From NCBI GenBank assembly GCA_027330985.1, contig DAHVZI010000002.1, forward strand, positions 75,162-139,161: a DNA stretch of 64,000 bases, in the 5' to 3' direction. Under the pieces are notes generated by a model that was not told the DNA's origin, did not search any database, and saw only the letters and a program-made list of their open reading frames with translations. Both the position numbers and the translations under genes were made by a program. Positions within the stretch are counted from its first letter, which is position 1. The number at the start of each line of letters is the position of its first letter. The DNA is from Candidatus Uhrbacteria bacterium (GTDB lineage Bacteria; Patescibacteriota; Patescibacteriia; 2-12-FULL-60-25). This document shows positions 1 to 64,000 of this stretch, piece after piece.

Positions 1-776
1 CGAACCGTCGACGTCCACTTCAGCTACCCAGACGCGTAGAGGGGCCAGAAGCTCGAGGCTTATGGCTTCTTGCAGCGATAGTTCGTGCACTAGAGCGGGA
101 AAGAACCGGCCCAACGCCTTGTGTGCGTCGTAATTCGGTGTCGCAGTCAAAGCGAGGCGTAGGCTTTGCGGGTCAAAGGCTGAGCGCAAATAGTCGAGCC
201 GGCAATCCGTCAAAGCATGGTGCGCTTCATCTGCGATGACTAGCGCTGAACTTCGGATGGCTTGGGGTATGACGCCCGATTTCCAGCGTCGGTTCATCAT
301 CTCGTAGGTCGTGATGTTCACTCCGTACGGTACGATCTCTTCACGTTCACCGGTGAAGCGCCCGATCAGGACGTCGGGCAACTGTTCGCGAAGACTGCGA
401 TAGGCCTGTTCAACAAGCGTCAGCGTGTTGGTGATGAACGTAGTGGTCAGGCCAGTTCGTGCGATGAGTTGGCCGGCAATCACCGTCTTGCCGGTTCGGG
501 GCGGTAAGATGATGCGCCCGTATGGAGTCGCACCATCTTCGTTAACCAAGGAATTGCGTACGAAATCCGATACATCTTCGAAGACGCATGCTTGGATTGG
601 TCGGAGCTCGCGTGTCGAATGAGGAACATCTTGGGATACAGAATCGTCCAAGCGCATCACCGCACTGACGAGCCGGCTAGGCATCGGACTATCTATGATG
701 TCCGGCAGAAGCCTGGCATCTCCGATACTTGCATTCTTAGTCTGCATATCGAGAGCGACAGGTAAGTTGCTCATGT
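1..776 (-). CDS. Superfamily-2 DNA/RNA helicase, N-terminal part (type III restriction Res-like / DEAH-box); gene continues beyond window start
   Basis: Minus-strand ATG at 774-776, then an ORF that stays open to position 1. It is not in the ORF track because it has no stop in the window. My translation contains Walker A (PPRTGKT), motif II (DEAHH) and motif III (LTATP). Confidence 0.6.
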
Positions 777-900
777 CCTAAACCCCTTGTTTGGAGGAAA
801 AGAGCCGTCGCACCATCAGGGCCGATGCAACGGGCTATTTAATACAAAATTATAGGTTCTGTCAACCTTAGGGTGTAGGTTGCGCCGGCAAGAAAAGGCT

Positions 901-1566
901 TTATTGTAACGGTACTATTTTTTTCCAGACCAGCTCGTGTATCTCGTCGATCGGTAAAAGTTTTCCGTCGGTTGTGCATTCGATGGTCTGCCAGTTCTCG
1001 ACTTTGTCGATTTCGGGTAATCGGAGATAGGCGCGTTCGGCGGCACGGAGATGCTCGATGTCTTTTTGATGGATGTCGGTCTTTTCTCCGTCGCGTGAGC
1101 GGGAAAGCTCGAAGCCGATATCGGCCGGCACGTGGAGCAACAGCGTCAGATCCGGTTTGGGTATATTCAGCCAACCGTATTCGACCTCGTTAAGCCAAGC
1201 GACGAAGGTGGCTTGTTCGTCAGGATCCGTGATCTTTCCGGTCTGGTGGCCTTTGTTAGCCGAGACGTAGCGGTTGGAGATGATGAAAGCACCTCGCTCC
1301 AAAGCCGCACGCAAATCCGCGGAGGCATCGAAACGATCCAGAGCGAAGAAGAGGGATGCGGCTTTCGGCCCGACGTCATTCACGCCGCCGTAATCGCCGC
1401 GCAGATAGCGCTCCACGAAATAGGCGGAAGGTTTGGTGTACCGGGGAAAGTCGAGGAGTTGGGTTTCGCGGCCCAGGCTGCGCAGGCGCTCAATTAGGCG
1501 ATTGGCTTGGACGGTCTTACCGGAACCATCGGTCCCGTCGATGACGATGAATTTTCCGTTTGGCAT
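901..1566 (-). CDS. tmk: Thymidylate kinase
   Basis: 221 aa with a P-loop (IVIDGTDGSGKTV) and the conserved DFPRY...RYL motif diagnostic of dTMP kinase. Confidence 0.9.
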   Translation of the reverse strand: MPNGKFIVIDGTDGSGKTVQANRLIERLRSLGRETQLLDFPRYTKPSAYFVERYLRGDYGGVNDVGPKAASLFFALDRFDASADLRAALERGAFIISNRYVSANKGHQTGKITDPDEQATFVAWLNEVEYGWLNIPKPDLTLLLHVPADIGFELSRSRDGEKTDIHQKDIEHLRAAERAYLRLPEIDKVENWQTIECTTDGKLLPIDEIHELVWKKIVPLQ

Positions 1567-1640
1567 AATGCCATGCTACCAGACAAAAAAGAAAAACGCG
1601 ATCCGTGGTCAGGCGGATCGCGCTGTTCGTCGGTAGGGGG

Positions 1641-3203
1641 TCAAAAACCCTTAGGTTTCGCCCCGAGTGTGGAGGTCGTGGCGGCGGACATGTCTACGCG
1701 GATGTGTTTGGCGATGAGAGTGTGGGTCTCGTTCACCGTGCGCCAGACTTCTTGGGCGATGCGACGATATGACGGGTGTCCCTTGGAACCGGAGCGCAAC
1801 TCGATGAAATGGAACAGTTCGCGCACGTTCCAGCTTACGATGAGGCGTCGGCGGAACGCCATGGGGACGGCGTATTCGGCTTCGACCTCGAGACCTGCTG
1901 CGACCAGCTGCTTGTGCAGCTCCTTGACGCGCGTCATGAGCGCATGGAAATCGTCAGCCAAGCCGATGTCCGTGATCTCTTGCGGCACGTCATAACCCAA
2001 TTCCACGCCGAGCGTCTGGTTCAGGGGCGAGCAGATGCGGTGGCGCTGGATGTCGCGCCAGGCCCCGTAGTCGATGACGATCTCGTGGGTGAAGGTGGAG
2101 TCTTCGAAGGGGCGCGGAGCCGGATCGTGCGGGCCGCGATCGCGCAAAGCCGTGCTGATAACGCGGTCGATGATATCGAGCGAACCCTCGCCTTTGAGCG
2201 TTGAGAGGATCTCCGCGTATGGTCTGTCGCTGTAGCCGGCCAAGAGCGCAGCGGCGATGTGCAGCTCGGCGAACGGATCGTCAGCCAGCAGAACGACAGG
2301 ATTCAGGTTATCCGCTACAGGTCCGGAGACCGGTACGTCCTGCAGGAGGTCGTTGGCCAGCTCGTGCAGCGTGTCAGGCAGCGAGGAGCGATATTCGTTC
2401 CGTCCCGCATACTTGAGCAGCGTGTGGATCGGCTTGGTCAGGATCGCGACTTCCGGATCGGCGTCCGGACCGCCGTGCAAAGCCTCGATGAGTTCGCGAC
2501 CGACTTCGTGCGCTTCATCATGCGGACTCGACATGAGTTTTGTGATGATGGTCGCCCAGTTACGCGCATTAGCCGTCACGCCGAAGGAGGCCATGGCGGC
2601 CGAGGGCAAAAGATATCGTGCCACGTCGCAGGAACGTCCCTTGATCTGCGCGGCGTAGGCCCGGTCGGAAATGCCGGTCTCGTTGGGGAATTTTTCCCGC
2701 ATGTATCCGTCCAAGCGACGCAGGGCTTCTTCGTACAGCGAATACAGGCCCTCGACCGTGCCGGTATAAGCGTGTCGTAGATGGCTAGCGGCGATCTTGG
2801 CTGGCGTGACGCAACGCACGGCGGAGAAGATCTGGTAGCGCGAACTCTTTTCGGTGAAAGAGCAGAGCCGGCAGTCCTCGATGATCTTGATGACGACCTG
2901 CGAGACGTTCTCGAGCGCGACGCTCGGCACGGCGTGTTCGGCGACCGAACCGTGGCCATAACCCACGACCCATTTCTCATGGAACTCGCTCGCTTTGGCT
3001 TCCGTCGCCTCGTAGACGTTCTGGTCAAAAGGCGTGTCGGTGCGCGAACATTTCGCCAAGGCTACGGCGATGACCTCTGGCGAGGGCGTCAAGAGGACGG
3101 TCGTACCGTCGTCGAGCTGGCGCTCCATACGGTTCAACCAATAGACCCGACGCTTGTTGGGATCCGCGGGCGGGACGAGTTTGGGTTTTGTGGTTTCTGG
3201 CAT
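1641..3203 (-). CDS. thyX: FAD-dependent thymidylate synthase ThyX, long tandem-domain form
   Basis: 520 aa. The first half has the ThyX HGSVAEHA motif, but the RHR position is degenerate (DCRLCS...SSRY). The second half carries RHRICS plus the conserved C-terminal AVP...R..FHFIELR block. Sits in an operon with tmk and dut. Confidence 0.6.
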   Translation of the reverse strand: MPETTKPKLVPPADPNKRRVYWLNRMERQLDDGTTVLLTPSPEVIAVALAKCSRTDTPFDQNVYEATEAKASEFHEKWVVGYGHGSVAEHAVPSVALENVSQVVIKIIEDCRLCSFTEKSSRYQIFSAVRCVTPAKIAASHLRHAYTGTVEGLYSLYEEALRRLDGYMREKFPNETGISDRAYAAQIKGRSCDVARYLLPSAAMASFGVTANARNWATIITKLMSSPHDEAHEVGRELIEALHGGPDADPEVAILTKPIHTLLKYAGRNEYRSSLPDTLHELANDLLQDVPVSGPVADNLNPVVLLADDPFAELHIAAALLAGYSDRPYAEILSTLKGEGSLDIIDRVISTALRDRGPHDPAPRPFEDSTFTHEIVIDYGAWRDIQRHRICSPLNQTLGVELGYDVPQEITDIGLADDFHALMTRVKELHKQLVAAGLEVEAEYAVPMAFRRRLIVSWNVRELFHFIELRSGSKGHPSYRRIAQEVWRTVNETHTLIAKHIRVDMSAATTSTLGAKPKGF

Positions 3204-3451
3204 AATTCGTTCTCCGTAAATAAAGACTCTCGTTTTTACACGAAAGCCTTCTGAATGAACGGCTTAACCTTAGCCAGCGGGAGAAGCAGGGTCAAACAAC
3301 GGTGTCAAGAGAAAGAGGGGTGCATCCGTCAGATGGTAATTTGTCAGCTGCGGGGCTCGTCTCATATACCTCGAACACATCCTCGCTCGACAAATCACCC
3401 TCTGACGGATGCTGGAGGAAGGGAAAAAGCGGATGGGTCAGAAAGTTTACC

Positions 3452-3889
3452 CTAGTCTCTGTAGCCGCCTGTGGAGCCTATGCCGCCGCGGTCAGGAGCG
3501 TCGGCTGGACCTTCTTCGAGTTCGGCGCGGATATAGGGCATGATGATGGCATTGACCAGGCGTTCGCCTTTTTCGATCGTGATAGGCGTGTCTCCCGGGT
3601 TGCGCACGATTATCTTTATTTCGTCGTTAGGTCCGCGATAGTCGCTGTCGATGGTGCCGATGCCATTGGCCAAGACAAGGCCTTTCTTCAGATAAAGACT
3701 TGAACGGGAGGTCAAAAACAATACATAGCCATCAGGCATACCGAAACCTAGGCCGGTCGGTACAGGAAGAGCTTGTTTGGGTTGTACGACTACTTGTTCG
3801 GCTGCCGCGAGATCAAAACCTGCCGACCCGGCTGTCTTGTATTCGGGTAAGGCTACATCTTCGCGCAGTCGGGTGATCCTGACTTTCAT
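3452..3889 (-). CDS. dut: dUTP diphosphatase
   Basis: 145 aa with dUTPase motifs (AGFDL, RSSL, GTIDSDYRG, GERLVNAII). Overlaps the upstream kinase gene by 4 nt. Confidence 0.9.
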   Translation of the reverse strand: MKVRITRLREDVALPEYKTAGSAGFDLAAAEQVVVQPKQALPVPTGLGFGMPDGYVLFLTSRSSLYLKKGLVLANGIGTIDSDYRGPNDEIKIIVRNPGDTPITIEKGERLVNAIIMPYIRAELEEGPADAPDRGGIGSTGGYRD

Positions 3890-4452
3890 ACTTTTGGTCT
3901 TGCACCGAGCTCGGCCATCATCGCGTCGAGCTGTTTGAGTAAGGCGTCCAAATCCCCGGAGTTGTCCATTCTATATACTGCGCGTTCCATGACAGGCGGA
4001 ATGGTCACTTCGGTCGGAGCTTGTTCTTCGGCCTGGAATTGTTCCCAGGTCATGTCTTTTTCGCCAGCACGTTCGCCGCGGTTCATCAGGCGTCGATAAC
4101 GGATTTCGGGGGGTGCATCGATGGCGACGAGCTTGAATTGCGATAGCGGTTCGAGTCCGGAAAGGTCGTTTATCCGGCGAACGCCGTCGATGACCACGAT
4201 ATCGGCGGCGTCGCTCAAAGCGTCGCTTTCGACTACATGAGCCAGGATATCCTCACCGAAACCGTGGCGCAGTGTCTCGGAAAGCGTAATCAGGTTTTCC
4301 CGGCTGATGGGCAGGGAGAGCCGTTTCAGGATATCGCTAAGGACGGTACTGAAGCGGAACATCGATGCCCCATATTTTTCCTTGATGTACTTCGTGGCGG
4401 TACCTTTGCCTGCTCCCGGCATGCCGACGAAGCCTAAAATTATTTTTGCCAT
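3886..4452 (-). CDS. P-loop nucleoside-monophosphate kinase family protein (adenylate/cytidylate-kinase-like, possible dNMP kinase)
   Basis: 188 aa with Walker A (GMPGAGKGT). First gene of the thyX/dut/tmk operon. Substrate unknown. Confidence 0.45.
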   Translation of the reverse strand: MAKIILGFVGMPGAGKGTATKYIKEKYGASMFRFSTVLSDILKRLSLPISRENLITLSETLRHGFGEDILAHVVESDALSDAADIVVIDGVRRINDLSGLEPLSQFKLVAIDAPPEIRYRRLMNRGERAGEKDMTWEQFQAEEQAPTEVTIPPVMERAVYRMDNSGDLDALLKQLDAMMAELGARPKV

Positions 4453-4632
4453 AACGGAAGGAACGTTAGCGGTTGCGTGTCGCTAGGGCAAGAGGGCGAG
4501 GAAATATTCGGCATGAAGCATCTGGCGATTGAGGGGAGTGACTTGATGATATGCATCCTGCTCGGACGGACGGCTGGTTTATCGGCAATACAAAAGAACG
4601 GGGTCAGCCGTTCTTTCGTGGGAAAATTTTGA

Positions 4633-5322
4633 TTATATGGCGGAGGTATCGAGTTTGATGCCAGGGCCCATGGTCGTGGTCAGTACGACATTCCGGAGGT
4701 ACATGCCTTTGGCGCTGGCCGGTTTGTTCTTCTTGACCGTGGCGAGGATCATCTCGAGGTTCTCGAGCAAGGCCTTGGAATCTCCGGAGACTTTGCCGAC
4801 CGCCTGGTGAAGGTTGCCGGTGGAGTCGTTCTTCAAGGTGACTTTACCGCGTTTCAGCTCTTCGACCATCTTTTTGACGTTGGTGCCGACGGTTTCCGTC
4901 TTGGGATTAGGCATGATGCCTTTCGGGCCGAGGATTTTCGCGACCTTGGCCAACTTAGGCATCATATCAGGCGTGGCGACCGCTACGTCGAAATCGATCT
5001 TGCCGGTCTTGGCGATTTCGTTGATCAGGTCATCTGCGCCGACGATTTCGGCGCCCGCATCCTTGGCGTCCTTTTCCTTATCGGCAGGTACGAAAGCGGC
5101 GACGCGTTTGCTCTTGCCCATGTTGTGAGGCAGGACGATGGTGGCGCGCAATTGCTGGTCGCTTTTCTTGACGTCGATACCCAAACGGATATGGACTTCG
5201 ATAGCTGAATCAAATTTGGTGGTGGAGGTCTTCTTGGCGAGCTCTATGGCTTCTGCCGGTGAATAGACCTTCTTGGGGTCGATGAGCTTCTTGAGCTCGG
5301 TGTAGCGTTTGCTTCGGGGCAT
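4633..5322 (-). CDS. rplA: 50S ribosomal protein L1
   Basis: The ORF track gives 4633..5373. Homology to L1 starts at the internal MPRSKRY, so the start was moved to about 5322. Conserved L1 blocks are present (GIDVKKSDQQLR, VLPH, PNPKTETV). Confidence 0.85.
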   Translation of the reverse strand: MPRSKRYTELKKLIDPKKVYSPAEAIELAKKTSTTKFDSAIEVHIRLGIDVKKSDQQLRATIVLPHNMGKSKRVAAFVPADKEKDAKDAGAEIVGADDLINEIAKTGKIDFDVAVATPDMMPKLAKVAKILGPKGIMPNPKTETVGTNVKKMVEELKRGKVTLKNDSTGNLHQAVGKVSGDSKALLENLEMILATVKKNKPASAKGMYLRNVVLTTTMGPGIKLDTSAI

Positions 5323-5534
5323 AAATGTTAGTGGTTCGGTCGACCCCGTCGCTAAAGCTATGGGGTCTCCCACGTTATTTTTTTAATGCCGCTACTCTAT
5401 ACGAAATCCGCCCCGGAGTCAAGGCCTCAGCCTCTCACGAGAGGCGGGGTATAGACACGGGGCGGGAGGGGACAGTGTGCGCTGGGGTGTGATTCTACTT
5501 GCCGCACATGTAGGCGAGTGTGCTTGCGGAGTGG

Positions 5535-6311
5535 TCACTCATGCGCATCCGTGAGCGCCTCTGCGATCTCCTCTACAATGCGTTCGGTGGCAGCGATCGG
5601 ATCGGGATCGTCGGTGATCGGACGGCCGATGACCATCTTGTCGGCGCCGAGCCGGATGGCTTCGCTTGGCGTCAAGATGCGTTTCTGGTCGCCCTGGGAG
5701 CTTCCCTTGGGCCTCACGCCAGGGGTTATCTTGACAAGCTTCGCGAGTTCGGGGCGTTTGCCGATGATCTCGAGTTCCTGAGGCGAGCAGACGATGCCGG
5801 CGCAGCCAGCCAGCACGGCGTTGCGCGCGAACTGAAGCACCTTGGCTTTGCTGGGCGCGTTGAAGGTCAGGTTGGCCTGCTCTTCGCTCAGGCTGGTCAG
5901 GACTGTCACGGCCAGAATGCCGCAGTCGGTATCCTTGCATGCCTTGACCGCCGCCATCATGCCGTCGATCTCGGCCGAGGCGTGGACAGTCAGATACTTG
6001 CTCTTCATGCGCGCCAGGTTGAGAGCTGCTCTGCCCATGGTGTTGGAGGTGTCATGCAGCTTCCAGTCGTCCATGATCTTGCCGTTCAGCATCATGAACA
6101 GCGCTTTGTAAGCGCCGTGCAAGCCTGCCAGCTCGGCGCCATCCGTGAGGATGAAGTCCATGGCGATCGACGTCCAGAACTCGAGGCCGAGCTTGACCAT
6201 GTCCACATGATCGATCAAGGGTTGGACCAGATCGAGCGCCTTGCCTGGGTCACTGACGTCGACAGCGAGGATGATACGGCTTCGTGCAGTCTTCTTGATA
6301 TCGGTCAGCAT
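5535..6311 (-). CDS. pyrF: Orotidine 5'-phosphate decarboxylase
   Basis: 258 aa. IILAVDV...VDMVKLG at the N-terminus and a TIM-barrel OMP decarboxylase layout. Confidence 0.75.
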   Translation of the reverse strand: MLTDIKKTARSRIILAVDVSDPGKALDLVQPLIDHVDMVKLGLEFWTSIAMDFILTDGAELAGLHGAYKALFMMLNGKIMDDWKLHDTSNTMGRAALNLARMKSKYLTVHASAEIDGMMAAVKACKDTDCGILAVTVLTSLSEEQANLTFNAPSKAKVLQFARNAVLAGCAGIVCSPQELEIIGKRPELAKLVKITPGVRPKGSSQGDQKRILTPSEAIRLGADKMVIGRPITDDPDPIAATERIVEEIAEALTDAHE

Positions 6312-6429
6312 GACGTGCGTTCTCCTTGCGAAATGGAAGGACCTGGCCGGACTTTACAGGATGGATTTAAAAAAACAAGAGTGTTGTCACTTTCAAGACT
6401 GAAAGTAAGCAAATGTCCTGTGGCCACGC

Positions 6430-6759
6430 TTAGCGCGAACCCCCAGACCCCTTGTGCCATTTTAAGCCGGGCTTTTCAGAATTCAATAGAAAGATTTTCT
6501 TCTCGGTTCCGCGGTTGTAGCCGCCGGTCGTTCCGTCGGAACGGACAACGCGGTGACAGGGGATAGCCGGGTCGAAATTCTTATGCAAAATGTTGCCGAC
6601 GGCACGATAAGCGTTCGGTCGTCCGGCGAGTGTGGCGACTTGTCTGTAAGTCAGTGTTTTTCCGCGAGGTATTTTCGCGACAACCGAAAAGACAAGGCGC
6701 GTGAAATCAGTCGGTCTAATCGACTTTGATCTCGGCATAGGTCCCGCCCTTCTCGTCAT
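6430..6759 (-). CDS. ogt: Methylated-DNA--protein-cysteine methyltransferase, DNA-binding domain
   Basis: 109 aa with the active-site PCHRV motif and an RAVGNI helix. Confidence 0.8.
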   Translation of the reverse strand: MTRRAGPMPRSKSIRPTDFTRLVFSVVAKIPRGKTLTYRQVATLAGRPNAYRAVGNILHKNFDPAIPCHRVVRSDGTTGGYNRGTEKKIFLLNSEKPGLKWHKGSGGSR

Positions 6760-7378
6760 CGACCGTCAGCAGGGTGATGGTGTGGTTTTTTGCGTTTTGG
6801 CTCGCGTTGGTCTTGAGGCGGAGCTTGAGAATGACGGGCAAGGTGTCATCAGTTACCTGTCCACTTACGGTCAGATCAACACCGCGTTCGCCTTCCCAGA
6901 TACAGACGGCGTTTTCGGGGCATCGGGAGTCGGTGAAGTCGTCGGCGGTGAGTTTGATGGCGGCGTAGGGGTTGGGATTGCTTTTGTCGCCGAACCAGAC
7001 TGATTCGCCTTTGAAGATCCTAACCGTCGATCCGAAGGCAGCTGTCTTCGTGTTTTCATCGACTGTAGCGGCACTTGCGGCGGTTTCAGTGGTCGTGGTC
7101 GGTTTTTCTGGCTCACCTGATTCGATATTACCGCTTATGGTCGAGGCTTGGGTGTCGATTTGAGGGACGTTGGTCAGGTCGGTCCCTTGGAGGTAGCTCG
7201 AGTTCTTTGCTTGGCGGTCGGAATAGAGTAATGCACCGACAATCAAGGCGCTTATAAACAGAATCACCAAGAACCAGGGGCAAATAAAGAACTTGCGTTT
7301 TGGTTCCATGGTAGGCGGCAAGGTTTCGGCCGGGGTAACCGGCTTTTGCTCGATCGGAGTCGGAGTAGGTGTATCCAT
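6716..7378 (-). CDS. Hypothetical membrane-anchored protein (N-terminal TM helix, Thr/Pro-rich linker)
   Basis: 220-aa ORF with hydrophobic segment FICPWFLVILFISALIVGALL. Its 3' end overlaps the ogt start by about 44 nt. No recognisable domain. Confidence 0.45.
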   Translation of the reverse strand: MDTPTPTPIEQKPVTPAETLPPTMEPKRKFFICPWFLVILFISALIVGALLYSDRQAKNSSYLQGTDLTNVPQIDTQASTISGNIESGEPEKPTTTTETAASAATVDENTKTAAFGSTVRIFKGESVWFGDKSNPNPYAAIKLTADDFTDSRCPENAVCIWEGERGVDLTVSGQVTDDTLPVILKLRLKTNASQNAKNHTITLLTVDDEKGGTYAEIKVD

Positions 7379-7508
7379 ATGTACCTAGTTTAGTATGCGG
7401 AGGGCTTGGCGCACAAGCCACGGCGTTCGCGAACGCCGTGGCAAGCCGCTTATCTTGATTCAGGCGTAAAACAAAACACCCGTCCTTGTCGGAGCGGGTG
7501 TCTGTATC

Positions 7509-7934
7509 TTATTCGACGACGTTCAGGCCCATGTTCTTGGCTGTCCCTTCCACCTGGCGCATTGCTGCTTCCACGGTGTGGCAGTTGAGGTCGGGCATTT
7601 TCTTCTCGGCGATTTCACGGACCTGTTTCTTGTTGACGCTGCCGATCTTCTCCTGCAACGGCTTGGCCGAACCTTTCTGGATGCCGGCAGCCTTCTTGAG
7701 CATCTCGGCGACCGGTGCGGTCTTGAGGATGAAATCGTAGGTACGATCTTCGTAGACGGTCAGGACGCAAGGCACGACTTCGCCGCGGCGATCAGACGTG
7801 GCATCGTTGAACTTCTTACAGAATTCAGCAATGTTCAAGCCGTGAGGGCCAAGGGCAGTACCGACCGGAGGGGCCGGAGTGGCTGCGCCGCCGTTGATTT
7901 GGAGTTTGATGAGTGTCTTTACTTTTTTTGCCAT
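7509..7934 (-). CDS. rplK: 50S ribosomal protein L11
   Basis: L11 homology begins at the internal [13 protein letters not shown]. The track ORF is extended upstream to 7991. PPVGPALG-like motif present ([13 protein letters not shown]). Confidence 0.9.
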
Positions 7935-8140
7935 ATGATTTCGGCTGATAAAATCGCGATTCACTAGGTCTTCACTGCGCTGCTCATTCACCGTAGGTTC
8001 TACTACGCTTCACTCGCAGCTCGCTCCAGACCGTCGCGACTCATCGATTTTCTTCTGCCTCAAAGGTAGTTGTTCGTTAGGGTGTACCGGGCAGGCGAGA
8101 AGCGCACCGTCCCGGAGGCCCCGACGAGAATCGTCGGTTT

Positions 8141-8689
8141 TTATACCTTTTTGACCTGCGTAAAGTCAAGTTCCAGAGGGGTTTCGCGGCCGAACATGGA
8201 AACAAGGACTTTGACCTTACCGCGCGAACCGTCGATTTCGTTGATTTTACCTTCGAATCCTTTGAATGGGCCGTCGCCGATCTTGACCGGCATGCCGATC
8301 TGCAGATCGATGGAGAAAGCAGTTTCCTCATCGGTGGTCATGCGCTTGAGGATGTCTTGGATCTTGGCGTCATCGATAGGCGAAGGCGTGGTGCCGGTGC
8401 CGATGAAGCCCGTGACGTTGGGCGTATTGCGCACGACGTACCACGATTCATCGTTCACTTCCATCTCCACGAGGACGTAGCCGGGGTATATCTTCTCTTC
8501 CACCAGTTTGCGTTTGCCGTTCTTGATCTTGATCTTCTTCTCGGTCGGGACCAGCACGTTGAAGATGCTGTTCTGCATGCCGAGGGTCTCGATGCGGCGT
8601 TTCAGGTTGTCGGCGACGTTCTCTTCGTAGCCGGAGTAGGTATGGATGGCATACCAGCGCTTGCCGAGGTTAAGGGTTTGTTTAGGCAT
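8141..8689 (-). CDS. nusG: Transcription termination/antitermination factor NusG
   Basis: 182 aa. NGN domain (WYAIHTYSGYE) and C-terminal KOW domain (GMPVKIGDGPFKGFEG). Confidence 0.9.
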   Translation of the reverse strand: MPKQTLNLGKRWYAIHTYSGYEENVADNLKRRIETLGMQNSIFNVLVPTEKKIKIKNGKRKLVEEKIYPGYVLVEMEVNDESWYVVRNTPNVTGFIGTGTTPSPIDDAKIQDILKRMTTDEETAFSIDLQIGMPVKIGDGPFKGFEGKINEIDGSRGKVKVLVSMFGRETPLELDFTQVKKV

Positions 8690-8712
8690 ATCGAAATAAG
8701 GATCAAGAGAAT

Positions 8713-9072
8713 TTATTGGTTAGCGTTCGGCGTCTCGAGCGGTTTTGCGTTGTTCAGGTCGATCGTACCGGAATCAGACGGGGTAGGCGTGGTTGGGGCT
8801 GTCTCTACCTGGACATCGGACGGTGTCGAAGGGAGCGCTTTGACGGCGCCTAAATTGACGTCTGTCGTGGGGACGGTCATCTTGTAGATCGTCGATTCGA
8901 AAAGCATGTTCAAACCGTAGTCGGTCAAGGCGAAAAACAGACCGACGGCGACGCCGATGCCAATGACCAAAGAAGAATAGCGTATGGTGTCGCGTTTAGA
9001 GGGCCAAGAGACTTTTTTGACCTCGGCGCGGACAGCATGGAGATATTCGACTGTTTGCTTGATGGGATTCAT
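8713..9072 (-). CDS. secE: Preprotein translocase subunit SecE with Thr/Pro-rich C-terminal extension
   Basis: Conserved SecE amphipathic-plus-TM segment (VRAEVKKVSWPSKRDTIRYSSLVIGIGVAV). Canonical position upstream of nusG. Confidence 0.7.
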   Translation of the reverse strand: MNPIKQTVEYLHAVRAEVKKVSWPSKRDTIRYSSLVIGIGVAVGLFFALTDYGLNMLFESTIYKMTVPTTDVNLGAVKALPSTPSDVQVETAPTTPTPSDSGTIDLNNAKPLETPNANQ

Positions 9073-9246
9073 ATGATTCAGACCAGGTCCCGAGTCTTCG
9101 CTCGGGACGACGGATGTTATGTTTTTGAGTGTGGGTTTGTCGTTTTAAAAAGCCCCTTCCCCAGGGCTAATGGCCAGAATATAGCAGCTTTATGTGGATT
9201 TGGCAAGTTTTGATGCAGAAGCGCGTCTAGGCTATTATGTGGCTAT

Positions 9247-10299
9247 ATGGAGGCAAAAAAACGTTCTTTAGCTATTTTAGGAGGCGCTTTGGGGATTCTG
9301 AGCGTGGTTTTCGCCTCACCGGCGAATGCTGCGGATTTTGACGTCAGCATGTCGTCGGATAACCTGTCTTTCGCGCCAGCCGACATCTTCGTGGGGACAC
9401 AGGCAAAAATCTACGCATCGGTCAGCAATAATGGGGATCAGGATGTCGAGGGCCAGGTCTATTTCTTCGACGGGACCACGCTCGTCGGCACTAAGCCGTT
9501 CTCGGCCAAAGCGCATGGCAAGGCAGAAGACGTCTGGTTCTCGTGGCGACCGGAGACACAGGGCACGCATGACTTAGGATTCAAGGCCGTGAATGATCCC
9601 GGATTTCCGGAAGCGACGCCGATGGACAATGCGGCTTTCGAGGACAAGTTCGTGGATCTTGATACCGACGGAGATGGCATCGGAAATGCGGTCGACCCGG
9701 ATGACGATAACGACGGCGTGCCGGATAGCCAGGATCAGTTTCCATTGGATCCGTCGCGCTCGATCGATACCGACCATGACGGTCAGGACGATTCGATAGA
9801 TTCGGATGACGATAACGACGGCCTGTATGATTTCCAGGAGCAGGCGATGGGTACGGATCCGTTGAAATATGATACGGATGGCGATGGAGTAGGCGATAAG
9901 GAGGATGCCTTTCCGTTGGATCCGAAAAAGTCGGTGGTCGAGGTGCCTGAAGTGAAGCTGGCAGCAGCTCCGTCTCCTGCGCGACCTCTCGTTCCCGTAG
10001 CGCAAGCCGCTGAGATCGTGAATCAGCCGTCTGCGGTTGATGCGTCATTGGCTTATGCGAAAGCGCCGACTTCAGGGACCCCCGAAGAGGCGATCGCGAC
10101 GGCGACAGAGCAGGCGACGCAGTTTCCGCAAATCACCGGTGCGGCACCAGAGCAGCCGAAGCCCGTGGATGCATCGGCTAAGCTGACCAACAGCGGTTTT
10201 GCCGTGGACAATAATCTGCTCGTGGTCGGATTGCTGGCGGCGGCAGGAGCTTCGTTGTCGGCAGGCGTGTTTTTCCTGATCAAACATTTCAGGGCGTGA
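9247..10299 (+). CDS. Secreted calcium-binding surface protein (signal peptide, CARDB-like N-domain, thrombospondin-type-3-like DxDxDG repeats, C-terminal TM anchor)
   Basis: Signal peptide ending ANA-AD. Multiple DTDGDG / DNDG Asp-rich repeats. C-terminal hydrophobic LLVVGLLAAAGASLSAGVFFLI followed by a KHFRA tail. Confidence 0.6.
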   Translation: MEAKKRSLAILGGALGILSVVFASPANAADFDVSMSSDNLSFAPADIFVGTQAKIYASVSNNGDQDVEGQVYFFDGTTLVGTKPFSAKAHGKAEDVWFSWRPETQGTHDLGFKAVNDPGFPEATPMDNAAFEDKFVDLDTDGDGIGNAVDPDDDNDGVPDSQDQFPLDPSRSIDTDHDGQDDSIDSDDDNDGLYDFQEQAMGTDPLKYDTDGDGVGDKEDAFPLDPKKSVVEVPEVKLAAAPSPARPLVPVAQAAEIVNQPSAVDASLAYAKAPTSGTPEEAIATATEQATQFPQITGAAPEQPKPVDASAKLTNSGFAVDNNLLVVGLLAAAGASLSAGVFFLIKHFRA

Positions 10300-10355
10300 A
10301 GCAGGACATTCAATAAACGAGCGATCCCTCGGCGAGGCGTGCCGAGGGATTCTGT

Positions 10356-11132
10356 TCAGAGGAGGTAGATCTTGTCGCGGTAGTTGTCGAGCTGCTGGTG
10401 CCAGAGGCGGAAGAGGCGTGGCTGGGCGGGCTCGACGACGTACTGCTCCGTGTTGCCTGGGGCGTAGGCGCTGTGCAACGGACTCGGTTGGAAGATGGAG
10501 GTCTTGCTCGAGAGCTCATGGATCGCTTGATTGCCACGAGCGAATTCGCGGAAGAGGTCGCCGATCTCGCGCAACCCGCCCAGGCCGAGGTCAGTCCACG
10601 AGATCACGACACGTCCGAGTTCGTTCGCCGCGATCCGCTTGGCGACGTCAGGCATGTCGGGTGAGAGTTCGACGAGAGCCTTGAACATGCGGAAGTTGGG
10701 TAGGTGGTCGCAGGGCGAAACGAGCGTACCCGAGGCGAGGGGTGTGCAGACGATGCCGCGCTTCGATTGGTCGACGACCAACTGGACCTTGAGTTCGATC
10801 TTCAGATCGAACGGACCTTTGTCTCTTTCGGTCCGACTGAAATTCCAGTAGTTGCTGAGGGCGAAACCGTGCGGTGGTGGATCTTGAGGGTTCGTGTCGA
10901 TGAGCGTGAAGACGTCGCAGTCGGGGCGCTCCTGACGCTTGATGCCGCGTTCTTCCAGCGCCTTGAGCTTGGCCTGGTCGAGTTCGAATGTGGCGAACGC
11001 CTTGGTGATGCTGCGTGTCTTGTCTTCTTGGCCGATCTCGAGTCCGATGAGAGCTGCGGCGCGCTGCATGAGCTCGCTCTGGGTCAGGATGTCTTGGCCG
11101 GGGATGAAATCTGGTTCCACTTGCTTGGGCAT
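10356..11132 (-). CDS. Hypothetical protein
   Basis: 258-aa ORF with no recognisable motif. Co-directional with the next hypothetical gene and gyrB. Confidence 0.4.
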   Translation of the reverse strand: MPKQVEPDFIPGQDILTQSELMQRAAALIGLEIGQEDKTRSITKAFATFELDQAKLKALEERGIKRQERPDCDVFTLIDTNPQDPPPHGFALSNYWNFSRTERDKGPFDLKIELKVQLVVDQSKRGIVCTPLASGTLVSPCDHLPNFRMFKALVELSPDMPDVAKRIAANELGRVVISWTDLGLGGLREIGDLFREFARGNQAIHELSSKTSIFQPSPLHSAYAPGNTEQYVVEPAQPRLFRLWHQQLDNYRDKIYLL

Positions 11133-11261
11133 CGCGAATCCCTCCGTGTATGGGGAATGTACGGGGATATCTAAATACAGTGCGCGTAGGAGGTCAAATG
11201 GGTCAGGAGGGAAAGAAAAAGGCGGGCACTAGGCCCGCCATTCCAATTAAATTTTGATTCG

Positions 11262-11675
11262 TCAGACGACGCTGTCGCCACGGTCGTCCAGGATTTGGAT
11301 GATGGCGCGTGAATACCATTTGTATCTAAGTAGGGTCAGATATGCCTCTTCGGCGTCCTTACCGTACTTAGCGAGTTTGGCCGATCTGCTGTCCGCTTTG
11401 ATGAGTTCCGAAAAAGGGATCATGGAGAACGGCCGATCCGTATCCAGGAATAGCTTTTCCGCCTCATCCGCGCCTAGTTTTTCCGTCAGGTACTGCTCGG
11501 TCTGTCGGATGATATCCTCGAAATGTCCGTAGAAAGCCTTAAGCCCCTCGTTGTCCTTGAGGTTGCCGAAATAGATCAGCGGATCGGTGATCTTTTCGTA
11601 TTGTTTCAGTAGTTGCTTAAAGTTAGGATGAGGTTGTCTTGGTTGCGTGGCGAGAGGAGTTTCGGGAGTTCCCAT
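11262..11675 (-). CDS. Hypothetical protein
   Basis: The track ORF starts at a TTG (11687). The first ATG is at 11675, which avoids overlap with the gyrB stop. No recognisable motif. Confidence 0.35.
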   Translation of the reverse strand: MGTPETPLATQPRQPHPNFKQLLKQYEKITDPLIYFGNLKDNEGLKAFYGHFEDIIRQTEQYLTEKLGADEAEKLFLDTDRPFSMIPFSELIKADSRSAKLAKYGKDAEEAYLTLLRYKWYSRAIIQILDDRGDSVV

Positions 11676-11683
11676 AAGTGGAA

Positions 11684-13889
<2,206 letters not shown>

Positions 13890-13965
13890 GAAGGGAGGTG
13901 CAGAGACCTGCGGGGCTCGACTAAAAGCTGTTGTGTGGCTATGTGCATTGCTTTATGATGGCCTC

Positions 13966-15429
13966 ATGCAAGACTATTTTTTATCCGATGAGGGGAAAAA
14001 ACTTTCGTTGTCCCATAAAGAGGTCAATGTCAGCGGATTCACCATTTCAGTCAATATCTGGGGTTGGATCAGTCCGTGGTTAGGGGCCGTCTGCAAAGTC
14101 GGTTCTTTCGGGACCACGGCGAGCCTTTTCAGGGGCAATGACATGGATTTCTACATCGAGAGAGGACGGTTGATTATGGCTCATAACGAGGTCTGTCGTC
14201 AGGCGGAAAGCGGTGATTTGCCCTTGGACTCATCCATCGCTGAATCGCTTACATTGGGCGAGAGCATCGTCTCTACGGTCCTTTCGAACCATGGAAAAGC
14301 GGAAGACCTGAAGCCAGAAGAGGTGGTCGAAATAATCACTGCTTTGTTCGGGTATGCGCGCAAGCTCTGCTCTTTCGGTTACATCGCACCCTTGTCGGAT
14401 TGGCCCGAGGAATATATGACGCCACGCATCGATGCGATCATGCAGGCGAAATGCCCGAGCGATAGGGCGGCGACGCGCTTGTTGTTGACTAGTCCGACGA
14501 TGGAAAAGTATTCCGATATCGCCAGAATCGAGCTGTGCCGAGCAGTGCTGGGTGACGAGGATCTTACCGGATGGTTAAAGAAATGGTTTTGGTTAGACTT
14601 CGGCCACATCGGGAAAGTGCTGACGAAAGAAATGTTGCCAGAGAAATATCCTCAGATATTTCTCACAAAGGAAGAAGCGGAGATTGAGCTGAAAAGAATC
14701 CAATCGGCCGCAGCCGATACTGCCAAGAGGCAGGATGAGTTATTCGTTGGATTGGGTCTCGACGATAGCGAGAAGAATGTTTTCATCCTGGCGCAGAAAT
14801 TCGCTTTCCTGAAAGGGTATCGTATGGAAGTGCTTTCTTGCGTCAATGCTTTTTTCGACGAAGTCTTTTCCTGCTATGCGAAAAAATTCGGTTGGGACAA
14901 AGACGTGTTCCTTTTCTCTACACTAGATGAAGTCTGCGGCTATCTGGTAGGCGGCCATACGGACCAAGATGTTGTCCTTAAAAGAAAGAATGATTCAATC
15001 TGGATATTAGATAATGAGGAGGATGGCTTGATCATCCTGCAAGGTGAAGACGCGGAAAGATTCAGGAAAAACCGTCTGTTGGTCGAAGTCGAGGCCATGA
15101 AGTCTGACTTGATCAAAGGGAATACGGCTTTTCCGGGTGTCGTGAAGGGCAAGGTCAAGATCGTGATTAACGCGTCAGATCTGAATAAGGTCGAGGACGG
15201 AGATATCCTGGTCGCCGTGCAGACTACGCCGGAATTGTTGCCTGGAATGAAGAAAGCGGCGGCTTTCGTGACGGATATAGGAGGCATCACTTCGCATGCC
15301 GCTATCGTATCCCGTGAGTTGAAGAAGCCTTGCGTCGTAGGAACGAAGAATGCGACCAAAGTGTTGAAGGACGGCGATACGGTCAAAGTCGATGCCGACC
15401 ACGGCTACATCTTGTTGCAGGAAAGCTGA
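13966..15429 (+). CDS. PEP-utilising enzyme mobile (swivel phosphohistidine) domain protein, partial paralogue of PEP synthase
   Basis: C-terminal 80 aa carry GGITSHAAIVSRELKKPCVVG, the swivel-domain signature. The N-terminal 400 aa are unrecognised. The track ORF begins at a TTG (13888) inside the inverted repeat, so I used the first ATG (MQDYF) instead. Confidence 0.6.
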   Translation: MQDYFLSDEGKKLSLSHKEVNVSGFTISVNIWGWISPWLGAVCKVGSFGTTASLFRGNDMDFYIERGRLIMAHNEVCRQAESGDLPLDSSIAESLTLGESIVSTVLSNHGKAEDLKPEEVVEIITALFGYARKLCSFGYIAPLSDWPEEYMTPRIDAIMQAKCPSDRAATRLLLTSPTMEKYSDIARIELCRAVLGDEDLTGWLKKWFWLDFGHIGKVLTKEMLPEKYPQIFLTKEEAEIELKRIQSAAADTAKRQDELFVGLGLDDSEKNVFILAQKFAFLKGYRMEVLSCVNAFFDEVFSCYAKKFGWDKDVFLFSTLDEVCGYLVGGHTDQDVVLKRKNDSIWILDNEEDGLIILQGEDAERFRKNRLLVEVEAMKSDLIKGNTAFPGVVKGKVKIVINASDLNKVEDGDILVAVQTTPELLPGMKKAAAFVTDIGGITSHAAIVSRELKKPCVVGTKNATKVLKDGDTVKVDADHGYILLQES

Positions 15430-15465
15430 CCGAAGGTATCGCACAGGGCCGCGGCGTGATAAACT

Positions 15466-16359
15466 ATGGCCAATATGGCAACCGAAGAAGTACCGATTGG
15501 CGGTTTTACCCAGGGCGAGCTGCAGATGGCGTCTTGGTGGGTGCGTAATCATCTGATGCTGCGCAAACTTGGTTATGGGACGCTGATCGGTCTGGCGGTG
15601 TTGCTGTGGGGCTATTCTTTGTGGGGAGTGTTGGATGCTTATGCGATCTCTTATCCTCGCGAATCAAGGATTACGCACGACATAGCGGTCAACCAGCAAC
15701 TTTTGGCGGCTTTGGAGCAGGATATGCCGCAGGGCATCTCTTTGTCCGACGTCACCGTGCTGCAGACGACGGATAACCGATTCGACATGGAAGTCGAGGC
15801 GACGAATCCTAACGGGCAGTGGTGGGCGGAATTCGATTACCGTTTCAACCTTTCGGGAGAAGAGACCCCGTTGAGGCGCGGCTATGTCTTACCAGGCAGC
15901 TCAGAGCATCTGACGGAGTTGGGTTATAAACCGGAGACACGCGGGGGCAAATCCGCTGCCTTGGAAGTCGAGAATATGCACTGGCATCGTCTGGACAGGA
16001 CGATGGTCCCGGGCGATTACCAGGATTTCGCGGCGCAACGCCTCAAACTGAACTTCAACAACATCAGTTATCTACCGGATATAGAGTTGGGGACGAAGAA
16101 AGTCGGGGAGACTAATTTTGAGCTTGAGAATGCCGGTGCTTATGGTTTCTGGGGTGTCGATCTTTTCATCCGTCTATATCGGGGGACATCGGTCATCGGT
16201 CTGCAGCAGATCAGAGCCACCAACCTATCACCAGGCGAGAAGCGCGATATGCAAGTGATTTGGCCGGAAAGCCCACCTGGCGTGACCAAGACGGAGATAA
16301 TCCCGCAAGTGAATCTATTGGATCCGTCCGTCTTCTTGCCGACGGAATACTTCAAGTGA
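15466..16359 (+). CDS. Hypothetical membrane protein (single N-proximal TM helix, large extracytoplasmic domain)
   Basis: 297-aa ORF with TM segment LGYGTLIGLAVLLWGYSLWGVL. Sits immediately upstream of ftsW. Confidence 0.4.
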   Translation: MANMATEEVPIGGFTQGELQMASWWVRNHLMLRKLGYGTLIGLAVLLWGYSLWGVLDAYAISYPRESRITHDIAVNQQLLAALEQDMPQGISLSDVTVLQTTDNRFDMEVEATNPNGQWWAEFDYRFNLSGEETPLRRGYVLPGSSEHLTELGYKPETRGGKSAALEVENMHWHRLDRTMVPGDYQDFAAQRLKLNFNNISYLPDIELGTKKVGETNFELENAGAYGFWGVDLFIRLYRGTSVIGLQQIRATNLSPGEKRDMQVIWPESPPGVTKTEIIPQVNLLDPSVFLPTEYFK

Positions 16360-16404
16360 TAAGCGCTTTTCCATCTTTTTCGATATTGTGGCAAGCTGTG
16401 GGAC

Positions 16405-17508
16405 ATGGATAGGTGGCTGAAAGTCTTTTCGCGTTACGATTGGCCTCTGATGTTCACGTCTTTGATGCTCGTGGTCATCGGTTTTTTGTCTATCTACGGC
16501 ATCAACCTGTCGCAGGCGACGGATTTTTTCCAATTCAAGAAACAGCTCCTGGCCGTCGGACTGGGGCTCGTCGCCATGGTCGCCATCTCTTACCTCGACT
16601 ATCGCCACATCATGATGTCGGGTTGGTTGATCTACATCATAGGTTTTATCTTGCTCCTCTTGGCGCTGGTCGTCGGTAAGAGCGCGCATGGCGGAGGTCG
16701 CTGGTTCGTCTTGGGATCGTTGTCGTTCCAGCCGGTGGAATTGGCGAAGGTCACGATGGCGATTTTCTTGGCGTCATACTTTTCGCGGCATTCGCATAAG
16801 CGGTTGACTTGGACCATCTTCATCGGTAGCGTCTTGGCCTTGTTGGGCTATCTGATTCCGGTATTGTTGCAGCCGGATTTCGGTTCGGGCATGGTGCTGC
16901 TTGCCATCTGGGGCGCGACGGTCGTGTTCTGCGGTTTGCCGAGGCGAGCTTGGTGGATCCTGCTCATCATCGCGGCGCTAAGCTCGACGTTGCTGTGGAA
17001 TTTCGGCCTGAAGCCGTATCAGCGCGATAGGCTGATGTCATTCGTGAACCCGGCGGCTGATCCGCTGGGTGCGGCGTATAACGTGACTCAAGCCAGGATC
17101 GCCATCGGTTCCGGAGGATTCTTCGGTAAGGGCATCGGAGAAGGTTCGCAGGCGCGTCTACGCTTCCTGCCTGAAGCGTCGACTGACTTCATGTTCGCAG
17201 TGGTCGGGGAGGAACTTGGTTTCCTTGGACTGTTTTTGGTGCTCGGACTTTTCGGTTATGTCATGTGGCGGATATTGAGGATAGGGATGCAGAGCTCGGA
17301 TGCATTCGGCGGTATCCTGGCGGTCGCATTCTGCGCTTTCATCTCGTTCCATCTGTTGGTCAATGCAGGAATGAATCTGGGATTGATGCCGGTGACCGGA
17401 ATACCTTTGCCGTTTCTTTCCGCGGCGGCTTCGTCCATCGTGATAATGTTCGTCGTCATCGGGTTGGTGCAGTCGGTTGCGGTACATGGACGAAAAAGCG
17501 GGGCGTGA
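16405..17508 (+). CDS. ftsW: SEDS-family peptidoglycan glycosyltransferase FtsW/RodA
   Basis: 367 aa, polytopic. Conserved SEDS blocks are present (SFQPVELAKV, TDFMFAVVGEELGF, GLMPVTGIPLPF). Confidence 0.85.
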   Translation: MDRWLKVFSRYDWPLMFTSLMLVVIGFLSIYGINLSQATDFFQFKKQLLAVGLGLVAMVAISYLDYRHIMMSGWLIYIIGFILLLLALVVGKSAHGGGRWFVLGSLSFQPVELAKVTMAIFLASYFSRHSHKRLTWTIFIGSVLALLGYLIPVLLQPDFGSGMVLLAIWGATVVFCGLPRRAWWILLIIAALSSTLLWNFGLKPYQRDRLMSFVNPAADPLGAAYNVTQARIAIGSGGFFGKGIGEGSQARLRFLPEASTDFMFAVVGEELGFLGLFLVLGLFGYVMWRILRIGMQSSDAFGGILAVAFCAFISFHLLVNAGMNLGLMPVTGIPLPFLSAAASSIVIMFVVIGLVQSVAVHGRKSGA

Positions 17509-17619
17509 ATCCAGCTGACATGTTTCAGCCGCTGCGGGGCGGACACATCTTCGCGACATAGCTTTCCATTAGATACATCGGAAGTGGAAAGAAAATTGAT
17601 GGTGAGGTAGGATTGATTA

Positions 17620-17958
17620 ATGGATAATTTAAGCCCAAACAAGATCGTCGGACACTGCCCGTTATGCCAAGCGGCTTATGACCAATCGGTCGTGAGATTG
17701 TTGGGGCAGAGCGGATCAGCCCGCCTGTTCCATTGCACATGCCAATCATGCGGACATGCCGTCTTGGCCGTCGTCGTAGAGTCTTTGGGCGCGGTGAGTT
17801 CGGTCGGTATGTTGACGGATCTGGAGGCTGGCGACGCCTTACGTTTCAGCTCGCGTGAGCCGGTTTCGGCCGATGAGTGTCTGGCTATCCATTCAGCTTT
17901 AGGCAAAAGCCGTGAATTTTGCGCATTATTGCTTGACAAGAAAGCGGGTATAAAGTAA
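17620..17958 (+). CDS. Hypothetical zinc-ribbon protein
   Basis: 112 aa with CPLC...CTCQSC cysteine pairs. Confidence 0.3.
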   Translation: MDNLSPNKIVGHCPLCQAAYDQSVVRLLGQSGSARLFHCTCQSCGHAVLAVVVESLGAVSSVGMLTDLEAGDALRFSSREPVSADECLAIHSALGKSREFCALLLDKKAGIK

Positions 17959-17998
17959 GCTTCGGCCACCATTTTACTTGTCCCAAGAACCAAAGAAT

Positions 17999-18676
17999 AT
18001 GCCATATTCACTGACAGCAAGCACACGCAACGCGACAGGAAGGCGTGCAAAGACGCTATTAGCCGACGGAAAGGTCCCGGCGGTCATGTACGGACACGGT
18101 TCCGAGGCTTCGAATTTGGAGCTGAATGCCGGAGAGTTCCGCCGTATCCTCAAGACAGCGGGTACTTCGTCTTTGATCGACCTCGAACTTGAAGGCAAGC
18201 CGTTGCAGAAAGTTTTGATAAAGGACGTGCAGGTAGAGCCGATAACCATGGAACCTGTGCACGTGGATCTGTATCAGATCCGCATGGACGAAGAGCTCGA
18301 AGTCGAGGTGCCGATCAAACTGGTCGGAGAATCCCCGGCGGTCAAAGGCCTGGGCGGTACGTTGGTCCAGAGCTTGGACGAAGTCACGGTCAAATGTCTT
18401 CCGGGCGATCTGCCGCATGAGATCGAGATAAACTTGGATAAGCTGGTCACTTTCGAGGATTCCATCGCCGTCAGCGACATAGTGGTCCCGAAGGGCGTAA
18501 CCATCATGGATGATCCCAATGGCACCATCGCGACGGTCGAAGCTCCGTTGACCGAGGAACAGCAGAAGAAACTTGAAGAAGGCGAGACGGCCGACGTCAG
18601 CGCAATCAAGACCGAAGCCGAAGAGAAGAAGGCTGCGGAGGAAGCTAAGGCAGCTGAAGAAGCAAAAACCGAATAA
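17999..18676 (+). CDS. rplY: 50S ribosomal protein L25 / general stress protein Ctc
   Basis: L25 homology from MPYSLTASTRNATGRRAKTLLADGKVPAVMYG. Acidic C-terminal tail with a lysine-rich repeat (EEAKAAEEAK). The track ORF starts 21 nt earlier. Confidence 0.8.
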   Translation: MPYSLTASTRNATGRRAKTLLADGKVPAVMYGHGSEASNLELNAGEFRRILKTAGTSSLIDLELEGKPLQKVLIKDVQVEPITMEPVHVDLYQIRMDEELEVEVPIKLVGESPAVKGLGGTLVQSLDEVTVKCLPGDLPHEIEINLDKLVTFEDSIAVSDIVVPKGVTIMDDPNGTIATVEAPLTEEQQKKLEEGETADVSAIKTEAEEKKAAEEAKAAEEAKTE

Positions 18677-18958
18677 GTCCAAGACTTCCATTTTTGGCGC
18701 ATTACTTTGTCGAAATCTCCGTTTTTCGTTCGTCGCCTGCCTGCCGGCAGGCAGGTACGCTCAAGTACGCCCCCGCCCGCAACGCCTGAGCATAGCGATG
18801 GCGGGCAGGTCACGAAAATACTCGATTTCTTCGCGTACTGCTTCCATAAATGGAAGTCTTTTGTTCAAGCTAGACAGTTTCGGTATGACTGGTCGAAGAA
18901 ATGAAATCTAGACCCTTTTAGTTTGGCGCGTTAGGGTTATAATGGGTAATACAACAAC

Positions 18959-20104
18959 ATGGACGAGAACTCACGCAAAATAAAGATCCCGATCGAGGTC
19001 TTCCTGAAACGCTCCTGGCCCATATTGGCGCTGGGCGCTGTCTTATTGGTCTTCGCCATCAGCGCCTTGGTCTGGTTCGCGGTCTCGGGCAAGGGCAGAC
19101 GGACGGCATCGGCGACCTCCACCTCCACAGCGGAAGAGGTCATAGAGATGACGACCACGACTGGTGACCTCATACCGCGTTCCTTGGACGGCGTCTTGGT
19201 GACGCCGGAGGAATCGCGCCTGCAGCCTTTCGCCGTGATGGTCGAGAATCATGTCGATGCCCGTCCCATGTTGGGACCGGCTAAGGCGAACCTGGCTTTC
19301 GAGATCCCGGTCGAAGGGGGGATAACGCGTTATCTGCTGTTGTTCGATGCCACGTCGACTGTCGATGCCATCGGTCCGGTACGGAGCGCGCGGCCGTATT
19401 TCGTGGATATCGCTGACGCCTTCAACGCGGTTTATGCGCATGTGGGCGGCAGTCCTGACGCGTTGACCAAAGCCGGTGCCCTCTCCGGTTTCAGGAACCT
19501 GGATGAATTCTCCAGCGGAAAATATTTTTGGCGTTCGACCAAACGTGCGGCGCCGCACAACGTATATACCCGCATGGATCTGTTGCAGTCGGCGGCGGAC
19601 GCCAAGAAATGGTCAACCGGGCACTTCACAGCTTGGCATTATAAGGACGATCTTCAGGCGGAGTCGACGACAGGGTCAGTACGCGGAAGCAGCGACGGAC
19701 CGACTCTTAAATACGGCGGTTCATATAACGTGGCGTGGAAGTACGATAGGCAGAAGAACGTGTATGCAAGATACGAGGCTGGAGCGATCCAGAAGGATCA
19801 GGATGGAGAAGCTGTGACGGCCCACAACGTGATAGTCATGTCTACGGACGGGTCGGTCTTGGACGATGTCGGCAGGTTGCAGATCCGCACGACAGGCAAG
19901 GGATCGGCGACGTTGTATCGCGACGGTAAAGCGGAAAAGATAGTGTGGCGCCGCGCGACGGGCGAGAATTTCAGATGGGAGACAGTCGATGGCTCTGACG
20001 TGATGTTGAACCGCGGAACTACTTGGGTGGAGGTGACGTTGGATCAGAAAGTCTTCGCGACCGACTCGACCTCGGATACGACCGCGACGACTACGACCCA
20101 GTGA
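18959..20104 (+). CDS. DUF3048 (YerB-like) domain lipoprotein/membrane protein
   Basis: 381 aa. N-terminal TM, Thr/Ser linker, then MVENHVDARP...VEGGITRYLLLF, typical of DUF3048. Confidence 0.5.
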   Translation: MDENSRKIKIPIEVFLKRSWPILALGAVLLVFAISALVWFAVSGKGRRTASATSTSTAEEVIEMTTTTGDLIPRSLDGVLVTPEESRLQPFAVMVENHVDARPMLGPAKANLAFEIPVEGGITRYLLLFDATSTVDAIGPVRSARPYFVDIADAFNAVYAHVGGSPDALTKAGALSGFRNLDEFSSGKYFWRSTKRAAPHNVYTRMDLLQSAADAKKWSTGHFTAWHYKDDLQAESTTGSVRGSSDGPTLKYGGSYNVAWKYDRQKNVYARYEAGAIQKDQDGEAVTAHNVIVMSTDGSVLDDVGRLQIRTTGKGSATLYRDGKAEKIVWRRATGENFRWETVDGSDVMLNRGTTWVEVTLDQKVFATDSTSDTTATTTTQ

Positions 20105-20164
20105 TTTTTCAGATGAGCAGATGACACCGAGTGATTGCCACGCATACCTCTCTTGGGTTAAGAT

Positions 20165-21484
20165 TTGCTTATGACTAAAAACAAAAAAGAACGTTCATAT
20201 CTGGTGACCGGCGGTAAACCGCTAAAAGGGACAGTGAGGGTAGCGGGTGCTAAGAATGCCGCCACCAAAGAGTTGGTCGCCGCTTTGTTGACCGACGAAA
20301 AAGTAGTCTTGTCGAACGTACCTGATATCGGTGATGTGGCCGTGACGATCGAGATGCTTGAGGATCTGGGCGTAAAGATCAGCCGTAAAGCAGATCAGGT
20401 GACCTTGGATGCGAGCAAGCTGAAGAACTCGCGCGTGTCTGAAGCGTTCAGCGGCAAGAATCGTATACCCATCTTGTTCCTGGGTCCCTTGCTGCATCGT
20501 TTCGGCGAAGCAGCGATCCCATCCTTGGGCGGCTGCAGCATCGGCGGCCGTACTGTCGACTTCCATGTCGAGGCTCTGCAGAAGATGGGCGCCGTGATCT
20601 CTTGCGAGGGGAATACTTACATGGCGCGGACGGCTGGATTGAAAGGCGCAGTCATCGAATTGCCGTATCCTTCCGTCGGAGCCACGGAGAACGTGATCTT
20701 GGCTGCCGTATTGGCTAAGGGCACGACCATCATCAAGAATGCGGCCATCGAACCGGAGATAAAGGATTTGGCCATGCTGCTGCAATCGATGGGCGCCATA
20801 ATCAATCTTGAGGCGAACCGTACGTGGATAATCGAAGGAGTGGAGAAATTGGGCGGCGCGAACCATCGCGTAATCCCGGATCGTATCGAGGCCGCATCTT
20901 TCGCCGTGGCTGCTGCTTTGACCGGAGGAGATGTTTTGATCGAGGAGGCACGCCAAGGCTCGTTGCTGTCTTTCCTGAATGCGATGCGTAAAGTCGGCGT
21001 GCCGTATGAGATCACCGAGAAAGGCGTGCGTTTCATGGGCGCGAAAAAACTCAAACCCATCGTCATCGAGACGGATGTCCATCCGGGATTCATGACCGAC
21101 TGGCAACAGCCTTTCGTGATGTTACTGACGCAGGCGGATGGCGTCTCCATCGTACATGAGACTGTATACGAGAACCGTTTCGGCTATACCGATGCGTTAA
21201 GGCAGATGGGAGCGAACATCCAATTGCATAGCGAGTGTCTCGGTTCGAAACCTTGCCGTTACCAACATCGCGATTATCGGCATAGCGCAGTCATCGTCGG
21301 ACCGACGCCGCTCAAGGCCGCGGATATCCGCATACCCGATCTGCGTGCCGGTTTCAGTTATCTGATCGCAGCGCTTGTCGCACAGGGAAAATCACGCATC
21401 ACCGGCGTCGAGATAATCGAACGCGGATACGAAGACATCATCGGGAAGCTCAAGAAGCTGGGGGCAAAGATCGAGGTGGAGTAG
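20165..21484 (+). CDS. murA: UDP-N-acetylglucosamine 1-carboxyvinyltransferase
   Basis: 439 aa. Alignable throughout with MurA, including the GAKNA start, the catalytic-loop region and KLGAKIE at the C-terminus. Confidence 0.9.
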   Translation: MLMTKNKKERSYLVTGGKPLKGTVRVAGAKNAATKELVAALLTDEKVVLSNVPDIGDVAVTIEMLEDLGVKISRKADQVTLDASKLKNSRVSEAFSGKNRIPILFLGPLLHRFGEAAIPSLGGCSIGGRTVDFHVEALQKMGAVISCEGNTYMARTAGLKGAVIELPYPSVGATENVILAAVLAKGTTIIKNAAIEPEIKDLAMLLQSMGAIINLEANRTWIIEGVEKLGGANHRVIPDRIEAASFAVAAALTGGDVLIEEARQGSLLSFLNAMRKVGVPYEITEKGVRFMGAKKLKPIVIETDVHPGFMTDWQQPFVMLLTQADGVSIVHETVYENRFGYTDALRQMGANIQLHSECLGSKPCRYQHRDYRHSAVIVGPTPLKAADIRIPDLRAGFSYLIAALVAQGKSRITGVEIIERGYEDIIGKLKKLGAKIEVE

Positions 21485-23870
21485 AGCCGCGGCTAATTTT
21501 TTCGGTCCGCAGTTTGCCGCGAGATGAAGTGATCGTCTGGTCCAGATCCAATTGCTCCAGGAATTCGGTGTCGTGGCTGATGACGACGAAAGTCGTTTCG
21601 GGATGATTGATTTTTTCTTGGTTCAAGATCCGTGCGATGTCTTTTTTAGTCGGTGCATCGACCGAGGCCGTAGGTTCATCCAGATAGACGACGCGCGATT
21701 TTTCCGTGCGGATCTTAAGCAGCGTGCGGGCTAACCCGATACGCGAAGTCTCGCCACCTGAAGTACCGCTTTGGTCGCCGCGTCCGCTCGTCAATTTTTC
21801 CTGCAGATTAGGGAAGCGTTGCGTCAATCCGACTTCCTGCAGGATAGCTTTGAGTTCTTCCTCCGGCACATCTCCTTTGACTCCGAAGAGCAGGTTGTCT
21901 TTGATGCTGCCGTCGAAGATGTAAGGGAATTGAGAAAGATAGGCGATCTTGCGGTAGATGGCATCAGGGCCGGATTTTTTTATGTCTTGGACGGGCACAG
22001 GAGAATCGAGCATTTTTCCAGAATCATCAGGCGTCTCACGAGTGCCGAAAAACGCCTGACCTTTCGTCGGTGTGTAATAACCTGACATGATCTTGAGCAA
22101 TGTGCTTTTGCCGCCACCTGATTGCCCTTGGATACTGCAGAAGGAACCGCCCGGGATGCGCGCAGAAGCGCGGTCTAGGATTTTTCGGTCTCTATATTGC
22201 ACCGTGATGTCATCGAGGACGATGTCATTGCCCTGTACTTCATCCATGCCGACGCGTTCGAGCTCGCGTCCTTTCTCTTCCTTGGCGTGTCCGTTGAACA
22301 TGAGCTCCATCTCCATGATGCTGCGCAGGTCGCGTTGCAGCCTACGTTTCATATCCAACATGGTCCGCATGCCTTCGGAGAAATTCCCCGAATACACCAA
22401 GGCAGCGACAAAGCCGCTCGAGCCACCGTTAGTCAGATAGGTGACGATGGCTGCGGTGAACGCATTGAAGACACCGAAGAAGCGGGAGATGTTGTCCTGG
22501 ACCATCTGCAGGACGTTCTCTTGTGCATCGGCAGAGCGTGCTTCACGCATGAGTTTCTCCAGGCGTTCCTGCAGCTGGTCCTTTTCGCCGGATAAGACGG
22601 TCTCCAGATGGGCGCTCATCTGTTCGCTCAAGGCATGCGAGAGCTCCTCGGCGCGTCTTTCGACGTCTTTGCGTTTTTTCCAGAATTTTCCCCTTTTCTG
22701 CAGCTGGCGGTCGAGCATCAACATAAGTCCGGCTCCGGCAATCGTGCCGACGGCCAGTTTGGGATCCTTGTATGACAATACCGCAATGCTGGTGAGAAGG
22801 GTCGTGATGGTGGGCAAAAGGTTATAGCTCACATTGCGCATGACCGACTCGTAGCCCTGTTGTGCATTACCGGCGCGACGTCGGATGGCGTCTTCGCCGA
22901 ATTCGCGGATACTGCCACCCGGAAAATAGGCGAAATTCTCGGCCATGTATTCGTTGAATCCGCCTTCCTTGGATACGTTGCCTTGCATGAATTTCTCGAA
23001 CCAGGCGTTGATGCCGATGGTCGCTCCTGTGCTCATGATTTCGGACAGCCCATATAGCCCGATATGCGTGATGTCGACGTCAGAACCTTTGAAGGCGTCG
23101 GCCAAAAGAGCCGGGGCTATGCCGCGCAACAGAGCGGGGATCATCAACGCCACCGAGAGCGCGAGATATTTACCGCGTTCACCACCGAGGTAGCGCCGGA
23201 ACAACTCGTTAGTATGCTTGATCGTCTGAATTTTGTGTAAAGGCAGGCTTTGGAGATCCTCGATGTCGCAGAGCGTGATCAAATCCTTTATTTCTTCCTC
23301 AGTGAAGCCTGCTTTGCCGTATTTTTCCTGTAAACGGCCGAGCAGCAGCTTTTGCGGGAATTCTTTCTCCACGAATTCTTGACGTTCTTCCTCCGAATAA
23401 AAATTGCGTTTGCCGATCTCCGTCTCGTGAATGATCTCTTGCTTGGTTTCGCGCAGCGTGTCGCGGAAGACGTGGGCATTTTCCGCTTCGCGGAATGCGT
23501 CGAAGTAGCGCGTCAGAGTCTCGGTTAATTCGGCTTCCTGGTCGGGCGGCAAGACGGCTCCTTCGCCTTTGAAGTGCGCGATGTCATGCGCCAAGTTACG
23601 GATTCGTCCGGCGTCTTCAGTCGAAAGTTCAGAAACATAACTTTCTGTTTTGGAACGTGCGGTGATCCCGCGGCGGATGTCGAGCGTCTGTTGCAGAAGC
23701 TCTTTGGGCATCTTTTCCGTACCGAAGAATTCCAGCAGTATCTGTTTGACGTCATCCAAAAAAAGCTGCCTTTCCTGTGCGGCGGTTTTTTTATCCCGCG
23801 AAAATTCTTGTTTGCGCGGGCTGGGTGTCTCTTGAGTGGGAGCGAAGGGATGGGAAAAAGACTCGGCCAT
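21450..23870 (-). CDS. ABC transporter, fused permease/ATP-binding protein (exporter type) with ~200-aa N-terminal extension
   Basis: 806 aa. Walker A (GQSGGGKSTLLK), degenerate signature (SGGETSRIGLAR) and Walker B (VVYLDEPTASVD). Overlaps the murA 3' end convergently by 35 nt. Confidence 0.75.
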   Translation of the reverse strand: MAESFSHPFAPTQETPSPRKQEFSRDKKTAAQERQLFLDDVKQILLEFFGTEKMPKELLQQTLDIRRGITARSKTESYVSELSTEDAGRIRNLAHDIAHFKGEGAVLPPDQEAELTETLTRYFDAFREAENAHVFRDTLRETKQEIIHETEIGKRNFYSEEERQEFVEKEFPQKLLLGRLQEKYGKAGFTEEEIKDLITLCDIEDLQSLPLHKIQTIKHTNELFRRYLGGERGKYLALSVALMIPALLRGIAPALLADAFKGSDVDITHIGLYGLSEIMSTGATIGINAWFEKFMQGNVSKEGGFNEYMAENFAYFPGGSIREFGEDAIRRRAGNAQQGYESVMRNVSYNLLPTITTLLTSIAVLSYKDPKLAVGTIAGAGLMLMLDRQLQKRGKFWKKRKDVERRAEELSHALSEQMSAHLETVLSGEKDQLQERLEKLMREARSADAQENVLQMVQDNISRFFGVFNAFTAAIVTYLTNGGSSGFVAALVYSGNFSEGMRTMLDMKRRLQRDLRSIMEMELMFNGHAKEEKGRELERVGMDEVQGNDIVLDDITVQYRDRKILDRASARIPGGSFCSIQGQSGGGKSTLLKIMSGYYTPTKGQAFFGTRETPDDSGKMLDSPVPVQDIKKSGPDAIYRKIAYLSQFPYIFDGSIKDNLLFGVKGDVPEEELKAILQEVGLTQRFPNLQEKLTSGRGDQSGTSGGETSRIGLARTLLKIRTEKSRVVYLDEPTASVDAPTKKDIARILNQEKINHPETTFVVISHDTEFLEQLDLDQTITSSRGKLRTEKISRGSTPPRSLPPAS

Positions 23871-23906
23871 ATGGACGTAAGAATAACATGAAAAATGCCT
23901 CTTAGC

Positions 23907-24884
23907 TCATCGGCTATTCTCGAACATGATCGAAAGCAATCGGTCCCTTTTCGCCAGGTCTTTCTTGATCTCGATCAGAGCTGAAGGGAATAGGGTCTTG
24001 GCGAGTTTCTTCAGCTCTTTGGCCTGAGGCGGATCGAACTCAAGATAAATCGAGATGTGCTTGAACGGCAGTCGGTTCTCGTGGAATGCGATCTGATCCA
24101 AAAGTTTGATGATCAGCTCAAGACCTTCGCGGCCAGTGAAGAGCGCTTTTGATGGTTCGTATCTGACGACATCGGGATCAAGGATTTTTTTGTCTGACAA
24201 AGGAAGATAAGGGAGATTGGCGGCGATGACGAGTGAGCCGAATTTCCTTGAAAGGGATTTAAGCCTCTTCAGCATCTTGGCATCAAGAAGGCTGGCGTGG
24301 ACGAATGATACGTCGTCAGCTTTCAGGCGTCGTGCGTTACGACGAGCCACTTTGAGCGCGGCGGGTGACGAGTCTGTCGCGATGACGGTCGCCTCCCGTA
24401 ATTCCTTAGCGAGGGTTATGGCTATGGCGCCGGATCCAGTGCCGATGTCACAGACAAGTAATCCCTCCTTTCCTCCCCTTAGCTTAAGGGGAGGTCGGGT
24501 GGGGTTATGGTTCGCAAGAATGGAATCGATCATCAGCTCCGTCTCCGGTCGTGGGATCAGTACGTCTGGCGTGACGATGAAGTCGCGGCCGTAGAATTCC
24601 TTTTCGCCTAGGATATAGGCGATGGGTTCGTGTTTGAGGCGACGGGAGACGAGTCTGGAAAATAGATGATAGATGATAGAGGGTAGAGGGTAGAGGGGGT
24701 GGGCGAGGAGGAAAACGCGGTCGCGATTCAGGACGTGGGACAGCAGGATTTCCGCCTCAAGGCGTCCGAGGTTTTTTTCTTCGGCGCACATGATTCGTTT
24801 GGGCTGCAGCTTGGTCGCTGCTTCTTTGATGGCTTCAGCTGTGGTCATGAGTCGTAGGATGAGGTAAGTAGCGTCCCGAGTCAA
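23907..24884 (-). CDS. prmC: Release-factor glutamine N5-methyltransferase PrmC/HemK
   Basis: SAM-binding motif (VCDIGTGSGAIAI). Variant substrate motif NLPY in place of NPPY. Confidence 0.7.
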   Translation of the reverse strand: MTRDATYLILRLMTTAEAIKEAATKLQPKRIMCAEEKNLGRLEAEILLSHVLNRDRVFLLAHPLYPLPSIIYHLFSRLVSRRLKHEPIAYILGEKEFYGRDFIVTPDVLIPRPETELMIDSILANHNPTRPPLKLRGGKEGLLVCDIGTGSGAIAITLAKELREATVIATDSSPAALKVARRNARRLKADDVSFVHASLLDAKMLKRLKSLSRKFGSLVIAANLPYLPLSDKKILDPDVVRYEPSKALFTGREGLELIIKLLDQIAFHENRLPFKHISIYLEFDPPQAKELKKLAKTLFPSALIEIKKDLAKRDRLLSIMFENSR

Positions 24885-24914
24885 ACCAAAACCCGCCTTG
24901 CGGCGGGTTTTATC

Positions 24915-25670
24915 TTAAGGCATCGGAGGTGCCGGCATGGGACGCATCATCTGGTTCGGGCGCGGACGTCTGTGCACGGGTGCTTCCCAAGGCCGAATTT
25001 CTTCGGCGAAGAAAGAATCCTCATCCAGCATGTGGCCGATGATCTTTACGGGCGTGCCTGTGGCATCGCCGATCATCGGAGGCCAGAACGCATTCTCATC
25101 CACTACGGTCCAGGTGTTGCCGTCCCAGTCCATGATCAGGAAGTTGGGTCCGATCGGCGCTTGGATGATCTCGCCGGAGAGCAAGCCGACATCCGGCCGC
25201 GACCAGATGGCGCGTTTTTGCGCCAGAGAGCTGGGGAAGCTCGGCATGCTCAAATCCAGATAGTTGTCGATCGTCGCACCCATCCCGCCGAAGTGGAAGG
25301 CGAGGCCCAGGAGCAAGGAGAGCAGCAGGTTGGATCCGATGATGTAGATCGGACGGATGCGATAACCGCGATCGGTATGCTTGAAATCGAAGTAGGCTGC
25401 GACAAAGAGGATTGCCAGCAAGGCGATCCAGAAGAAAGGCAGGACCGTGAATACGGTATCCAGGAAAGTCAGACGCAGACGCGGCAGGAGGCTCCATTCA
25501 CGGTCGCTCAAGAAGTAGATCGTGCTGGCCGTGGCCAATCCGCCGAGCAGGATGGAGAAGAAATAGACGAGCCAGAGCGAGGCGCGTTTGAGCAAAAATA
25601 ACCACCGGCCACGCGGCGTGAGCCGCTTGGTCTCGAGTTCCTGTAGGACTTTTTCGCTGATGTCTGCCAT
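24915..25670 (-). CDS. Polytopic membrane protein, putative anti-sigma / sigma-associated regulator
   Basis: Start taken at the internal ATG (MADISEK), 4-5 nt downstream of the ECF sigma stop. It has 3-4 TM helices, then an extracytoplasmic domain and a Pro-rich tail. Confidence 0.4.
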   Translation of the reverse strand: MADISEKVLQELETKRLTPRGRWLFLLKRASLWLVYFFSILLGGLATASTIYFLSDREWSLLPRLRLTFLDTVFTVLPFFWIALLAILFVAAYFDFKHTDRGYRIRPIYIIGSNLLLSLLLGLAFHFGGMGATIDNYLDLSMPSFPSSLAQKRAIWSRPDVGLLSGEIIQAPIGPNFLIMDWDGNTWTVVDENAFWPPMIGDATGTPVKIIGHMLDEDSFFAEEIRPWEAPVHRRPRPNQMMRPMPAPPMP

Positions 25671-25674
25671 ATGT

Positions 25675-26244
25675 TTAGAATTCCAGGTTGAGTTTCCGTG
25701 CTTCCTGCTTGAATTTCCCTTTGGCGCGGCGGAGCAGGGTACCGATGGTGCCGAGCGGTTTGCGCAACACATCCGAGATCTCGTTATAGTCCAGACCTTC
25801 GAGATATTTCAGGATCAGAACTTCGCGGTATTTATCGTCCATCTTGCCCAAGACGCGATGCAGGTTGGCGACAAGTTCGTGCGTCTCGGCGGTTTTCTTG
25901 ATGTCGAGGTCTGATGCCAGGTTAAGGAACGCATCGTCTTCGAGTTCAGCTGATTGGGGACGTGCTTTGACTTTGCGGAAGTGACTCATCGTTTCGTTGT
26001 GCGCTATGCGGTAGATCCAGGACGAGAATTTGAGTTTGCGGTCAAAACCGTTGAGGTTGAGATAGGTCTTGAGGAAGATCTCCTGCAGGATATCCTCGGC
26101 GTCCTCTAAAGAGGCGCTGGAGATGCGTCGGATGTAGCGCAAAAGACGTTCCTCATAACGGCGCATCAAGGGGAGGAAATGCTCTTTATCCTGCAAAGCC
26201 AGGGCAACCAGCTCCGTGTCGCTCAGTTCGGAATAGTCCTGCAT
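25675..26244 (-). CDS. RNA polymerase sigma-70 factor, ECF subfamily
   Basis: Sigma-70 region 2 (FSSWIYRIAHNETMSHFR) and region 4 (LDYNEISDVLRKPLGTIGTLLRRAK). Start taken at MQDYSELSD. Confidence 0.85.
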   Translation of the reverse strand: MQDYSELSDTELVALALQDKEHFLPLMRRYEERLLRYIRRISSASLEDAEDILQEIFLKTYLNLNGFDRKLKFSSWIYRIAHNETMSHFRKVKARPQSAELEDDAFLNLASDLDIKKTAETHELVANLHRVLGKMDDKYREVLILKYLEGLDYNEISDVLRKPLGTIGTLLRRAKGKFKQEARKLNLEF

Positions 26245-26311
26245 AGGTACAACTCTAACATAAATACGTGAAAAATCACGTTTTTCTTTCAAAATGCCCG
26301 TAAATAATGAC

Positions 26312-26340
26312 TTGATTTAAATGTTTTTATTGGTTAATAT
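26312..26340 (+). promoter_or_regulatory. Putative sigma-70 promoter upstream of tRNA-Val (-35 TTGATT, 17-nt spacer, -10 TAATAT)
   Basis: Read directly from the AT-rich sequence about 105 nt upstream of the tRNA. Confidence 0.3.
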
Positions 26341-26446
26341 CCACCCACCTTCGCCGAAGCTGCGATCGGCAGGTCCACGTTCCGGACGTTTAGCTTCACC
26401 CTGCGCAAAAGCTACGGGTGACAGGACGCCGAACGTAATCAGTTCA

Positions 26447-26523
26447 GGACGTTTAGCTCAGTTGGTTAGAGCGTTCGATTCACATTCGAAAGGTCGCAGG
26501 TTCGAATCCTGCAACGTCCACCA
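26447..26523 (+). tRNA. tRNA-Val (anticodon CAC), CCA encoded
   Basis: Manual cloverleaf fold. Acceptor stem GGACGTT/AACGTCC, D-arm TAGCTCAGTTGGTTAGAGC, anticodon stem TTCGA/TCGAA with loop TTCACAT, T-arm GCAGG-TTCGAAT-CCTGC, discriminator A, then CCA. Confidence 0.85.
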
Positions 26524-26531
26524 GGCAAGAT

Positions 26532-26561
26532 GCACGGTCAAAAGCCGTGCGTTTTGATTTT
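26532..26561 (+). terminator. Rho-independent terminator after tRNA-Val
   Basis: Hairpin GCACGG-tcaaaag-CCGTGC followed by GTTTTGATTTT. Confidence 0.6.
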
Positions 26562-26687
26562 AAGAAGCGCGGGTAAGAATTCAGTTGCAGGATGAGGACG
26601 GGAAGGGGGTCGGGGAAACGGGAGTTTCCCCTTGGCGGAAGTGTTGAAACCGCTGGGTTTCAAAGAGACCGGAGGTCGATGTGAGAT

Positions 26688-26745
26688 TCCTGCAACGTCC
26701 ACCAGCAAGATGCACGGTCAAAAGCCGTGCGTTTTGATTTTTGTC
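26688..26745 (+). repeat. Direct repeat: second copy of tRNA-Val 3' end (TCCTGCAACGTCCACCA) plus the downstream terminator, about 180 nt after the first copy
   Basis: About 55 nt are identical to 26508..26565 apart from a single-base indel. The duplicates flank a segment carrying two perfect 8-bp hairpins. A shorter 12-nt copy of the tRNA 5' end (GGACGTTTAGCT) also lies about 55 nt upstream of the tRNA. Confidence 0.7.
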
Positions 26746-26791
26746 GTAAACGTTTAACGGACCGCGAGGGCGGTCCGTTGGGAGAGGGGGT

Positions 26792-27298
26792 TCACGGCGT
26801 CACGAAGAAGCCGTCTTTCTTGGGGTCGAAGCGCTTGACCGCGACCTCGACTTTGGCGTCGGTCGTGCGGCGCAGGCGGTTGAGCTCTTTCTTGATCGCG
26901 GTCGCGAGCTTCTTGGCGTAGGTGGCGCGCTTCGCGTGTGTCCGTTCGGGCATGTCGAAAAGGAGTTCGACGATGACGGTGGCAAGCGGATACGGGTCAG
27001 TAGGCACGCTTGGATCGTGGGGGAAGGAGCAGGTGATGCCGTCGGGCGACAGCTTCCAGAATCTGGCCGTCACCTGGATGATCACCATCTCGAGAGCGTT
27101 GCGCCAGTCGTCTGGCATGTCGTGGTGCGAATGTTCCTTGGGTTTCGGCGCGTCAGATTCACCCTCGAACCAGGGCTGAACGTTATCGTCAACCTGTGGA
27201 CCGTACATCACCGGCGTGTCCATAAGTTCCGCGAGCGAAGCCGGCGGTGCATGTTCAGGTTGGCGCGGAGAGATGTTTAAGCAGACGATGTGGGGCAT
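26792..27298 (-). CDS. Hypothetical protein
   Basis: 168-aa ORF. No recognisable domain. Confidence 0.35.
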   Translation of the reverse strand: MPHIVCLNISPRQPEHAPPASLAELMDTPVMYGPQVDDNVQPWFEGESDAPKPKEHSHHDMPDDWRNALEMVIIQVTARFWKLSPDGITCSFPHDPSVPTDPYPLATVIVELLFDMPERTHAKRATYAKKLATAIKKELNRLRRTTDAKVEVAVKRFDPKKDGFFVTP

Positions 27299-27430
27299 GA
27301 GTTCCTCCGGGAAAGGTACGCGGCGATTTAAATATGGTGCAGCGGATATGTCAAACGCCGATAGATGGGAAAGCCGCCCCGGTGAGAGAGGGCGGCTCGT
27401 GGGAGCGCGGTGAGTCAGATGGCGGCGAAG

Positions 27431-27906
27431 TCAGTCGTCCACTTGGCTGTCGATCTGTAGGATGGTCTCCACGTGCTCGCGGGTATCAGGAGAAGCGAGC
27501 TCGCTACGGTGTTCATCAACCTCGACGTCGATGAAGCCGACTATGCCTATCATGAGTGCCTCATCCCAGGCTTCGGGTAATCCCGAGAACGAGAAGACCC
27601 AGCCGTCGATAGTACGGATGGCCCCGCCCCACCGGTCAAGCGCAGGGTCACGACTTTGCCAGCTGGTACGATGCCCAGGATGAGCATGAAGACGAAGAGC
27701 TTTCTCGGCGGAAAGATGCTTGTAGCGCTCGTCCTTTTCTGAAGAGGTTTTTCCGATCCGTTGGTGGATGAAAACTTCACCATCGGGGCGGAGGATGCAA
27801 AGCCATCCGCCTTTCCTATGGCGATCTTTCGTCTCAAGGTGGGAATTGATGAGGTGCAGGAATAAGGTGACCGAATCGCGGATGTCTGCCTGTTCGGGCG
27901 TCATGA
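27431..27906 (-). CDS. Hypothetical protein with His-rich HxHxGH..S..D segment (weakly JAB/MPN-metalloprotease-like)
   Basis: The track ORF extends to 28120 and overlaps the divergent nucleotidyltransferase gene. Start taken at the internal ATG (MTPEQADIRD). The motif LHAHPGHRTSWQSRD only loosely fits JAMM. Confidence 0.3.
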
Positions 27907-28018
27907 GTGCCTCCAAGGTTCGTTTTGCTGCTTCATTCAAGCATATCAAATGGTAAAGGACAATTTTTAACCTTTGGTTAGTTTTGGTTTGGTGCAGAAT
28001 GTGCAAGAATGTATCCAT

Positions 28019-28768
28019 ATGATCAAACGCGCCATCATATTGGCCGGAGGGCAGGGGACGAGGTTGCGTCCTGTGACTTTGGAGACGCCCAAGCCGCTCG
28101 TGACCGTGCAAGGCACGCATATCGCGACATGGCTTCTGCAGCTATTCGCGAAGCATGGTGTTGAAGACGTGACTGTCATCTATCCGACGGCGTGGAAAAA
28201 AAAATTTGAGGAGTGGGGAGAAAGCGTACCGCGTACTTCGTACCGCGTACCGCGGATAGAACTTCATGAAGAAAGAGAACCGATGGGGACCATGGGGGCG
28301 TTGGTGCATGAGGTGGATTTGGGAGACGCGCCGGTGTTCGTCACGAATGGTGACGAACTCAAAGGACTTGATCTGGCGCGCTTATCAGAATTCCATGAGG
28401 AGCAGAAGAGAGCTGATCCGCAGCATGCTGCGACGATAGCTTTGGTACGCGTTCCGAATCCGTCGGAATACGGCGTGGCGGAAATGGACGGTCATAGGAT
28501 CGTACGATTCCATGAGAAACCGGCGATACCGCCTTCGACCCTGATCTCTTCCGGACTTTACGTCATCGAGCCGGATGTTTTGAAAGAAACCGTAGGGGCG
28601 AATAATCATTCGCCACTACCTAAGTTCCTGATGTTCGAAAAAGATCTGTTTCCTCAGCTGGCGGAACAGCGCCGTCTTGCAGGTTGTCAACTTGAAGGGC
28701 AGTGGTACGACTGCGGGACTCTCGAGCGTTGGGAGAAGGCGATCAAGGAGTGGCAGGGCCTCGCCTAA
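28019..28768 (+). CDS. Sugar-phosphate nucleotidyltransferase (G1P thymidylyl-/M1P guanylyl-transferase family)
   Basis: N-terminal AIILAGGQGTRLRP...PKPLV signature. Start taken at MIKRAIILAGG. Confidence 0.75.
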   Translation: MIKRAIILAGGQGTRLRPVTLETPKPLVTVQGTHIATWLLQLFAKHGVEDVTVIYPTAWKKKFEEWGESVPRTSYRVPRIELHEEREPMGTMGALVHEVDLGDAPVFVTNGDELKGLDLARLSEFHEEQKRADPQHAATIALVRVPNPSEYGVAEMDGHRIVRFHEKPAIPPSTLISSGLYVIEPDVLKETVGANNHSPLPKFLMFEKDLFPQLAEQRRLAGCQLEGQWYDCGTLERWEKAIKEWQGLA

Positions 28769-28796
28769 GTGCGGTTTTGTTTGTATCATCTTAGCC

Positions 28797-30026
28797 ATGT
28801 CATCGAACCTCGCTCCTTGGTGGAAAAGGATTTTTTCTGCGCACAGTATCCAGAAGATAGATCGATATAGCTTGGAGATCGTCACGACTCCGGCCGAGTT
28901 GGCGTTGCAGGACCAGTTGCCTTTGGAGATCAGATACGTGTTGGCGCTCAAGCCATCGCGCTTCGAGACTTTAAGGGAGATGTTGGAGGCGGGCTATGGC
29001 ATCGCTGTAAGATCGATGGACTGCACGCCTGAACGTCTGCTCTTGGCTATCGACAGGATATCCCGTTTCACCCAGTACAATACGATAGTGCCTTGGTTGC
29101 CTAACCTGCTGCGTAACGAAGAACTTCCGGTGTTCAGCGAACGCGAGCTACGCGAAGCGGAGGAGCAGGGGGTTAACCTGTATGAAGAAGCTAAGTCCAT
29201 CCTGGAGCAGCGCTTCGAATTCAAGAAGATCGTACTAGTGGATCTGCACAACAGATGCATCAACGAAACGCAGCGGCAGTCGATGTATGAGATCAACCAA
29301 GACCTTTATCCGTTGGCCATAGACGCCATAGTGCACCGCGTGGTCTTCGACAACGCACACTCACGGACGGAGATAGCGCAGACTTTGATCAAGGCGTTGA
29401 TCATCATCGGTCCGATCGCGCATATCTTGGAACATACACTGACCGGCTTGGGTAAGATCTTCGCTGCAAGTTCCGACGATCTGTTGGCGGAGTTGGCGGA
29501 GCTTTTCGCCTTGCGCGGTTCGGGATTCACCTGGCGGCAACTGCTCAAGCGTTCGCGTCTGTTGATTCCGGTATTCATATTGGCGACATATGCCGTCTTC
29601 CAGGTCGAGCCCTTGTTGCACGCAGGAAGGCCGATCACTGCGGGCATCCTGTTCGGATTTTCGGCGGTCGCGCTGTCGCTCGTCACGGCTATACAGTCGA
29701 TCTTCATGTTCCGCAGTTCCTATGTCGCGTTATGCGCAGAAAAGAAGATGGTGCTGAAGACGGGGGAGTCGCTTTTTCGTTGGGCTTTCAGACAGGACTT
29801 CTTGAACCCCGCGCGGCTGGGGTTGTTCATCGGTGCCGCATGCTCTCCTGTGCTTGCCGCTTTGGTCTTCAGTTTTTTCCCCGAGCTGTCGAAAAACGGC
29901 TGGATTTTGGCCGGTTTGGGCTCGGTAGAATCGATTGTCGCAGGTTTGGCGGTATATAACGCAAAATTCGTCGAAAAAGCCTGGTTCAGGCATAAGATAC
30001 TGGGCAGGATGAGAAGGATGGCGTAA
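28797..30026 (+). CDS. Hypothetical membrane protein (C-terminal multi-TM region)
   Basis: Start taken at the ATG (MSSNLAPWW) after the upstream gene's stop. The C-terminal third has about 4 hydrophobic helices. Confidence 0.4.
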   Translation: MSSNLAPWWKRIFSAHSIQKIDRYSLEIVTTPAELALQDQLPLEIRYVLALKPSRFETLREMLEAGYGIAVRSMDCTPERLLLAIDRISRFTQYNTIVPWLPNLLRNEELPVFSERELREAEEQGVNLYEEAKSILEQRFEFKKIVLVDLHNRCINETQRQSMYEINQDLYPLAIDAIVHRVVFDNAHSRTEIAQTLIKALIIIGPIAHILEHTLTGLGKIFAASSDDLLAELAELFALRGSGFTWRQLLKRSRLLIPVFILATYAVFQVEPLLHAGRPITAGILFGFSAVALSLVTAIQSIFMFRSSYVALCAEKKMVLKTGESLFRWAFRQDFLNPARLGLFIGAACSPVLAALVFSFFPELSKNGWILAGLGSVESIVAGLAVYNAKFVEKAWFRHKILGRMRRMA

Positions 30027-30098
30027 ACCTTAAATTGAACCTATAATATCTTTCACGCCTACTCGACAGACGTCTAAATAAAGGTTAATGTAACCAAC

Positions 30099-30704
30099 AT
30101 GAATAATCCATTTTCGCGTAAAAATGCAGAAACTGGCGACAAGAAGGCAGCTGGTTTTACCGTAGGCCTGGTGATCGAGTTCGTGCAGGTATTGGCCATA
30201 TCTTTGGCCATCATCATTCCGGTGCGCTATTTCCTGATCCAACCGTTTTACGTGAAAGGCGCTTCGATGGAGCCGAGCTTCTGGGATCATGAATATCTGA
30301 TCATCGACGAACTAAGCTATCGGTTCACTACCCCTGAACGCGGCGACATAGTCGTCTTCCGTTACCCCAACGATCCGAAGCAGTTCTTCATCAAACGCGT
30401 CATCGGATTGCCGGGCGAGACGGTGGAGATAGCCGGCGGACAGATCAAGATATACAACGACAAGAACCCCAACGGCGCGGTCTTGGACGAGACGTCGTAT
30501 CTGGATCAGGACTATACGACCATGACGCGGACCGTGACCCTGAAAGCGGATGAGTATTACGTCTTGGGCGACAACCGCATCGCAAGTTTGGATTCGCGTC
30601 TGTTCGGACCGATCAAAAAAGACGCGATTGTAGGACGCGTGTGGCTGCGCGGTTGGCCGCCGGAACGCTGGAAGGTGTTCGCCGAGCAGAACTACGCCCT
30701 CTAA
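30099..30704 (+). CDS. lepB: Signal peptidase I
   Basis: Catalytic Ser motif (KGASMEPSF) and Lys box (FIKRVIGLPGE), followed by VLGDNRIASLDSR. Confidence 0.9.
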   Translation: MNNPFSRKNAETGDKKAAGFTVGLVIEFVQVLAISLAIIIPVRYFLIQPFYVKGASMEPSFWDHEYLIIDELSYRFTTPERGDIVVFRYPNDPKQFFIKRVIGLPGETVEIAGGQIKIYNDKNPNGAVLDETSYLDQDYTTMTRTVTLKADEYYVLGDNRIASLDSRLFGPIKKDAIVGRVWLRGWPPERWKVFAEQNYAL

Positions 30705-30715
30705 CGAAAAATATT

Positions 30716-32065
30716 ATGCCAAAAATGAAGAAAACACCTCCCAAGGAGAAACCTAAAGAGAACAAGAAGACTGAACCGACAAAAAAAACAGTTTCCCCGA
30801 TCAACCTGCTGCGAGGCATGAGGGATATTTTGCCTGTAGATCAGCCGGTGTGGGACAGGATCCGTGACGGCGCGCGTCAGCTTGCCTCGTCTTATGGTTT
30901 CGAACGGATTGATACGCCGATTATGGAAGAGACGGGGCTGTTCATCCGCGGCATCGGCAAACAGACGGATATCGTGGAGAAGGAAATGTACAGCTTCGAG
31001 ACACCGGGCGGAGAGAAAGTCACGTTGCGCCCGGAAGGTACGGCCTCGGTGATGCGCGCCTACATACAGCACGGCATGTTGAACCTGCCGCAGCCGGTGA
31101 AACTTTGGTATCTAGGTCCGATGTTCCGCCACGATCGTCCGCAGCATGGACGCTATCGCCAGCTGCATCAGTTCGGTTGCGAGATACTGGGCGACGCAAA
31201 TCCGGTGGCGGATGCGCAGTTGGTGCATTTAGGCTATCAGCAGCTCAAGGATCTGGGCATCGAATCGACGGTGCAGATAAATTCGATCGGTACTCCGGAA
31301 GCGCGTAAGAATTATCGCGATGCGTTGCAGGCATTTTTCCGTTCACGCCGCAGTAAGCTTTCGGATGAAGACAAGAAGCGTCTGCAGAAGAATCCGTTGC
31401 GTATCTTGGACTCCAAGGATCCGGTTGTCGTCGAGATGAAAGCCGAAGCTCCGCAGATCATCGATTGGCTCGACGAGGAGTCCAAAGCGCACTTCATGAA
31501 AGTGCTCGAGATGCTGGACGAGATGAACGTGCCGTATCAGTTAAATCCTTATCTGGTGCGCGGGTTGGATTATTACACCAAGACAGTCTGGGAATACTAT
31601 GCGAATTCAGCCGATCAGGATCTGGCGCAGTCGGCCTTGGGCGGCGGCGGACGATATGACGGTTTGGCCGAGCTGTTGGGCGGTCGTGCGACTCCAGCGG
31701 TGGGTCTGGCGATGGGGATGGATCGCATGGCTAACTTATTGAAGGAGCAGGGCTCGGGATCAGCTACCGAAGCGGCGGAGATATTCGTGGCCCAATTGGG
31801 CGACCAAGGACGCAAGAAAGCTTTGGCCATCTTCGAGGAATTGAGGAAAGCAGGTATACCGGCGTTCGAGGCTTTCTCCAAGGATTCGATCAAGGCGCAG
31901 ATGGAGATGGCGAACAAGAAAGAGGTGAAATTCGCGATCATCATCGGGCAAAAGGAGGTACTGGACGGCACGGCAGTCATCCGCGACATGGAGTCGGGGA
32001 CCCAGGAAATCGTCGATGCGCTCAAGATAGTGCAGGAAATCAAGAAGAAGCTGGGCCGAGCGTAG
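30716..32065 (+). CDS. hisS: Histidine--tRNA ligase with Lys-rich N-terminal extension
   Basis: Class II aaRS motifs (RGMRD, YIQHGM..PVKLWYLGPMFRHDRPQHGRYRQLHQFGCEILG) and GGGRYDGL. Start taken at the ATG (MPKMKK). The track ORF begins earlier at an alternative start overlapping lepB. Confidence 0.9.
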   Translation: MPKMKKTPPKEKPKENKKTEPTKKTVSPINLLRGMRDILPVDQPVWDRIRDGARQLASSYGFERIDTPIMEETGLFIRGIGKQTDIVEKEMYSFETPGGEKVTLRPEGTASVMRAYIQHGMLNLPQPVKLWYLGPMFRHDRPQHGRYRQLHQFGCEILGDANPVADAQLVHLGYQQLKDLGIESTVQINSIGTPEARKNYRDALQAFFRSRRSKLSDEDKKRLQKNPLRILDSKDPVVVEMKAEAPQIIDWLDEESKAHFMKVLEMLDEMNVPYQLNPYLVRGLDYYTKTVWEYYANSADQDLAQSALGGGGRYDGLAELLGGRATPAVGLAMGMDRMANLLKEQGSGSATEAAEIFVAQLGDQGRKKALAIFEELRKAGIPAFEAFSKDSIKAQMEMANKKEVKFAIIIGQKEVLDGTAVIRDMESGTQEIVDALKIVQEIKKKLGRA

Positions 32066-32161
32066 GGATTTGACGTAACCATTGACTTTTTTAGGGTTTT
32101 TGAATAAAATCCAACGGTCGAAATAATCAGTAATCCTATTTAAGAAAGGAAGGTGTTCCCC

Positions 32162-32407
32162 ATGGGTGAAGTCAAAAAGAGAAAAGGCGAGGCTTTTGAC
32201 GCATTGTTGCGCAGATTCACGCGTCACTTGCAGTCCAGCGGCAAGATACTGCAAGCCAAGAAGAACAGGTTCAAGACCAAGAAAGCCAGTCGCAACAAAC
32301 GACGGGAGAGCGCACTATATCGCGAAGAAAAACGCGAGACATACGACTACCAAATAAAGACCGGACAGATCAAGGAAGACGCTTTCAAGCGACGTAAGCG
32401 TAGATAA
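32162..32407 (+). CDS. rpsU: 30S ribosomal protein S21
   Basis: EAFDALLRRFTR motif and a basic C-terminal tail. Start taken at MGEVKKRKGE. Confidence 0.7.
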   Translation: MGEVKKRKGEAFDALLRRFTRHLQSSGKILQAKKNRFKTKKASRNKRRESALYREEKRETYDYQIKTGQIKEDAFKRRKRR

Positions 32408-32414
32408 AAATTCC

Positions 32415-32858
32415 ATGACTATACATCAACAGATCGAGGAAGATTTGAAGGCTGCGATGAAAGCCCACGACGAGTTGCGTCTTTCGACGCTGCGTCTGGT
32501 TCGTTCGGCCTTCAAGAACAAAGAGATCGACAGCGGCAAGGAATTGTCCGACCAAGACGCCGTAGCCGTCATGCGCACCATGCTCAAGCAGTATAAAGAC
32601 GCATTGAACGATTTCACTACTGCCGGGAGGACCGATTTGGCCGAAAGGCAGACCAAGGAAATCGGGATAATCGAAGGCTATCTTCCGCAGCAGATGGGCG
32701 AGGCGCAGGTCGAAGAGGTCTGTAAGTCGGTGATCGGCGAAATGAACGCCACGCTCTCGGATGCAGGAAAGGTCATGGGAGCGGTCATGAAACGTCTGGC
32801 TGGCCAAGCCGATGGAGCCATGGTCAAGCAAGTCGTCGAGAGACTGTTGAAAGGTTGA
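32415..32858 (+). CDS. GatB/YqeY domain-containing protein
   Basis: 147 aa. The typical YqeY layout: IQEDLKAAMKA, then a GatB-like C-terminal helix bundle. Confidence 0.8.
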   Translation: MTIHQQIEEDLKAAMKAHDELRLSTLRLVRSAFKNKEIDSGKELSDQDAVAVMRTMLKQYKDALNDFTTAGRTDLAERQTKEIGIIEGYLPQQMGEAQVEEVCKSVIGEMNATLSDAGKVMGAVMKRLAGQADGAMVKQVVERLLKG

Positions 32859-32878
32859 TAGAACAAAAAAACAAAAAA

Positions 32879-32898
32879 CCCGGTCCGCCGGGTTTTTT
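32879..32898 (+). terminator. Rho-independent terminator
   Basis: CCCGG-tccg-CCGGG hairpin followed by a TTTTTTG run, 20 nt after the GatB/YqeY stop. Confidence 0.75.
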
Positions 32899-33053
32899 GT
32901 TTGTGGATAGAGGTAAAAGAGGGGATGGAATTTTGACCCGTATGGCCCATTTCGATCCATCTCTAACAGTTCTTGGGTTTGAGATCCTTTCCGTTTATTG
33001 CCTTTCTGTTTGTTTGTGCTTTTGTGGTGTATAATTAGCCCATAATACTCGCC

Positions 33054-34931
33054 ATGCAAAAAAATAGAGCGTTCCTCTTTTCATTTTTGAAAACTGCCAC
33101 CGGACGGGTGCTGTTTTTCGCCCTCATAAGCGCCGTGGTCGTGACTCTCTTGCCGGTAGAAATCAGGGCACAGACTGACGTCGGGGTCAATAACGTCCAG
33201 CAGGTAGCGAATACGGCCGGCTTGGCTGGAGGGTCGGATTTGATAACCATCATCGGGAGGATAATCAACATCTTCTTAGGCTTCTTAGGGTTGGTGTTCT
33301 TGGTGTTGATGCTTTACGCCGGATTCACCTGGATGACCGCGGCGGGTGATGCGGATAAGATCAAGAAAGCGCAGGGGACCATCCGTAATGCGATCATCGG
33401 TCTGGTCATCATAGCTTCGGCTTGGGCGATAACATCGTTCATCCTCGGCATTTTCGCAGGACAGGGTTTGGGCGGCATCGGTGGTGGAGGACCTAGCGGG
33501 CCGTTGGCGCCATTCTCTTCAGCGCCAGGTTCGGCTTGCTTGGGCAAGGGGATAATCGAGACGCATCTGCCGGACAGGAACTCTACCGGTATACCGAGGA
33601 ATTCGCCGATCATCATAACGTTCAAGGAGCCGATGAAGCCTGACACGATAATGAAGGGGTGGACGGATGCCACGAGCAATACCCAGATGGAATGGCCCTT
33701 GGAGGATAAGAACGTGCTCATCTATCGGACGGTGCAGGGTCAGGATGCGGCCATGGGATCGGACCAGATAAAGGTCAGATATACCAAGGATCTGAAGACG
33801 TTCGTCTTCAAACCGGCTGATTATTTGGGGAGTCCGACCGAGAAGATTGGCTATACCGTAGTTTTAAAAGGAAGCAAGAACGGTATCCTGAAGGCAGATG
33901 GTTCTCCTGCTCTGACTTGTTCACCGAACAATGAATATTCCTGGCAATTCGAGGTGTCGACAGTGCTTGATCTCACTCCGCCTTATGTGACTGCGGTCAT
34001 CCCGCCGGCTGAAGGACTATACGCGAGGAATATCATAGTGATGTTGAATTTCAATAAAGCCATGGATCCGACCGCGTCACAGGGTACGACGGCTGACGGT
34101 TTCCAGAATATCGAGATTTTGGCTACGCCTAACGGGCAGACCGTAGGCATCCCGGTAACCGGAGAATTCAAGATCGTCAACCAATACAGGACAGTCGAAT
34201 TCGTGAGCGACGCGAAGTGCGGAACGAATTCATGCGGACGCGACGTCTATTGTTTGCCGGGCAATGCACAGATCCAAGTCAACGCCAAAGCTGGGACGTT
34301 GGATGGTCCAGGGCCGCAAGCCGTATTCACGACCAATGGTTATGACGGCTTGGTAAGCGTCGTCGGGAATTCTTTGGATGGCGATCATAACGACAAGGCG
34401 GAAGGTCCGCCGGGAGATAATTATCAGTGGTCTTTCGGAACCTCGAATGACATCAAGCTATCACCGCCGGTGATCGTCAGCACGACGCCTGATTCAGACC
34501 CGAATACCGGTAAGAATTCCAACGTATCATTGGACATGCCGATAACGGCGCTGTTCGATTCTTTCCTTCAGGCGTCTACATTGAATTCGGACAACGTATA
34601 CGTGGATGCCCATGGGACTACCGAGCAACCGGATACTTTCTGGTGGACCGTCGGCATGAAGCTGGTCAAGAACGACGGGTCGGACATCGATACTACGACC
34701 GTACCGCCGGAAAAGCCGGAAGTCAGCGCGCTGACCATAGACCATAGGCCGTTCCAGCCGTCAGGGGTATTCCCGAACCTGAATTATTATGATCCATACA
34801 TCACTTCCGGGGTGCAGGACGCTTATCAGAACTGTTTCGTACCGGCACGAAAATGCGGTGCAGGGAGCGGCGCCAATTGTTGCAAATTCCAACCCAACTC
34901 TGAAGTGTGCAAGAAAATATTAAATCCATGA
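33054..34931 (+). CDS. Secreted/membrane protein: N-terminal TrbC/VirB2-like (CPR T4SS-pilin-like) module fused to ~480-aa extracellular region with Ig-like beta domains
   Basis: Signal peptide plus two hydrophobic helices flanking the motif LYAGFTWMTAAGDADKIKKAQGTIRNAIIGLVIIASAWAIT. The same module occurs at the N-terminus of the next gene. The stop TGA overlaps the start ATG of the giant gene (ATGA at 34928-34931). Confidence 0.6.
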   Translation: MQKNRAFLFSFLKTATGRVLFFALISAVVVTLLPVEIRAQTDVGVNNVQQVANTAGLAGGSDLITIIGRIINIFLGFLGLVFLVLMLYAGFTWMTAAGDADKIKKAQGTIRNAIIGLVIIASAWAITSFILGIFAGQGLGGIGGGGPSGPLAPFSSAPGSACLGKGIIETHLPDRNSTGIPRNSPIIITFKEPMKPDTIMKGWTDATSNTQMEWPLEDKNVLIYRTVQGQDAAMGSDQIKVRYTKDLKTFVFKPADYLGSPTEKIGYTVVLKGSKNGILKADGSPALTCSPNNEYSWQFEVSTVLDLTPPYVTAVIPPAEGLYARNIIVMLNFNKAMDPTASQGTTADGFQNIEILATPNGQTVGIPVTGEFKIVNQYRTVEFVSDAKCGTNSCGRDVYCLPGNAQIQVNAKAGTLDGPGPQAVFTTNGYDGLVSVVGNSLDGDHNDKAEGPPGDNYQWSFGTSNDIKLSPPVIVSTTPDSDPNTGKNSNVSLDMPITALFDSFLQASTLNSDNVYVDAHGTTEQPDTFWWTVGMKLVKNDGSDIDTTTVPPEKPEVSALTIDHRPFQPSGVFPNLNYYDPYITSGVQDAYQNCFVPARKCGAGSGANCCKFQPNSEVCKKILNP

Positions 34932-37900
34932 AGGTACGTAACATTTTCGCCATAGCGTCTATCGGACTCGGCCTGGCGGCGGGTACGATGTTTCTGTCGG
35001 CCCACGCCGTACAAGCACAGGTCGATACGGGGTTGCAGCAGGTGGGGCAGACGGTGAAGCTTTCAGGGACTGACCCGCGCACCATAGCAGCGAACATCAT
35101 CAATATCGCGTTGGGCTTGGTGGGTATCGTGCTCGTCGGTCTGATACTTTACGGTGGCTTCCTGTACATGACGTCGGCCGGTGACAGCGCCAAAGTGGAT
35201 AAAGCCAGGAAAGTCATCACCAACGCCATAATCGGTCTGGTCATAGTGTTGTCGGCTTGGGCCATCACCAGATACGTAATAGATAAGTTGTTGCAGGCGA
35301 CGCAGGAAGGCGGAGGCGTCGGTGGAGGTACTAGCTCTGGTTATGTCGGAGGATTCGGCAGCGGAACGGGCGGCAGCAGCTTCAGGATAGTTTCGATTAC
35401 TCCGCAGGGCAGCCAGCCTGGGAAGCCAAGGAATACCGTAGTCAAGATCCTTTTGACCAAGGCCGTGGATGAAGCGACGGCTTCCGCCGTGACCGTGGTC
35501 AAAGATGGCGGTACGACCGTCGGCGGCACTGTTGCGGTTCAAGGGACGCTTGTGACGTTTACGCCGGTACAAGCCTGCCCTTCGCCGAACGAAACACGTA
35601 AATGTTTCGACGCCGATTCGGCCTTTACGATAAAAGTCGGGACAAGCCTGAAATCAGCTCAAGGACAGCCGATCGCTTGCGGCGGTTTTGCACCAGCATG
35701 CGAAGCGCATTTCACTACAGGCAATCTGGTCGACGTTTCGGGCCCGAACGTGTCTTTGACCTTCCCGACGGACGGCATGTCGATCCAGCAGAATTATTAT
35801 TCGGATGTCTTGGCTCATGCGACAGACGATAGCGGCGTCGCAATCGTGCAATTTTTGGATGGCGCCGATGAGATCGGCAGCGACGGACCGAGTTCGGCGG
35901 ATACGCCGCTAAGTTTCGATGCCAAGATTTTTTGGGATACGGCTGGAGCTGCTTTAGGCGTGCATACCTTGACCGCAAAGGCGTTGGATTTGGATACGAA
36001 CACGACGCAAAGCCAGAGCGTTTCGGTCGTCGTACGCCCGGAACATTGTTTCAACGGTAAACAGGATCAGGATGAGACCGGCATAGACTGTGGTGGTGAT
36101 CCGAACAGCACGGATTTTTGCGGTGCATGCAGCGGGGGTTCGTGCACGAATAATAGCCAATGCGCATCAGGTTTTTGTCAAGGCGGCGTATGTATCGAGA
36201 AGCCGGTGATCAAGTCAGTTTCACCCTTGAACGGAAAGCCGGGCACGTTCGTCTCCATCGCAGGCACCAATTTCGGAACCAATCCTGGGACAGTCGTGTT
36301 TTTGGGTGATCCGAACAATCCAGCCGACGATAAGATCGCAGTCGCGCCGCAGGCTTGCGTAAATGCCGGAAGCCAAACATGGAGCAATACGCAGGCGATA
36401 GTTTCTTTGCCGGATGGTGCAGCTTCAGGGCCGATAGAAATCAAGAATGCTTCCAGCTCATTGACCGACAGGACGGATCAAGATCCTGGGCCGGCAGTCG
36501 CAGATTTCGTCGTGGATAATACGGAACATCCTGGGCTTTGCGCTTTGGATCCAGTGTCCGATAGCGTAGGCAAAAACGTGAAAGCGATAGGACAGGGTTT
36601 CGGAAATTCTCAGGGCAAGATCATATTCGGTTCCCTGGACCAGCAACTGGCGGGCTCGCCGTGGTCTGACGCTAACGTCACGTTCAAGGTTCCGGTCGTC
36701 AACAACGGGCCGTATCAGGTCTGGGTCCAGACAGGCGCAGGCACGAGTAATCCGGCACAGTTCGTGGTGACGGAAAAGAGCCTCGAAGCGGCTCCAGAAT
36801 TGGACAGTCTCGATCCGACACAAGGTCCGTTGCAGCAATATGTGACGCTATATGGCAGGAATTTCGGATATAACGTAGGAACGGTGATTTTTTCCGCACA
36901 GGACGGCACCGAGGCGATCGGTGATACGAGTTTCCCGGCCGCTTGCAGCGCAGGTTTCTGGTTGGATGACACTATCGTGGTCAAGGTACCTTCGGTCTTC
37001 AAGAATAACCAAGGGTTGATCGACGGCACCTATCAGGTCAGGGTAAGACGTTCCGATAATAAGGAGTCGGCCTCGTTGCCTTTCAATGTCAATAAATCCT
37101 TACCTCTCAAGCCAGGCATCTGTGCCATCAGTCCTGCAGTCGGACCCGTAGGTACGGACGTGAAGATCTACGGTGAACGTTTCGGCTTCGACAAACCGTT
37201 GGTGGCTTTCAGCACGAGCAAGCAGGCTTTGGTGCAATCCAATACGAACCAGGAGGTGCAGACTTCGGTACCGAACAATTCGATCACCGGTCCGGTGACG
37301 GTCACGAGCAATGCCGTCATCTCGAACGGTTTCAATTTCCAGGTCAGGAATTGCAATGAAGCCCCTGAAATCTGCGGACCGGTCGATAAGTTCCAATGTT
37401 GCCAGACGGGGGAATGCCGACCTGCAGGACAGTCTTGCGAAGTTGCACCGACCGAATCCGAATACGCCTGGCAGCTTTCCACGGGACTGATCCCATTGGC
37501 GCCATACGTCATCGAAGAATGCCGACCAGACATCACTCCAGCGCCGACTCCTTCACCATCTCCATGGAGCGGCAGAGCGGGTGGTGACCAGGCGCCGATC
37601 GATGCGGCGATAACGATGCGTTTTTCGCAGCAGCTAGAAGCGAGCACGGTCACCAAGCAGGCTTTCCATGTATTTGCCTGCAAAGGCACTTCGGCGGATC
37701 CATGCGATACGAAGGAAGCGATCCAGGATTTCACCATGCACTTGACCCACGAGAACAATCAGCAGGATTTGGTGACGTTGAATCCGAGCGCGAAGTTCGC
37801 GACCAATACCACATATCTGGTGACCATCTCGACAGACATAAAGGGCGCAGGCGAGACAGGGGCCAACATGATCGAGAACAAGGCCTGCGGCAAAGGCCAG

Positions 37901-40900
37901 AACAATGAGACTTACGGCTATTGTTTCAGGTTCAAGACGCGCGCTTCGGAAGAGCCGTCACAAGTCGGTTCGGTCGGCGTCGTTCCATCCAGCTATACCT
38001 TCAAAGAGACCGGAGTCTACATCGGCTACGAAGCCGTACCGACGGATGCACAAGATAAATGCATCGTCCTGGATTGCCAGCAGTTCAACTGGAATTGGCA
38101 TGCCGGAGATACGCGCGGGTCGATCACCAACATGACCGGCGGACAATTCAATTATGGCCTGTGCAACCAGCAAGGGACGGGAAATTTCGAGACGGGTAAC
38201 GTACCGGTGGACATACTTTCCGATCTGGCCGGCACCAGCCTCACGGGACAAGGCGAGATGTTCGTGAATTTCGTGCCGCCCCGCGTCGAGGAATACGCGC
38301 CGAAGTGCGACGAGGCGTGCAGCAATGCTTTGATCTGGGCCAGGTTCTCGGCCAAGCTCGATGCAGCTTCGGCCTTGACCCCGAACAACATCAAATTGCA
38401 GAAGTGTTATAACGAAAATTGTTTCGAATCGGAATTGGGCCAGCCTATCGCCATCACGATGAACCTTAAGGACGATACGACGATCGAGATTTCGCATGCA
38501 CCACTCGAAGCCGGAGGATTCTATCGTCTTTTCCTGCGTGGCGGACCTAACGCCATAAATCCTGCCACATTGGAGAATAACGGAATCCAGGGCCTGAACG
38601 GCGTGCCGATGACGGGAACCAACCATCCGGAAGGGTTTTTCTGGAAATTCCGTGTGTTGCAAGGGACCGCAGCTTTCTGCAAGGCGGAACGCGTAGACCT
38701 CAAACCTTTGGAGAAATACGAGACGAACGTCGATGCGCGTCAGCTTTTCGAGGCGACGCCGTATAGCCCGCCGGATAAGTGCAGCTCTGATGGCCAGCAG
38801 TTGGTGAACCAGGGGGATACACAATGGGCATCAGGCGATATCACGGTCGCGGATTTCTACAGACAGGCACAGTCTCTAATCAAGTCCGATAAGACGAAGC
38901 TGCCTGCAGGCTGTTCGTCAAAATGCTTAGCCATGGGAGCTGGCGGGTTGTTCGGCAAGGTCGCGATGTGCGGTAACGGCATCATAGAGACGACTGACGT
39001 GAATTATTGTATAGGCGGAAAGACTCCCCGAGGTAGCGCATGTAAGCTCATGCCGGCTGGCGCGAAAGCAGGCGAGGAATGTGAGCCGACAATAGACGGT
39101 TTGGATAAGTGCGATGTCGCTACATGCTTGTTCCGTTCCGTGGCTGCCGTCAATCAGGGAGGTACCTGCGGCGACGGTACGGTGCAGGCCGCCGCTGGTG
39201 AAGCGTGTGATTACGGCCCGACATGCGTAGGCGGCAGTACAGCGACCAGCTCTACGCCTGTGCCTGAATACGCTTCATGTCCGGATGCGACGACCAAACA
39301 AGCTTGTGAAAACGCCGGAGGAGTATGCGCGATGCATGATTACCGCGGATGCTCGGCGAATTGTCGGCATACCGGAGCCAAGTCGGGCAAGACGACTTGC
39401 GGTAACGGAGATTTCCACGGCGACGGAAAAGATTGCGATGACGGCAACGTGGCTAACGGCGATGGATGCAGTTCGGATTGTCTACACGAGCCGTCACAGC
39501 CATCTACCGTTTTAGCGGCGGTGTGCGGTAACGGTATTTTGGAAAAAGGCGAGACATGCGAAGCCACTATGGTGAACGGGAGCCCGGTTTTCGCTCCGGG
39601 ATGCGACAGCAGTTCGTGTCTGCATACAGGTACCTTATCCTGCATGCCAGGTCAGAACCTCAGTTGCTGCGGTAATGCGGTGCTTGATCCAGGAGAGGAC
39701 TGCGATGACGGCAACACCGCCTCAAAAGACGGTTGCAGCTCGAGTTGTCTGTTGGAAGGTTCATCAGCCTATTATTCCGCCGTACCTTCCGGCATCGCGC
39801 CGAGTTTCTGCGGCAACGGTTATCTGGAGAAGGGCGAACAATGCGAGGTGGGCGCTTCATCCGACAGTATCGCTAAATTGGTTTATGCGGGCCTGCCGAA
39901 GGACGCTGCCTTGGCATGGTCGCCGGTCTTGAACAAGAGTTTCGGCAGTATCCAAAGCGGCATCGACCCCATACAGTTGGCCAAAATAATCGGCGAAAAA
40001 GAACCCGATCCCGCGACCGGAAGATCATCTTCCGAATTGAGCGCAGTGATGCTGGAACAGACGGGTAAAGCGACGTATGGCCTGCAGTGCGGCTATAACG
40101 ACGAAGCGAATTGCACTCCGGATGACCTGTCTAACCCGCGCGGCCTGGATGATTTCGGTTGCTGCCGACTGCGTCCGATCGTGGCCAAGGCTTATCCGCC
40201 ACCGCCGCCATTCGAGGCTTGCCGTAATGTCCAGATCCAGATCGAATTCAATCAGGCGATGGATACGGTATCGGTGACCAATAATTTCGAGATTTCTGAA
40301 GGTCCTGACGCAGCGAATAAATGTCCGGACGGTACGCAGGAAGTCGTGTTGAACACTGATAATCAGCCGGGTTTCTGGAATTTCCTGAAACGCATTTGGC
40401 GCTCGATCGTCGCTTGGATCTTTAAGCAGCCCGCCATAGCCGAGAAGTGGTGCGTAGGCAAAGTCACGGGACAACTCACCGCAGCCGATCAGCAATCGCA
40501 GGCGACTAAATTCATCTACACTTTGGATCATGCCCTGGATGCCGGAAAGCTTTATCGTATCAGGTTGAAAGGCGACGATGATCTGACCGACAACGCTGAC
40601 AAGAACGCACGGCATGGCATCAAGACGGCGGCTGGCGTGGTGCATGATGGCGACATCACATGGAACTTCAAGACGGGCAACCAGATTTGCGCCTTGAACA
40701 CCGTGACGATATACGATGTGACGCAGGATCCGCCGGACGAGAAGCATCCTTTCCTATATGTAAACAAAGGCAACAAGTCTGAAGAGAGGCATTTCGAGGC
40801 AGAGGCGCAATCTCTGCAGAACGGCACGGCGATACCGCTTTCGACGACAGCTGAATACCAGTGGGATTGGCACGTCTGGACGACGAGCGATCCGGATTTG

Positions 40901-43900
40901 GTGAATTATAGCCCGAATTATCCGATCCAACCGCCGACCTACAAAGGACATTTCGTTTCGGTGGTCGAGGGTAGCGCGCAAAAGAACGGGCACGCGATAC
41001 TGACGGCCGGCATCAAAGTCGTCCACGACGAAGTGAATGTCCCGTCATCCACGGGTTCGGTGATACAAGGCGTGGCACATGTCGCGGTCTTGGCTTGCGA
41101 GAACCCATGGCCATCACTGCAGACTTCCCCGTTCAGCGACACCAAGACTTGGTTGAACGACCGTTGGGCCGATCTGCCTGACTCAAGGCCGAACATCTTC
41201 ATCGGCAACGATCCGTATATCGGCAAACCGGTCTTCTACAATTTCTCCACCATGTATTGTCGCGATGCGGGCGTGGAGCATGACCAGACCGACGATTTGC
41301 CGGAACTCGTGATAAACCAGGTGCCGCGAACCGCAGTGGACAAAGCAAACGGCATCTTGCGTCAATACCTTTTGACCTTCAAGGACGATGCCTTGAAGAA
41401 GGACGGTATCGGTATCCGTGTCGCCGAGAATCCGCAGCATCTGTCGGCTTTGGAGTGGTACTACTCGAAGGGCTTCGCAGGCAAACCGAAAGTGCTTAGT
41501 GTAGACGGTTATCCGGCAGTCCAAGACGGCAACACGTTGTATGTCGATGCCGCCAACCAACCCGAAACGAACGAATCGATATATTCGAACATCTATGTCT
41601 TCTCCTTGAATCCGGATGCTCAGCAGGTGACGCAGGACATATTCAAACAGCTGGTCCAATATCTGGCTTTCAACGTCAACATCGTCGGTCAGAGCAATAC
41701 CTGCCACATAGCAACGGGCGCGAACCAATACACGAATACCGACATCTACACCGACAGTCAGGGAGTACCGAAACGCTGCACCGCAGATTGGGAGTGTGCA
41801 CCTTTGGACTCCTCGAGCAATCTGTTCTGTGATTCCAATAAGGCCAAGATGGCACGTGACACGCAGCGCATGGCTGATTTCCAGGTCATCAACAAACGGT
41901 TGTTGGAGACGCGAGATGCGCAGGGAAGATATCTGCAGCTCCAGACCGGGACGTACCTTAAAGGATTGACGACTTCGTTGTGGCCATCGTGGACGGATGA
42001 ATTCGGGAAGGCCTTGGGCACCATGCCGGTTGATCCGATCGATAGGTTCTTGACTTGTGGAGAGTGCACTGACGGGAGCGTGTGCCAGACGGATAAGGAT
42101 TGCGGGGAAAACGGCAAGTGTATGGGTAAACGTTTCGAGAACGGCGAATGGGTGGACGCACCGGATCTGGATCCGCAGACCTGTTGGAACTCTAAAGCGT
42201 TCACCTATACCTGTCCGGCTTATAAGACCGGCAATCCGTTCTCGGTCTCGCGTCTGTACCAGTACCGCTCCTTGGCCGGAGGCACACAGTATGAATTGGC
42301 TTCGGAGTTCGAAGTCCAACCGATGACATTGAACCAGAAAGACTGGTGGTACCCGGCATTGCCGAGCACCATGTACCAGTGCGTGAATCCTGGAGCGGTC
42401 GGCAGATATTGCAATGACGGCAACGGCAATCCATCAGATGCCCTATGCCGCATCTGCGCGAATCCAGCCAGCTGCAAACAGTGCAAGACGAGCGGTGCGG
42501 ATTGCACGACTAACGCGGCAGTCTGTGCTGCGCCGGATACATGCGTGGATGTAGCTTCGATTCCCGCGTCGTGTCGACCTTTCGGAGGTACGTTCAAATA
42601 TGCCGGAGTCTGTACCAATCAAGCTTATGCCGAGAACGGGACTTGCGGAGACAAAGTCCTCAACAATAACGAACTATGTGAATTAGGCGATACGAAATCA
42701 GAAACCTGTACCGTGAACGGCAAGCCAGGACATCGCCAGCTGACATGTAATGCGTGCACCAAGTTCGATGTGGATCCGCAGAGACCGCAGTGCGTCGAGG
42801 ATTCGGTCTGCGGAAACGGCCGCATAGATAAGGTTTGCGCCGGAAGTACGGTTTCGTGTTTAAGTAATGCTGACTGTGCAGGAGGCGTGCTCTGCATCAA
42901 TAATGAAGCGTGCGATGATGGGGTGGATAACGGCAAATACGGGCACTGTAACGCAACATGCCAGGGTTATGCGGGGTTCTGTGGAGATGGCCAGCTTTCG
43001 CCAGGTGAAGTCTGTGACAAGGGTGTGAACAACGGGCAATGGAGCAATGCCTATAATGCAGCTACCTGTGCGACGAACTGCAAAGGTGTGGGTCCGTATT
43101 GCGGCGATGAGGAGATCAACGGCTCGGAAGAGTGTGACGGCGGTGCCCAGACGACGCAGGCTGCTTTCTGCATAAACGCCAACCCACCGACGCTTTGTGA
43201 TACGAATGCCGATTGCCCGCAAGGTAAATTATGCGCGGGTAAAGCGGTCGCTCGTCTAGACGCAAAATCTTCCCGAACTTTAGCGTTCGTCCGTGGGAAG
43301 TTGGGTGAGGCTTGGTTGAATTATGTGTTGGTACCGGCGGTCCAGGCTGCACCTCCGCCACCCCAGCAACAGAATAGTTCCAACATAAATTCGGTCGTCT
43401 ACACTAAGTTAAATATCTGGACCACTAACACCATCAAACCCGGTAAACTCAGCGGCGGGTTGCAGTTCATTCCTGCTATCCCTGGCGGTGGAGGCGGAGG
43501 ACAACAGACGACGCAATATGTCGATGTCAACGGCAATAAGATAAACGTCACAGCGTTCAATTCATGCGAGGGTGTGTATGTCGTGGATTCAAACGGAATC
43601 AAGCGCGAGACGCAGCACGTGAGGAACTGCAATGCTCCTGGCGCCACCAACTCCTGTAAGTGGAGCGACTGGACCGGTTGTGTCCCGGTCGGCATCTGTG
43701 GCGACGGCATCAAGGATCTTAACGAAGCTTGCGATAATGGAGCAAATAACGGCGATACAAAAGCGTGCACCTCGCAGTGCAAGGTCAATACTTGCGGCGA
43801 CGGTCTGTTGAATGTCGGGGTAGAGGAATGCGATTCAGGTGCGCAGAACGGCCAAGTGACCTGTAACGCCGACTATGATTCGTCCTGCCTATCGTGCAGC

Positions 43901-45649
43901 AATCTGTGTAAGTTCATGGCTTCGGCAGGAGGATATTGCGGCGACGGGGTCAAGAACGGTCCGGAACAATGCGACGGCACTCAAGGCCTGACTGTAGGGA
44001 ATTCTCCGGTGACATGTTCGATGTTGGGCTATGATTACGGAGTGAACGCGAACAATAATGCGACTTGTGCTTCGGATTGCAATTACGGAGGTTGCAAACG
44101 CTGTTCCGACGAACCAGGCGATGGAGTGATAGAGGGAAGGGTGTATGATGCGGTTTTCCAGCAGGTCGTCCCGAACGCACGTGTCAGCCTGATGTATAAA
44201 GGTGCGAAGGTGGAGGAGGCTTTCACGGATCAGGACGGCAAATATAAGTTCGTCGACCTAAATAAAAATTCCGCCTGTACGAGCTACAGAATCGTCATCG
44301 ACATGTATCAGGATAACGTATGTACAGGCCAAGACCATGCCGGCTTCAATTGCTTCAGCGGCGGTGTCAGTCCATGGGTTTATCCGTACGATCTGAATGA
44401 AGGGGCGAATGGGGGATATTTCTCCTTCACGACTGACATCTTCAGCTTCAGTACCTATAAGAGCGTGTTGAACGGCGAAGATTTCGATGCGGTGCCCCAT
44501 ATCGACATATTCCCGCGTCCTGAAAGAGGCCGTGCATACATGGCTATGACATGGAAGCCGACCGGAGATACGATTGGTTATAAGGCTCATACGATATTGC
44601 CTGATGTAAGCGCCTATAAGGTCGTAGATTTTGATGGCGGAGATACGACAATGTCGTGCGATTACGCTACGCGTCCGACTGCTGACGGAAAGGCTTGTGC
44701 ACGAGATATAAACTGGCGTGCCTGGGGCTCGTGGCAGATCGATACCTTGCCGTATACCCGAATGATATGTTTAAGGCGTGTAGGTGAAAAGACATCTGGT
44801 TGGAGCTATAATGCAAAGGTGTGTTCCGGTAGTAGTTTGAGCTGTTCGACCGATGTGGATTGCCCTTCAAGTGAACATTGTATCGATAATGGAAGTCCTA
44901 ATCCCAACGGTTGCCCCTTCGAAGGTGTGGAATGGTGTCTTTCGAATGCAGGCAAGACACTGAGTAGTTGCGGCTGTACTGTCGTTGTAGAGAACGGCAA
45001 GAAGAAGACCGTGTGCACAAGCACCCAAACTGCGTGTAAGGACTGCGGCGCTGACACTAAACATAAGTGCAGCAACGATGCGAATTTGGCGGATTGCGCA
45101 AATCCGATCAGATATGGTCCAACAACGGTTCTGACCAACTATACGGCCCTGATGAACCAGAACGAGGATGTTAAGTTCTACTTCAGCGCCGGTCCAGGCG
45201 AGGCGGCATCATTCAAGTCAGCGATGTCGAATACTTCAAAGGGCTATAAGGCTTATACGGCCATAACTGATTTGTCTGGCGCATCGGAGCAGCAAGTGAT
45301 CGAAAAGCCGTCCGATTCAGGTTGGTTCTGGGAAATCGCTCACTTACAGCCGAAGCAGCAGAAGATCGTCAAGATAGATAAATTAGCCGGTAGCGACAAT
45401 GACATGGCTACGACAATGCAGAATACTCCGACGTCCAATAAACCGAGTTATCTTGATGGTTGGGGAGCTTGGTCGCTGTTCTTCCAGGGTGGCGGAAAAA
45501 ATTATTGCGTAAGCACGACCGATAACACGAAACTCCATCCGACCATCGGCCCATGCTATTGGGATACTCCGAAACAGACCTGCGCGCAGACGGCGGGTTA
45601 TCATTGCGCGGATGTGGATCCCACGACTTATTACAAATATAACTGGTGA
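34928..45649 (+). CDS. Giant (about 3573-3580 aa) cell-surface protein: N-terminal TrbC/VirB2-like pilin module, Gly-rich linker, IPT/TIG-like domains, two clusters of Myxococcus-type cysteine-rich repeats, CarboxypepD_reg-like domain
   Basis: Single uninterrupted 10.7-kb ORF (track 34907..45649 from a GTG). The ATG at 34928 gives a canonical signal peptide (MKVRNIFAIASIGLGLAAG). Recognisable motifs: LYGGFLYMTSAGDSAKVDKARKVITNAIIGLVIVLSAWAIT; IPT/TIG (KPVIKSVSPLNGKPGTFVSIAGTNFG and two more); CGNGx..GExCDDGN..GDGCSSDCL repeats; EGRVYDAVFQQVVPNARVSLMYKG. Confidence 0.8.
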   Translation: MKVRNIFAIASIGLGLAAGTMFLSAHAVQAQVDTGLQQVGQTVKLSGTDPRTIAANIINIALGLVGIVLVGLILYGGFLYMTSAGDSAKVDKARKVITNAIIGLVIVLSAWAITRYVIDKLLQATQEGGGVGGGTSSGYVGGFGSGTGGSSFRIVSITPQGSQPGKPRNTVVKILLTKAVDEATASAVTVVKDGGTTVGGTVAVQGTLVTFTPVQACPSPNETRKCFDADSAFTIKVGTSLKSAQGQPIACGGFAPACEAHFTTGNLVDVSGPNVSLTFPTDGMSIQQNYYSDVLAHATDDSGVAIVQFLDGADEIGSDGPSSADTPLSFDAKIFWDTAGAALGVHTLTAKALDLDTNTTQSQSVSVVVRPEHCFNGKQDQDETGIDCGGDPNSTDFCGACSGGSCTNNSQCASGFCQGGVCIEKPVIKSVSPLNGKPGTFVSIAGTNFGTNPGTVVFLGDPNNPADDKIAVAPQACVNAGSQTWSNTQAIVSLPDGAASGPIEIKNASSSLTDRTDQDPGPAVADFVVDNTEHPGLCALDPVSDSVGKNVKAIGQGFGNSQGKIIFGSLDQQLAGSPWSDANVTFKVPVVNNGPYQVWVQTGAGTSNPAQFVVTEKSLEAAPELDSLDPTQGPLQQYVTLYGRNFGYNVGTVIFSAQDGTEAIGDTSFPAACSAGFWLDDTIVVKVPSVFKNNQGLIDGTYQVRVRRSDNKESASLPFNVNKSLPLKPGICAISPAVGPVGTDVKIYGERFGFDKPLVAFSTSKQALVQSNTNQEVQTSVPNNSITGPVTVTSNAVISNGFNFQVRNCNEAPEICGPVDKFQCCQTGECRPAGQSCEVAPTESEYAWQLSTGLIPLAPYVIEECRPDITPAPTPSPSPWSGRAGGDQAPIDAAITMRFSQQLEASTVTKQAFHVFACKGTSADPCDTKEAIQDFTMHLTHENNQQDLVTLNPSAKFATNTTYLVTISTDIKGAGETGANMIENKACGKGQNNETYGYCFRFKTRASEEPSQVGSVGVVPSSYTFKETGVYIGYEAVPTDAQDKCIVLDCQQFNWNWHAGDTRGSITNMTGGQFNYGLCNQQGTGNFETGNVPVDILSDLAGTSLTGQGEMFVNFVPPRVEEYAPKCDEACSNALIWARFSAKLDAASALTPNNIKLQKCYNENCFESELGQPIAITMNLKDDTTIEISHAPLEAGGFYRLFLRGGPNAINPATLENNGIQGLNGVPMTGTNHPEGFFWKFRVLQGTAAFCKAERVDLKPLEKYETNVDARQLFEATPYSPPDKCSSDGQQLVNQGDTQWASGDITVADFYRQAQSLIKSDKTKLPAGCSSKCLAMGAGGLFGKVAMCGNGIIETTDVNYCIGGKTPRGSACKLMPAGAKAGEECEPTIDGLDKCDVATCLFRSVAAVNQGGTCGDGTVQAAAGEACDYGPTCVGGSTATSSTPVPEYASCPDATTKQACENAGGVCAMHDYRGCSANCRHTGAKSGKTTCGNGDFHGDGKDCDDGNVANGDGCSSDCLHEPSQPSTVLAAVCGNGILEKGETCEATMVNGSPVFAPGCDSSSCLHTGTLSCMPGQNLSCCGNAVLDPGEDCDDGNTASKDGCSSSCLLEGSSAYYSAVPSGIAPSFCGNGYLEKGEQCEVGASSDSIAKLVYAGLPKDAALAWSPVLNKSFGSIQSGIDPIQLAKIIGEKEPDPATGRSSSELSAVMLEQTGKATYGLQCGYNDEANCTPDDLSNPRGLDDFGCCRLRPIVAKAYPPPPPFEACRNVQIQIEFNQAMDTVSVTNNFEISEGPDAANKCPDGTQEVVLNTDNQPGFWNFLKRIWRSIVAWIFKQPAIAEKWCVGKVTGQLTAADQQSQATKFIYTLDHALDAGKLYRIRLKGDDDLTDNADKNARHGIKTAAGVVHDGDITWNFKTGNQICALNTVTIYDVTQDPPDEKHPFLYVNKGNKSEERHFEAEAQSLQNGTAIPLSTTAEYQWDWHVWTTSDPDLVNYSPNYPIQPPTYKGHFVSVVEGSAQKNGHAILTAGIKVVHDEVNVPSSTGSVIQGVAHVAVLACENPWPSLQTSPFSDTKTWLNDRWADLPDSRPNIFIGNDPYIGKPVFYNFSTMYCRDAGVEHDQTDDLPELVINQVPRTAVDKANGILRQYLLTFKDDALKKDGIGIRVAENPQHLSALEWYYSKGFAGKPKVLSVDGYPAVQDGNTLYVDAANQPETNESIYSNIYVFSLNPDAQQVTQDIFKQLVQYLAFNVNIVGQSNTCHIATGANQYTNTDIYTDSQGVPKRCTADWECAPLDSSSNLFCDSNKAKMARDTQRMADFQVINKRLLETRDAQGRYLQLQTGTYLKGLTTSLWPSWTDEFGKALGTMPVDPIDRFLTCGECTDGSVCQTDKDCGENGKCMGKRFENGEWVDAPDLDPQTCWNSKAFTYTCPAYKTGNPFSVSRLYQYRSLAGGTQYELASEFEVQPMTLNQKDWWYPALPSTMYQCVNPGAVGRYCNDGNGNPSDALCRICANPASCKQCKTSGADCTTNAAVCAAPDTCVDVASIPASCRPFGGTFKYAGVCTNQAYAENGTCGDKVLNNNELCELGDTKSETCTVNGKPGHRQLTCNACTKFDVDPQRPQCVEDSVCGNGRIDKVCAGSTVSCLSNADCAGGVLCINNEACDDGVDNGKYGHCNATCQGYAGFCGDGQLSPGEVCDKGVNNGQWSNAYNAATCATNCKGVGPYCGDEEINGSEECDGGAQTTQAAFCINANPPTLCDTNADCPQGKLCAGKAVARLDAKSSRTLAFVRGKLGEAWLNYVLVPAVQAAPPPPQQQNSSNINSVVYTKLNIWTTNTIKPGKLSGGLQFIPAIPGGGGGGQQTTQYVDVNGNKINVTAFNSCEGVYVVDSNGIKRETQHVRNCNAPGATNSCKWSDWTGCVPVGICGDGIKDLNEACDNGANNGDTKACTSQCKVNTCGDGLLNVGVEECDSGAQNGQVTCNADYDSSCLSCSNLCKFMASAGGYCGDGVKNGPEQCDGTQGLTVGNSPVTCSMLGYDYGVNANNNATCASDCNYGGCKRCSDEPGDGVIEGRVYDAVFQQVVPNARVSLMYKGAKVEEAFTDQDGKYKFVDLNKNSACTSYRIVIDMYQDNVCTGQDHAGFNCFSGGVSPWVYPYDLNEGANGGYFSFTTDIFSFSTYKSVLNGEDFDAVPHIDIFPRPERGRAYMAMTWKPTGDTIGYKAHTILPDVSAYKVVDFDGGDTTMSCDYATRPTADGKACARDINWRAWGSWQIDTLPYTRMICLRRVGEKTSGWSYNAKVCSGSSLSCSTDVDCPSSEHCIDNGSPNPNGCPFEGVEWCLSNAGKTLSSCGCTVVVENGKKKTVCTSTQTACKDCGADTKHKCSNDANLADCANPIRYGPTTVLTNYTALMNQNEDVKFYFSAGPGEAASFKSAMSNTSKGYKAYTAITDLSGASEQQVIEKPSDSGWFWEIAHLQPKQQKIVKIDKLAGSDNDMATTMQNTPTSNKPSYLDGWGAWSLFFQGGGKNYCVSTTDNTKLHPTIGPCYWDTPKQTCAQTAGYHCADVDPTTYYKYNW

Positions 45650-45951
45650 TTATGGAGAAGAAAGCGCTGATGTTCTATGTCGCGGTAACTTTGGTCGGTT
45701 TGGGGATCATGGCTGGTTTGGTGCTGTACTTGAGGAGCCGTAATGCACCTACCGTAATACCGGTAGCAATACATAGCACGACATCGACTGCGGCAGTACA
45801 AAATCTTACGGGCAATCAGACCAACCCAAAAGTGAGATATGCAGTGCCGTTGGATAAAATCCCTAAGGCTCAACCATATAAACCAGGGGACCCCATAAAC
45901 GAACAATTACCCACACTAACAATTTCGCCAGACGGTCAATTAGATCAATAA
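45646..45951 (+). CDS. Small membrane protein (single TM)
   Basis: 101-aa ORF. Its ATG overlaps the stop of the giant gene (ATGA). TM segment LMFYVAVTLVGLGIMAGLVLYL. Confidence 0.4.
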   Translation: MIMEKKALMFYVAVTLVGLGIMAGLVLYLRSRNAPTVIPVAIHSTTSTAAVQNLTGNQTNPKVRYAVPLDKIPKAQPYKPGDPINEQLPTLTISPDGQLDQ

Positions 45952-45956
45952 TCACT

Positions 45957-47015
45957 ATGTTCGACAACGTACCCCCGAATCTGCCGGTAGAACCGGCCAA
46001 CCAGACACCGCCACCTCCGCCACCTACACCCTCCGGCAATCAACCAAAACCGATTGTCGTCGGGCAACCCAAGAAAGAACCCGAAGATATCTTTTCGGAT
46101 ATCAATGTGGGCGGTGACGACATGCAGACCGCACCATCGAGTCAGGATATCTACAGCGCACCGAAGAAGTCGGCTTTGCCTTTGGTCGCCGTGATAGTCG
46201 TTGCGATCATCGTGCTAGGGGGAATAGTTTTTGCGGCATGGTATTTCCTGTTGCGGCAGGAGAGCGTCCCGGCTCCTACCTCAAATACGACGCAGACTAC
46301 ACAGCCCGCGCCCGTACAGCAGCAGCCGGAGATCGTCGAACAGCCTCCTGTGACGGCGAATGAGGTGACGACCGTGCCCCCGGCAGGTACGAATATCCCA
46401 TTGCCGGAACAGACGGAGCAACCTACGACCACCGAAAACATGCCCGCCGAAGCGTCGACGGAACCGGCTGTGCCACCTCCGCCAGCAGCGGTGATTACGG
46501 AAGGTGTAGATTCCGATAGCGATGGGCTGACTGATGTGGAGGAGGCGTTACTTGGGACAAACCCGCAACTTGCCGATACCGATGGTGACGGATACAGCGA
46601 CGGCAGCGAAGTGATGAACCTATATAGTCCTTTGGCGGCGAATCAGCCTTTATCCGCAGACCCAAGCTTCAGTCCAGCGACTTGGGAAGCGAAGTCGCCG
46701 CTTAACAGCTATACGTGGACGTTTTTGCGGCCTAAGGCATGGCTCCTTAACGGAGAGTCGGTGATGCAGGCTATACTTTCGACCGACACGTCTGCACGAT
46801 TCGTCTTCAGCCTAGCGACGAAAGCGGATATTCCGCCTGGTGCCACTTTCAAGACGAAATCCGGTTTGGATGCCGTACGGACAGAAGATCGTCTGACCAC
46901 GTATGTCTATTCGGGTGACGCTGTCATAGCTGTGACCTATGATCCGAATGGAGCGGCGACTTATGAGTACAGAACGTTATACGACGAACTGGTGAACTCG
47001 CTGCATCTGCAATGA
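45957..47015 (+). CDS. Membrane-anchored surface protein with Pro-rich linker and thrombospondin-type-3-like Ca-binding motif (paralogue of next gene)
   Basis: 352 aa. TM ALPLVAVIVVAIIVLGGIVFAAWYFLL, followed by DSDSDGLTDVEEALLGTNPQLADTDGDGYSDGSEVMNLYSP. The C-terminal domain ends ..YEYRTLYDELVNSLHLQ. Confidence 0.5.
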   Translation: MFDNVPPNLPVEPANQTPPPPPPTPSGNQPKPIVVGQPKKEPEDIFSDINVGGDDMQTAPSSQDIYSAPKKSALPLVAVIVVAIIVLGGIVFAAWYFLLRQESVPAPTSNTTQTTQPAPVQQQPEIVEQPPVTANEVTTVPPAGTNIPLPEQTEQPTTTENMPAEASTEPAVPPPPAAVITEGVDSDSDGLTDVEEALLGTNPQLADTDGDGYSDGSEVMNLYSPLAANQPLSADPSFSPATWEAKSPLNSYTWTFLRPKAWLLNGESVMQAILSTDTSARFVFSLATKADIPPGATFKTKSGLDAVRTEDRLTTYVYSGDAVIAVTYDPNGAATYEYRTLYDELVNSLHLQ

Positions 47016-47100
47016 GTGCCTAGGTGAGACCGATCGGAGCACGGACGTATATAGAAAAAATTAGTGCGGCAAGGTAAAATCATGATGACCACATCCTTTT

Positions 47101-48456
47101 ATGCCTGAAGAACAGATGAAACAAAACACGGCTGCAGCTGCAGAACCGGAAATAGTAGTCATACCGGAGAAGTACTACGGTGCTGCTTTGCGAGCTAAGG
47201 CTCCTGAGATGGCGCCTATGCCTCAGCAGACATTGGAGAAACCCAAGAAGAGCCATGTTTTGCCTATCGTGATCGTTGTCGTCGTCCTGTTGATAGGTGC
47301 CGCCGCCGCTTTCGTCTATCTCAATCAGGAGTTGTTTTTCCCCAAGCCAGCGCCTACGCCGCAACCCGTCGTCGAGACGCCGGTCGAACCGACACCTGTG
47401 CCGCCTCCCGCCGCTCCGCTCAACCTAGCGGCTACATCGACTAATCCGCAGAGCGTCGCGATATCCTGGACCGATAATTCGGATAACGAATCAGGTTTCC
47501 GTCTGGAGCGCGCTGAAGGCACTGGCCCATTCTTCGCTTTGACCAATCTTCCGCCGAACAGCAGTTCTTTCCTGGATGTTTCGGTCAAAGCAGACACGAC
47601 ATATCGTTATCGTGTATTCGCCTCTAACCAGTCTGGAGATTCCGCTCCATCAAACGAGTCCACGGCGCAAGTCCCACCATTACCGCCGGCGCCACCTGAA
47701 CAGCAGAAGCTCCCACCGGCAGGTCTGGACAGCGACTCTGACGGTCTGACTGATCTGGAGGAGGACCTATTCAAGACGAACAAGAACAACCCAGACACCG
47801 ACGGAGACGGATTCTTGGACGGCAATGAGGTATTCCATCTGTACAACCCGAATGGTCAGGCGCCAGCCCGTCTGATAGACGCCGGTCTGGTCAAGGAGGT
47901 CAAGGGAAGCGTGGGTTGGACGATGCAGATCCCGAGCGTCTGGAGCATAAAATTAGATAAGACTGACGGCACTGCTGCTACGATCGATAGCGGGCATGGC
48001 GAGACCTTCATCCTCACCATACAGGATAATCCGAACAGGTTACCGATAATCGATTGGTATCTCGAGAAGAATCCTGATGTGCAACGCAGCGAAATATTGG
48101 TCTACAGGTCCAAGCAGGGTTATGACGGAATCATCGGTAAAGACCTATTGACTACGTACATACCCTGGGAAGATAAAGTCTTCGTATTCAAGTACGATAT
48201 CGACGGCCAGCAGTACATAAACTATCGGACGACATATTCGATGATGTTGAATTCCCTCATCCTGCAGGGTATGCCGCAGGTTTCTCCGCCGGTAGCAGGG
48301 ACACCGTTGCCTTTCGAACCAGCCGCTACGACCACAGGGGTCGTAAACCAGCCACAAGCCGTCGATGTATTCCCTTCGCCCGGAGAACAGACGCCCGTTG
48401 AGGGAACAGAGGGCCTGACGGCTACCACTACAGAGACGGTAAATCCAGCGCCATGA
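47101..48456 (+). CDS. Membrane-anchored surface protein with fibronectin-type-III domain and thrombospondin-type-3-like Ca-binding motif (paralogue of previous gene)
   Basis: 451 aa. TM VLPIVIVVVVLLIGAAAAFVYL, then an FN3-like region (LNLAATSTNPQSVAISWTD...YRYRVFASN), then LDSDSDGLTDLEEDLFKTNKNNPDTDGDGFLDGNEVFHLYNP. The C-terminus ends ..YRTTYSMMLNSLILQ. Confidence 0.55.
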   Translation: MPEEQMKQNTAAAAEPEIVVIPEKYYGAALRAKAPEMAPMPQQTLEKPKKSHVLPIVIVVVVLLIGAAAAFVYLNQELFFPKPAPTPQPVVETPVEPTPVPPPAAPLNLAATSTNPQSVAISWTDNSDNESGFRLERAEGTGPFFALTNLPPNSSSFLDVSVKADTTYRYRVFASNQSGDSAPSNESTAQVPPLPPAPPEQQKLPPAGLDSDSDGLTDLEEDLFKTNKNNPDTDGDGFLDGNEVFHLYNPNGQAPARLIDAGLVKEVKGSVGWTMQIPSVWSIKLDKTDGTAATIDSGHGETFILTIQDNPNRLPIIDWYLEKNPDVQRSEILVYRSKQGYDGIIGKDLLTTYIPWEDKVFVFKYDIDGQQYINYRTTYSMMLNSLILQGMPQVSPPVAGTPLPFEPAATTTGVVNQPQAVDVFPSPGEQTPVEGTEGLTATTTETVNPAP

Positions 48457-48899
48457 TTGAGATAGATTTGATCGAAGACGCCAAGTCAGGGCTCCCAAAG
48501 AAACAGCTTTTGGGGGCAGTGAGGAGCGTTTTGGATAAGAAGGACGCGAAGCAGGACCTTTATCTGAGTATCGTGTTCATCACGGCCGCTAAGATGAAGA
48601 GATTGAACAAAAAATATCGTCATAAAGATAAAGCCACTGATGTATTATCCTTTCCGGCGGATGTGACGCTTCCGGACGGAACGGAGGTCAGGTCTTTAGG
48701 TGATATCTTCATCTGTCCTAGTTATGTGGCAGATGCGGCGCGTGAGATCGGCGTCGATTTCGATGAACAGGTGTTGCGCGTATTGGTACATGGCATATTG
48801 CATCTTTTGGGCTATGATCACGAGAAAAAAGATGATGAAGGCAAGATGCTGCGCCTACAGGAACGTATGCTTAAGCGGTATATGAAGGCTTCTTTATGA
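48453..48899 (+). CDS. ybeY: Endoribonuclease YbeY (rRNA maturation)
   Basis: Metal-binding HGILHLLGYDH motif. 4-nt ATGA overlap with the upstream gene. Confidence 0.9.
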   Translation: MIEIDLIEDAKSGLPKKQLLGAVRSVLDKKDAKQDLYLSIVFITAAKMKRLNKKYRHKDKATDVLSFPADVTLPDGTEVRSLGDIFICPSYVADAAREIGVDFDEQVLRVLVHGILHLLGYDHEKKDDEGKMLRLQERMLKRYMKASL

Positions 48900-49270
48900 G
48901 TTTCATCCGTGGTTTAGGCGATAGTTTTTCACATGCCTGGAGAGGCCTGCGTTTGGCGTTCGTCAGCGAGAGGAGCTTTCGTATCCAGATCGTAGCAGCC
49001 ACGGCCGTGTTGTTCGTAATTTTAGTCTTGCCGCTGAAGGAGCATGAGCGTCTGATACTGATACTGGCCGCAGGGGCGGTTCTTGTGCTAGAATTACTGA
49101 ACAGCGCAGTCGAAAGGTTGGTGGATTTGTCGAAACCGAGGTTGCATGCGTTCGCGAAGGATATCAAAGACATCATGGCTGCTGCGGTTTTAGTTGCTTC
49201 GGTATTTTCTTTAGTCATAGGGATAATCGTCTTATGGCCGTATATCGGTGAACTTTTCCGTCTTTTATGA
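48896..49270 (+). CDS. dgkA: Diacylglycerol kinase
   Basis: 124 aa, three TM helices. Conserved E..NSAVE motif (LELLNSAVERLVD). Confidence 0.8.
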   Translation: MSFIRGLGDSFSHAWRGLRLAFVSERSFRIQIVAATAVLFVILVLPLKEHERLILILAAGAVLVLELLNSAVERLVDLSKPRLHAFAKDIKDIMAAAVLVASVFSLVIGIIVLWPYIGELFRLL

Positions 49271-50544
49271 AAGAACGCCTCATCATTGGTCTTGACCTAG
49301 GTTCATCGCGGATCCGTATCGCGGTGGGTCAACTTAATGTAGGTGCGGATAAGCAGGTTAAACTGAATCTGATAGGTGCGACGGAAGTGTCCTCGCAGGG
49401 TATAGCAAAGGGCAATATCACCGCGCTGGAAGACGCGGTAAGCGCGATTTCTTCCTGTTTGGAGCAGGCGGAGCGCATGATAGGCATGCCGTTGCCGGAA
49501 GCCACCGTGGGTTTGGGAGGGACTACTATATCGTCGCAAGATGCCAAGGGCGTCATAGGTGTTTCGAGGACGGATGGCGATATCAGGGCCGAAGATGTCG
49601 CGCGCGTAGTCGAGGCAGCTAAAGCTTTGGTGAACCCGGCGAACCAAGATATCTTGCATATCCTGCCGCGGAGTTTCACGGTCGATGGGCAGATCGGCAT
49701 CAAGGATCCGATCGGCATGCAGGGCATCCGTCTCGAAGTCGATGCCGTCATCGTCCAAGGGCTATCTTCGCAAGTCAGGAACATCACAAAAGCCGTTTTC
49801 CGTACGGGTCTGGACATCTCTTATCTCGTATATTCTCCGTTAGCTACGGCTGAAGCCATCTGTACGTCGCGACAAAAGGAGCTGGGAGTATGCGTGCTGA
49901 ATATCGGTGCAGCGACCACGGGCGTCGCGGTATATGAGAACGGCGAGCTGTTGAAGGCCGTGACCATACCTTTAGGTGCCGATCACATCACCTCCGATAT
50001 CGCCATCGGCTTGAAGATAGCTTTGGAAGCAGCCGAGAACATCAAGGTGATGCACGGCACGGCCAACCCCGAAACATTACCCAAACGCGGTGCGGATATC
50101 GACCTGATAGATTACGGTTCAGGACAAAGCGAAATAGTTCCGTTACGCTATGTATCCGAGATCATCGAGGCCCGCGTCGAAGAGATTTTCGAGCGTGTCG
50201 ACGCTGAGCTCAAGAAGATCGATAGGCAGGGGATGCTTCCGGCAGGCATAATCATGACCGGAGGCGGAGCGAAACTGCCCGGCATGGTCGAAGTAGGGAA
50301 GCGTGTATTGAAGTTGCCCTGCGCCTACGGCGTGACGCAGAACGTATCAAGCTCGATGCCCGAATTGGTCGAGGACCCTGCATACAGTACGGCCGTCGGA
50401 TTGGTCATGTGGACGTTCGAGAACGAAAGGCGCGAGCAAGATGGTGTTTTGACGGCTATCGGTGGATTGGGGAGTAAGGGTTCGCAGTTGTTGAGTAAAA
50501 TAGGCAGCCCGATAAAAAAGATCTTCAAATCATTCATGCCCTAA
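49267..50544 (+). CDS. ftsA: Cell division protein FtsA
   Basis: Actin-fold ATPase motifs (IIGLDLGSSRIRIAVG, LNIGAATTGVAVY, MTGGGAKLPGM). Confidence 0.9.
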   Translation: MKERLIIGLDLGSSRIRIAVGQLNVGADKQVKLNLIGATEVSSQGIAKGNITALEDAVSAISSCLEQAERMIGMPLPEATVGLGGTTISSQDAKGVIGVSRTDGDIRAEDVARVVEAAKALVNPANQDILHILPRSFTVDGQIGIKDPIGMQGIRLEVDAVIVQGLSSQVRNITKAVFRTGLDISYLVYSPLATAEAICTSRQKELGVCVLNIGAATTGVAVYENGELLKAVTIPLGADHITSDIAIGLKIALEAAENIKVMHGTANPETLPKRGADIDLIDYGSGQSEIVPLRYVSEIIEARVEEIFERVDAELKKIDRQGMLPAGIIMTGGGAKLPGMVEVGKRVLKLPCAYGVTQNVSSSMPELVEDPAYSTAVGLVMWTFENERREQDGVLTAIGGLGSKGSQLLSKIGSPIKKIFKSFMP

Positions 50545-50657
50545 AGTCAGTGGCAAAAGAGACGCTCAATCAAGCGTTTTTTATTTGGCTTGACGGTGGC
50601 AGATGGCTTCTGTATGCTTTCTAAGAAGATTCAAATTTTGGCTCAATAGAGCCACTT

Positions 50658-52034
50658 ATGAGTACTTTTGGTGCTCAATACCATATGCCTGAGATCAAAC
50701 CTGAAATTGAAACTTTCGCCAAGATCAAAGTAGTCGGTGTCGGAGGATCCGGAGGTTCGGCTATCAATCGGATGATCGCCTCGAAAATCCGTGGCGTCGA
50801 ATTCGTCGTCATGAATACTGACGTGCAAGCGTTGCATCACAGTGCAGCCTCGGTCAAATTGCATATCGGCAAGACCGTGACACGAGGTTTGGGTGCGGGC
50901 ATGGATCCCGAGGTCGGTGCAAGAGCGGCAGAGGAATCACAGAATGAGATCAAAGAAATACTCAAAGGCGCGGACATGGTGTTCATCACCTGCGGTTTGG
51001 GTGGAGGTACTGGTTCAGGTGCGGCGCCTGTCATAGCGGAGATGGCGAAGGAGATCGGCGCCTTGACCGTGGCCGTGGTGACACGACCGTTCACTTTCGA
51101 AGGAGCGCAGCGCAGGGCCATCGCAGACACGGCCCATGAGAAACTTGCGGATGTGGTGGATACGATAATCACCATACCGAATGACCGTGTGCTTCAGATC
51201 ATCGACCGCAAGACATCTCTGTTGGATGCATTCGAAATAGTGGATGATGTGTTGCGCCAAGGCGTCCAGGGCATATCTGAGCTTATTACCGTCCCCGGTT
51301 TGATCAATGTCGATTTCGCGGACGTCCGTGCCATCATGCATGATCGCGGTTCTGCCTTGATGGGTATCGGCCGTGGGAGCGGAGAGAACCGTGCGGCAGA
51401 AGCGGCTAAGGCAGCCATCGCTTCGCCTTTGCTCGAGGTCTCAATCGATGGAGCTAAAGGCATCCTCTTCACCATCACAGGTGGCTCAAACTTGGCGATG
51501 TTCGAAGTATCTGAAGCCGCTAAGGTGATCACGCAGTCCACGGATCCGAGCGCTAAAGTCATATTCGGTGCGATTATCGATGAGGTCCTGAAGGATGAAG
51601 TCAAAGTCACGGTCATCGCTACGGGTTTCGAGGTCAGACAACCATCCGGCAAGAAGAACGTCCTGGGCTCAGGCTCTTTCACGCCCAGGTCATACGGAGA
51701 ATCGTTAGAGACGATATCTTTCGCCGGTAAGCACTCGAGCGCTCCGGCTGCCGCACAACCAACCGCACCTCAACCATCACGTTTCAACCAAGAGCCGCCG
51801 ACTTATCATCCGACGCCTGTCGCCGAGGAACAGCCTACAGCACCTTCGGCTCCACAACCGAGACAGCCTAATCCGACGCCTGCAGCAGTGCAGCCGCATG
51901 TCCAACCGCCGAATTATGCTCCGGTACAGTCTGCGCGTCCGCAGACTCCGAGCGCGCCGACGCGCGTGTCACCTCCTAAGACTGAAGAAGAAGAATTGGA
52001 GATCCCTGCTTTCATACGTAAGAAGATGATGTAG
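50658..52034 (+). CDS. ftsZ: Cell division GTPase FtsZ with long Pro/Gln-rich C-terminal linker
   Basis: Tubulin signature [15 protein letters not shown]7 loop NVDFAD, and a C-terminal conserved peptide EIPAFIRKK. Confidence 0.95.
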
Positions 52035-52053
52035 GTCGAATAGAAAGAATATT

Positions 52054-52133
52054 CCGTACTTCGTATCCTCGTGTCCTGTGGGCTTGGCCATGCGCCAGAC
52101 ACGGAGTACGATGTACGAAGTACGATTTTGTTT
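52054..52133 (+). terminator. Long-stem rho-independent terminator after ftsZ
   Basis: Imperfect inverted repeat CCGTACTTCGTATCCTCGTGTC ... GACACGGAGTACGATGTACGAAGTACG, followed by ATTTTGTTT. It ends at the nrdR start codon. Confidence 0.5.
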
Positions 52134-52646
52134 ATGCATTGCCCCATCTGCAGCCACCAAGAGACGAAAGTCATAGATTCGCGCATCTCAAGCGAAGGTT
52201 CCTCCGTACGTAGGCGCAGGGAATGCGAAAAGTGCGGTTTTCGGTTCACGACCGGCGAGGAAGTCGAGTTGCTGGATCTGGTCGTCGTAAAACGTGATGG
52301 CCGGCACGATGCTTATTCCCGCGATAAATTGGCGCAAGGCCTAAGGAAGTCGCTGGAGAAAAGACCCTATACGGATGCGGCGTTCAGGAACCTATTGAGC
52401 GCTATCGAGAGGGACATACAGAAGAAGAAAACCAACGAGATAACCAGCGCAGAGATGGGCGAGTTGGTGATGGATAGGCTGAAGGGTTTCGATAAAGTCG
52501 CGTACATACGTTTCGCCTCGGTCTACCGGCAGTTCGAGGACGTCGAATCTTTTTCCAAAGAATTGGAGACATTGAAGGCGAAAAGACGTCGGAGGAAAGA
52601 CAAAACCGGTGAAAACCGTAGTACGAATACGAGATTAGACTTATAA
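52134..52646 (+). CDS. nrdR: Transcriptional repressor NrdR
   Basis: Zn ribbon (MHCPICSH...CEKCGFRFTT) plus ATP-cone (VVKRDGRHDAYSRDKL). Start taken at the internal ATG. The track ORF begins at a GTG inside the terminator. Confidence 0.85.
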   Translation: MHCPICSHQETKVIDSRISSEGSSVRRRRECEKCGFRFTTGEEVELLDLVVVKRDGRHDAYSRDKLAQGLRKSLEKRPYTDAAFRNLLSAIERDIQKKKTNEITSAEMGELVMDRLKGFDKVAYIRFASVYRQFEDVESFSKELETLKAKRRRRKDKTGENRSTNTRLDL

Positions 52647-52656
52647 TACAAAAAAT

Positions 52657-53919
52657 ATGGAAGAACGAAAGAAAATCATCGTAAGCTTATTGATATCTGC
52701 CGCAAGCGGAGCGATCGGTGCGATTTTTGTCCTATCTTTGGCTCCTTTCGTCAGACCGCAGTTGGCTTTCTTGTTTCCGCAGAAAAATGCCATAAAAAGC
52801 GAGCAAAAGGTCATCCAACCTCCTCAGAATCCTTTATTGGCGTCTGAAAAGCCAGATGAAGAACGTGTAGTCCAAGTGGTCAAACAGGCGCAGCCTGCCG
52901 TCGTGGCTGTTTTGGTCTCGGCTGATGTGCCGACCCAACAAACACTGCCCCAATTCTATTCGCAAGATCCGTTATTCGAGCAGTTTTTCGGTCAGCAGCC
53001 GCAGCAACAGCAGGCGCCGACAGCAGACGGCCCGCAACGAGTCGCTGGCGGGTCCGGTTTCTTCGTCTCCGCCGATGGCCTGATTGTAACCAATAAACAC
53101 GTGGTCCAGCTAAGCGGATTCGCAGCGGACAAACTGTACTACAAGATACAGACCAATGCGGGCAAGACATATGATGCCAAGCTCTTGGCGGCCGATCCGA
53201 TACTCGATCTGGCTTTCCTTAAGGTAGAGAACGCAGGCGACGAGAGGTTCACCTATCTGGAGTTGGGTGATTCTTCACAACTCATGCCGGGCCAGTCGGT
53301 CATCGCCATCGGCAACGCTTTGGATGAGTTCAGGAATTCAGTGACTCAAGGAGTCGTTTCCGGTCTGAACCGGCGTATCGTGGCCGGCGACGGTGTCGGC
53401 TCAGAGGTCATAGAAGAGGCGATACAGACGGATGCTGCGATCAATCCCGGCAATTCAGGCGGACCACTTCTGGATCTGAACGGCAAAGTCGTAGGCGTGA
53501 ACAGTGCGGTGTCGGATCAAGGTCAGAACCTGGGTTTTGCCATACCATCGCAGGTGTTGCAGCGCGATTTGGATAGCGTCAACAAAGACGGGAAGATCGC
53601 CAGGCCATTCTTAGGCGTGCGCTATATCATGGTGACGCCGGAACTGATCAAGGCGAACCAGTTGAAAGTCGATCACGGTGCTTTGATCATGCGCGGCGAA
53701 AACCGGAATGAATTGGCCATATCGCCCGGTTCGCCGGCGGATAAGGCTGGGTTGAAGGAAAACGACATCATCCTTGAGGTCGATGGACAGAAAATAGATG
53801 AAGAACATTCATTGTCATCACTCATCGGTAAGCATGCTGTGGGGGATGAAGTGACGCTAAAGATCTATTCGGCGGGCGAAGAAAAGACGGTCAAGGCGAA
53901 ACTCGAGGAAATGAAATAA
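52657..53919 (+). CDS. htrA: HtrA/DegP-family serine protease with PDZ domain
   Basis: Catalytic triad context (TNKHVV, D in LKV, GNSGGPLLD). The C-terminal PDZ contains GSPADKAGLKENDIILEVDG. Confidence 0.85.
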   Translation: MEERKKIIVSLLISAASGAIGAIFVLSLAPFVRPQLAFLFPQKNAIKSEQKVIQPPQNPLLASEKPDEERVVQVVKQAQPAVVAVLVSADVPTQQTLPQFYSQDPLFEQFFGQQPQQQQAPTADGPQRVAGGSGFFVSADGLIVTNKHVVQLSGFAADKLYYKIQTNAGKTYDAKLLAADPILDLAFLKVENAGDERFTYLELGDSSQLMPGQSVIAIGNALDEFRNSVTQGVVSGLNRRIVAGDGVGSEVIEEAIQTDAAINPGNSGGPLLDLNGKVVGVNSAVSDQGQNLGFAIPSQVLQRDLDSVNKDGKIARPFLGVRYIMVTPELIKANQLKVDHGALIMRGENRNELAISPGSPADKAGLKENDIILEVDGQKIDEEHSLSSLIGKHAVGDEVTLKIYSAGEEKTVKAKLEEMK

Positions 53920-54006
53920 TCCTGTCTTTTTTCGGGACTTGACAGCGGTCGCTGCGCGGCATAAGAAAGCCGTGTAGTTTTCGGACTTTTTCTGTGGAGG
54001 TATGTT

Positions 54007-54336
54007 ATGGCTATGCCGCCAGTGACGAGACCGCAAGAAGCAAGGGAATATCTCGACGCGCTCAGGGAGCGCAAGCGTCAGGCAGAGATAGCTGGACGGA
54101 TCAACAACGCGAATCTGCGGGCTGGTTCGCCGATGTACTACTACTGTGATCTGTGCGGTCTTCTGGCTGATAAGCTGCCTGAGACGCACGTGGCTATCCC
54201 AAAGCAATACTGCGCTGCCTGTCAGGAGATGCTCGATCGCGGTTACTCGCCCAGCTTGGGCAAGTTTCCGGGTGTCGACGCCTCAGCCATCGACACGCAT
54301 GGGGAAACCGTCGGACACCGGCGGCTCGGACGCTGA
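54007..54336 (+). CDS. Hypothetical zinc-ribbon protein
   Basis: 109 aa with CDLC...CAAC cysteine pairs. Only coding candidate in the 500-nt gap between htrA and pyk. Confidence 0.3.
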   Translation: MAMPPVTRPQEAREYLDALRERKRQAEIAGRINNANLRAGSPMYYYCDLCGLLADKLPETHVAIPKQYCAACQEMLDRGYSPSLGKFPGVDASAIDTHGETVGHRRLGR

Positions 54337-54416
54337 ACTTCTGCGCACGCATCCACTCGGATGCGTGCGCTTTCCGTTTTGTCCGAACCGGTAACTGCGG
54401 TACAATGCCATAAAAT

Positions 54417-55868
54417 ATGGCAAAGCAAACCAAGCGTACAAAGATCGTCTGCACGATAGGCCCGGCGACGGCGAGTAAGGAAAAGATCAAAGAGTTGATA
54501 AGTTCCGGGATGAACATGGCGCGATTGAATTTTTCGCACGGTTCGTATGCCGATCACACAAAACTCATCAAGGCCATCCGTACTGCGTCGGCTGAACTGG
54601 GTGAGACGGTCGCTATCCTGCAGGATCTGCAGGGTCCGAAGATCCGTGTCGGAGAGTTGCCGGGCAAGGGTGTCGAGTTGAAGGCCGGAAGTACGGTCGT
54701 GTTGACGACAAGCAGCAAGCCGGGGGAAGGCAAGCTGCCTGTGACGTATGCGGATCTGCATAAAGACGTCGAACCGGGGCAGAAATTGTTGCTGGACGAC
54801 GGTTTGATGGACATGAAGGTGGTCAAAGTAGTGGGCCGCGACATCACGTGTCTCGTCGGGACCGGCGGACTCCTGACGTCGCATAAGGGCATAAACTTGC
54901 CGGAGACCAAGGTCAGTGCCTCGGCTTTGTCGGATAAAGACAAGCAGGATGCGGAATTCGGTGTGAAGATGGATGTGGACTGGATCGCGTTGTCTTTCGT
55001 ACGCACGGCCAAGGAGATCCTTGATCTGAAATACCTCATAAAGAAATTCGAGAAACAGCAGAAAAAGAAAGTCACGGCGCCTATCCGCATCATCGCCAAG
55101 ATCGAGAAACGTGAGGCGGTGGATAATATCCAGAGCATCCTGGAGGTCGTCGACGGCATCATGGTGGCACGCGGCGATTTGGGCATAGAGATTCCGGCGG
55201 AGGATGTGCCGTTGGTGCAGAAACATCTCGTGGATGCGGCGCGCGAAGCGTCCAGGCCGGTCATCGTAGCGACGCAGATGTTGGATTCCATGATCCGCAA
55301 TCCACGCCCGACGAGGGCAGAAGTCTCGGATGTAGCCAATGCGGTGATCGATCATACGGACGCGGTCATGCTGTCGGGCGAGACGGCTGCGGGAAAATAT
55401 CCGATCGAGACGGTAGAGACCATGGCGCGCATCGTCCGCCGTACGGAGCAATCGCACTATGACGATGTGGCGGCACCGAAGATCCGCAAGTTCCTGACGG
55501 AGGAAGAGGCCGTGTCCAATGTCGCCGCCATACTGGCGAAGAGCACTGACGCCGCAGCCATCCTGGTGGCGTCACTCTCCGGCTCGGCCGGCAGGATAGT
55601 CAGCCGTTATCGACCTGAATTGCCGATCCTCGTCTCGACGAACGACCCGCGGGTGTGCAGGCAGCTTTCGGTCTCGTGGGGTGTGGTTCCCTTCGTCTTG
55701 CCGACTTGCCGCAGCATCGAAGAGCTTATAGATCGTTCGATGATCTATCTGTTGGAGGCGCGTCAGGTCAAGAAAGGCGACGACGTGATAGTCATCGCTG
55801 GAGAGCCGGTCGGAGTCTCCGGACACATCAACTTCGTCGAAATCCGTAGAGTCGGACTAGAGAAATGA
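54417..55868 (+). CDS. pyk: Pyruvate kinase
   Basis: 483 aa with PK signature (KIVCTIGPAT, NFSHG, MVARGDLGIEIP). Confidence 0.9.
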   Translation: MAKQTKRTKIVCTIGPATASKEKIKELISSGMNMARLNFSHGSYADHTKLIKAIRTASAELGETVAILQDLQGPKIRVGELPGKGVELKAGSTVVLTTSSKPGEGKLPVTYADLHKDVEPGQKLLLDDGLMDMKVVKVVGRDITCLVGTGGLLTSHKGINLPETKVSASALSDKDKQDAEFGVKMDVDWIALSFVRTAKEILDLKYLIKKFEKQQKKKVTAPIRIIAKIEKREAVDNIQSILEVVDGIMVARGDLGIEIPAEDVPLVQKHLVDAAREASRPVIVATQMLDSMIRNPRPTRAEVSDVANAVIDHTDAVMLSGETAAGKYPIETVETMARIVRRTEQSHYDDVAAPKIRKFLTEEEAVSNVAAILAKSTDAAAILVASLSGSAGRIVSRYRPELPILVSTNDPRVCRQLSVSWGVVPFVLPTCRSIEELIDRSMIYLLEARQVKKGDDVIVIAGEPVGVSGHINFVEIRRVGLEK

Positions 55869-58276
55869 AACATATGAAGAAATCAGATTTTTGCGTCCCA
55901 TTCTCCAGATTACGCCTGAAAGACATACCGGGCGTGGGAGGAAAAAACGCTTCGTTGGGCGAGATGTTCGTCCGACTGAGATCGAGGGGTATTCCGGTGC
56001 CGGATGGGTTCGCCGTGACGACTCATGCCTATTGGGCTTTCGTCGACGCCAATGGTCTGCGCAAGACCATAAAGGATACGTTGCGTGGCTTGGACGTGGA
56101 TGATGCCGACGATCTGGCGCGACGCGGCAAAATCATCAGAGAAGCATTCGTCTCAGGTCAGATGCCGGAGAAGGTAACGCAGGAGATAACAAAAGCCTAT
56201 GCCGCTTTATCCAAACGCCTGGATTGTCGTTTCGCGGACGTAGCGGTCCGTTCGTCAGCCACGGCGGAAGATCTGCCGACGGTCTCGTTCGCCGGACAGC
56301 AGGAGACCTATCTGCATGTCCAGGGACAGGAGATGCTGGTCGATGCGGTGCGTAAGTGTTTCGCGTCATTGTTCACGGATCGGGCCATAGTCTATCGCGT
56401 CGCCAACGGTTTCGACCATCTCAAAGTCGCTTTGTCGGCCGGGGTGCAACAGATGGTGCGTTCTGATTTGGGTGCGGCCGGCGTGATGTTCACCTTGCAC
56501 ACCGAGACGGGTTTCCCTGACGTCATCCTGATAAACGCTTCGTATGGCTTGGGTGAGAGCGTGGTGAAGGGCCTGGTGAATCCTGACCAGTATCTGGTGC
56601 ATAAGCCGACTTTGGCTTTAGGTTTCAAGTCAGTCATCGAGCATCGTCTGGGCAATAAGCATAAGAAGATAGTCTATGCACGACCCGAGGCGCATCGGTT
56701 GATGAACGCTGAAGGCATGACAAGATCCGTCCTGACTGACGCCAAAGACCGTATACGTTGGACATTGAAGGATGAGGAGGTTTTGCAGTTGGCGAAATGG
56801 GGCGTAGAGATAGAGAAATATTTTTCGCACGAATCAAGGATGGAGCGCCCGATGGACATCGAATGGGCCAAGGACGGGAAGAACGGGAAGCTGTACATCG
56901 TGCAAGCCAGGCCGGAGACTGTCGCGTCGCAGAAATCCAAATCATTCATGGAGACGTATAGGCTCAAGGCCAGCGCAAGGCCGATACTGCAAGGCGTGGC
57001 TGTTGGGCAGAAGATCGGGGCAGGCAAGGCGCGCCTGCTCAAGACGGCGAAAGAGATGGATAGGTTCAAGCCGGGCGAGGTCTTGGTGGCGCATATGACC
57101 GATCCCGATTGGGTACCGGTGATGAAGCAAGCGGCGGCCATCGTGACCGAAGAAGGAGGGCGGACGTGCCATGCCGCGATCGTATCACGTGAACTTGGGG
57201 TACCTTGCGTGGTCGGCGTGCCGAACGCCATGCAGAAACTGAAAGACGGCATGGATGTGACGGTCAGCGCCGAACATGGCGAGGAGGGTTATGTCTATGC
57301 CGGCATACTACCGTTCGAGATCAAGCGGACTCCGCTCAAACGTCCGGCAAACCTCAAGACCAAGGTGATGATCAATGTCGGTAATCCTGACATCGCTTTC
57401 GAGAATGCGGTCTTGCCGGTCGATGGCGTGGGACTGGCACGTATGGAGTTCATCCTGAACGAACATGTGAAGATCCATCCTTTAGCGGCTTTGTCCCCAT
57501 CTGAAGTCGGCAGTAGGGACCGCGAGTTGATACGTAAGTTGTCTTTAGGCTATAAGAACCCAAGGGAATATTTCGTCTCGGTCTTGGCGGAAGGCATAGC
57601 TAAGATAGCGGCGGCATTCTACGACAAACCCGTGATCGTACGTACTTCGGATTTCAAGACTAACGAGTATGCGAATCTGATAGGCGGAAAACTTTTCGAG
57701 CCGAAGGAGGCGAACCCTATGCTAGGTTGGCGCGGCGCATCGCGTTATTACGACCCTGCGTATCGGCCGGCTTTCGCCTTGGAATGCGAGGCGCTGCGGC
57801 GCGTGAGGGAGACGTTCGGCCTGACAAACGTGGTCGTCATGATCCCTTTCTGCAGGACGGTCGAGGAAGCTAAGCAGGTGTTGGGTGTGATGAGGGAAAA
57901 CGGTCTGTGCCGAGGCGTAAAGGGTTTGGAGATTTATATGATGGTGGAGATCCCGAGCAACGTAATCTTGGCCGAAGATTTCGCGAAGCATTTCGACGGT
58001 TTCTCTATTGGTTCGAACGATCTGACTCAGCTGACTTTGGGTGTGGATCGGGATTCCGCTCTAGTCCGCCATCTGTATGATGAGAGGAATCCGGCGGTGA
58101 AATCGCTGATCGCATCGGTCATCCGTTCAGCCAAGAGGAGCAAGACGAAGATAGGGATCTGCGGCCAGGCGCCTTCCGACTATCCGGAATTCGCGAAATT
58201 CCTGGTGCAGCAGGGGATAGACAGCATGTCGCTCAATCCCGACACAGCGATGGCGATAATGAAACGGCTGAAATGA
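55865..58276 (+). CDS. ppsA: Phosphoenolpyruvate synthase (pyruvate, water dikinase)
   Basis: 803 aa with all three domains: N-terminal ATP-binding, swivel His (GGRTCHAAIVSRELGVPCVVG), and C-terminal PEP-utilising TIM barrel (GICGQAPSD). The ATG overlaps the pyk stop (ATGA). Confidence 0.9.
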   Translation: MKHMKKSDFCVPFSRLRLKDIPGVGGKNASLGEMFVRLRSRGIPVPDGFAVTTHAYWAFVDANGLRKTIKDTLRGLDVDDADDLARRGKIIREAFVSGQMPEKVTQEITKAYAALSKRLDCRFADVAVRSSATAEDLPTVSFAGQQETYLHVQGQEMLVDAVRKCFASLFTDRAIVYRVANGFDHLKVALSAGVQQMVRSDLGAAGVMFTLHTETGFPDVILINASYGLGESVVKGLVNPDQYLVHKPTLALGFKSVIEHRLGNKHKKIVYARPEAHRLMNAEGMTRSVLTDAKDRIRWTLKDEEVLQLAKWGVEIEKYFSHESRMERPMDIEWAKDGKNGKLYIVQARPETVASQKSKSFMETYRLKASARPILQGVAVGQKIGAGKARLLKTAKEMDRFKPGEVLVAHMTDPDWVPVMKQAAAIVTEEGGRTCHAAIVSRELGVPCVVGVPNAMQKLKDGMDVTVSAEHGEEGYVYAGILPFEIKRTPLKRPANLKTKVMINVGNPDIAFENAVLPVDGVGLARMEFILNEHVKIHPLAALSPSEVGSRDRELIRKLSLGYKNPREYFVSVLAEGIAKIAAAFYDKPVIVRTSDFKTNEYANLIGGKLFEPKEANPMLGWRGASRYYDPAYRPAFALECEALRRVRETFGLTNVVVMIPFCRTVEEAKQVLGVMRENGLCRGVKGLEIYMMVEIPSNVILAEDFAKHFDGFSIGSNDLTQLTLGVDRDSALVRHLYDERNPAVKSLIASVIRSAKRSKTKIGICGQAPSDYPEFAKFLVQQGIDSMSLNPDTAMAIMKRLK

Positions 58277-58319
58277 ATCCATAAAAGGCGAGCGATTTTC
58301 GCCACATGATAGAGCAACA

Positions 58320-58346
58320 GACAGGCGAGTGCCTGTCTGTCTGTTT
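58320..58346. terminator. Candidate bidirectional terminator between convergent ppsA and downstream minus-strand gene
   Basis: GACAGGC-gagt-GCCTGTC hairpin followed by a T-rich stretch. Confidence 0.4.
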
Positions 58347-58351
58347 GAGAT

Positions 58352-59185
58352 TCAGTCTTCGTCCCAGCCTTCATCGACGTCGTCGCTCGGCAAGGATTCT
58401 GCGGGGGTCGTTGGTTTTTCTTGGGCAGGGACTCCGTAGGCGCGGGTGCGATTGCGGGCATCGTTCCGCGGTTTAGCGTTCTGCGGCTTGATGAGCGGCA
58501 AAAGGCTTTCCGGATTGCGTGGGCTTCGGTCGCTCGTGGCCGGCGCAACGTGTTGGAGCGGACGCTTCTGCAATTCTATCTTGGCGATAGGCGTGCGCGG
58601 AGCGGGAGCGGCTGGCGCTTCTTGCGTCTCACGGAGACGGCGTATCTTTTCGAGCGCGGCGGCGACTTCCGGTTTCAGCCGAGGTATTTGCGGCTGCCGG
58701 AGTTTTTCGGCCAAGCGCGCTTGAGCTGCCTCGAATGCCGGCGGTTTGACCGATTCTCGACGAGCCTGCTCCGGGGCGTCGAGCACCAGGAACATGTCTT
58801 TTCCTGTGAGGCCCGCCGCACTGACGATGAAGGGCTGGATAGCCTTTGTCTCTTTACAGGCCTCACGGAATTCCATGAAGCTTACGGCGAGCTCCACGCG
58901 TTTCATGACCTCGAACTCATCACCGCCTAGGCCGCGCATCAGGATGATGCGTGTACGGAAGACGCCGGAGAACACGATTTTGATTCGGACGTCACCGTCG
59001 ACCCAAGAGCTTGCGATAGCTACGCGCGCCAGGAAACGGATGAGCATCGTGGATGTGCCATCGTGCGGCTCAGAGAGCTCTGCCATGCGGAGCAAGAGTT
59101 CGTAGGTGTCTTCGCGGCTCTCGGCCGCTTCGGCGAAATGGTCTTCGGTCAGGTCGTTACAACTTACAAGGAACGAAAAATCCAT
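58352..59185 (-). CDS. Hypothetical protein (globular N-domain, Pro/Ala/Lys-rich C-terminal tail)
   Basis: 277-aa ORF. No recognisable domain. Confidence 0.4.
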   Translation of the reverse strand: MDFSFLVSCNDLTEDHFAEAAESREDTYELLLRMAELSEPHDGTSTMLIRFLARVAIASSWVDGDVRIKIVFSGVFRTRIILMRGLGGDEFEVMKRVELAVSFMEFREACKETKAIQPFIVSAAGLTGKDMFLVLDAPEQARRESVKPPAFEAAQARLAEKLRQPQIPRLKPEVAAALEKIRRLRETQEAPAAPAPRTPIAKIELQKRPLQHVAPATSDRSPRNPESLLPLIKPQNAKPRNDARNRTRAYGVPAQEKPTTPAESLPSDDVDEGWDED

Positions 59186-59227
59186 GGCCTCCTCCAGCCA
59201 GGAGGTAACAGCAAAAATACGGTCATG

Positions 59228-59962
59228 TCAACGTTTACGGATGGCGAGATAATGCTGGCGTGTCTTTTCATCCAATCGTTCGATCGAATAGCGCAACATG
59301 GTACGCGGCATGTCCGCGGCGTAAGTATCGAGGAATCCGGTCAGGGTCTTCTCCGAACAGCGTTTGCCTACTTCGCGCAACATCCAACCGAGCGATTTGT
59401 GCATGAGGTCGTGACGATCCGCCATCAGTCTTTTCGCGAGCGATAAGATATCAGCGCAATCCCCTTGTCTGATGAACCAGAAACAGGCGAGCACCGCGAT
59501 ACGCCTGTCCCATAACAGCTTGGATCCAGCTAAGCGATACAGGACGGTGCGCGGCTTCTCGACCAGATGCTGGCCGACTATCTGCGGGGCCGTCAGATCC
59601 ACCAGATCCCAATTGTTGACGTAGCGCGTGTTGTCCAAATAAGTTCGGTAGATCTTTTCTCGTATTCGCGGTTTTCCATGTTCATACGCATCGACCATGA
59701 TGAGCAGGGCGCACAGACGTTCTTCGTGGATGGGGGAATGGAGAAGCTTGATGACGGACACGAGGTCGAGGTCGCGAAATTTTTTAGCCACGCGACGGAT
59801 GTCCGGGACGACGACTCCGATGAATTCGTCGCCTTCGCCATATTCACCTTTGCCGGTCTTGAAGAAGCGGCGCAGGAGAATGGCTTTATCCGCATCGGCG
59901 AAATCCTTGAGTTCTTTCTTGAGCGATGCGAGAGACAGCTTCTTGTTTTTCGGTCCTGACAT
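59228..59962 (-). CDS. DNA alkylation repair protein (AlkD/AlkC HEAT-like repeat family)
   Basis: NNWDLVD motif and HEAT-like repeat pattern. Start taken at MSGPKNKK. Confidence 0.7.
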   Translation of the reverse strand: MSGPKNKKLSLASLKKELKDFADADKAILLRRFFKTGKGEYGEGDEFIGVVVPDIRRVAKKFRDLDLVSVIKLLHSPIHEERLCALLIMVDAYEHGKPRIREKIYRTYLDNTRYVNNWDLVDLTAPQIVGQHLVEKPRTVLYRLAGSKLLWDRRIAVLACFWFIRQGDCADILSLAKRLMADRHDLMHKSLGWMLREVGKRCSEKTLTGFLDTYAADMPRTMLRYSIERLDEKTRQHYLAIRKR

Positions 59963-60312
59963 ATGTGTGGATATCGTTGACGACATGATACCTGATTATC
60001 GGGTTTTTATAGCAATATCGCGCCTATAATGGGCCTTGAACCCAAGTCTTGCCAATATTCTGTGGCCATGGTATTTTTTTATCACTTCGGAGCAATCCGA
60101 AAGTGTGCAAACGAGGAAAGGCTCCGCTCTTAATAAGTGCGGGGTTTTTCTTTATGCAGGATCGAGGTTTCTGCGCTTTTTCGTCATCGATCCTTCTTGA
60201 CTCGATTTTTGCAAAAACGAATCGCGCTCGGCCGGAGTCGGGCGAGCGCGTCGGAGCTTAACTTAAGAGGTCGCTAAGCGAGAGTGTGTTTACTGGTCAG
60301 CGGCGCAGAGGT

Positions 60313-60678
60313 CTAGACCTCGAGGTCTTTCGGCTCGCTGTGCCAGGCGGCAGCGGGAGTCAGGTTCTCCTGGGCGAAGGGGAGCGCGGCCTCCAGCGTC
60401 TTGACCATCGGGCGGTGATTGATTCCCTGGAGTAGGCCGATCTCCGCAGTCGCCTGCGTGCAGCTGCCAGGCGATCCGTCTTTCGGCAGGTCCCATTTGA
60501 TGGGGTCGGTGAATCCGCAACGCGGGATATCGAAGTAGATGTCTACTTCGTCGAACGAGTCGGCGATGGCGATGACGCCGGGGGCGAGTTCGCGCGCCTT
60601 CAGTGCCTTGAATTTGCGCGATTCGATGTACGCAAGGACCTTAGCAAGGAACGGATCGGGTTTGTCGGATTTGGCCAC
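60313..60678 (-). CDS. Hypothetical protein
   Basis: The track ORF starts at a TTG (60732). A GTG at about 60678 is preceded at 5 nt by a perfect AAGGAGG, so I take it as the real start. No domain recognised. Confidence 0.4.
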   Translation of the reverse strand: MAKSDKPDPFLAKVLAYIESRKFKALKARELAPGVIAIADSFDEVDIYFDIPRCGFTDPIKWDLPKDGSPGSCTQATAEIGLLQGINHRPMVKTLEAALPFAQENLTPAAAWHSEPKDLEV

Positions 60679-60842
60679 GTCTGCCTCCTTTGATGTTGTC
60701 CGAGCAAGGGCGGAACATGTGCTGGATGGCAATTCATTACGCTACGCCGTAGAAAAAGTCAATTATGTGAGGTGGTGGGGATGGGGTTGACTGTTAGTTT
60801 TGGCCTATGTAACCTCTCGGCAGGTCCCTAAGGAGGTTGGCT

Positions 60843-61007
60843 ATGCCAAGCGTTGCTCTCAGTCTCAAGCCCTCGAACATTCAGCTGCTCCCGCTTCGAC
60901 TTTCCATGTTCTTCGGTTCGCCGGAAGGACGGATTGCGGTGCGCATCCTGCTCTTCGCGCTCCTCATCTTCGGCATCGCAATTGGCGCCGAGGACTGCGT
61001 CGGCTAG
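60843..61007 (+). CDS. Small hydrophobic peptide (54 aa, one TM helix)
   Basis: Not in the ORF track (under 60 aa). ATG preceded by AAGGAGG at 6-nt spacing. Translation MPSVALSLKPSNIQLLPLRLSMFFGSPEGRIAVRILLFALLIFGIAIGAEDCVG. Confidence 0.3.
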   Translation: MPSVALSLKPSNIQLLPLRLSMFFGSPEGRIAVRILLFALLIFGIAIGAEDCVG

Positions 61008-61152
61008 ATCTCCCTCGCCAAGCTCAGCCACCCTCGGTCCGCCAGGATCGAGGGATTACTCTTGGTTACGGGAGCATGGGCTTGGGTTATAGATGGGGGT
61101 TGACTAAACAGTTGGCATCAGGCAATATACGCTCACAATTTAAGACCACCAT

Positions 61153-61223
61153 GGGTGCGTGGTGTAGCCCGGTTAACACGCCCCGGTGTCCACCGGGGAG
61201 ATCGAGGGTCAGTCTCGCATCCA
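61153..61223 (+). pseudogene. tRNA-like paralogue / tRNA pseudogene (5' half identical to tRNA-Asp, altered anticodon arm, truncated T-arm, no CCA)
   Basis: Shares 31 nt (CATGGGTGCGTGGTGTAGCCCGGTTAACACG) and AGATCGAGGG with the tRNA-Asp 35 nt downstream. Its anticodon arm CCCCGG-TGTCCA-CCGGGG does not form a 7-nt loop, and the 3' T-stem is missing. Confidence 0.4.
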
Positions 61224-61257
61224 TATAAAAACTAAAGAGAGTCCATAGTCCACGCAT

Positions 61258-61335
61258 GGGTGCGTGGTGTAGCCCGGTTAACACGTCTCCCTGTCACGGA
61301 GAAGATCGAGGGTTCGAATCCCTTCGCACCCGCCA
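61258..61335 (+). tRNA. tRNA-Asp (anticodon GUC), CCA encoded
   Basis: Manual fold: acceptor GGGTGCG/CGCACCC, anticodon stem TCTCC/GGAGA with loop CTGTCAC, T-arm GAGGG-TTCGAAT-CCCTT, discriminator G, then CCA. Confidence 0.8.
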
Positions 61336-61380
61336 TAAGAAAGACCTCGCCATCAGGCGGGGTTTTTCGTAATATGACGT

Positions 61381-61758
61381 ATGAACGTGTCGTTTGTGCT
61401 AGCGGGATGTATAATACAGAAATCAATAACAACTAATTATATGCATTTGCAGCAATCCAGTGATGACCAAGCAAAGATGTTTCTTGAGTTGGCGGAAGCT
61501 CTGTATGAGGAGTCAGCGGATGAAGAAGGAGTGCCACTTAGGGCTACAATTGATTTCGATGATGCGCAGAGGATAAAGGAGATCCAAGGAGTTTATGTGG
61601 ATGACCAACCGCGGATAATCGGAGCTGATGCCATAGAACGTCTGAACAAGATAGCCGAGCAGATTCAAAAAATGTCGGATGGCCACGACTTGTCTCGTCT
61701 CCAGATAGTTGTACAGAATGGAGAAGCGGATATCGTCCCTACGTATAGAGATCAGTAG
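61381..61758 (+). CDS. Hypothetical acidic protein
   Basis: 125-aa ORF. The real start is possibly the internal ATG (MHLQQ) near 61441. No domain recognised. Confidence 0.3.
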   Translation: MNVSFVLAGCIIQKSITTNYMHLQQSSDDQAKMFLELAEALYEESADEEGVPLRATIDFDDAQRIKEIQGVYVDDQPRIIGADAIERLNKIAEQIQKMSDGHDLSRLQIVVQNGEADIVPTYRDQ

Positions 61759-61769
61759 AGGAATTTTTT

Positions 61770-62252
61770 TTGTCTATGAAAAAAATCATGCTCGTAATCT
61801 TGGTGGTCATTCTAGTCGGTGGGGTGGGGTTTTTATTTTGGTATAGATTTCGCCCCGATACATCGCCGATAAGGGCAGAAGAGCTCACGCCGGGCACTGC
61901 CCAACACCTCGTCGACGGCATGCTGCATCCTTATGCTTGCGTCGAACCTACGCCACAACTCGTCGCCAGATGCAGGGCAGCAGGCGGTACGGTGCAGTAT
62001 AACGTGACCAGCATCGGTCTGGGCGTCCAAAATACGCTCGGTTGCTATCCGGAAGGCGATACGACCGACGAAGGCAAGAGTTGCACTCTCGGCATACAGT
62101 GCCAAGGCGAGTGCATCTGGATGGCCGGCGATTTGCTCAACGGGAACGAATCCAAGACCTGCAGCAGACACAAGAAGCCGTATTTCATCTATCCGGAAAC
62201 ACGTCTTCCCAAAGATGCCCAAGGTTTGTGCGCGGATCTGGAACGATCATAA
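61770..62252 (+). CDS. Hypothetical membrane-anchored cysteine-rich protein
   Basis: 160 aa. N-terminal TM IMLVILVVILVGGVGFLFW, then a 10-Cys extracytoplasmic domain. Confidence 0.4.
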   Translation: MSMKKIMLVILVVILVGGVGFLFWYRFRPDTSPIRAEELTPGTAQHLVDGMLHPYACVEPTPQLVARCRAAGGTVQYNVTSIGLGVQNTLGCYPEGDTTDEGKSCTLGIQCQGECIWMAGDLLNGNESKTCSRHKKPYFIYPETRLPKDAQGLCADLERS

Positions 62253-62377
62253 GGATCTTAAGGGCTGCAAACATCGCGACGGCATTGATCCAATAAAGAC
62301 AGGAATTTAAGAGTGTTAATGACATGAAAACAAGATCACCCCGCGGACGAGAACGTCGGCGGGGTGGAGGGGTCGGG

Positions 62378-62944
62378 TCATGGCAAGAGGAGCGCGGCGC
62401 GCATGATGTCGCTTACCTGGTGATCGGCGCTGGTTTCGACGGACAACGTGTCTGTCACGAGGACCGTACGTACGCCAGCGGCTCTGCCGGCCCGGATGTC
62501 GGATTCCATGTCGCCGATCATGAATGAGCAGCTCATGTCGATGCCGTGTTTTTTTTGCGCGGCAATGAGCATCCCGGGGGCGGGCTTTCGGCACGCGCAG
62601 TCGCCATCGGGTCGATGCGTGCAGACGTATACGTCATCCAGGGGTAATTCACCTACCCGTGCCATCATCCGGGCGAACTCTGACGAATCGATGTGCCCGG
62701 TCGCGACGTCGGGTTGATTCGTCACAAGGATACGCAGATAGCCTTTTCGGCCTATGATCTCGAGAGCTTCTCTGACGCCGGGCTTGAAGTTGAGCTCAAG
62801 AAGGTTGAAGGGTGCGGTCCAGCGGATCGGCACGCCGTTGGGGCGGAATCCATCACCTCTATCGACGAGGTGGTTCAGTACACCGTCCCGGTCGATGAAA
62901 GCAGCTTTGATTACGCGTATGGGAAGATCCACGGTCACCTCCAA
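62378..62944 (-). CDS. gmhB: HAD-IIIA phosphatase, D-glycero-D-manno-heptose-1,7-bisphosphate phosphatase-like
   Basis: HAD motif I (FIDRDGVLN), motif II (VTNQ), Zn-binding CxC (CTHRPDGDCACRKP) and motif IV (GDMESD). Confidence 0.7.
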   Translation of the reverse strand: MEVTVDLPIRVIKAAFIDRDGVLNHLVDRGDGFRPNGVPIRWTAPFNLLELNFKPGVREALEIIGRKGYLRILVTNQPDVATGHIDSSEFARMMARVGELPLDDVYVCTHRPDGDCACRKPAPGMLIAAQKKHGIDMSCSFMIGDMESDIRAGRAAGVRTVLVTDTLSVETSADHQVSDIMRAALLLP

Positions 62945-63363
62945 TGAGGCTGAACCTAACAGGAAGAGATTGATTCGTCAATCGTCTTTTGGTTTATGTT
63001 ATACTTTTTCTGCGCCAATTCCACCTCTCGCAAAGGGCCAACGCACTTTCACGGCAGGAATCTCGCTGGGACTCGAGAAGGAGACTGCCAAAAACTCCAG
63101 AAATGAAAGAGGCTCGAGTTGGAATGGCGAATCATTTTTGGGCAAAGAAGATGGCCCTACCCACCCACCGTCGCTGGTTTCTACGGCCAGTGGCTCATTG
63201 TCCTGCGGGTGCTTTATGCGCGTCCGCCGTCTAACTTCCCCCCTTTTCTAGATCCGCTCGCAATGGGCGGATTCTCGTATCTCGGAGAAGTATCCGCTTC
63301 ATTATTTTTCAGATTGCATCAATTGTGCGGTTCTAGGCTTTGTGTTCTAATGTCCATAAGCAT

Positions 63364-64000
63364 ATGGGTAACAAATTCGAATTTAAGGGCGATTCATCGT
63401 ACTTAGGCCACATGGAAAGCGGCATATTCCATCCGCAGAGCAATGAGCCCGCCTTGGGCGAAACTCCGGGTACATTGCGTTGCGCGATGGCGAACGCCAT
63501 CCTTTTTGCTCGTAACCAGAATAAAGCCATAAAATGCGAATTGAACGGTGCCGTCGTCCAAGTGAAACCGGATGATACTGTCGAACTGGTGGCTCAAAAA
63601 CAACGCGATGCGGTTGGATCACCCGAATATCTTGCAGCTCAAGAAAGACGAACGCAGATGTTCAATTCTAGGATAGATCAAGAATTATCGGATCTCCGGG
63701 AAGAATTGGAGAGCCTGGACTTCGCCGACGAAGGCGCGATCATGGATTGGATGATGGATTATCTGGCGACGGTCGAAGTGAGCGGCAAGCGGGATATCGG
63801 CGGAAAGGAGATCCGGGGACTCTTCGGCAAGAACGGGTATGAATCCGACGGCGTGCTCGAGGAAAACGTAATACCGGCGGCTAAGCCACGCGCCATCATC
63901 GGTCAATTCTTGGCTTTCCTGGATCAGGGCAAGAAACCTTCCAGGGAGTTGACTGTCGCTATCGCCCAGTGGAAAAGGGAGAGTAAAGGATCGAGTCGCT
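63364..64000 (+). CDS. Hypothetical protein, N-terminal part (continues beyond window end)
   Basis: ATG at 63364 followed by an open frame to the window end. Not in the ORF track because it has no stop. No domain recognised. Confidence 0.4.
   Translation, partial: MGNKFEFKGDSSYLGHMESGIFHPQSNEPALGETPGTLRCAMANAILFARNQNKAIKCELNGAVVQVKPDDTVELVAQKQRDAVGSPEYLAAQERRTQMFNSRIDQELSDLREELESLDFADEGAIMDWMMDYLATVEVSGKRDIGGKEIRGLFGKNGYESDGVLEENVIPAAKPRAIIGQFLAFLDQGKKPSRELTVAIAQWKRESKGSSR

Follow-up and report, generated by a model that had tools for sequence, protein, structure and literature searches.

A giant predicted surface protein of Candidatus Uhrbacteria with an N-terminal VirB2-type pilin module

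The window analyzed here is the whole 64,000-nt stretch of Candidatus Uhrbacteria bacterium DNA from assembly GCA_027330985.1 (contig DAHVZI010000002.1, positions 75,162–139,161, forward strand). By far the largest gene of its neighborhood is a giant pilin fusion, one intact gene at 34928–45649 on the plus strand. It encodes 3,573 aa, contains the peptide LYGGFLYMTSAGDSAKVDKARKVITNAIIGLVIVLSAWAIT at residues 74–114, ends in ...YYKYNW, and is publicly annotated only as an “Ig-like domain-containing protein.” Its reading frame is open from either a GTG at 34907 or an ATG at 34928 to the stop codon at 45647–45649. The ATG at 34928 is the true start because public gene calls use it, homologs begin at an aligned Met, and an ATGA overlap joins it to the stop codon of the upstream gene. 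The frame is uninterrupted, as originally predicted, but the length of ∼3580 aa given at that point counts from the upstream GTG.

The upstream gene encodes a 625 aa partner (Table 1), which scores 37.6 bits against PF18895 and 40.7 bits against NF045849 (cut-off 40), and which phmmer relates to the N terminus of the giant at 3e-25. By these matches, the partner is a second, shorter modular pilin. It precedes the giant in 65 of 80 related loci, and both proteins carry the module wherever the 5′ region is present (66/66 loci). The original prediction had overlooked this adjoining fusion. Downstream, the 101 aa membrane protein that overlaps the stop codon of the giant is found in only 9 of the 80 loci (phmmer) and has no family match; whether it is part of the system is uncertain. 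The 352 and 451 aa proteins that follow contain bacterial TSP3 calcium-binding repeats and are downstream of the giant in 69–70 of the 80 loci, a synteny that suggests a functional link. Gene order (yqeY, the pilin fusions, the TSP3/fn3 proteins, ybeY, a dgkA-like gene, ftsA, and ftsZ) is retained in ∼60–70 of the 80 loci, and synteny of the pilin-fusion pair and its flanks, as far as ftsA-ftsZ, extends throughout Candidatus Uhrbacteria.

Table 1. Features of the pilin-fusion locus, in window coordinates (a slash within a motif marks the cleavage position)
Feature	Position	Strand	Evidence
Upstream partner, 625 aa: signal peptide, VirB2-type pilin module, Gly-rich linker, Big_5 Ig-like domains	33054..34931	+	Pfam
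Sec-type signal peptide, residues 1–30	34928..35017	+	Translation, hydrophobicity; site VQA/QVDTG inferred
VirB2/TrbC-type pilin module, residues 31–128	35018..35311	+	PF18895, hhalign, AlphaFold2
Gly-rich flexible linker, residues ∼129–151	35312..35380	+	Sequence; similar G-rich stretch at same place in homologs
Big_5 (residues 152–264) and Big_7 (273–350), Ig-like	35381..35977	+	Pfam
Four IPT/TIG Ig-like domains, residues ∼426–810	36203..37357	+	Pfam TIG, 4 stretches, 70 bits on segment
Big_5 Ig-like domain, residues 887–976	37586..37855	+	Pfam
First cysteine-rich acidic repeat region (DUF4215/myxo_disulf_rpt, CGxG...ExCD motifs), residues ∼1380–1720	39065..40087	+	TIGR02232, DUF4215, motif count
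Conserved α/β domain, PsbP/Mog1/LpqN/DcrB-like fold, residues ∼2125–2250	41300..41677	+	
Second cysteine-rich repeat region, residues ∼2400–3050, variable insert ∼2750–2900	42125..44077	+	Cys density, conservation profile
CarboxypepD_reg/SdrD-B-like β sandwich (weak), residues 3068–3113	44129..44266	+	PF13620 25.3 bits, below cut-off 32.3; SdrD_B
Hypervariable C-terminal region, residues ∼3200–3573, then stop	44525..45649	+	Identity, gaps
Small membrane protein, 101 aa, overlapping stop codon of giant	45646..45951	+	ORF list, sequence
Two paralogous single-pass membrane proteins (352 and 451 aa)	45957..48456	+	Pfam TSP3_bac; fn3 in one

Homologs were collected by an exhaustive search of representative proteins and a genome scan. 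Many genomes encode colinear full-length homologs of 3,000–3,850 aa, with 31%–51% identity across 80%–100% of the length. A word-index search with residues 2095–2400 gave one match only. No paper that we found describes the fusion of a conjugative-pilin module to a giant surface protein, in line with the original view of the architecture as undescribed, but it recurs widely: conserved orthologs of the giant are present in no fewer than 147 species-level genomes from Candidatus Uhrbacteria and related lineages. Comparison with a 97.7%-identical strain yields a dN/dS of 0.037 over 3,291 codons, and the giant evolves under strong purifying selection.

Hydrophobic stretches occur in the giant only at residues ∼5–25, ∼51–85, and ∼95–119, with none in the other 3,450 aa by hydrophobicity scan. 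A signal peptidase I site is predicted after residue 30, and the giants of related loci share the same ...A-x-A/Q-V-D-T-G-L context at this putative cleavage site. The module then runs from an exposed N-terminal segment (GTDPRTIAANIIN) through helix 1 and a net basic loop (SAGDSAKVDKARK; 3–4 K/R versus 2 D/E) to helix 2. The T4SS_pilin family (PF18895, gathering score 26.6) matches the whole giant with 45.2 bits and residues 1–140 with 51.7 bits, pairing residues 51–117 with profile positions 6–71 of 71; for NF045849, the Mbov_0395 family pilin-like conjugal transfer protein, the N terminus scores 39.3 bits against a curated cut-off of 40. We compared a module-family profile (A2, 44 sequences) by hhalign with eight VirB2/TrbC proteins of MPF_T plasmids, each encoded between VirB1 and VirB3, and obtained a Prob of 92.1% and an E of 6.3e-7. 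Residues 46–117 of the giant align with residues 52–117 of A. tumefaciens VirB2, such that the whole mature pilin is covered and the exposed N-terminal segment of the module lies against the N terminus of mature VirB2. AlphaFold2 predicts a helical hairpin (helices 50–81 and 87–128, loop 82–86) with a pLDDT of ∼90.

Relatives are named pilin or VirB2, some also match PF04956 (TrbC), and the best 120 profile matches to the module are 119–393 aa long; the giant, at 3,573 aa, is not a small single-module pilin (mature pilin ∼70–130 aa). A Foldseek/PDB search with the hairpin model returned only non-significant helical hairpins, none with E < 1, and nothing was found in a PDB sequence-profile search or by tblastn against plasmids. 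The fold search is thus uninformative, and pilin membership rests on the HMM and profile-profile evidence. This evidence identifies the N-terminal module as a conjugative pilin module of the VirB2/TrbC type, consistent with the pilin-like N terminus first proposed. The module is among the best-conserved stretches of the giant (0.58 identity versus ∼0.40 for the whole protein), whereas in the same 49 genomes the plain transmembrane anchors of the two neighboring proteins reach 0.32 and 0.26, no higher than the means of the proteins that carry them. It appears to be more than a generic membrane anchor, and the PF18895 score of residues 1–140 likewise disfavors the generic signal anchor against which the original prediction had been set.

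Proteins with six to seven concatenated hairpins show that such hairpins can lie side by side in a membrane. These “poly-pilin” proteins were considered as read-through artifacts of alternative genetic codes but, with one signal peptide and no internal starts, appear genuine. P0002 and P0062, short proteins closest to the module, were considered as stand-alone pilins but carry the linker of the giant, are nearly identical to it, and are apparently truncated fragments of giants.

From the positive-inside rule and homology, we infer a topology in which the basic loop is cytoplasmic and both ends lie outside. The layout of signal peptide, helix, basic loop, and helix would place the C-terminal 3,440 aa outside the cell, in support of the earlier claim that >3,400 aa of extracellular sequence is fused to the module. 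An extracellular character of this part is also suggested by the matches to Big_5, Big_7, TIG, DUF4215, and TIGR02232 and by the 168 Cys (4.7% Cys) of the giant; about half of the protein has no recognized domain. TIGR02232 matches in three stretches with 48.6 bits (cut-off 20.8) and DUF4215 (PF13948) with 35.5 bits (cut-off 27). There are six CGxG...ExCD motifs in the giant, and the second cysteine-rich region has CGDG...ECD motifs at residues 2685, 2924, 2956, and 3004. Searches by hydrophobicity, Pfam, and NCBIfam identified no LPXTG signal, C-terminal hydrophobic segment, or RTX/T1SS signal in the giant. In the C-terminal ∼370 aa, identity to homologs drops to 7%–20%, with many gaps, and this region contains 36 of the 65 amino acid differences from the 97.7%-identical strain as well as the only indel (31 aa). 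We propose that it forms the distal, ligand-facing tip.

The first 128 aa of the giant have a signal peptide, two hydrophobic helices, and a short basic loop in common with VirB2/TrbC pilins and the PF18895 pilins of Patescibacteria (PMC12102498, PMC10633639), and the gene of the giant likewise stands in a tandem array of pilin-module genes, as in the Patescibacteria pilin arrays (Quinonero-Coronel 2025, PMC12102498; Wang 2023, PMC10633639). Known VirB2-like pilins, however, are ∼100–260 aa with nothing attached, whereas 3,440 aa are added in the giant and 500 aa in the partner, and the array is not beside virB4/T4SS genes but among housekeeping and division genes.

The modular type IV pilins PilB and PilC of Streptococcus sanguinis (Raynaud 2021, PMC8179133) share with the giant a design of small N-terminal pilin module, short flexible linker, and C-terminal adhesive modules, and in both cases neighboring genes encode several pilins with different decorations. 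The resemblance is one of design, not family, because the module is of VirB2 type and no prepilin-peptidase motif (class III signal peptide, G/F-x-x-x-E) occurs in any window ORF. PilB and PilC have a class III signal peptide and a single α1 helix (IPR012902), in contrast to the Sec signal peptide and unrelated VirB2 hairpin of the giant; their assembly machine is the type IV pilus, while a T4SS would serve the giant, whose incorporation into a filament is putative. The giant also has a much longer extension: among the modular type IV pilins that PMC8179133 cites, the largest has 860 aa. The giant Ig-repeat adhesins (for example SiiE, LapA, Embp, and a 7,651 aa adhesin of Mobiluncus) are alike in their multi-thousand-residue extracellular Ig-like/repeat build. 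They stay on the cell through a type 1 secretion retention module, a sortase link at LPXTG, or non-covalent binding to the wall, whereas the giant would be held by its N-terminal pilin hairpin and, unlike them, is cysteine rich (4.7% Cys) with myxobacterial-type disulfide repeats. The extended VirB6 of Rickettsiales-type T4SSs, mentioned in PMC12857230, is a precedent for a membrane-embedded T4SS component with added large hydrophilic domains, but it is polytopic and a different component from the pilin.

We favor, with moderate confidence, a model in which the giant is a modular VirB2-type pilin, a conjugative-pilin hairpin that bears a giant extracellular fiber on its C terminus and serves as a specialized anchor in the cell’s own membrane. 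The Sec signal peptide would be removed after residue 30, the two pilin helices would insert as a hairpin with a cytoplasmic basic loop and both ends outside, as in VirB2, and helix 2 would act as the start-transfer signal that exports the following ∼3,440 aa. Outside, the Gly-rich linker would be followed by a stalk rich in disulfides, built of the Ig-like domains, the cysteine-rich repeats, and the PsbP/LpqN-like domain and ending in the fast-evolving C-terminal tip; these domains are present, and contact of the tip with a target is their putative function. The giant and its 625 aa sister fusion would be made together by translational coupling, and their conserved hairpins may pack with each other and with small pilins as the base of the fiber. 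The purpose would be attachment to another cell or a surface by an Uhrbacteria cell that is ultra-small and probably depends on a host. Episymbiosis of Uhrbacteria is assumed here from general Patescibacteria biology, and the role first suggested for the giant, as the attachment device of an episymbiont, is plausible.

The main alternative to the membrane-anchor model is a pilus-displayed adhesin, which we regard as possible but rather doubtful. Here a T4SS would extract the hairpin and co-polymerize it with small VirB2-like pilins, with the giant and its 625 aa partner at the tip of the pilus or sparsely along it. Conservation of the module far above generic anchors, including its exposed N-terminal segment aligned to mature VirB2, is in keeping with such a role, as are the stand-alone small pilin genes found in the same array in 7 loci and the separate arrays of five to six small pilins in Uhrbacteria. 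The T4SS and its arrays of VirB2-like pilins are essential in S. epibionticum, the one Patescibacteria species tested, and no PrgB-like or T4SS-associated adhesin is reported for Patescibacteria in the literature. For type IV pili, modular pilins are an established principle (PMC8179133), and display of the giant would parallel the tip location of PilB and PilC. In Table S1 of PMC12102498, VirB4 is listed for 7 of the 9 Uhrbacteria genomes considered here, one of them with this giant. Against this background, the action independent of a T4SS that was first suggested for the module is conjectural. One giant-bearing genome is listed without VirB4, but it is a 745-kb draft.

The gene neighborhood argues against pilus display. 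The 64-kb window encodes no VirB4- or VirD4-sized ATPase, every window ORF of at least 500 aa being assigned (ThyX, GyrB, a PEP-utilizing protein, an ABC ATPase, PPDK, and the two pilin fusions), and no T4SS machinery gene (virB3, virB4, or virB6) was found in the window or within ∼4–7 kb on either side of the giant in the 80 related loci. The original statement that the window lacks a VirB4/VirB6-like gene stands for the ATPase but less firmly for VirB6, because a 449 aa polytopic ORF at 28677–30026 has no family match and could be a small VirB6-like protein. On steric grounds, not every filament subunit could bear a 3,440 aa extension. VirB2 and TrbC undergo head-to-tail cyclization, which the C-terminal fusion precludes in the giant. 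A T4SS pilus has never been visualized in Patescibacteria, and a review speaks only of a “potential” one. We advance only tentatively the idea that Uhrbacteria use VirB2-like pilins as carriers, with the 625 aa protein and the 3,573 aa giant as the tip complex of a T4SS pilus, turning a conjugation-derived machine into a host-attachment organelle.

A housekeeping role in the envelope or in division, with the giant as a coat, spacer, or S-layer-like component and the hairpin as an inherited anchor without host attachment, would likewise be compatible with the highly conserved stalk and with a locus that lies next to ftsA/ftsZ in nearly all relatives. Near-universal, colinear presence across the lineage, the very low dN/dS, and the fixed gene order up to ftsA and ftsZ agree with this explanation, and proteins of envelope biogenesis typically have a PsbP/LpqN/DcrB-like fold such as the one conserved here. 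We nevertheless consider it improbable. The C-terminal ∼370 aa are hypervariable even against the 97.7%-identical strain, which is typical of ligand- or host-facing tips and not of lattices, and Ig-like and TIG arrays are typical of adhesins. The ftsAZ adjacency is itself weak evidence, because gene order is generally well conserved in such small genomes.

Less probable again, to the point of being very unlikely, is a role of the module solely in bringing the polypeptide through the membrane, followed by cleavage in or after the Gly-rich linker into a small pilin and a secreted 3,400 aa protein. In TrbC and other conjugative pilins, C-terminal trimming naturally precedes maturation, the flexible Gly-rich linker after the module is conserved, and the 107 aa stand-alone pilin P0004 (locus L081) ends where the Gly-rich linker of the giants starts. 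The conserved cluster, however, lacks genes for a protease or for maturation, the sequences show no conserved cleavage motif, and the released protein would be lost from the cell because it has no other anchor (no LPXTG, no C-terminal transmembrane segment), a poor fit with a conserved fiber and a variable tip.

An artifact, be it an assembly chimera, a fusion of gene calls, or a pseudogene, has no point in its favor and is refuted by three public contigs of different assemblies that carry the identical giant protein (one an independent Logan assembly), by the frame kept in the 97.7%-identical strain, with 258 synonymous versus 35 non-synonymous changes and a sole, in-frame indel of 31 codons, and by >50 complete orthologs of 3,000–3,800 aa with the pilin module at the N terminus. 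Neither the chimera nor the frameshift against which the original prediction was to be checked was found, and the colinear homologs agree.

The Patescibacteria account for a large part of all bacterial diversity, and a life attached to other cells is assumed for most of them. A lineage-wide family of pilin-hairpin fibers, thousands of residues long and with a fast-evolving tip, would provide a concrete, testable link between Patescibacteria pilins and attachment, and would carry the “modular pilin” principle beyond type IV pili into the conjugative pilins. For comparative, proteomic, and imaging work, the coupled pair of pilin fusions ahead of ftsA-ftsZ offers a precise marker. If the protein is displayed on a pilus, it would be the first modular conjugative pilin and would supply the adhesin reported missing from Patescibacteria T4SSs; if the hairpin is a static anchor only, it would nonetheless represent a means, not described before, of fixing so large a surface protein to a monoderm cell. 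This architecture may explain how these ultra-small Uhrbacteria cells attach to others.

A single open reading frame on the plus strand runs uninterrupted, as originally predicted, from 34907 (GTG) or 34928 (ATG) to the stop codon at 45647–45649. The ATG at 34928 is taken as the true start, yielding a 3,573 amino acid protein (the giant), because public gene calls place it there, the aligned methionine opens the homologs, and it overlaps the stop codon of the upstream gene (ATGA). Three public contigs encode an identical protein, one of them assembled independently by Logan from run SRR13189623. The species representative from our genome scan, JAJYXM010000016.1 (isolate FK3.bin42), is 97.7% identical to the window in DNA; it is a separate strain, and the window is not this GTDB representative. 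Between the two strains, the frame of the giant is maintained through a single 31-codon indel, and of the changes in the 3,291 aligned codons, 258 are synonymous and 35 non-synonymous (dN/dS 0.037). An exhaustive phmmer search of 1.84 billion representatives with residues 1–140 gave 34,631 matches. Among the best 150 of these, 35 are proteins of 3,000–5,000 amino acids with the module N-terminal, ∼30 of which are colinear with the window protein (31%–51% identity over 80%–100% of its length). The identical protein on three contigs, the kept frame, the dN/dS, and the colinear homologs therefore exclude a chance ORF, as well as the chimera or frameshift against which the original prediction had cautioned; they show a real gene that is conserved and evolves under purifying selection.

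The N terminus of the giant is a VirB2-type pilin module, as had been proposed. PF18895 (T4SS_pilin, Pfam) aligns with residues 51–117, scoring 45.2 bits for the whole giant and 51.7 bits for residues 1–140 (gathering score 26.6), and the score for NF045849 (NCBIfam, Mycoplasma ICE pilin-like protein family), 39.3, falls just short of its cut-off of 40. For homology with experimentally defined pilins, we aligned eight VirB2/TrbC genes that lie between virB1 and virB3 on MPF_T plasmids and used hhalign to compare them with a profile built from the window module plus 43 relatives (probability 92.1%, E 6.3e-7). Giant residues 46–117 pair with residues 52–117 of A. tumefaciens VirB2, nearly the whole mature T-pilin, with SGTDPRTIAANIINIALG opposite GGTDPATMVNNICTFILG of VirB2. 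AlphaFold2 predicts a hairpin of helices 50–81 and 87–128 (pLDDT near 90); with so small a hairpin, PDB searches by fold and by sequence were uninformative. The peptide quoted in the original prediction lies at residues 74–114. A hydrophobicity scan finds membrane-like segments at residues ∼5–25, ∼51–85, and ∼95–119 only; the other 3,450 residues contain no such segment. The loop between the pilin helices, SAGDSAKVDKARK, is basic, and a signal peptide site is predicted between VQA and QVDTG, in a context shared by related giants. The basic loop and cleavable signal peptide point to VirB2 topology, with the loop inside and both ends outside, which would make the following 3,440 residues extracellular. 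The module fits the VirB2/PF18895 family in sequence and structure; the giant lacks the usual small size and T4SS-gene linkage of that family.

The sequence behind the module, anticipated to be multidomain, matches extracellular-type domains throughout its list of assignments (Big_5, Big_7, TIG, and DUF4215/TIGR02232).

Domains of the giant (residues) and other genes (window positions)
Feature	Location	Strand	Remarks
Gly-rich linker			directly after pilin module, before Big_5
Big_5	residues 152–264
Big_7	residues 273–350
Four TIG domains	residues ∼426–810
Second Big_5	residues 887–976
Cysteine-rich acidic repeats	residues ∼1400–1700 and 2400–3050		DUF4215/TIGR02232 type
CarboxypepD_reg/SdrD-B-like	residues 3068–3113		weak match
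Partner, 625 aa	33054–34931	+	PF18895 37.6 bits, NF045849 40.7 bits (above cut-off), then Big_5
Two paralogous membrane proteins	45957–47015, 47101–48456	+	follow giant
449-aa ORF	28677–30026	+	several hydrophobic helices in C-terminal half; 5 kb upstream of pilin fusions

Across 19 homologs, residues 1 to ∼3150 are conserved fairly evenly, and the pilin module (0.58 identity) ranks among the best-conserved stretches of the giant. Identity collapses over the last ∼370 residues, which also contain 36 of the 65 amino acid differences and the sole indel between the window and the 97.7%-identical strain. This in-frame indel, a Cys-rich stretch VCSGSSLSCSTDVDCPSSEHCIDNGSPNP (window 44803–44906 against 13594–13610 of the related locus L001), is the only large difference from FK3.bin42 in 21 kb. 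The C terminus is hypervariable, and such a pattern, in which base and stalk are conserved while the far end varies, would be expected of a fiber whose tip meets a changing partner. Despite this variability, the giant (window 45629–45646) and its closest homologs (P0048, P0051, P0052, and P0110) all terminate in NW (KYNW, AFNW, KLNW, QINW), a conserved dipeptide suggestive of a signal for recognition or processing.

The upstream gene, overlooked in the original prediction, encodes a partner with the architecture of the giant in miniature; the module is absent from all other ORFs in the window. The TGA of the partner overlaps the ATG of the giant, and the pair is kept together in related genomes. 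Judging from this overlap and a terminator-like hairpin at 32869–32902, after yqeY, the two fusions appear to be transcribed together and coupled in translation. Relatives occur in 147 genomes in a scan of one genome per GTDB species, and the record titles of the 80 loci retrieved read Candidatus Uhrbacteria or Patescibacteria group. The locus order is HisRS, YqeY, ∼630 aa pilin fusion, giant, TSP3-repeat protein, fn3/TSP3 protein, YbeY, DgkA-like, FtsA, and FtsZ, each neighbor being found in 58–70 of the 80 loci. In each of the 66 loci whose sequence covers the 5′ region, the module is present on the giant, the ∼630 aa gene or, mostly, both. Six of the 66 hold an extra stand-alone pilin gene (117–139 aa) within the array, and a seventh locus with a small pilin, L081, has the order 616 aa fusion, 107 aa pilin, giant. 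With the module on both fusions and small pilins in seven loci, the locus is a pilin array of the Patescibacteria kind, two members of which carry large extensions; the Patescibacteria literature searched describes small VirB2-like pilins in arrays of 2–11 genes.

Compared over window 30099–52034, the block from yqeY to ftsZ is syntenic in ∼60–70 of the 80 Uhrbacteria loci, which puts a giant surface-protein operon in a fixed position beside division genes. The two paralogous membrane proteins share one layout: a cytoplasmic part at the N terminus, a single TM helix, a Pro-rich spacer, TSP3 calcium-binding repeats (joined by fn3 in one of the two), and a common C-terminal domain; they are weakly similar to TSP3 regions of the myxobacterial gliding/cohesion proteins CglD and MtsD. 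A further predicted surface protein, of 350 aa and carrying CARDB/Ig-like and TSP3 repeats, is encoded at 9247–10299 (+). Many contigs of clear Uhrbacteria type (for example L005, L009, L010) are deposited as “uncultured Gammaproteobacteria bacterium”; these are binchicken co-assembly MAGs with the same giant and synteny, and their taxonomy looks like a placeholder or wrong.

As a control for the module, we used the plain single-pass anchors of the two neighboring membrane proteins in the same 49 genomes. Conservation of these anchors is 0.32 and 0.26 (own protein means 0.40 and 0.26), compared with 0.58 for the pilin module in both fusions and 0.40–0.44 for the rest of each. The module is therefore constrained more tightly than generic anchors are, suggesting that it makes specific contacts: with another module, small pilins, lipid, or a machine. 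Two matches to the module, the “poly-pilins” P0046 (606 aa) and P0047 (501 aa), comprise one signal peptide and then 6–7 tandem VirB2-like hairpin modules, with no internal starts, and ∼40–45 of the best 150 of the 34,631 matches hold 2–7 modules. Such concatenated proteins show that side-by-side hairpin packing is used in this family.

We favor a model in which the signal peptide would be cleaved and the hairpin inserted in the membrane, and the ectodomain, exported by Sec, would form a disulfide-stabilized fiber attaching through its tip. Of the readings considered, the most likely, at roughly even odds, is that the hairpin remains in the membrane of the cell itself as a specialized anchor, where it would probably pack against the partner's hairpin. 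The main rival, possible but clearly less probable, is that giant and partner, as modular pilins, are mounted on a pilus by a T4SS, probably at the tip; PilB and PilC, modular type IV pilins of S. sanguinis, would be a parallel. The 64-kb window encodes no VirB4- or VirD4-sized ATPase, bearing out the earlier statement on VirB4; its other genes are housekeeping (signal peptidase I, HisRS, FtsW, GyrB, ThyX, MurA-like, PrmC, NrdR, HtrA, PK, PPDK), and the 449 aa ORF, with no Pfam or NCBIfam match, lies beyond the region spanned by the related loci. Separate tandem arrays of 5–6 small PF18895 pilin genes in Uhrbacteria (L093 8904–11752, L094 8783–11358) directly follow a solute-binding-protein-like gene (SBP_bac_1/8), with no T4SS gene recognized by Pfam within 10 kb. 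Of nine Uhrbacteria rows examined in Table S1 of Quinonero-Coronel et al. (PMC12102498), 7 are VirB4-positive; the genome of locus L057 is positive and that of L070, a 745-kb draft, negative. A housekeeping envelope role, for which the fixed location adjoining ftsAZ speaks, is unlikely, and cleavage and release is more doubtful still. An artefact has a negligible chance given the public copies, strain comparison, and homologs.

Attachment by a membrane-held giant is a plausible function. The giant works like a modular pilin, yet it is no type IV pilin, and it resembles giant Ig-repeat adhesins without their anchoring systems. According to the literature searched, no PrgB-like adhesin has turned up in Patescibacteria, whose potential for conjugative pili is called unique among monoderms; the same literature yielded no account of a fusion between a pilin and a large protein, in keeping with the view of the architecture as undescribed. 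One giant homolog is named by NCBI only “Ig-like domain-containing protein.” The giant is widespread and not unique to the source genome, and it is not categorically new. A 3,573 aa conjugative-pilin fusion conserved lineage-wide would be surprising for specialists in type IV secretion or Patescibacteria, and it makes the role of Patescibacteria pilins directly testable.
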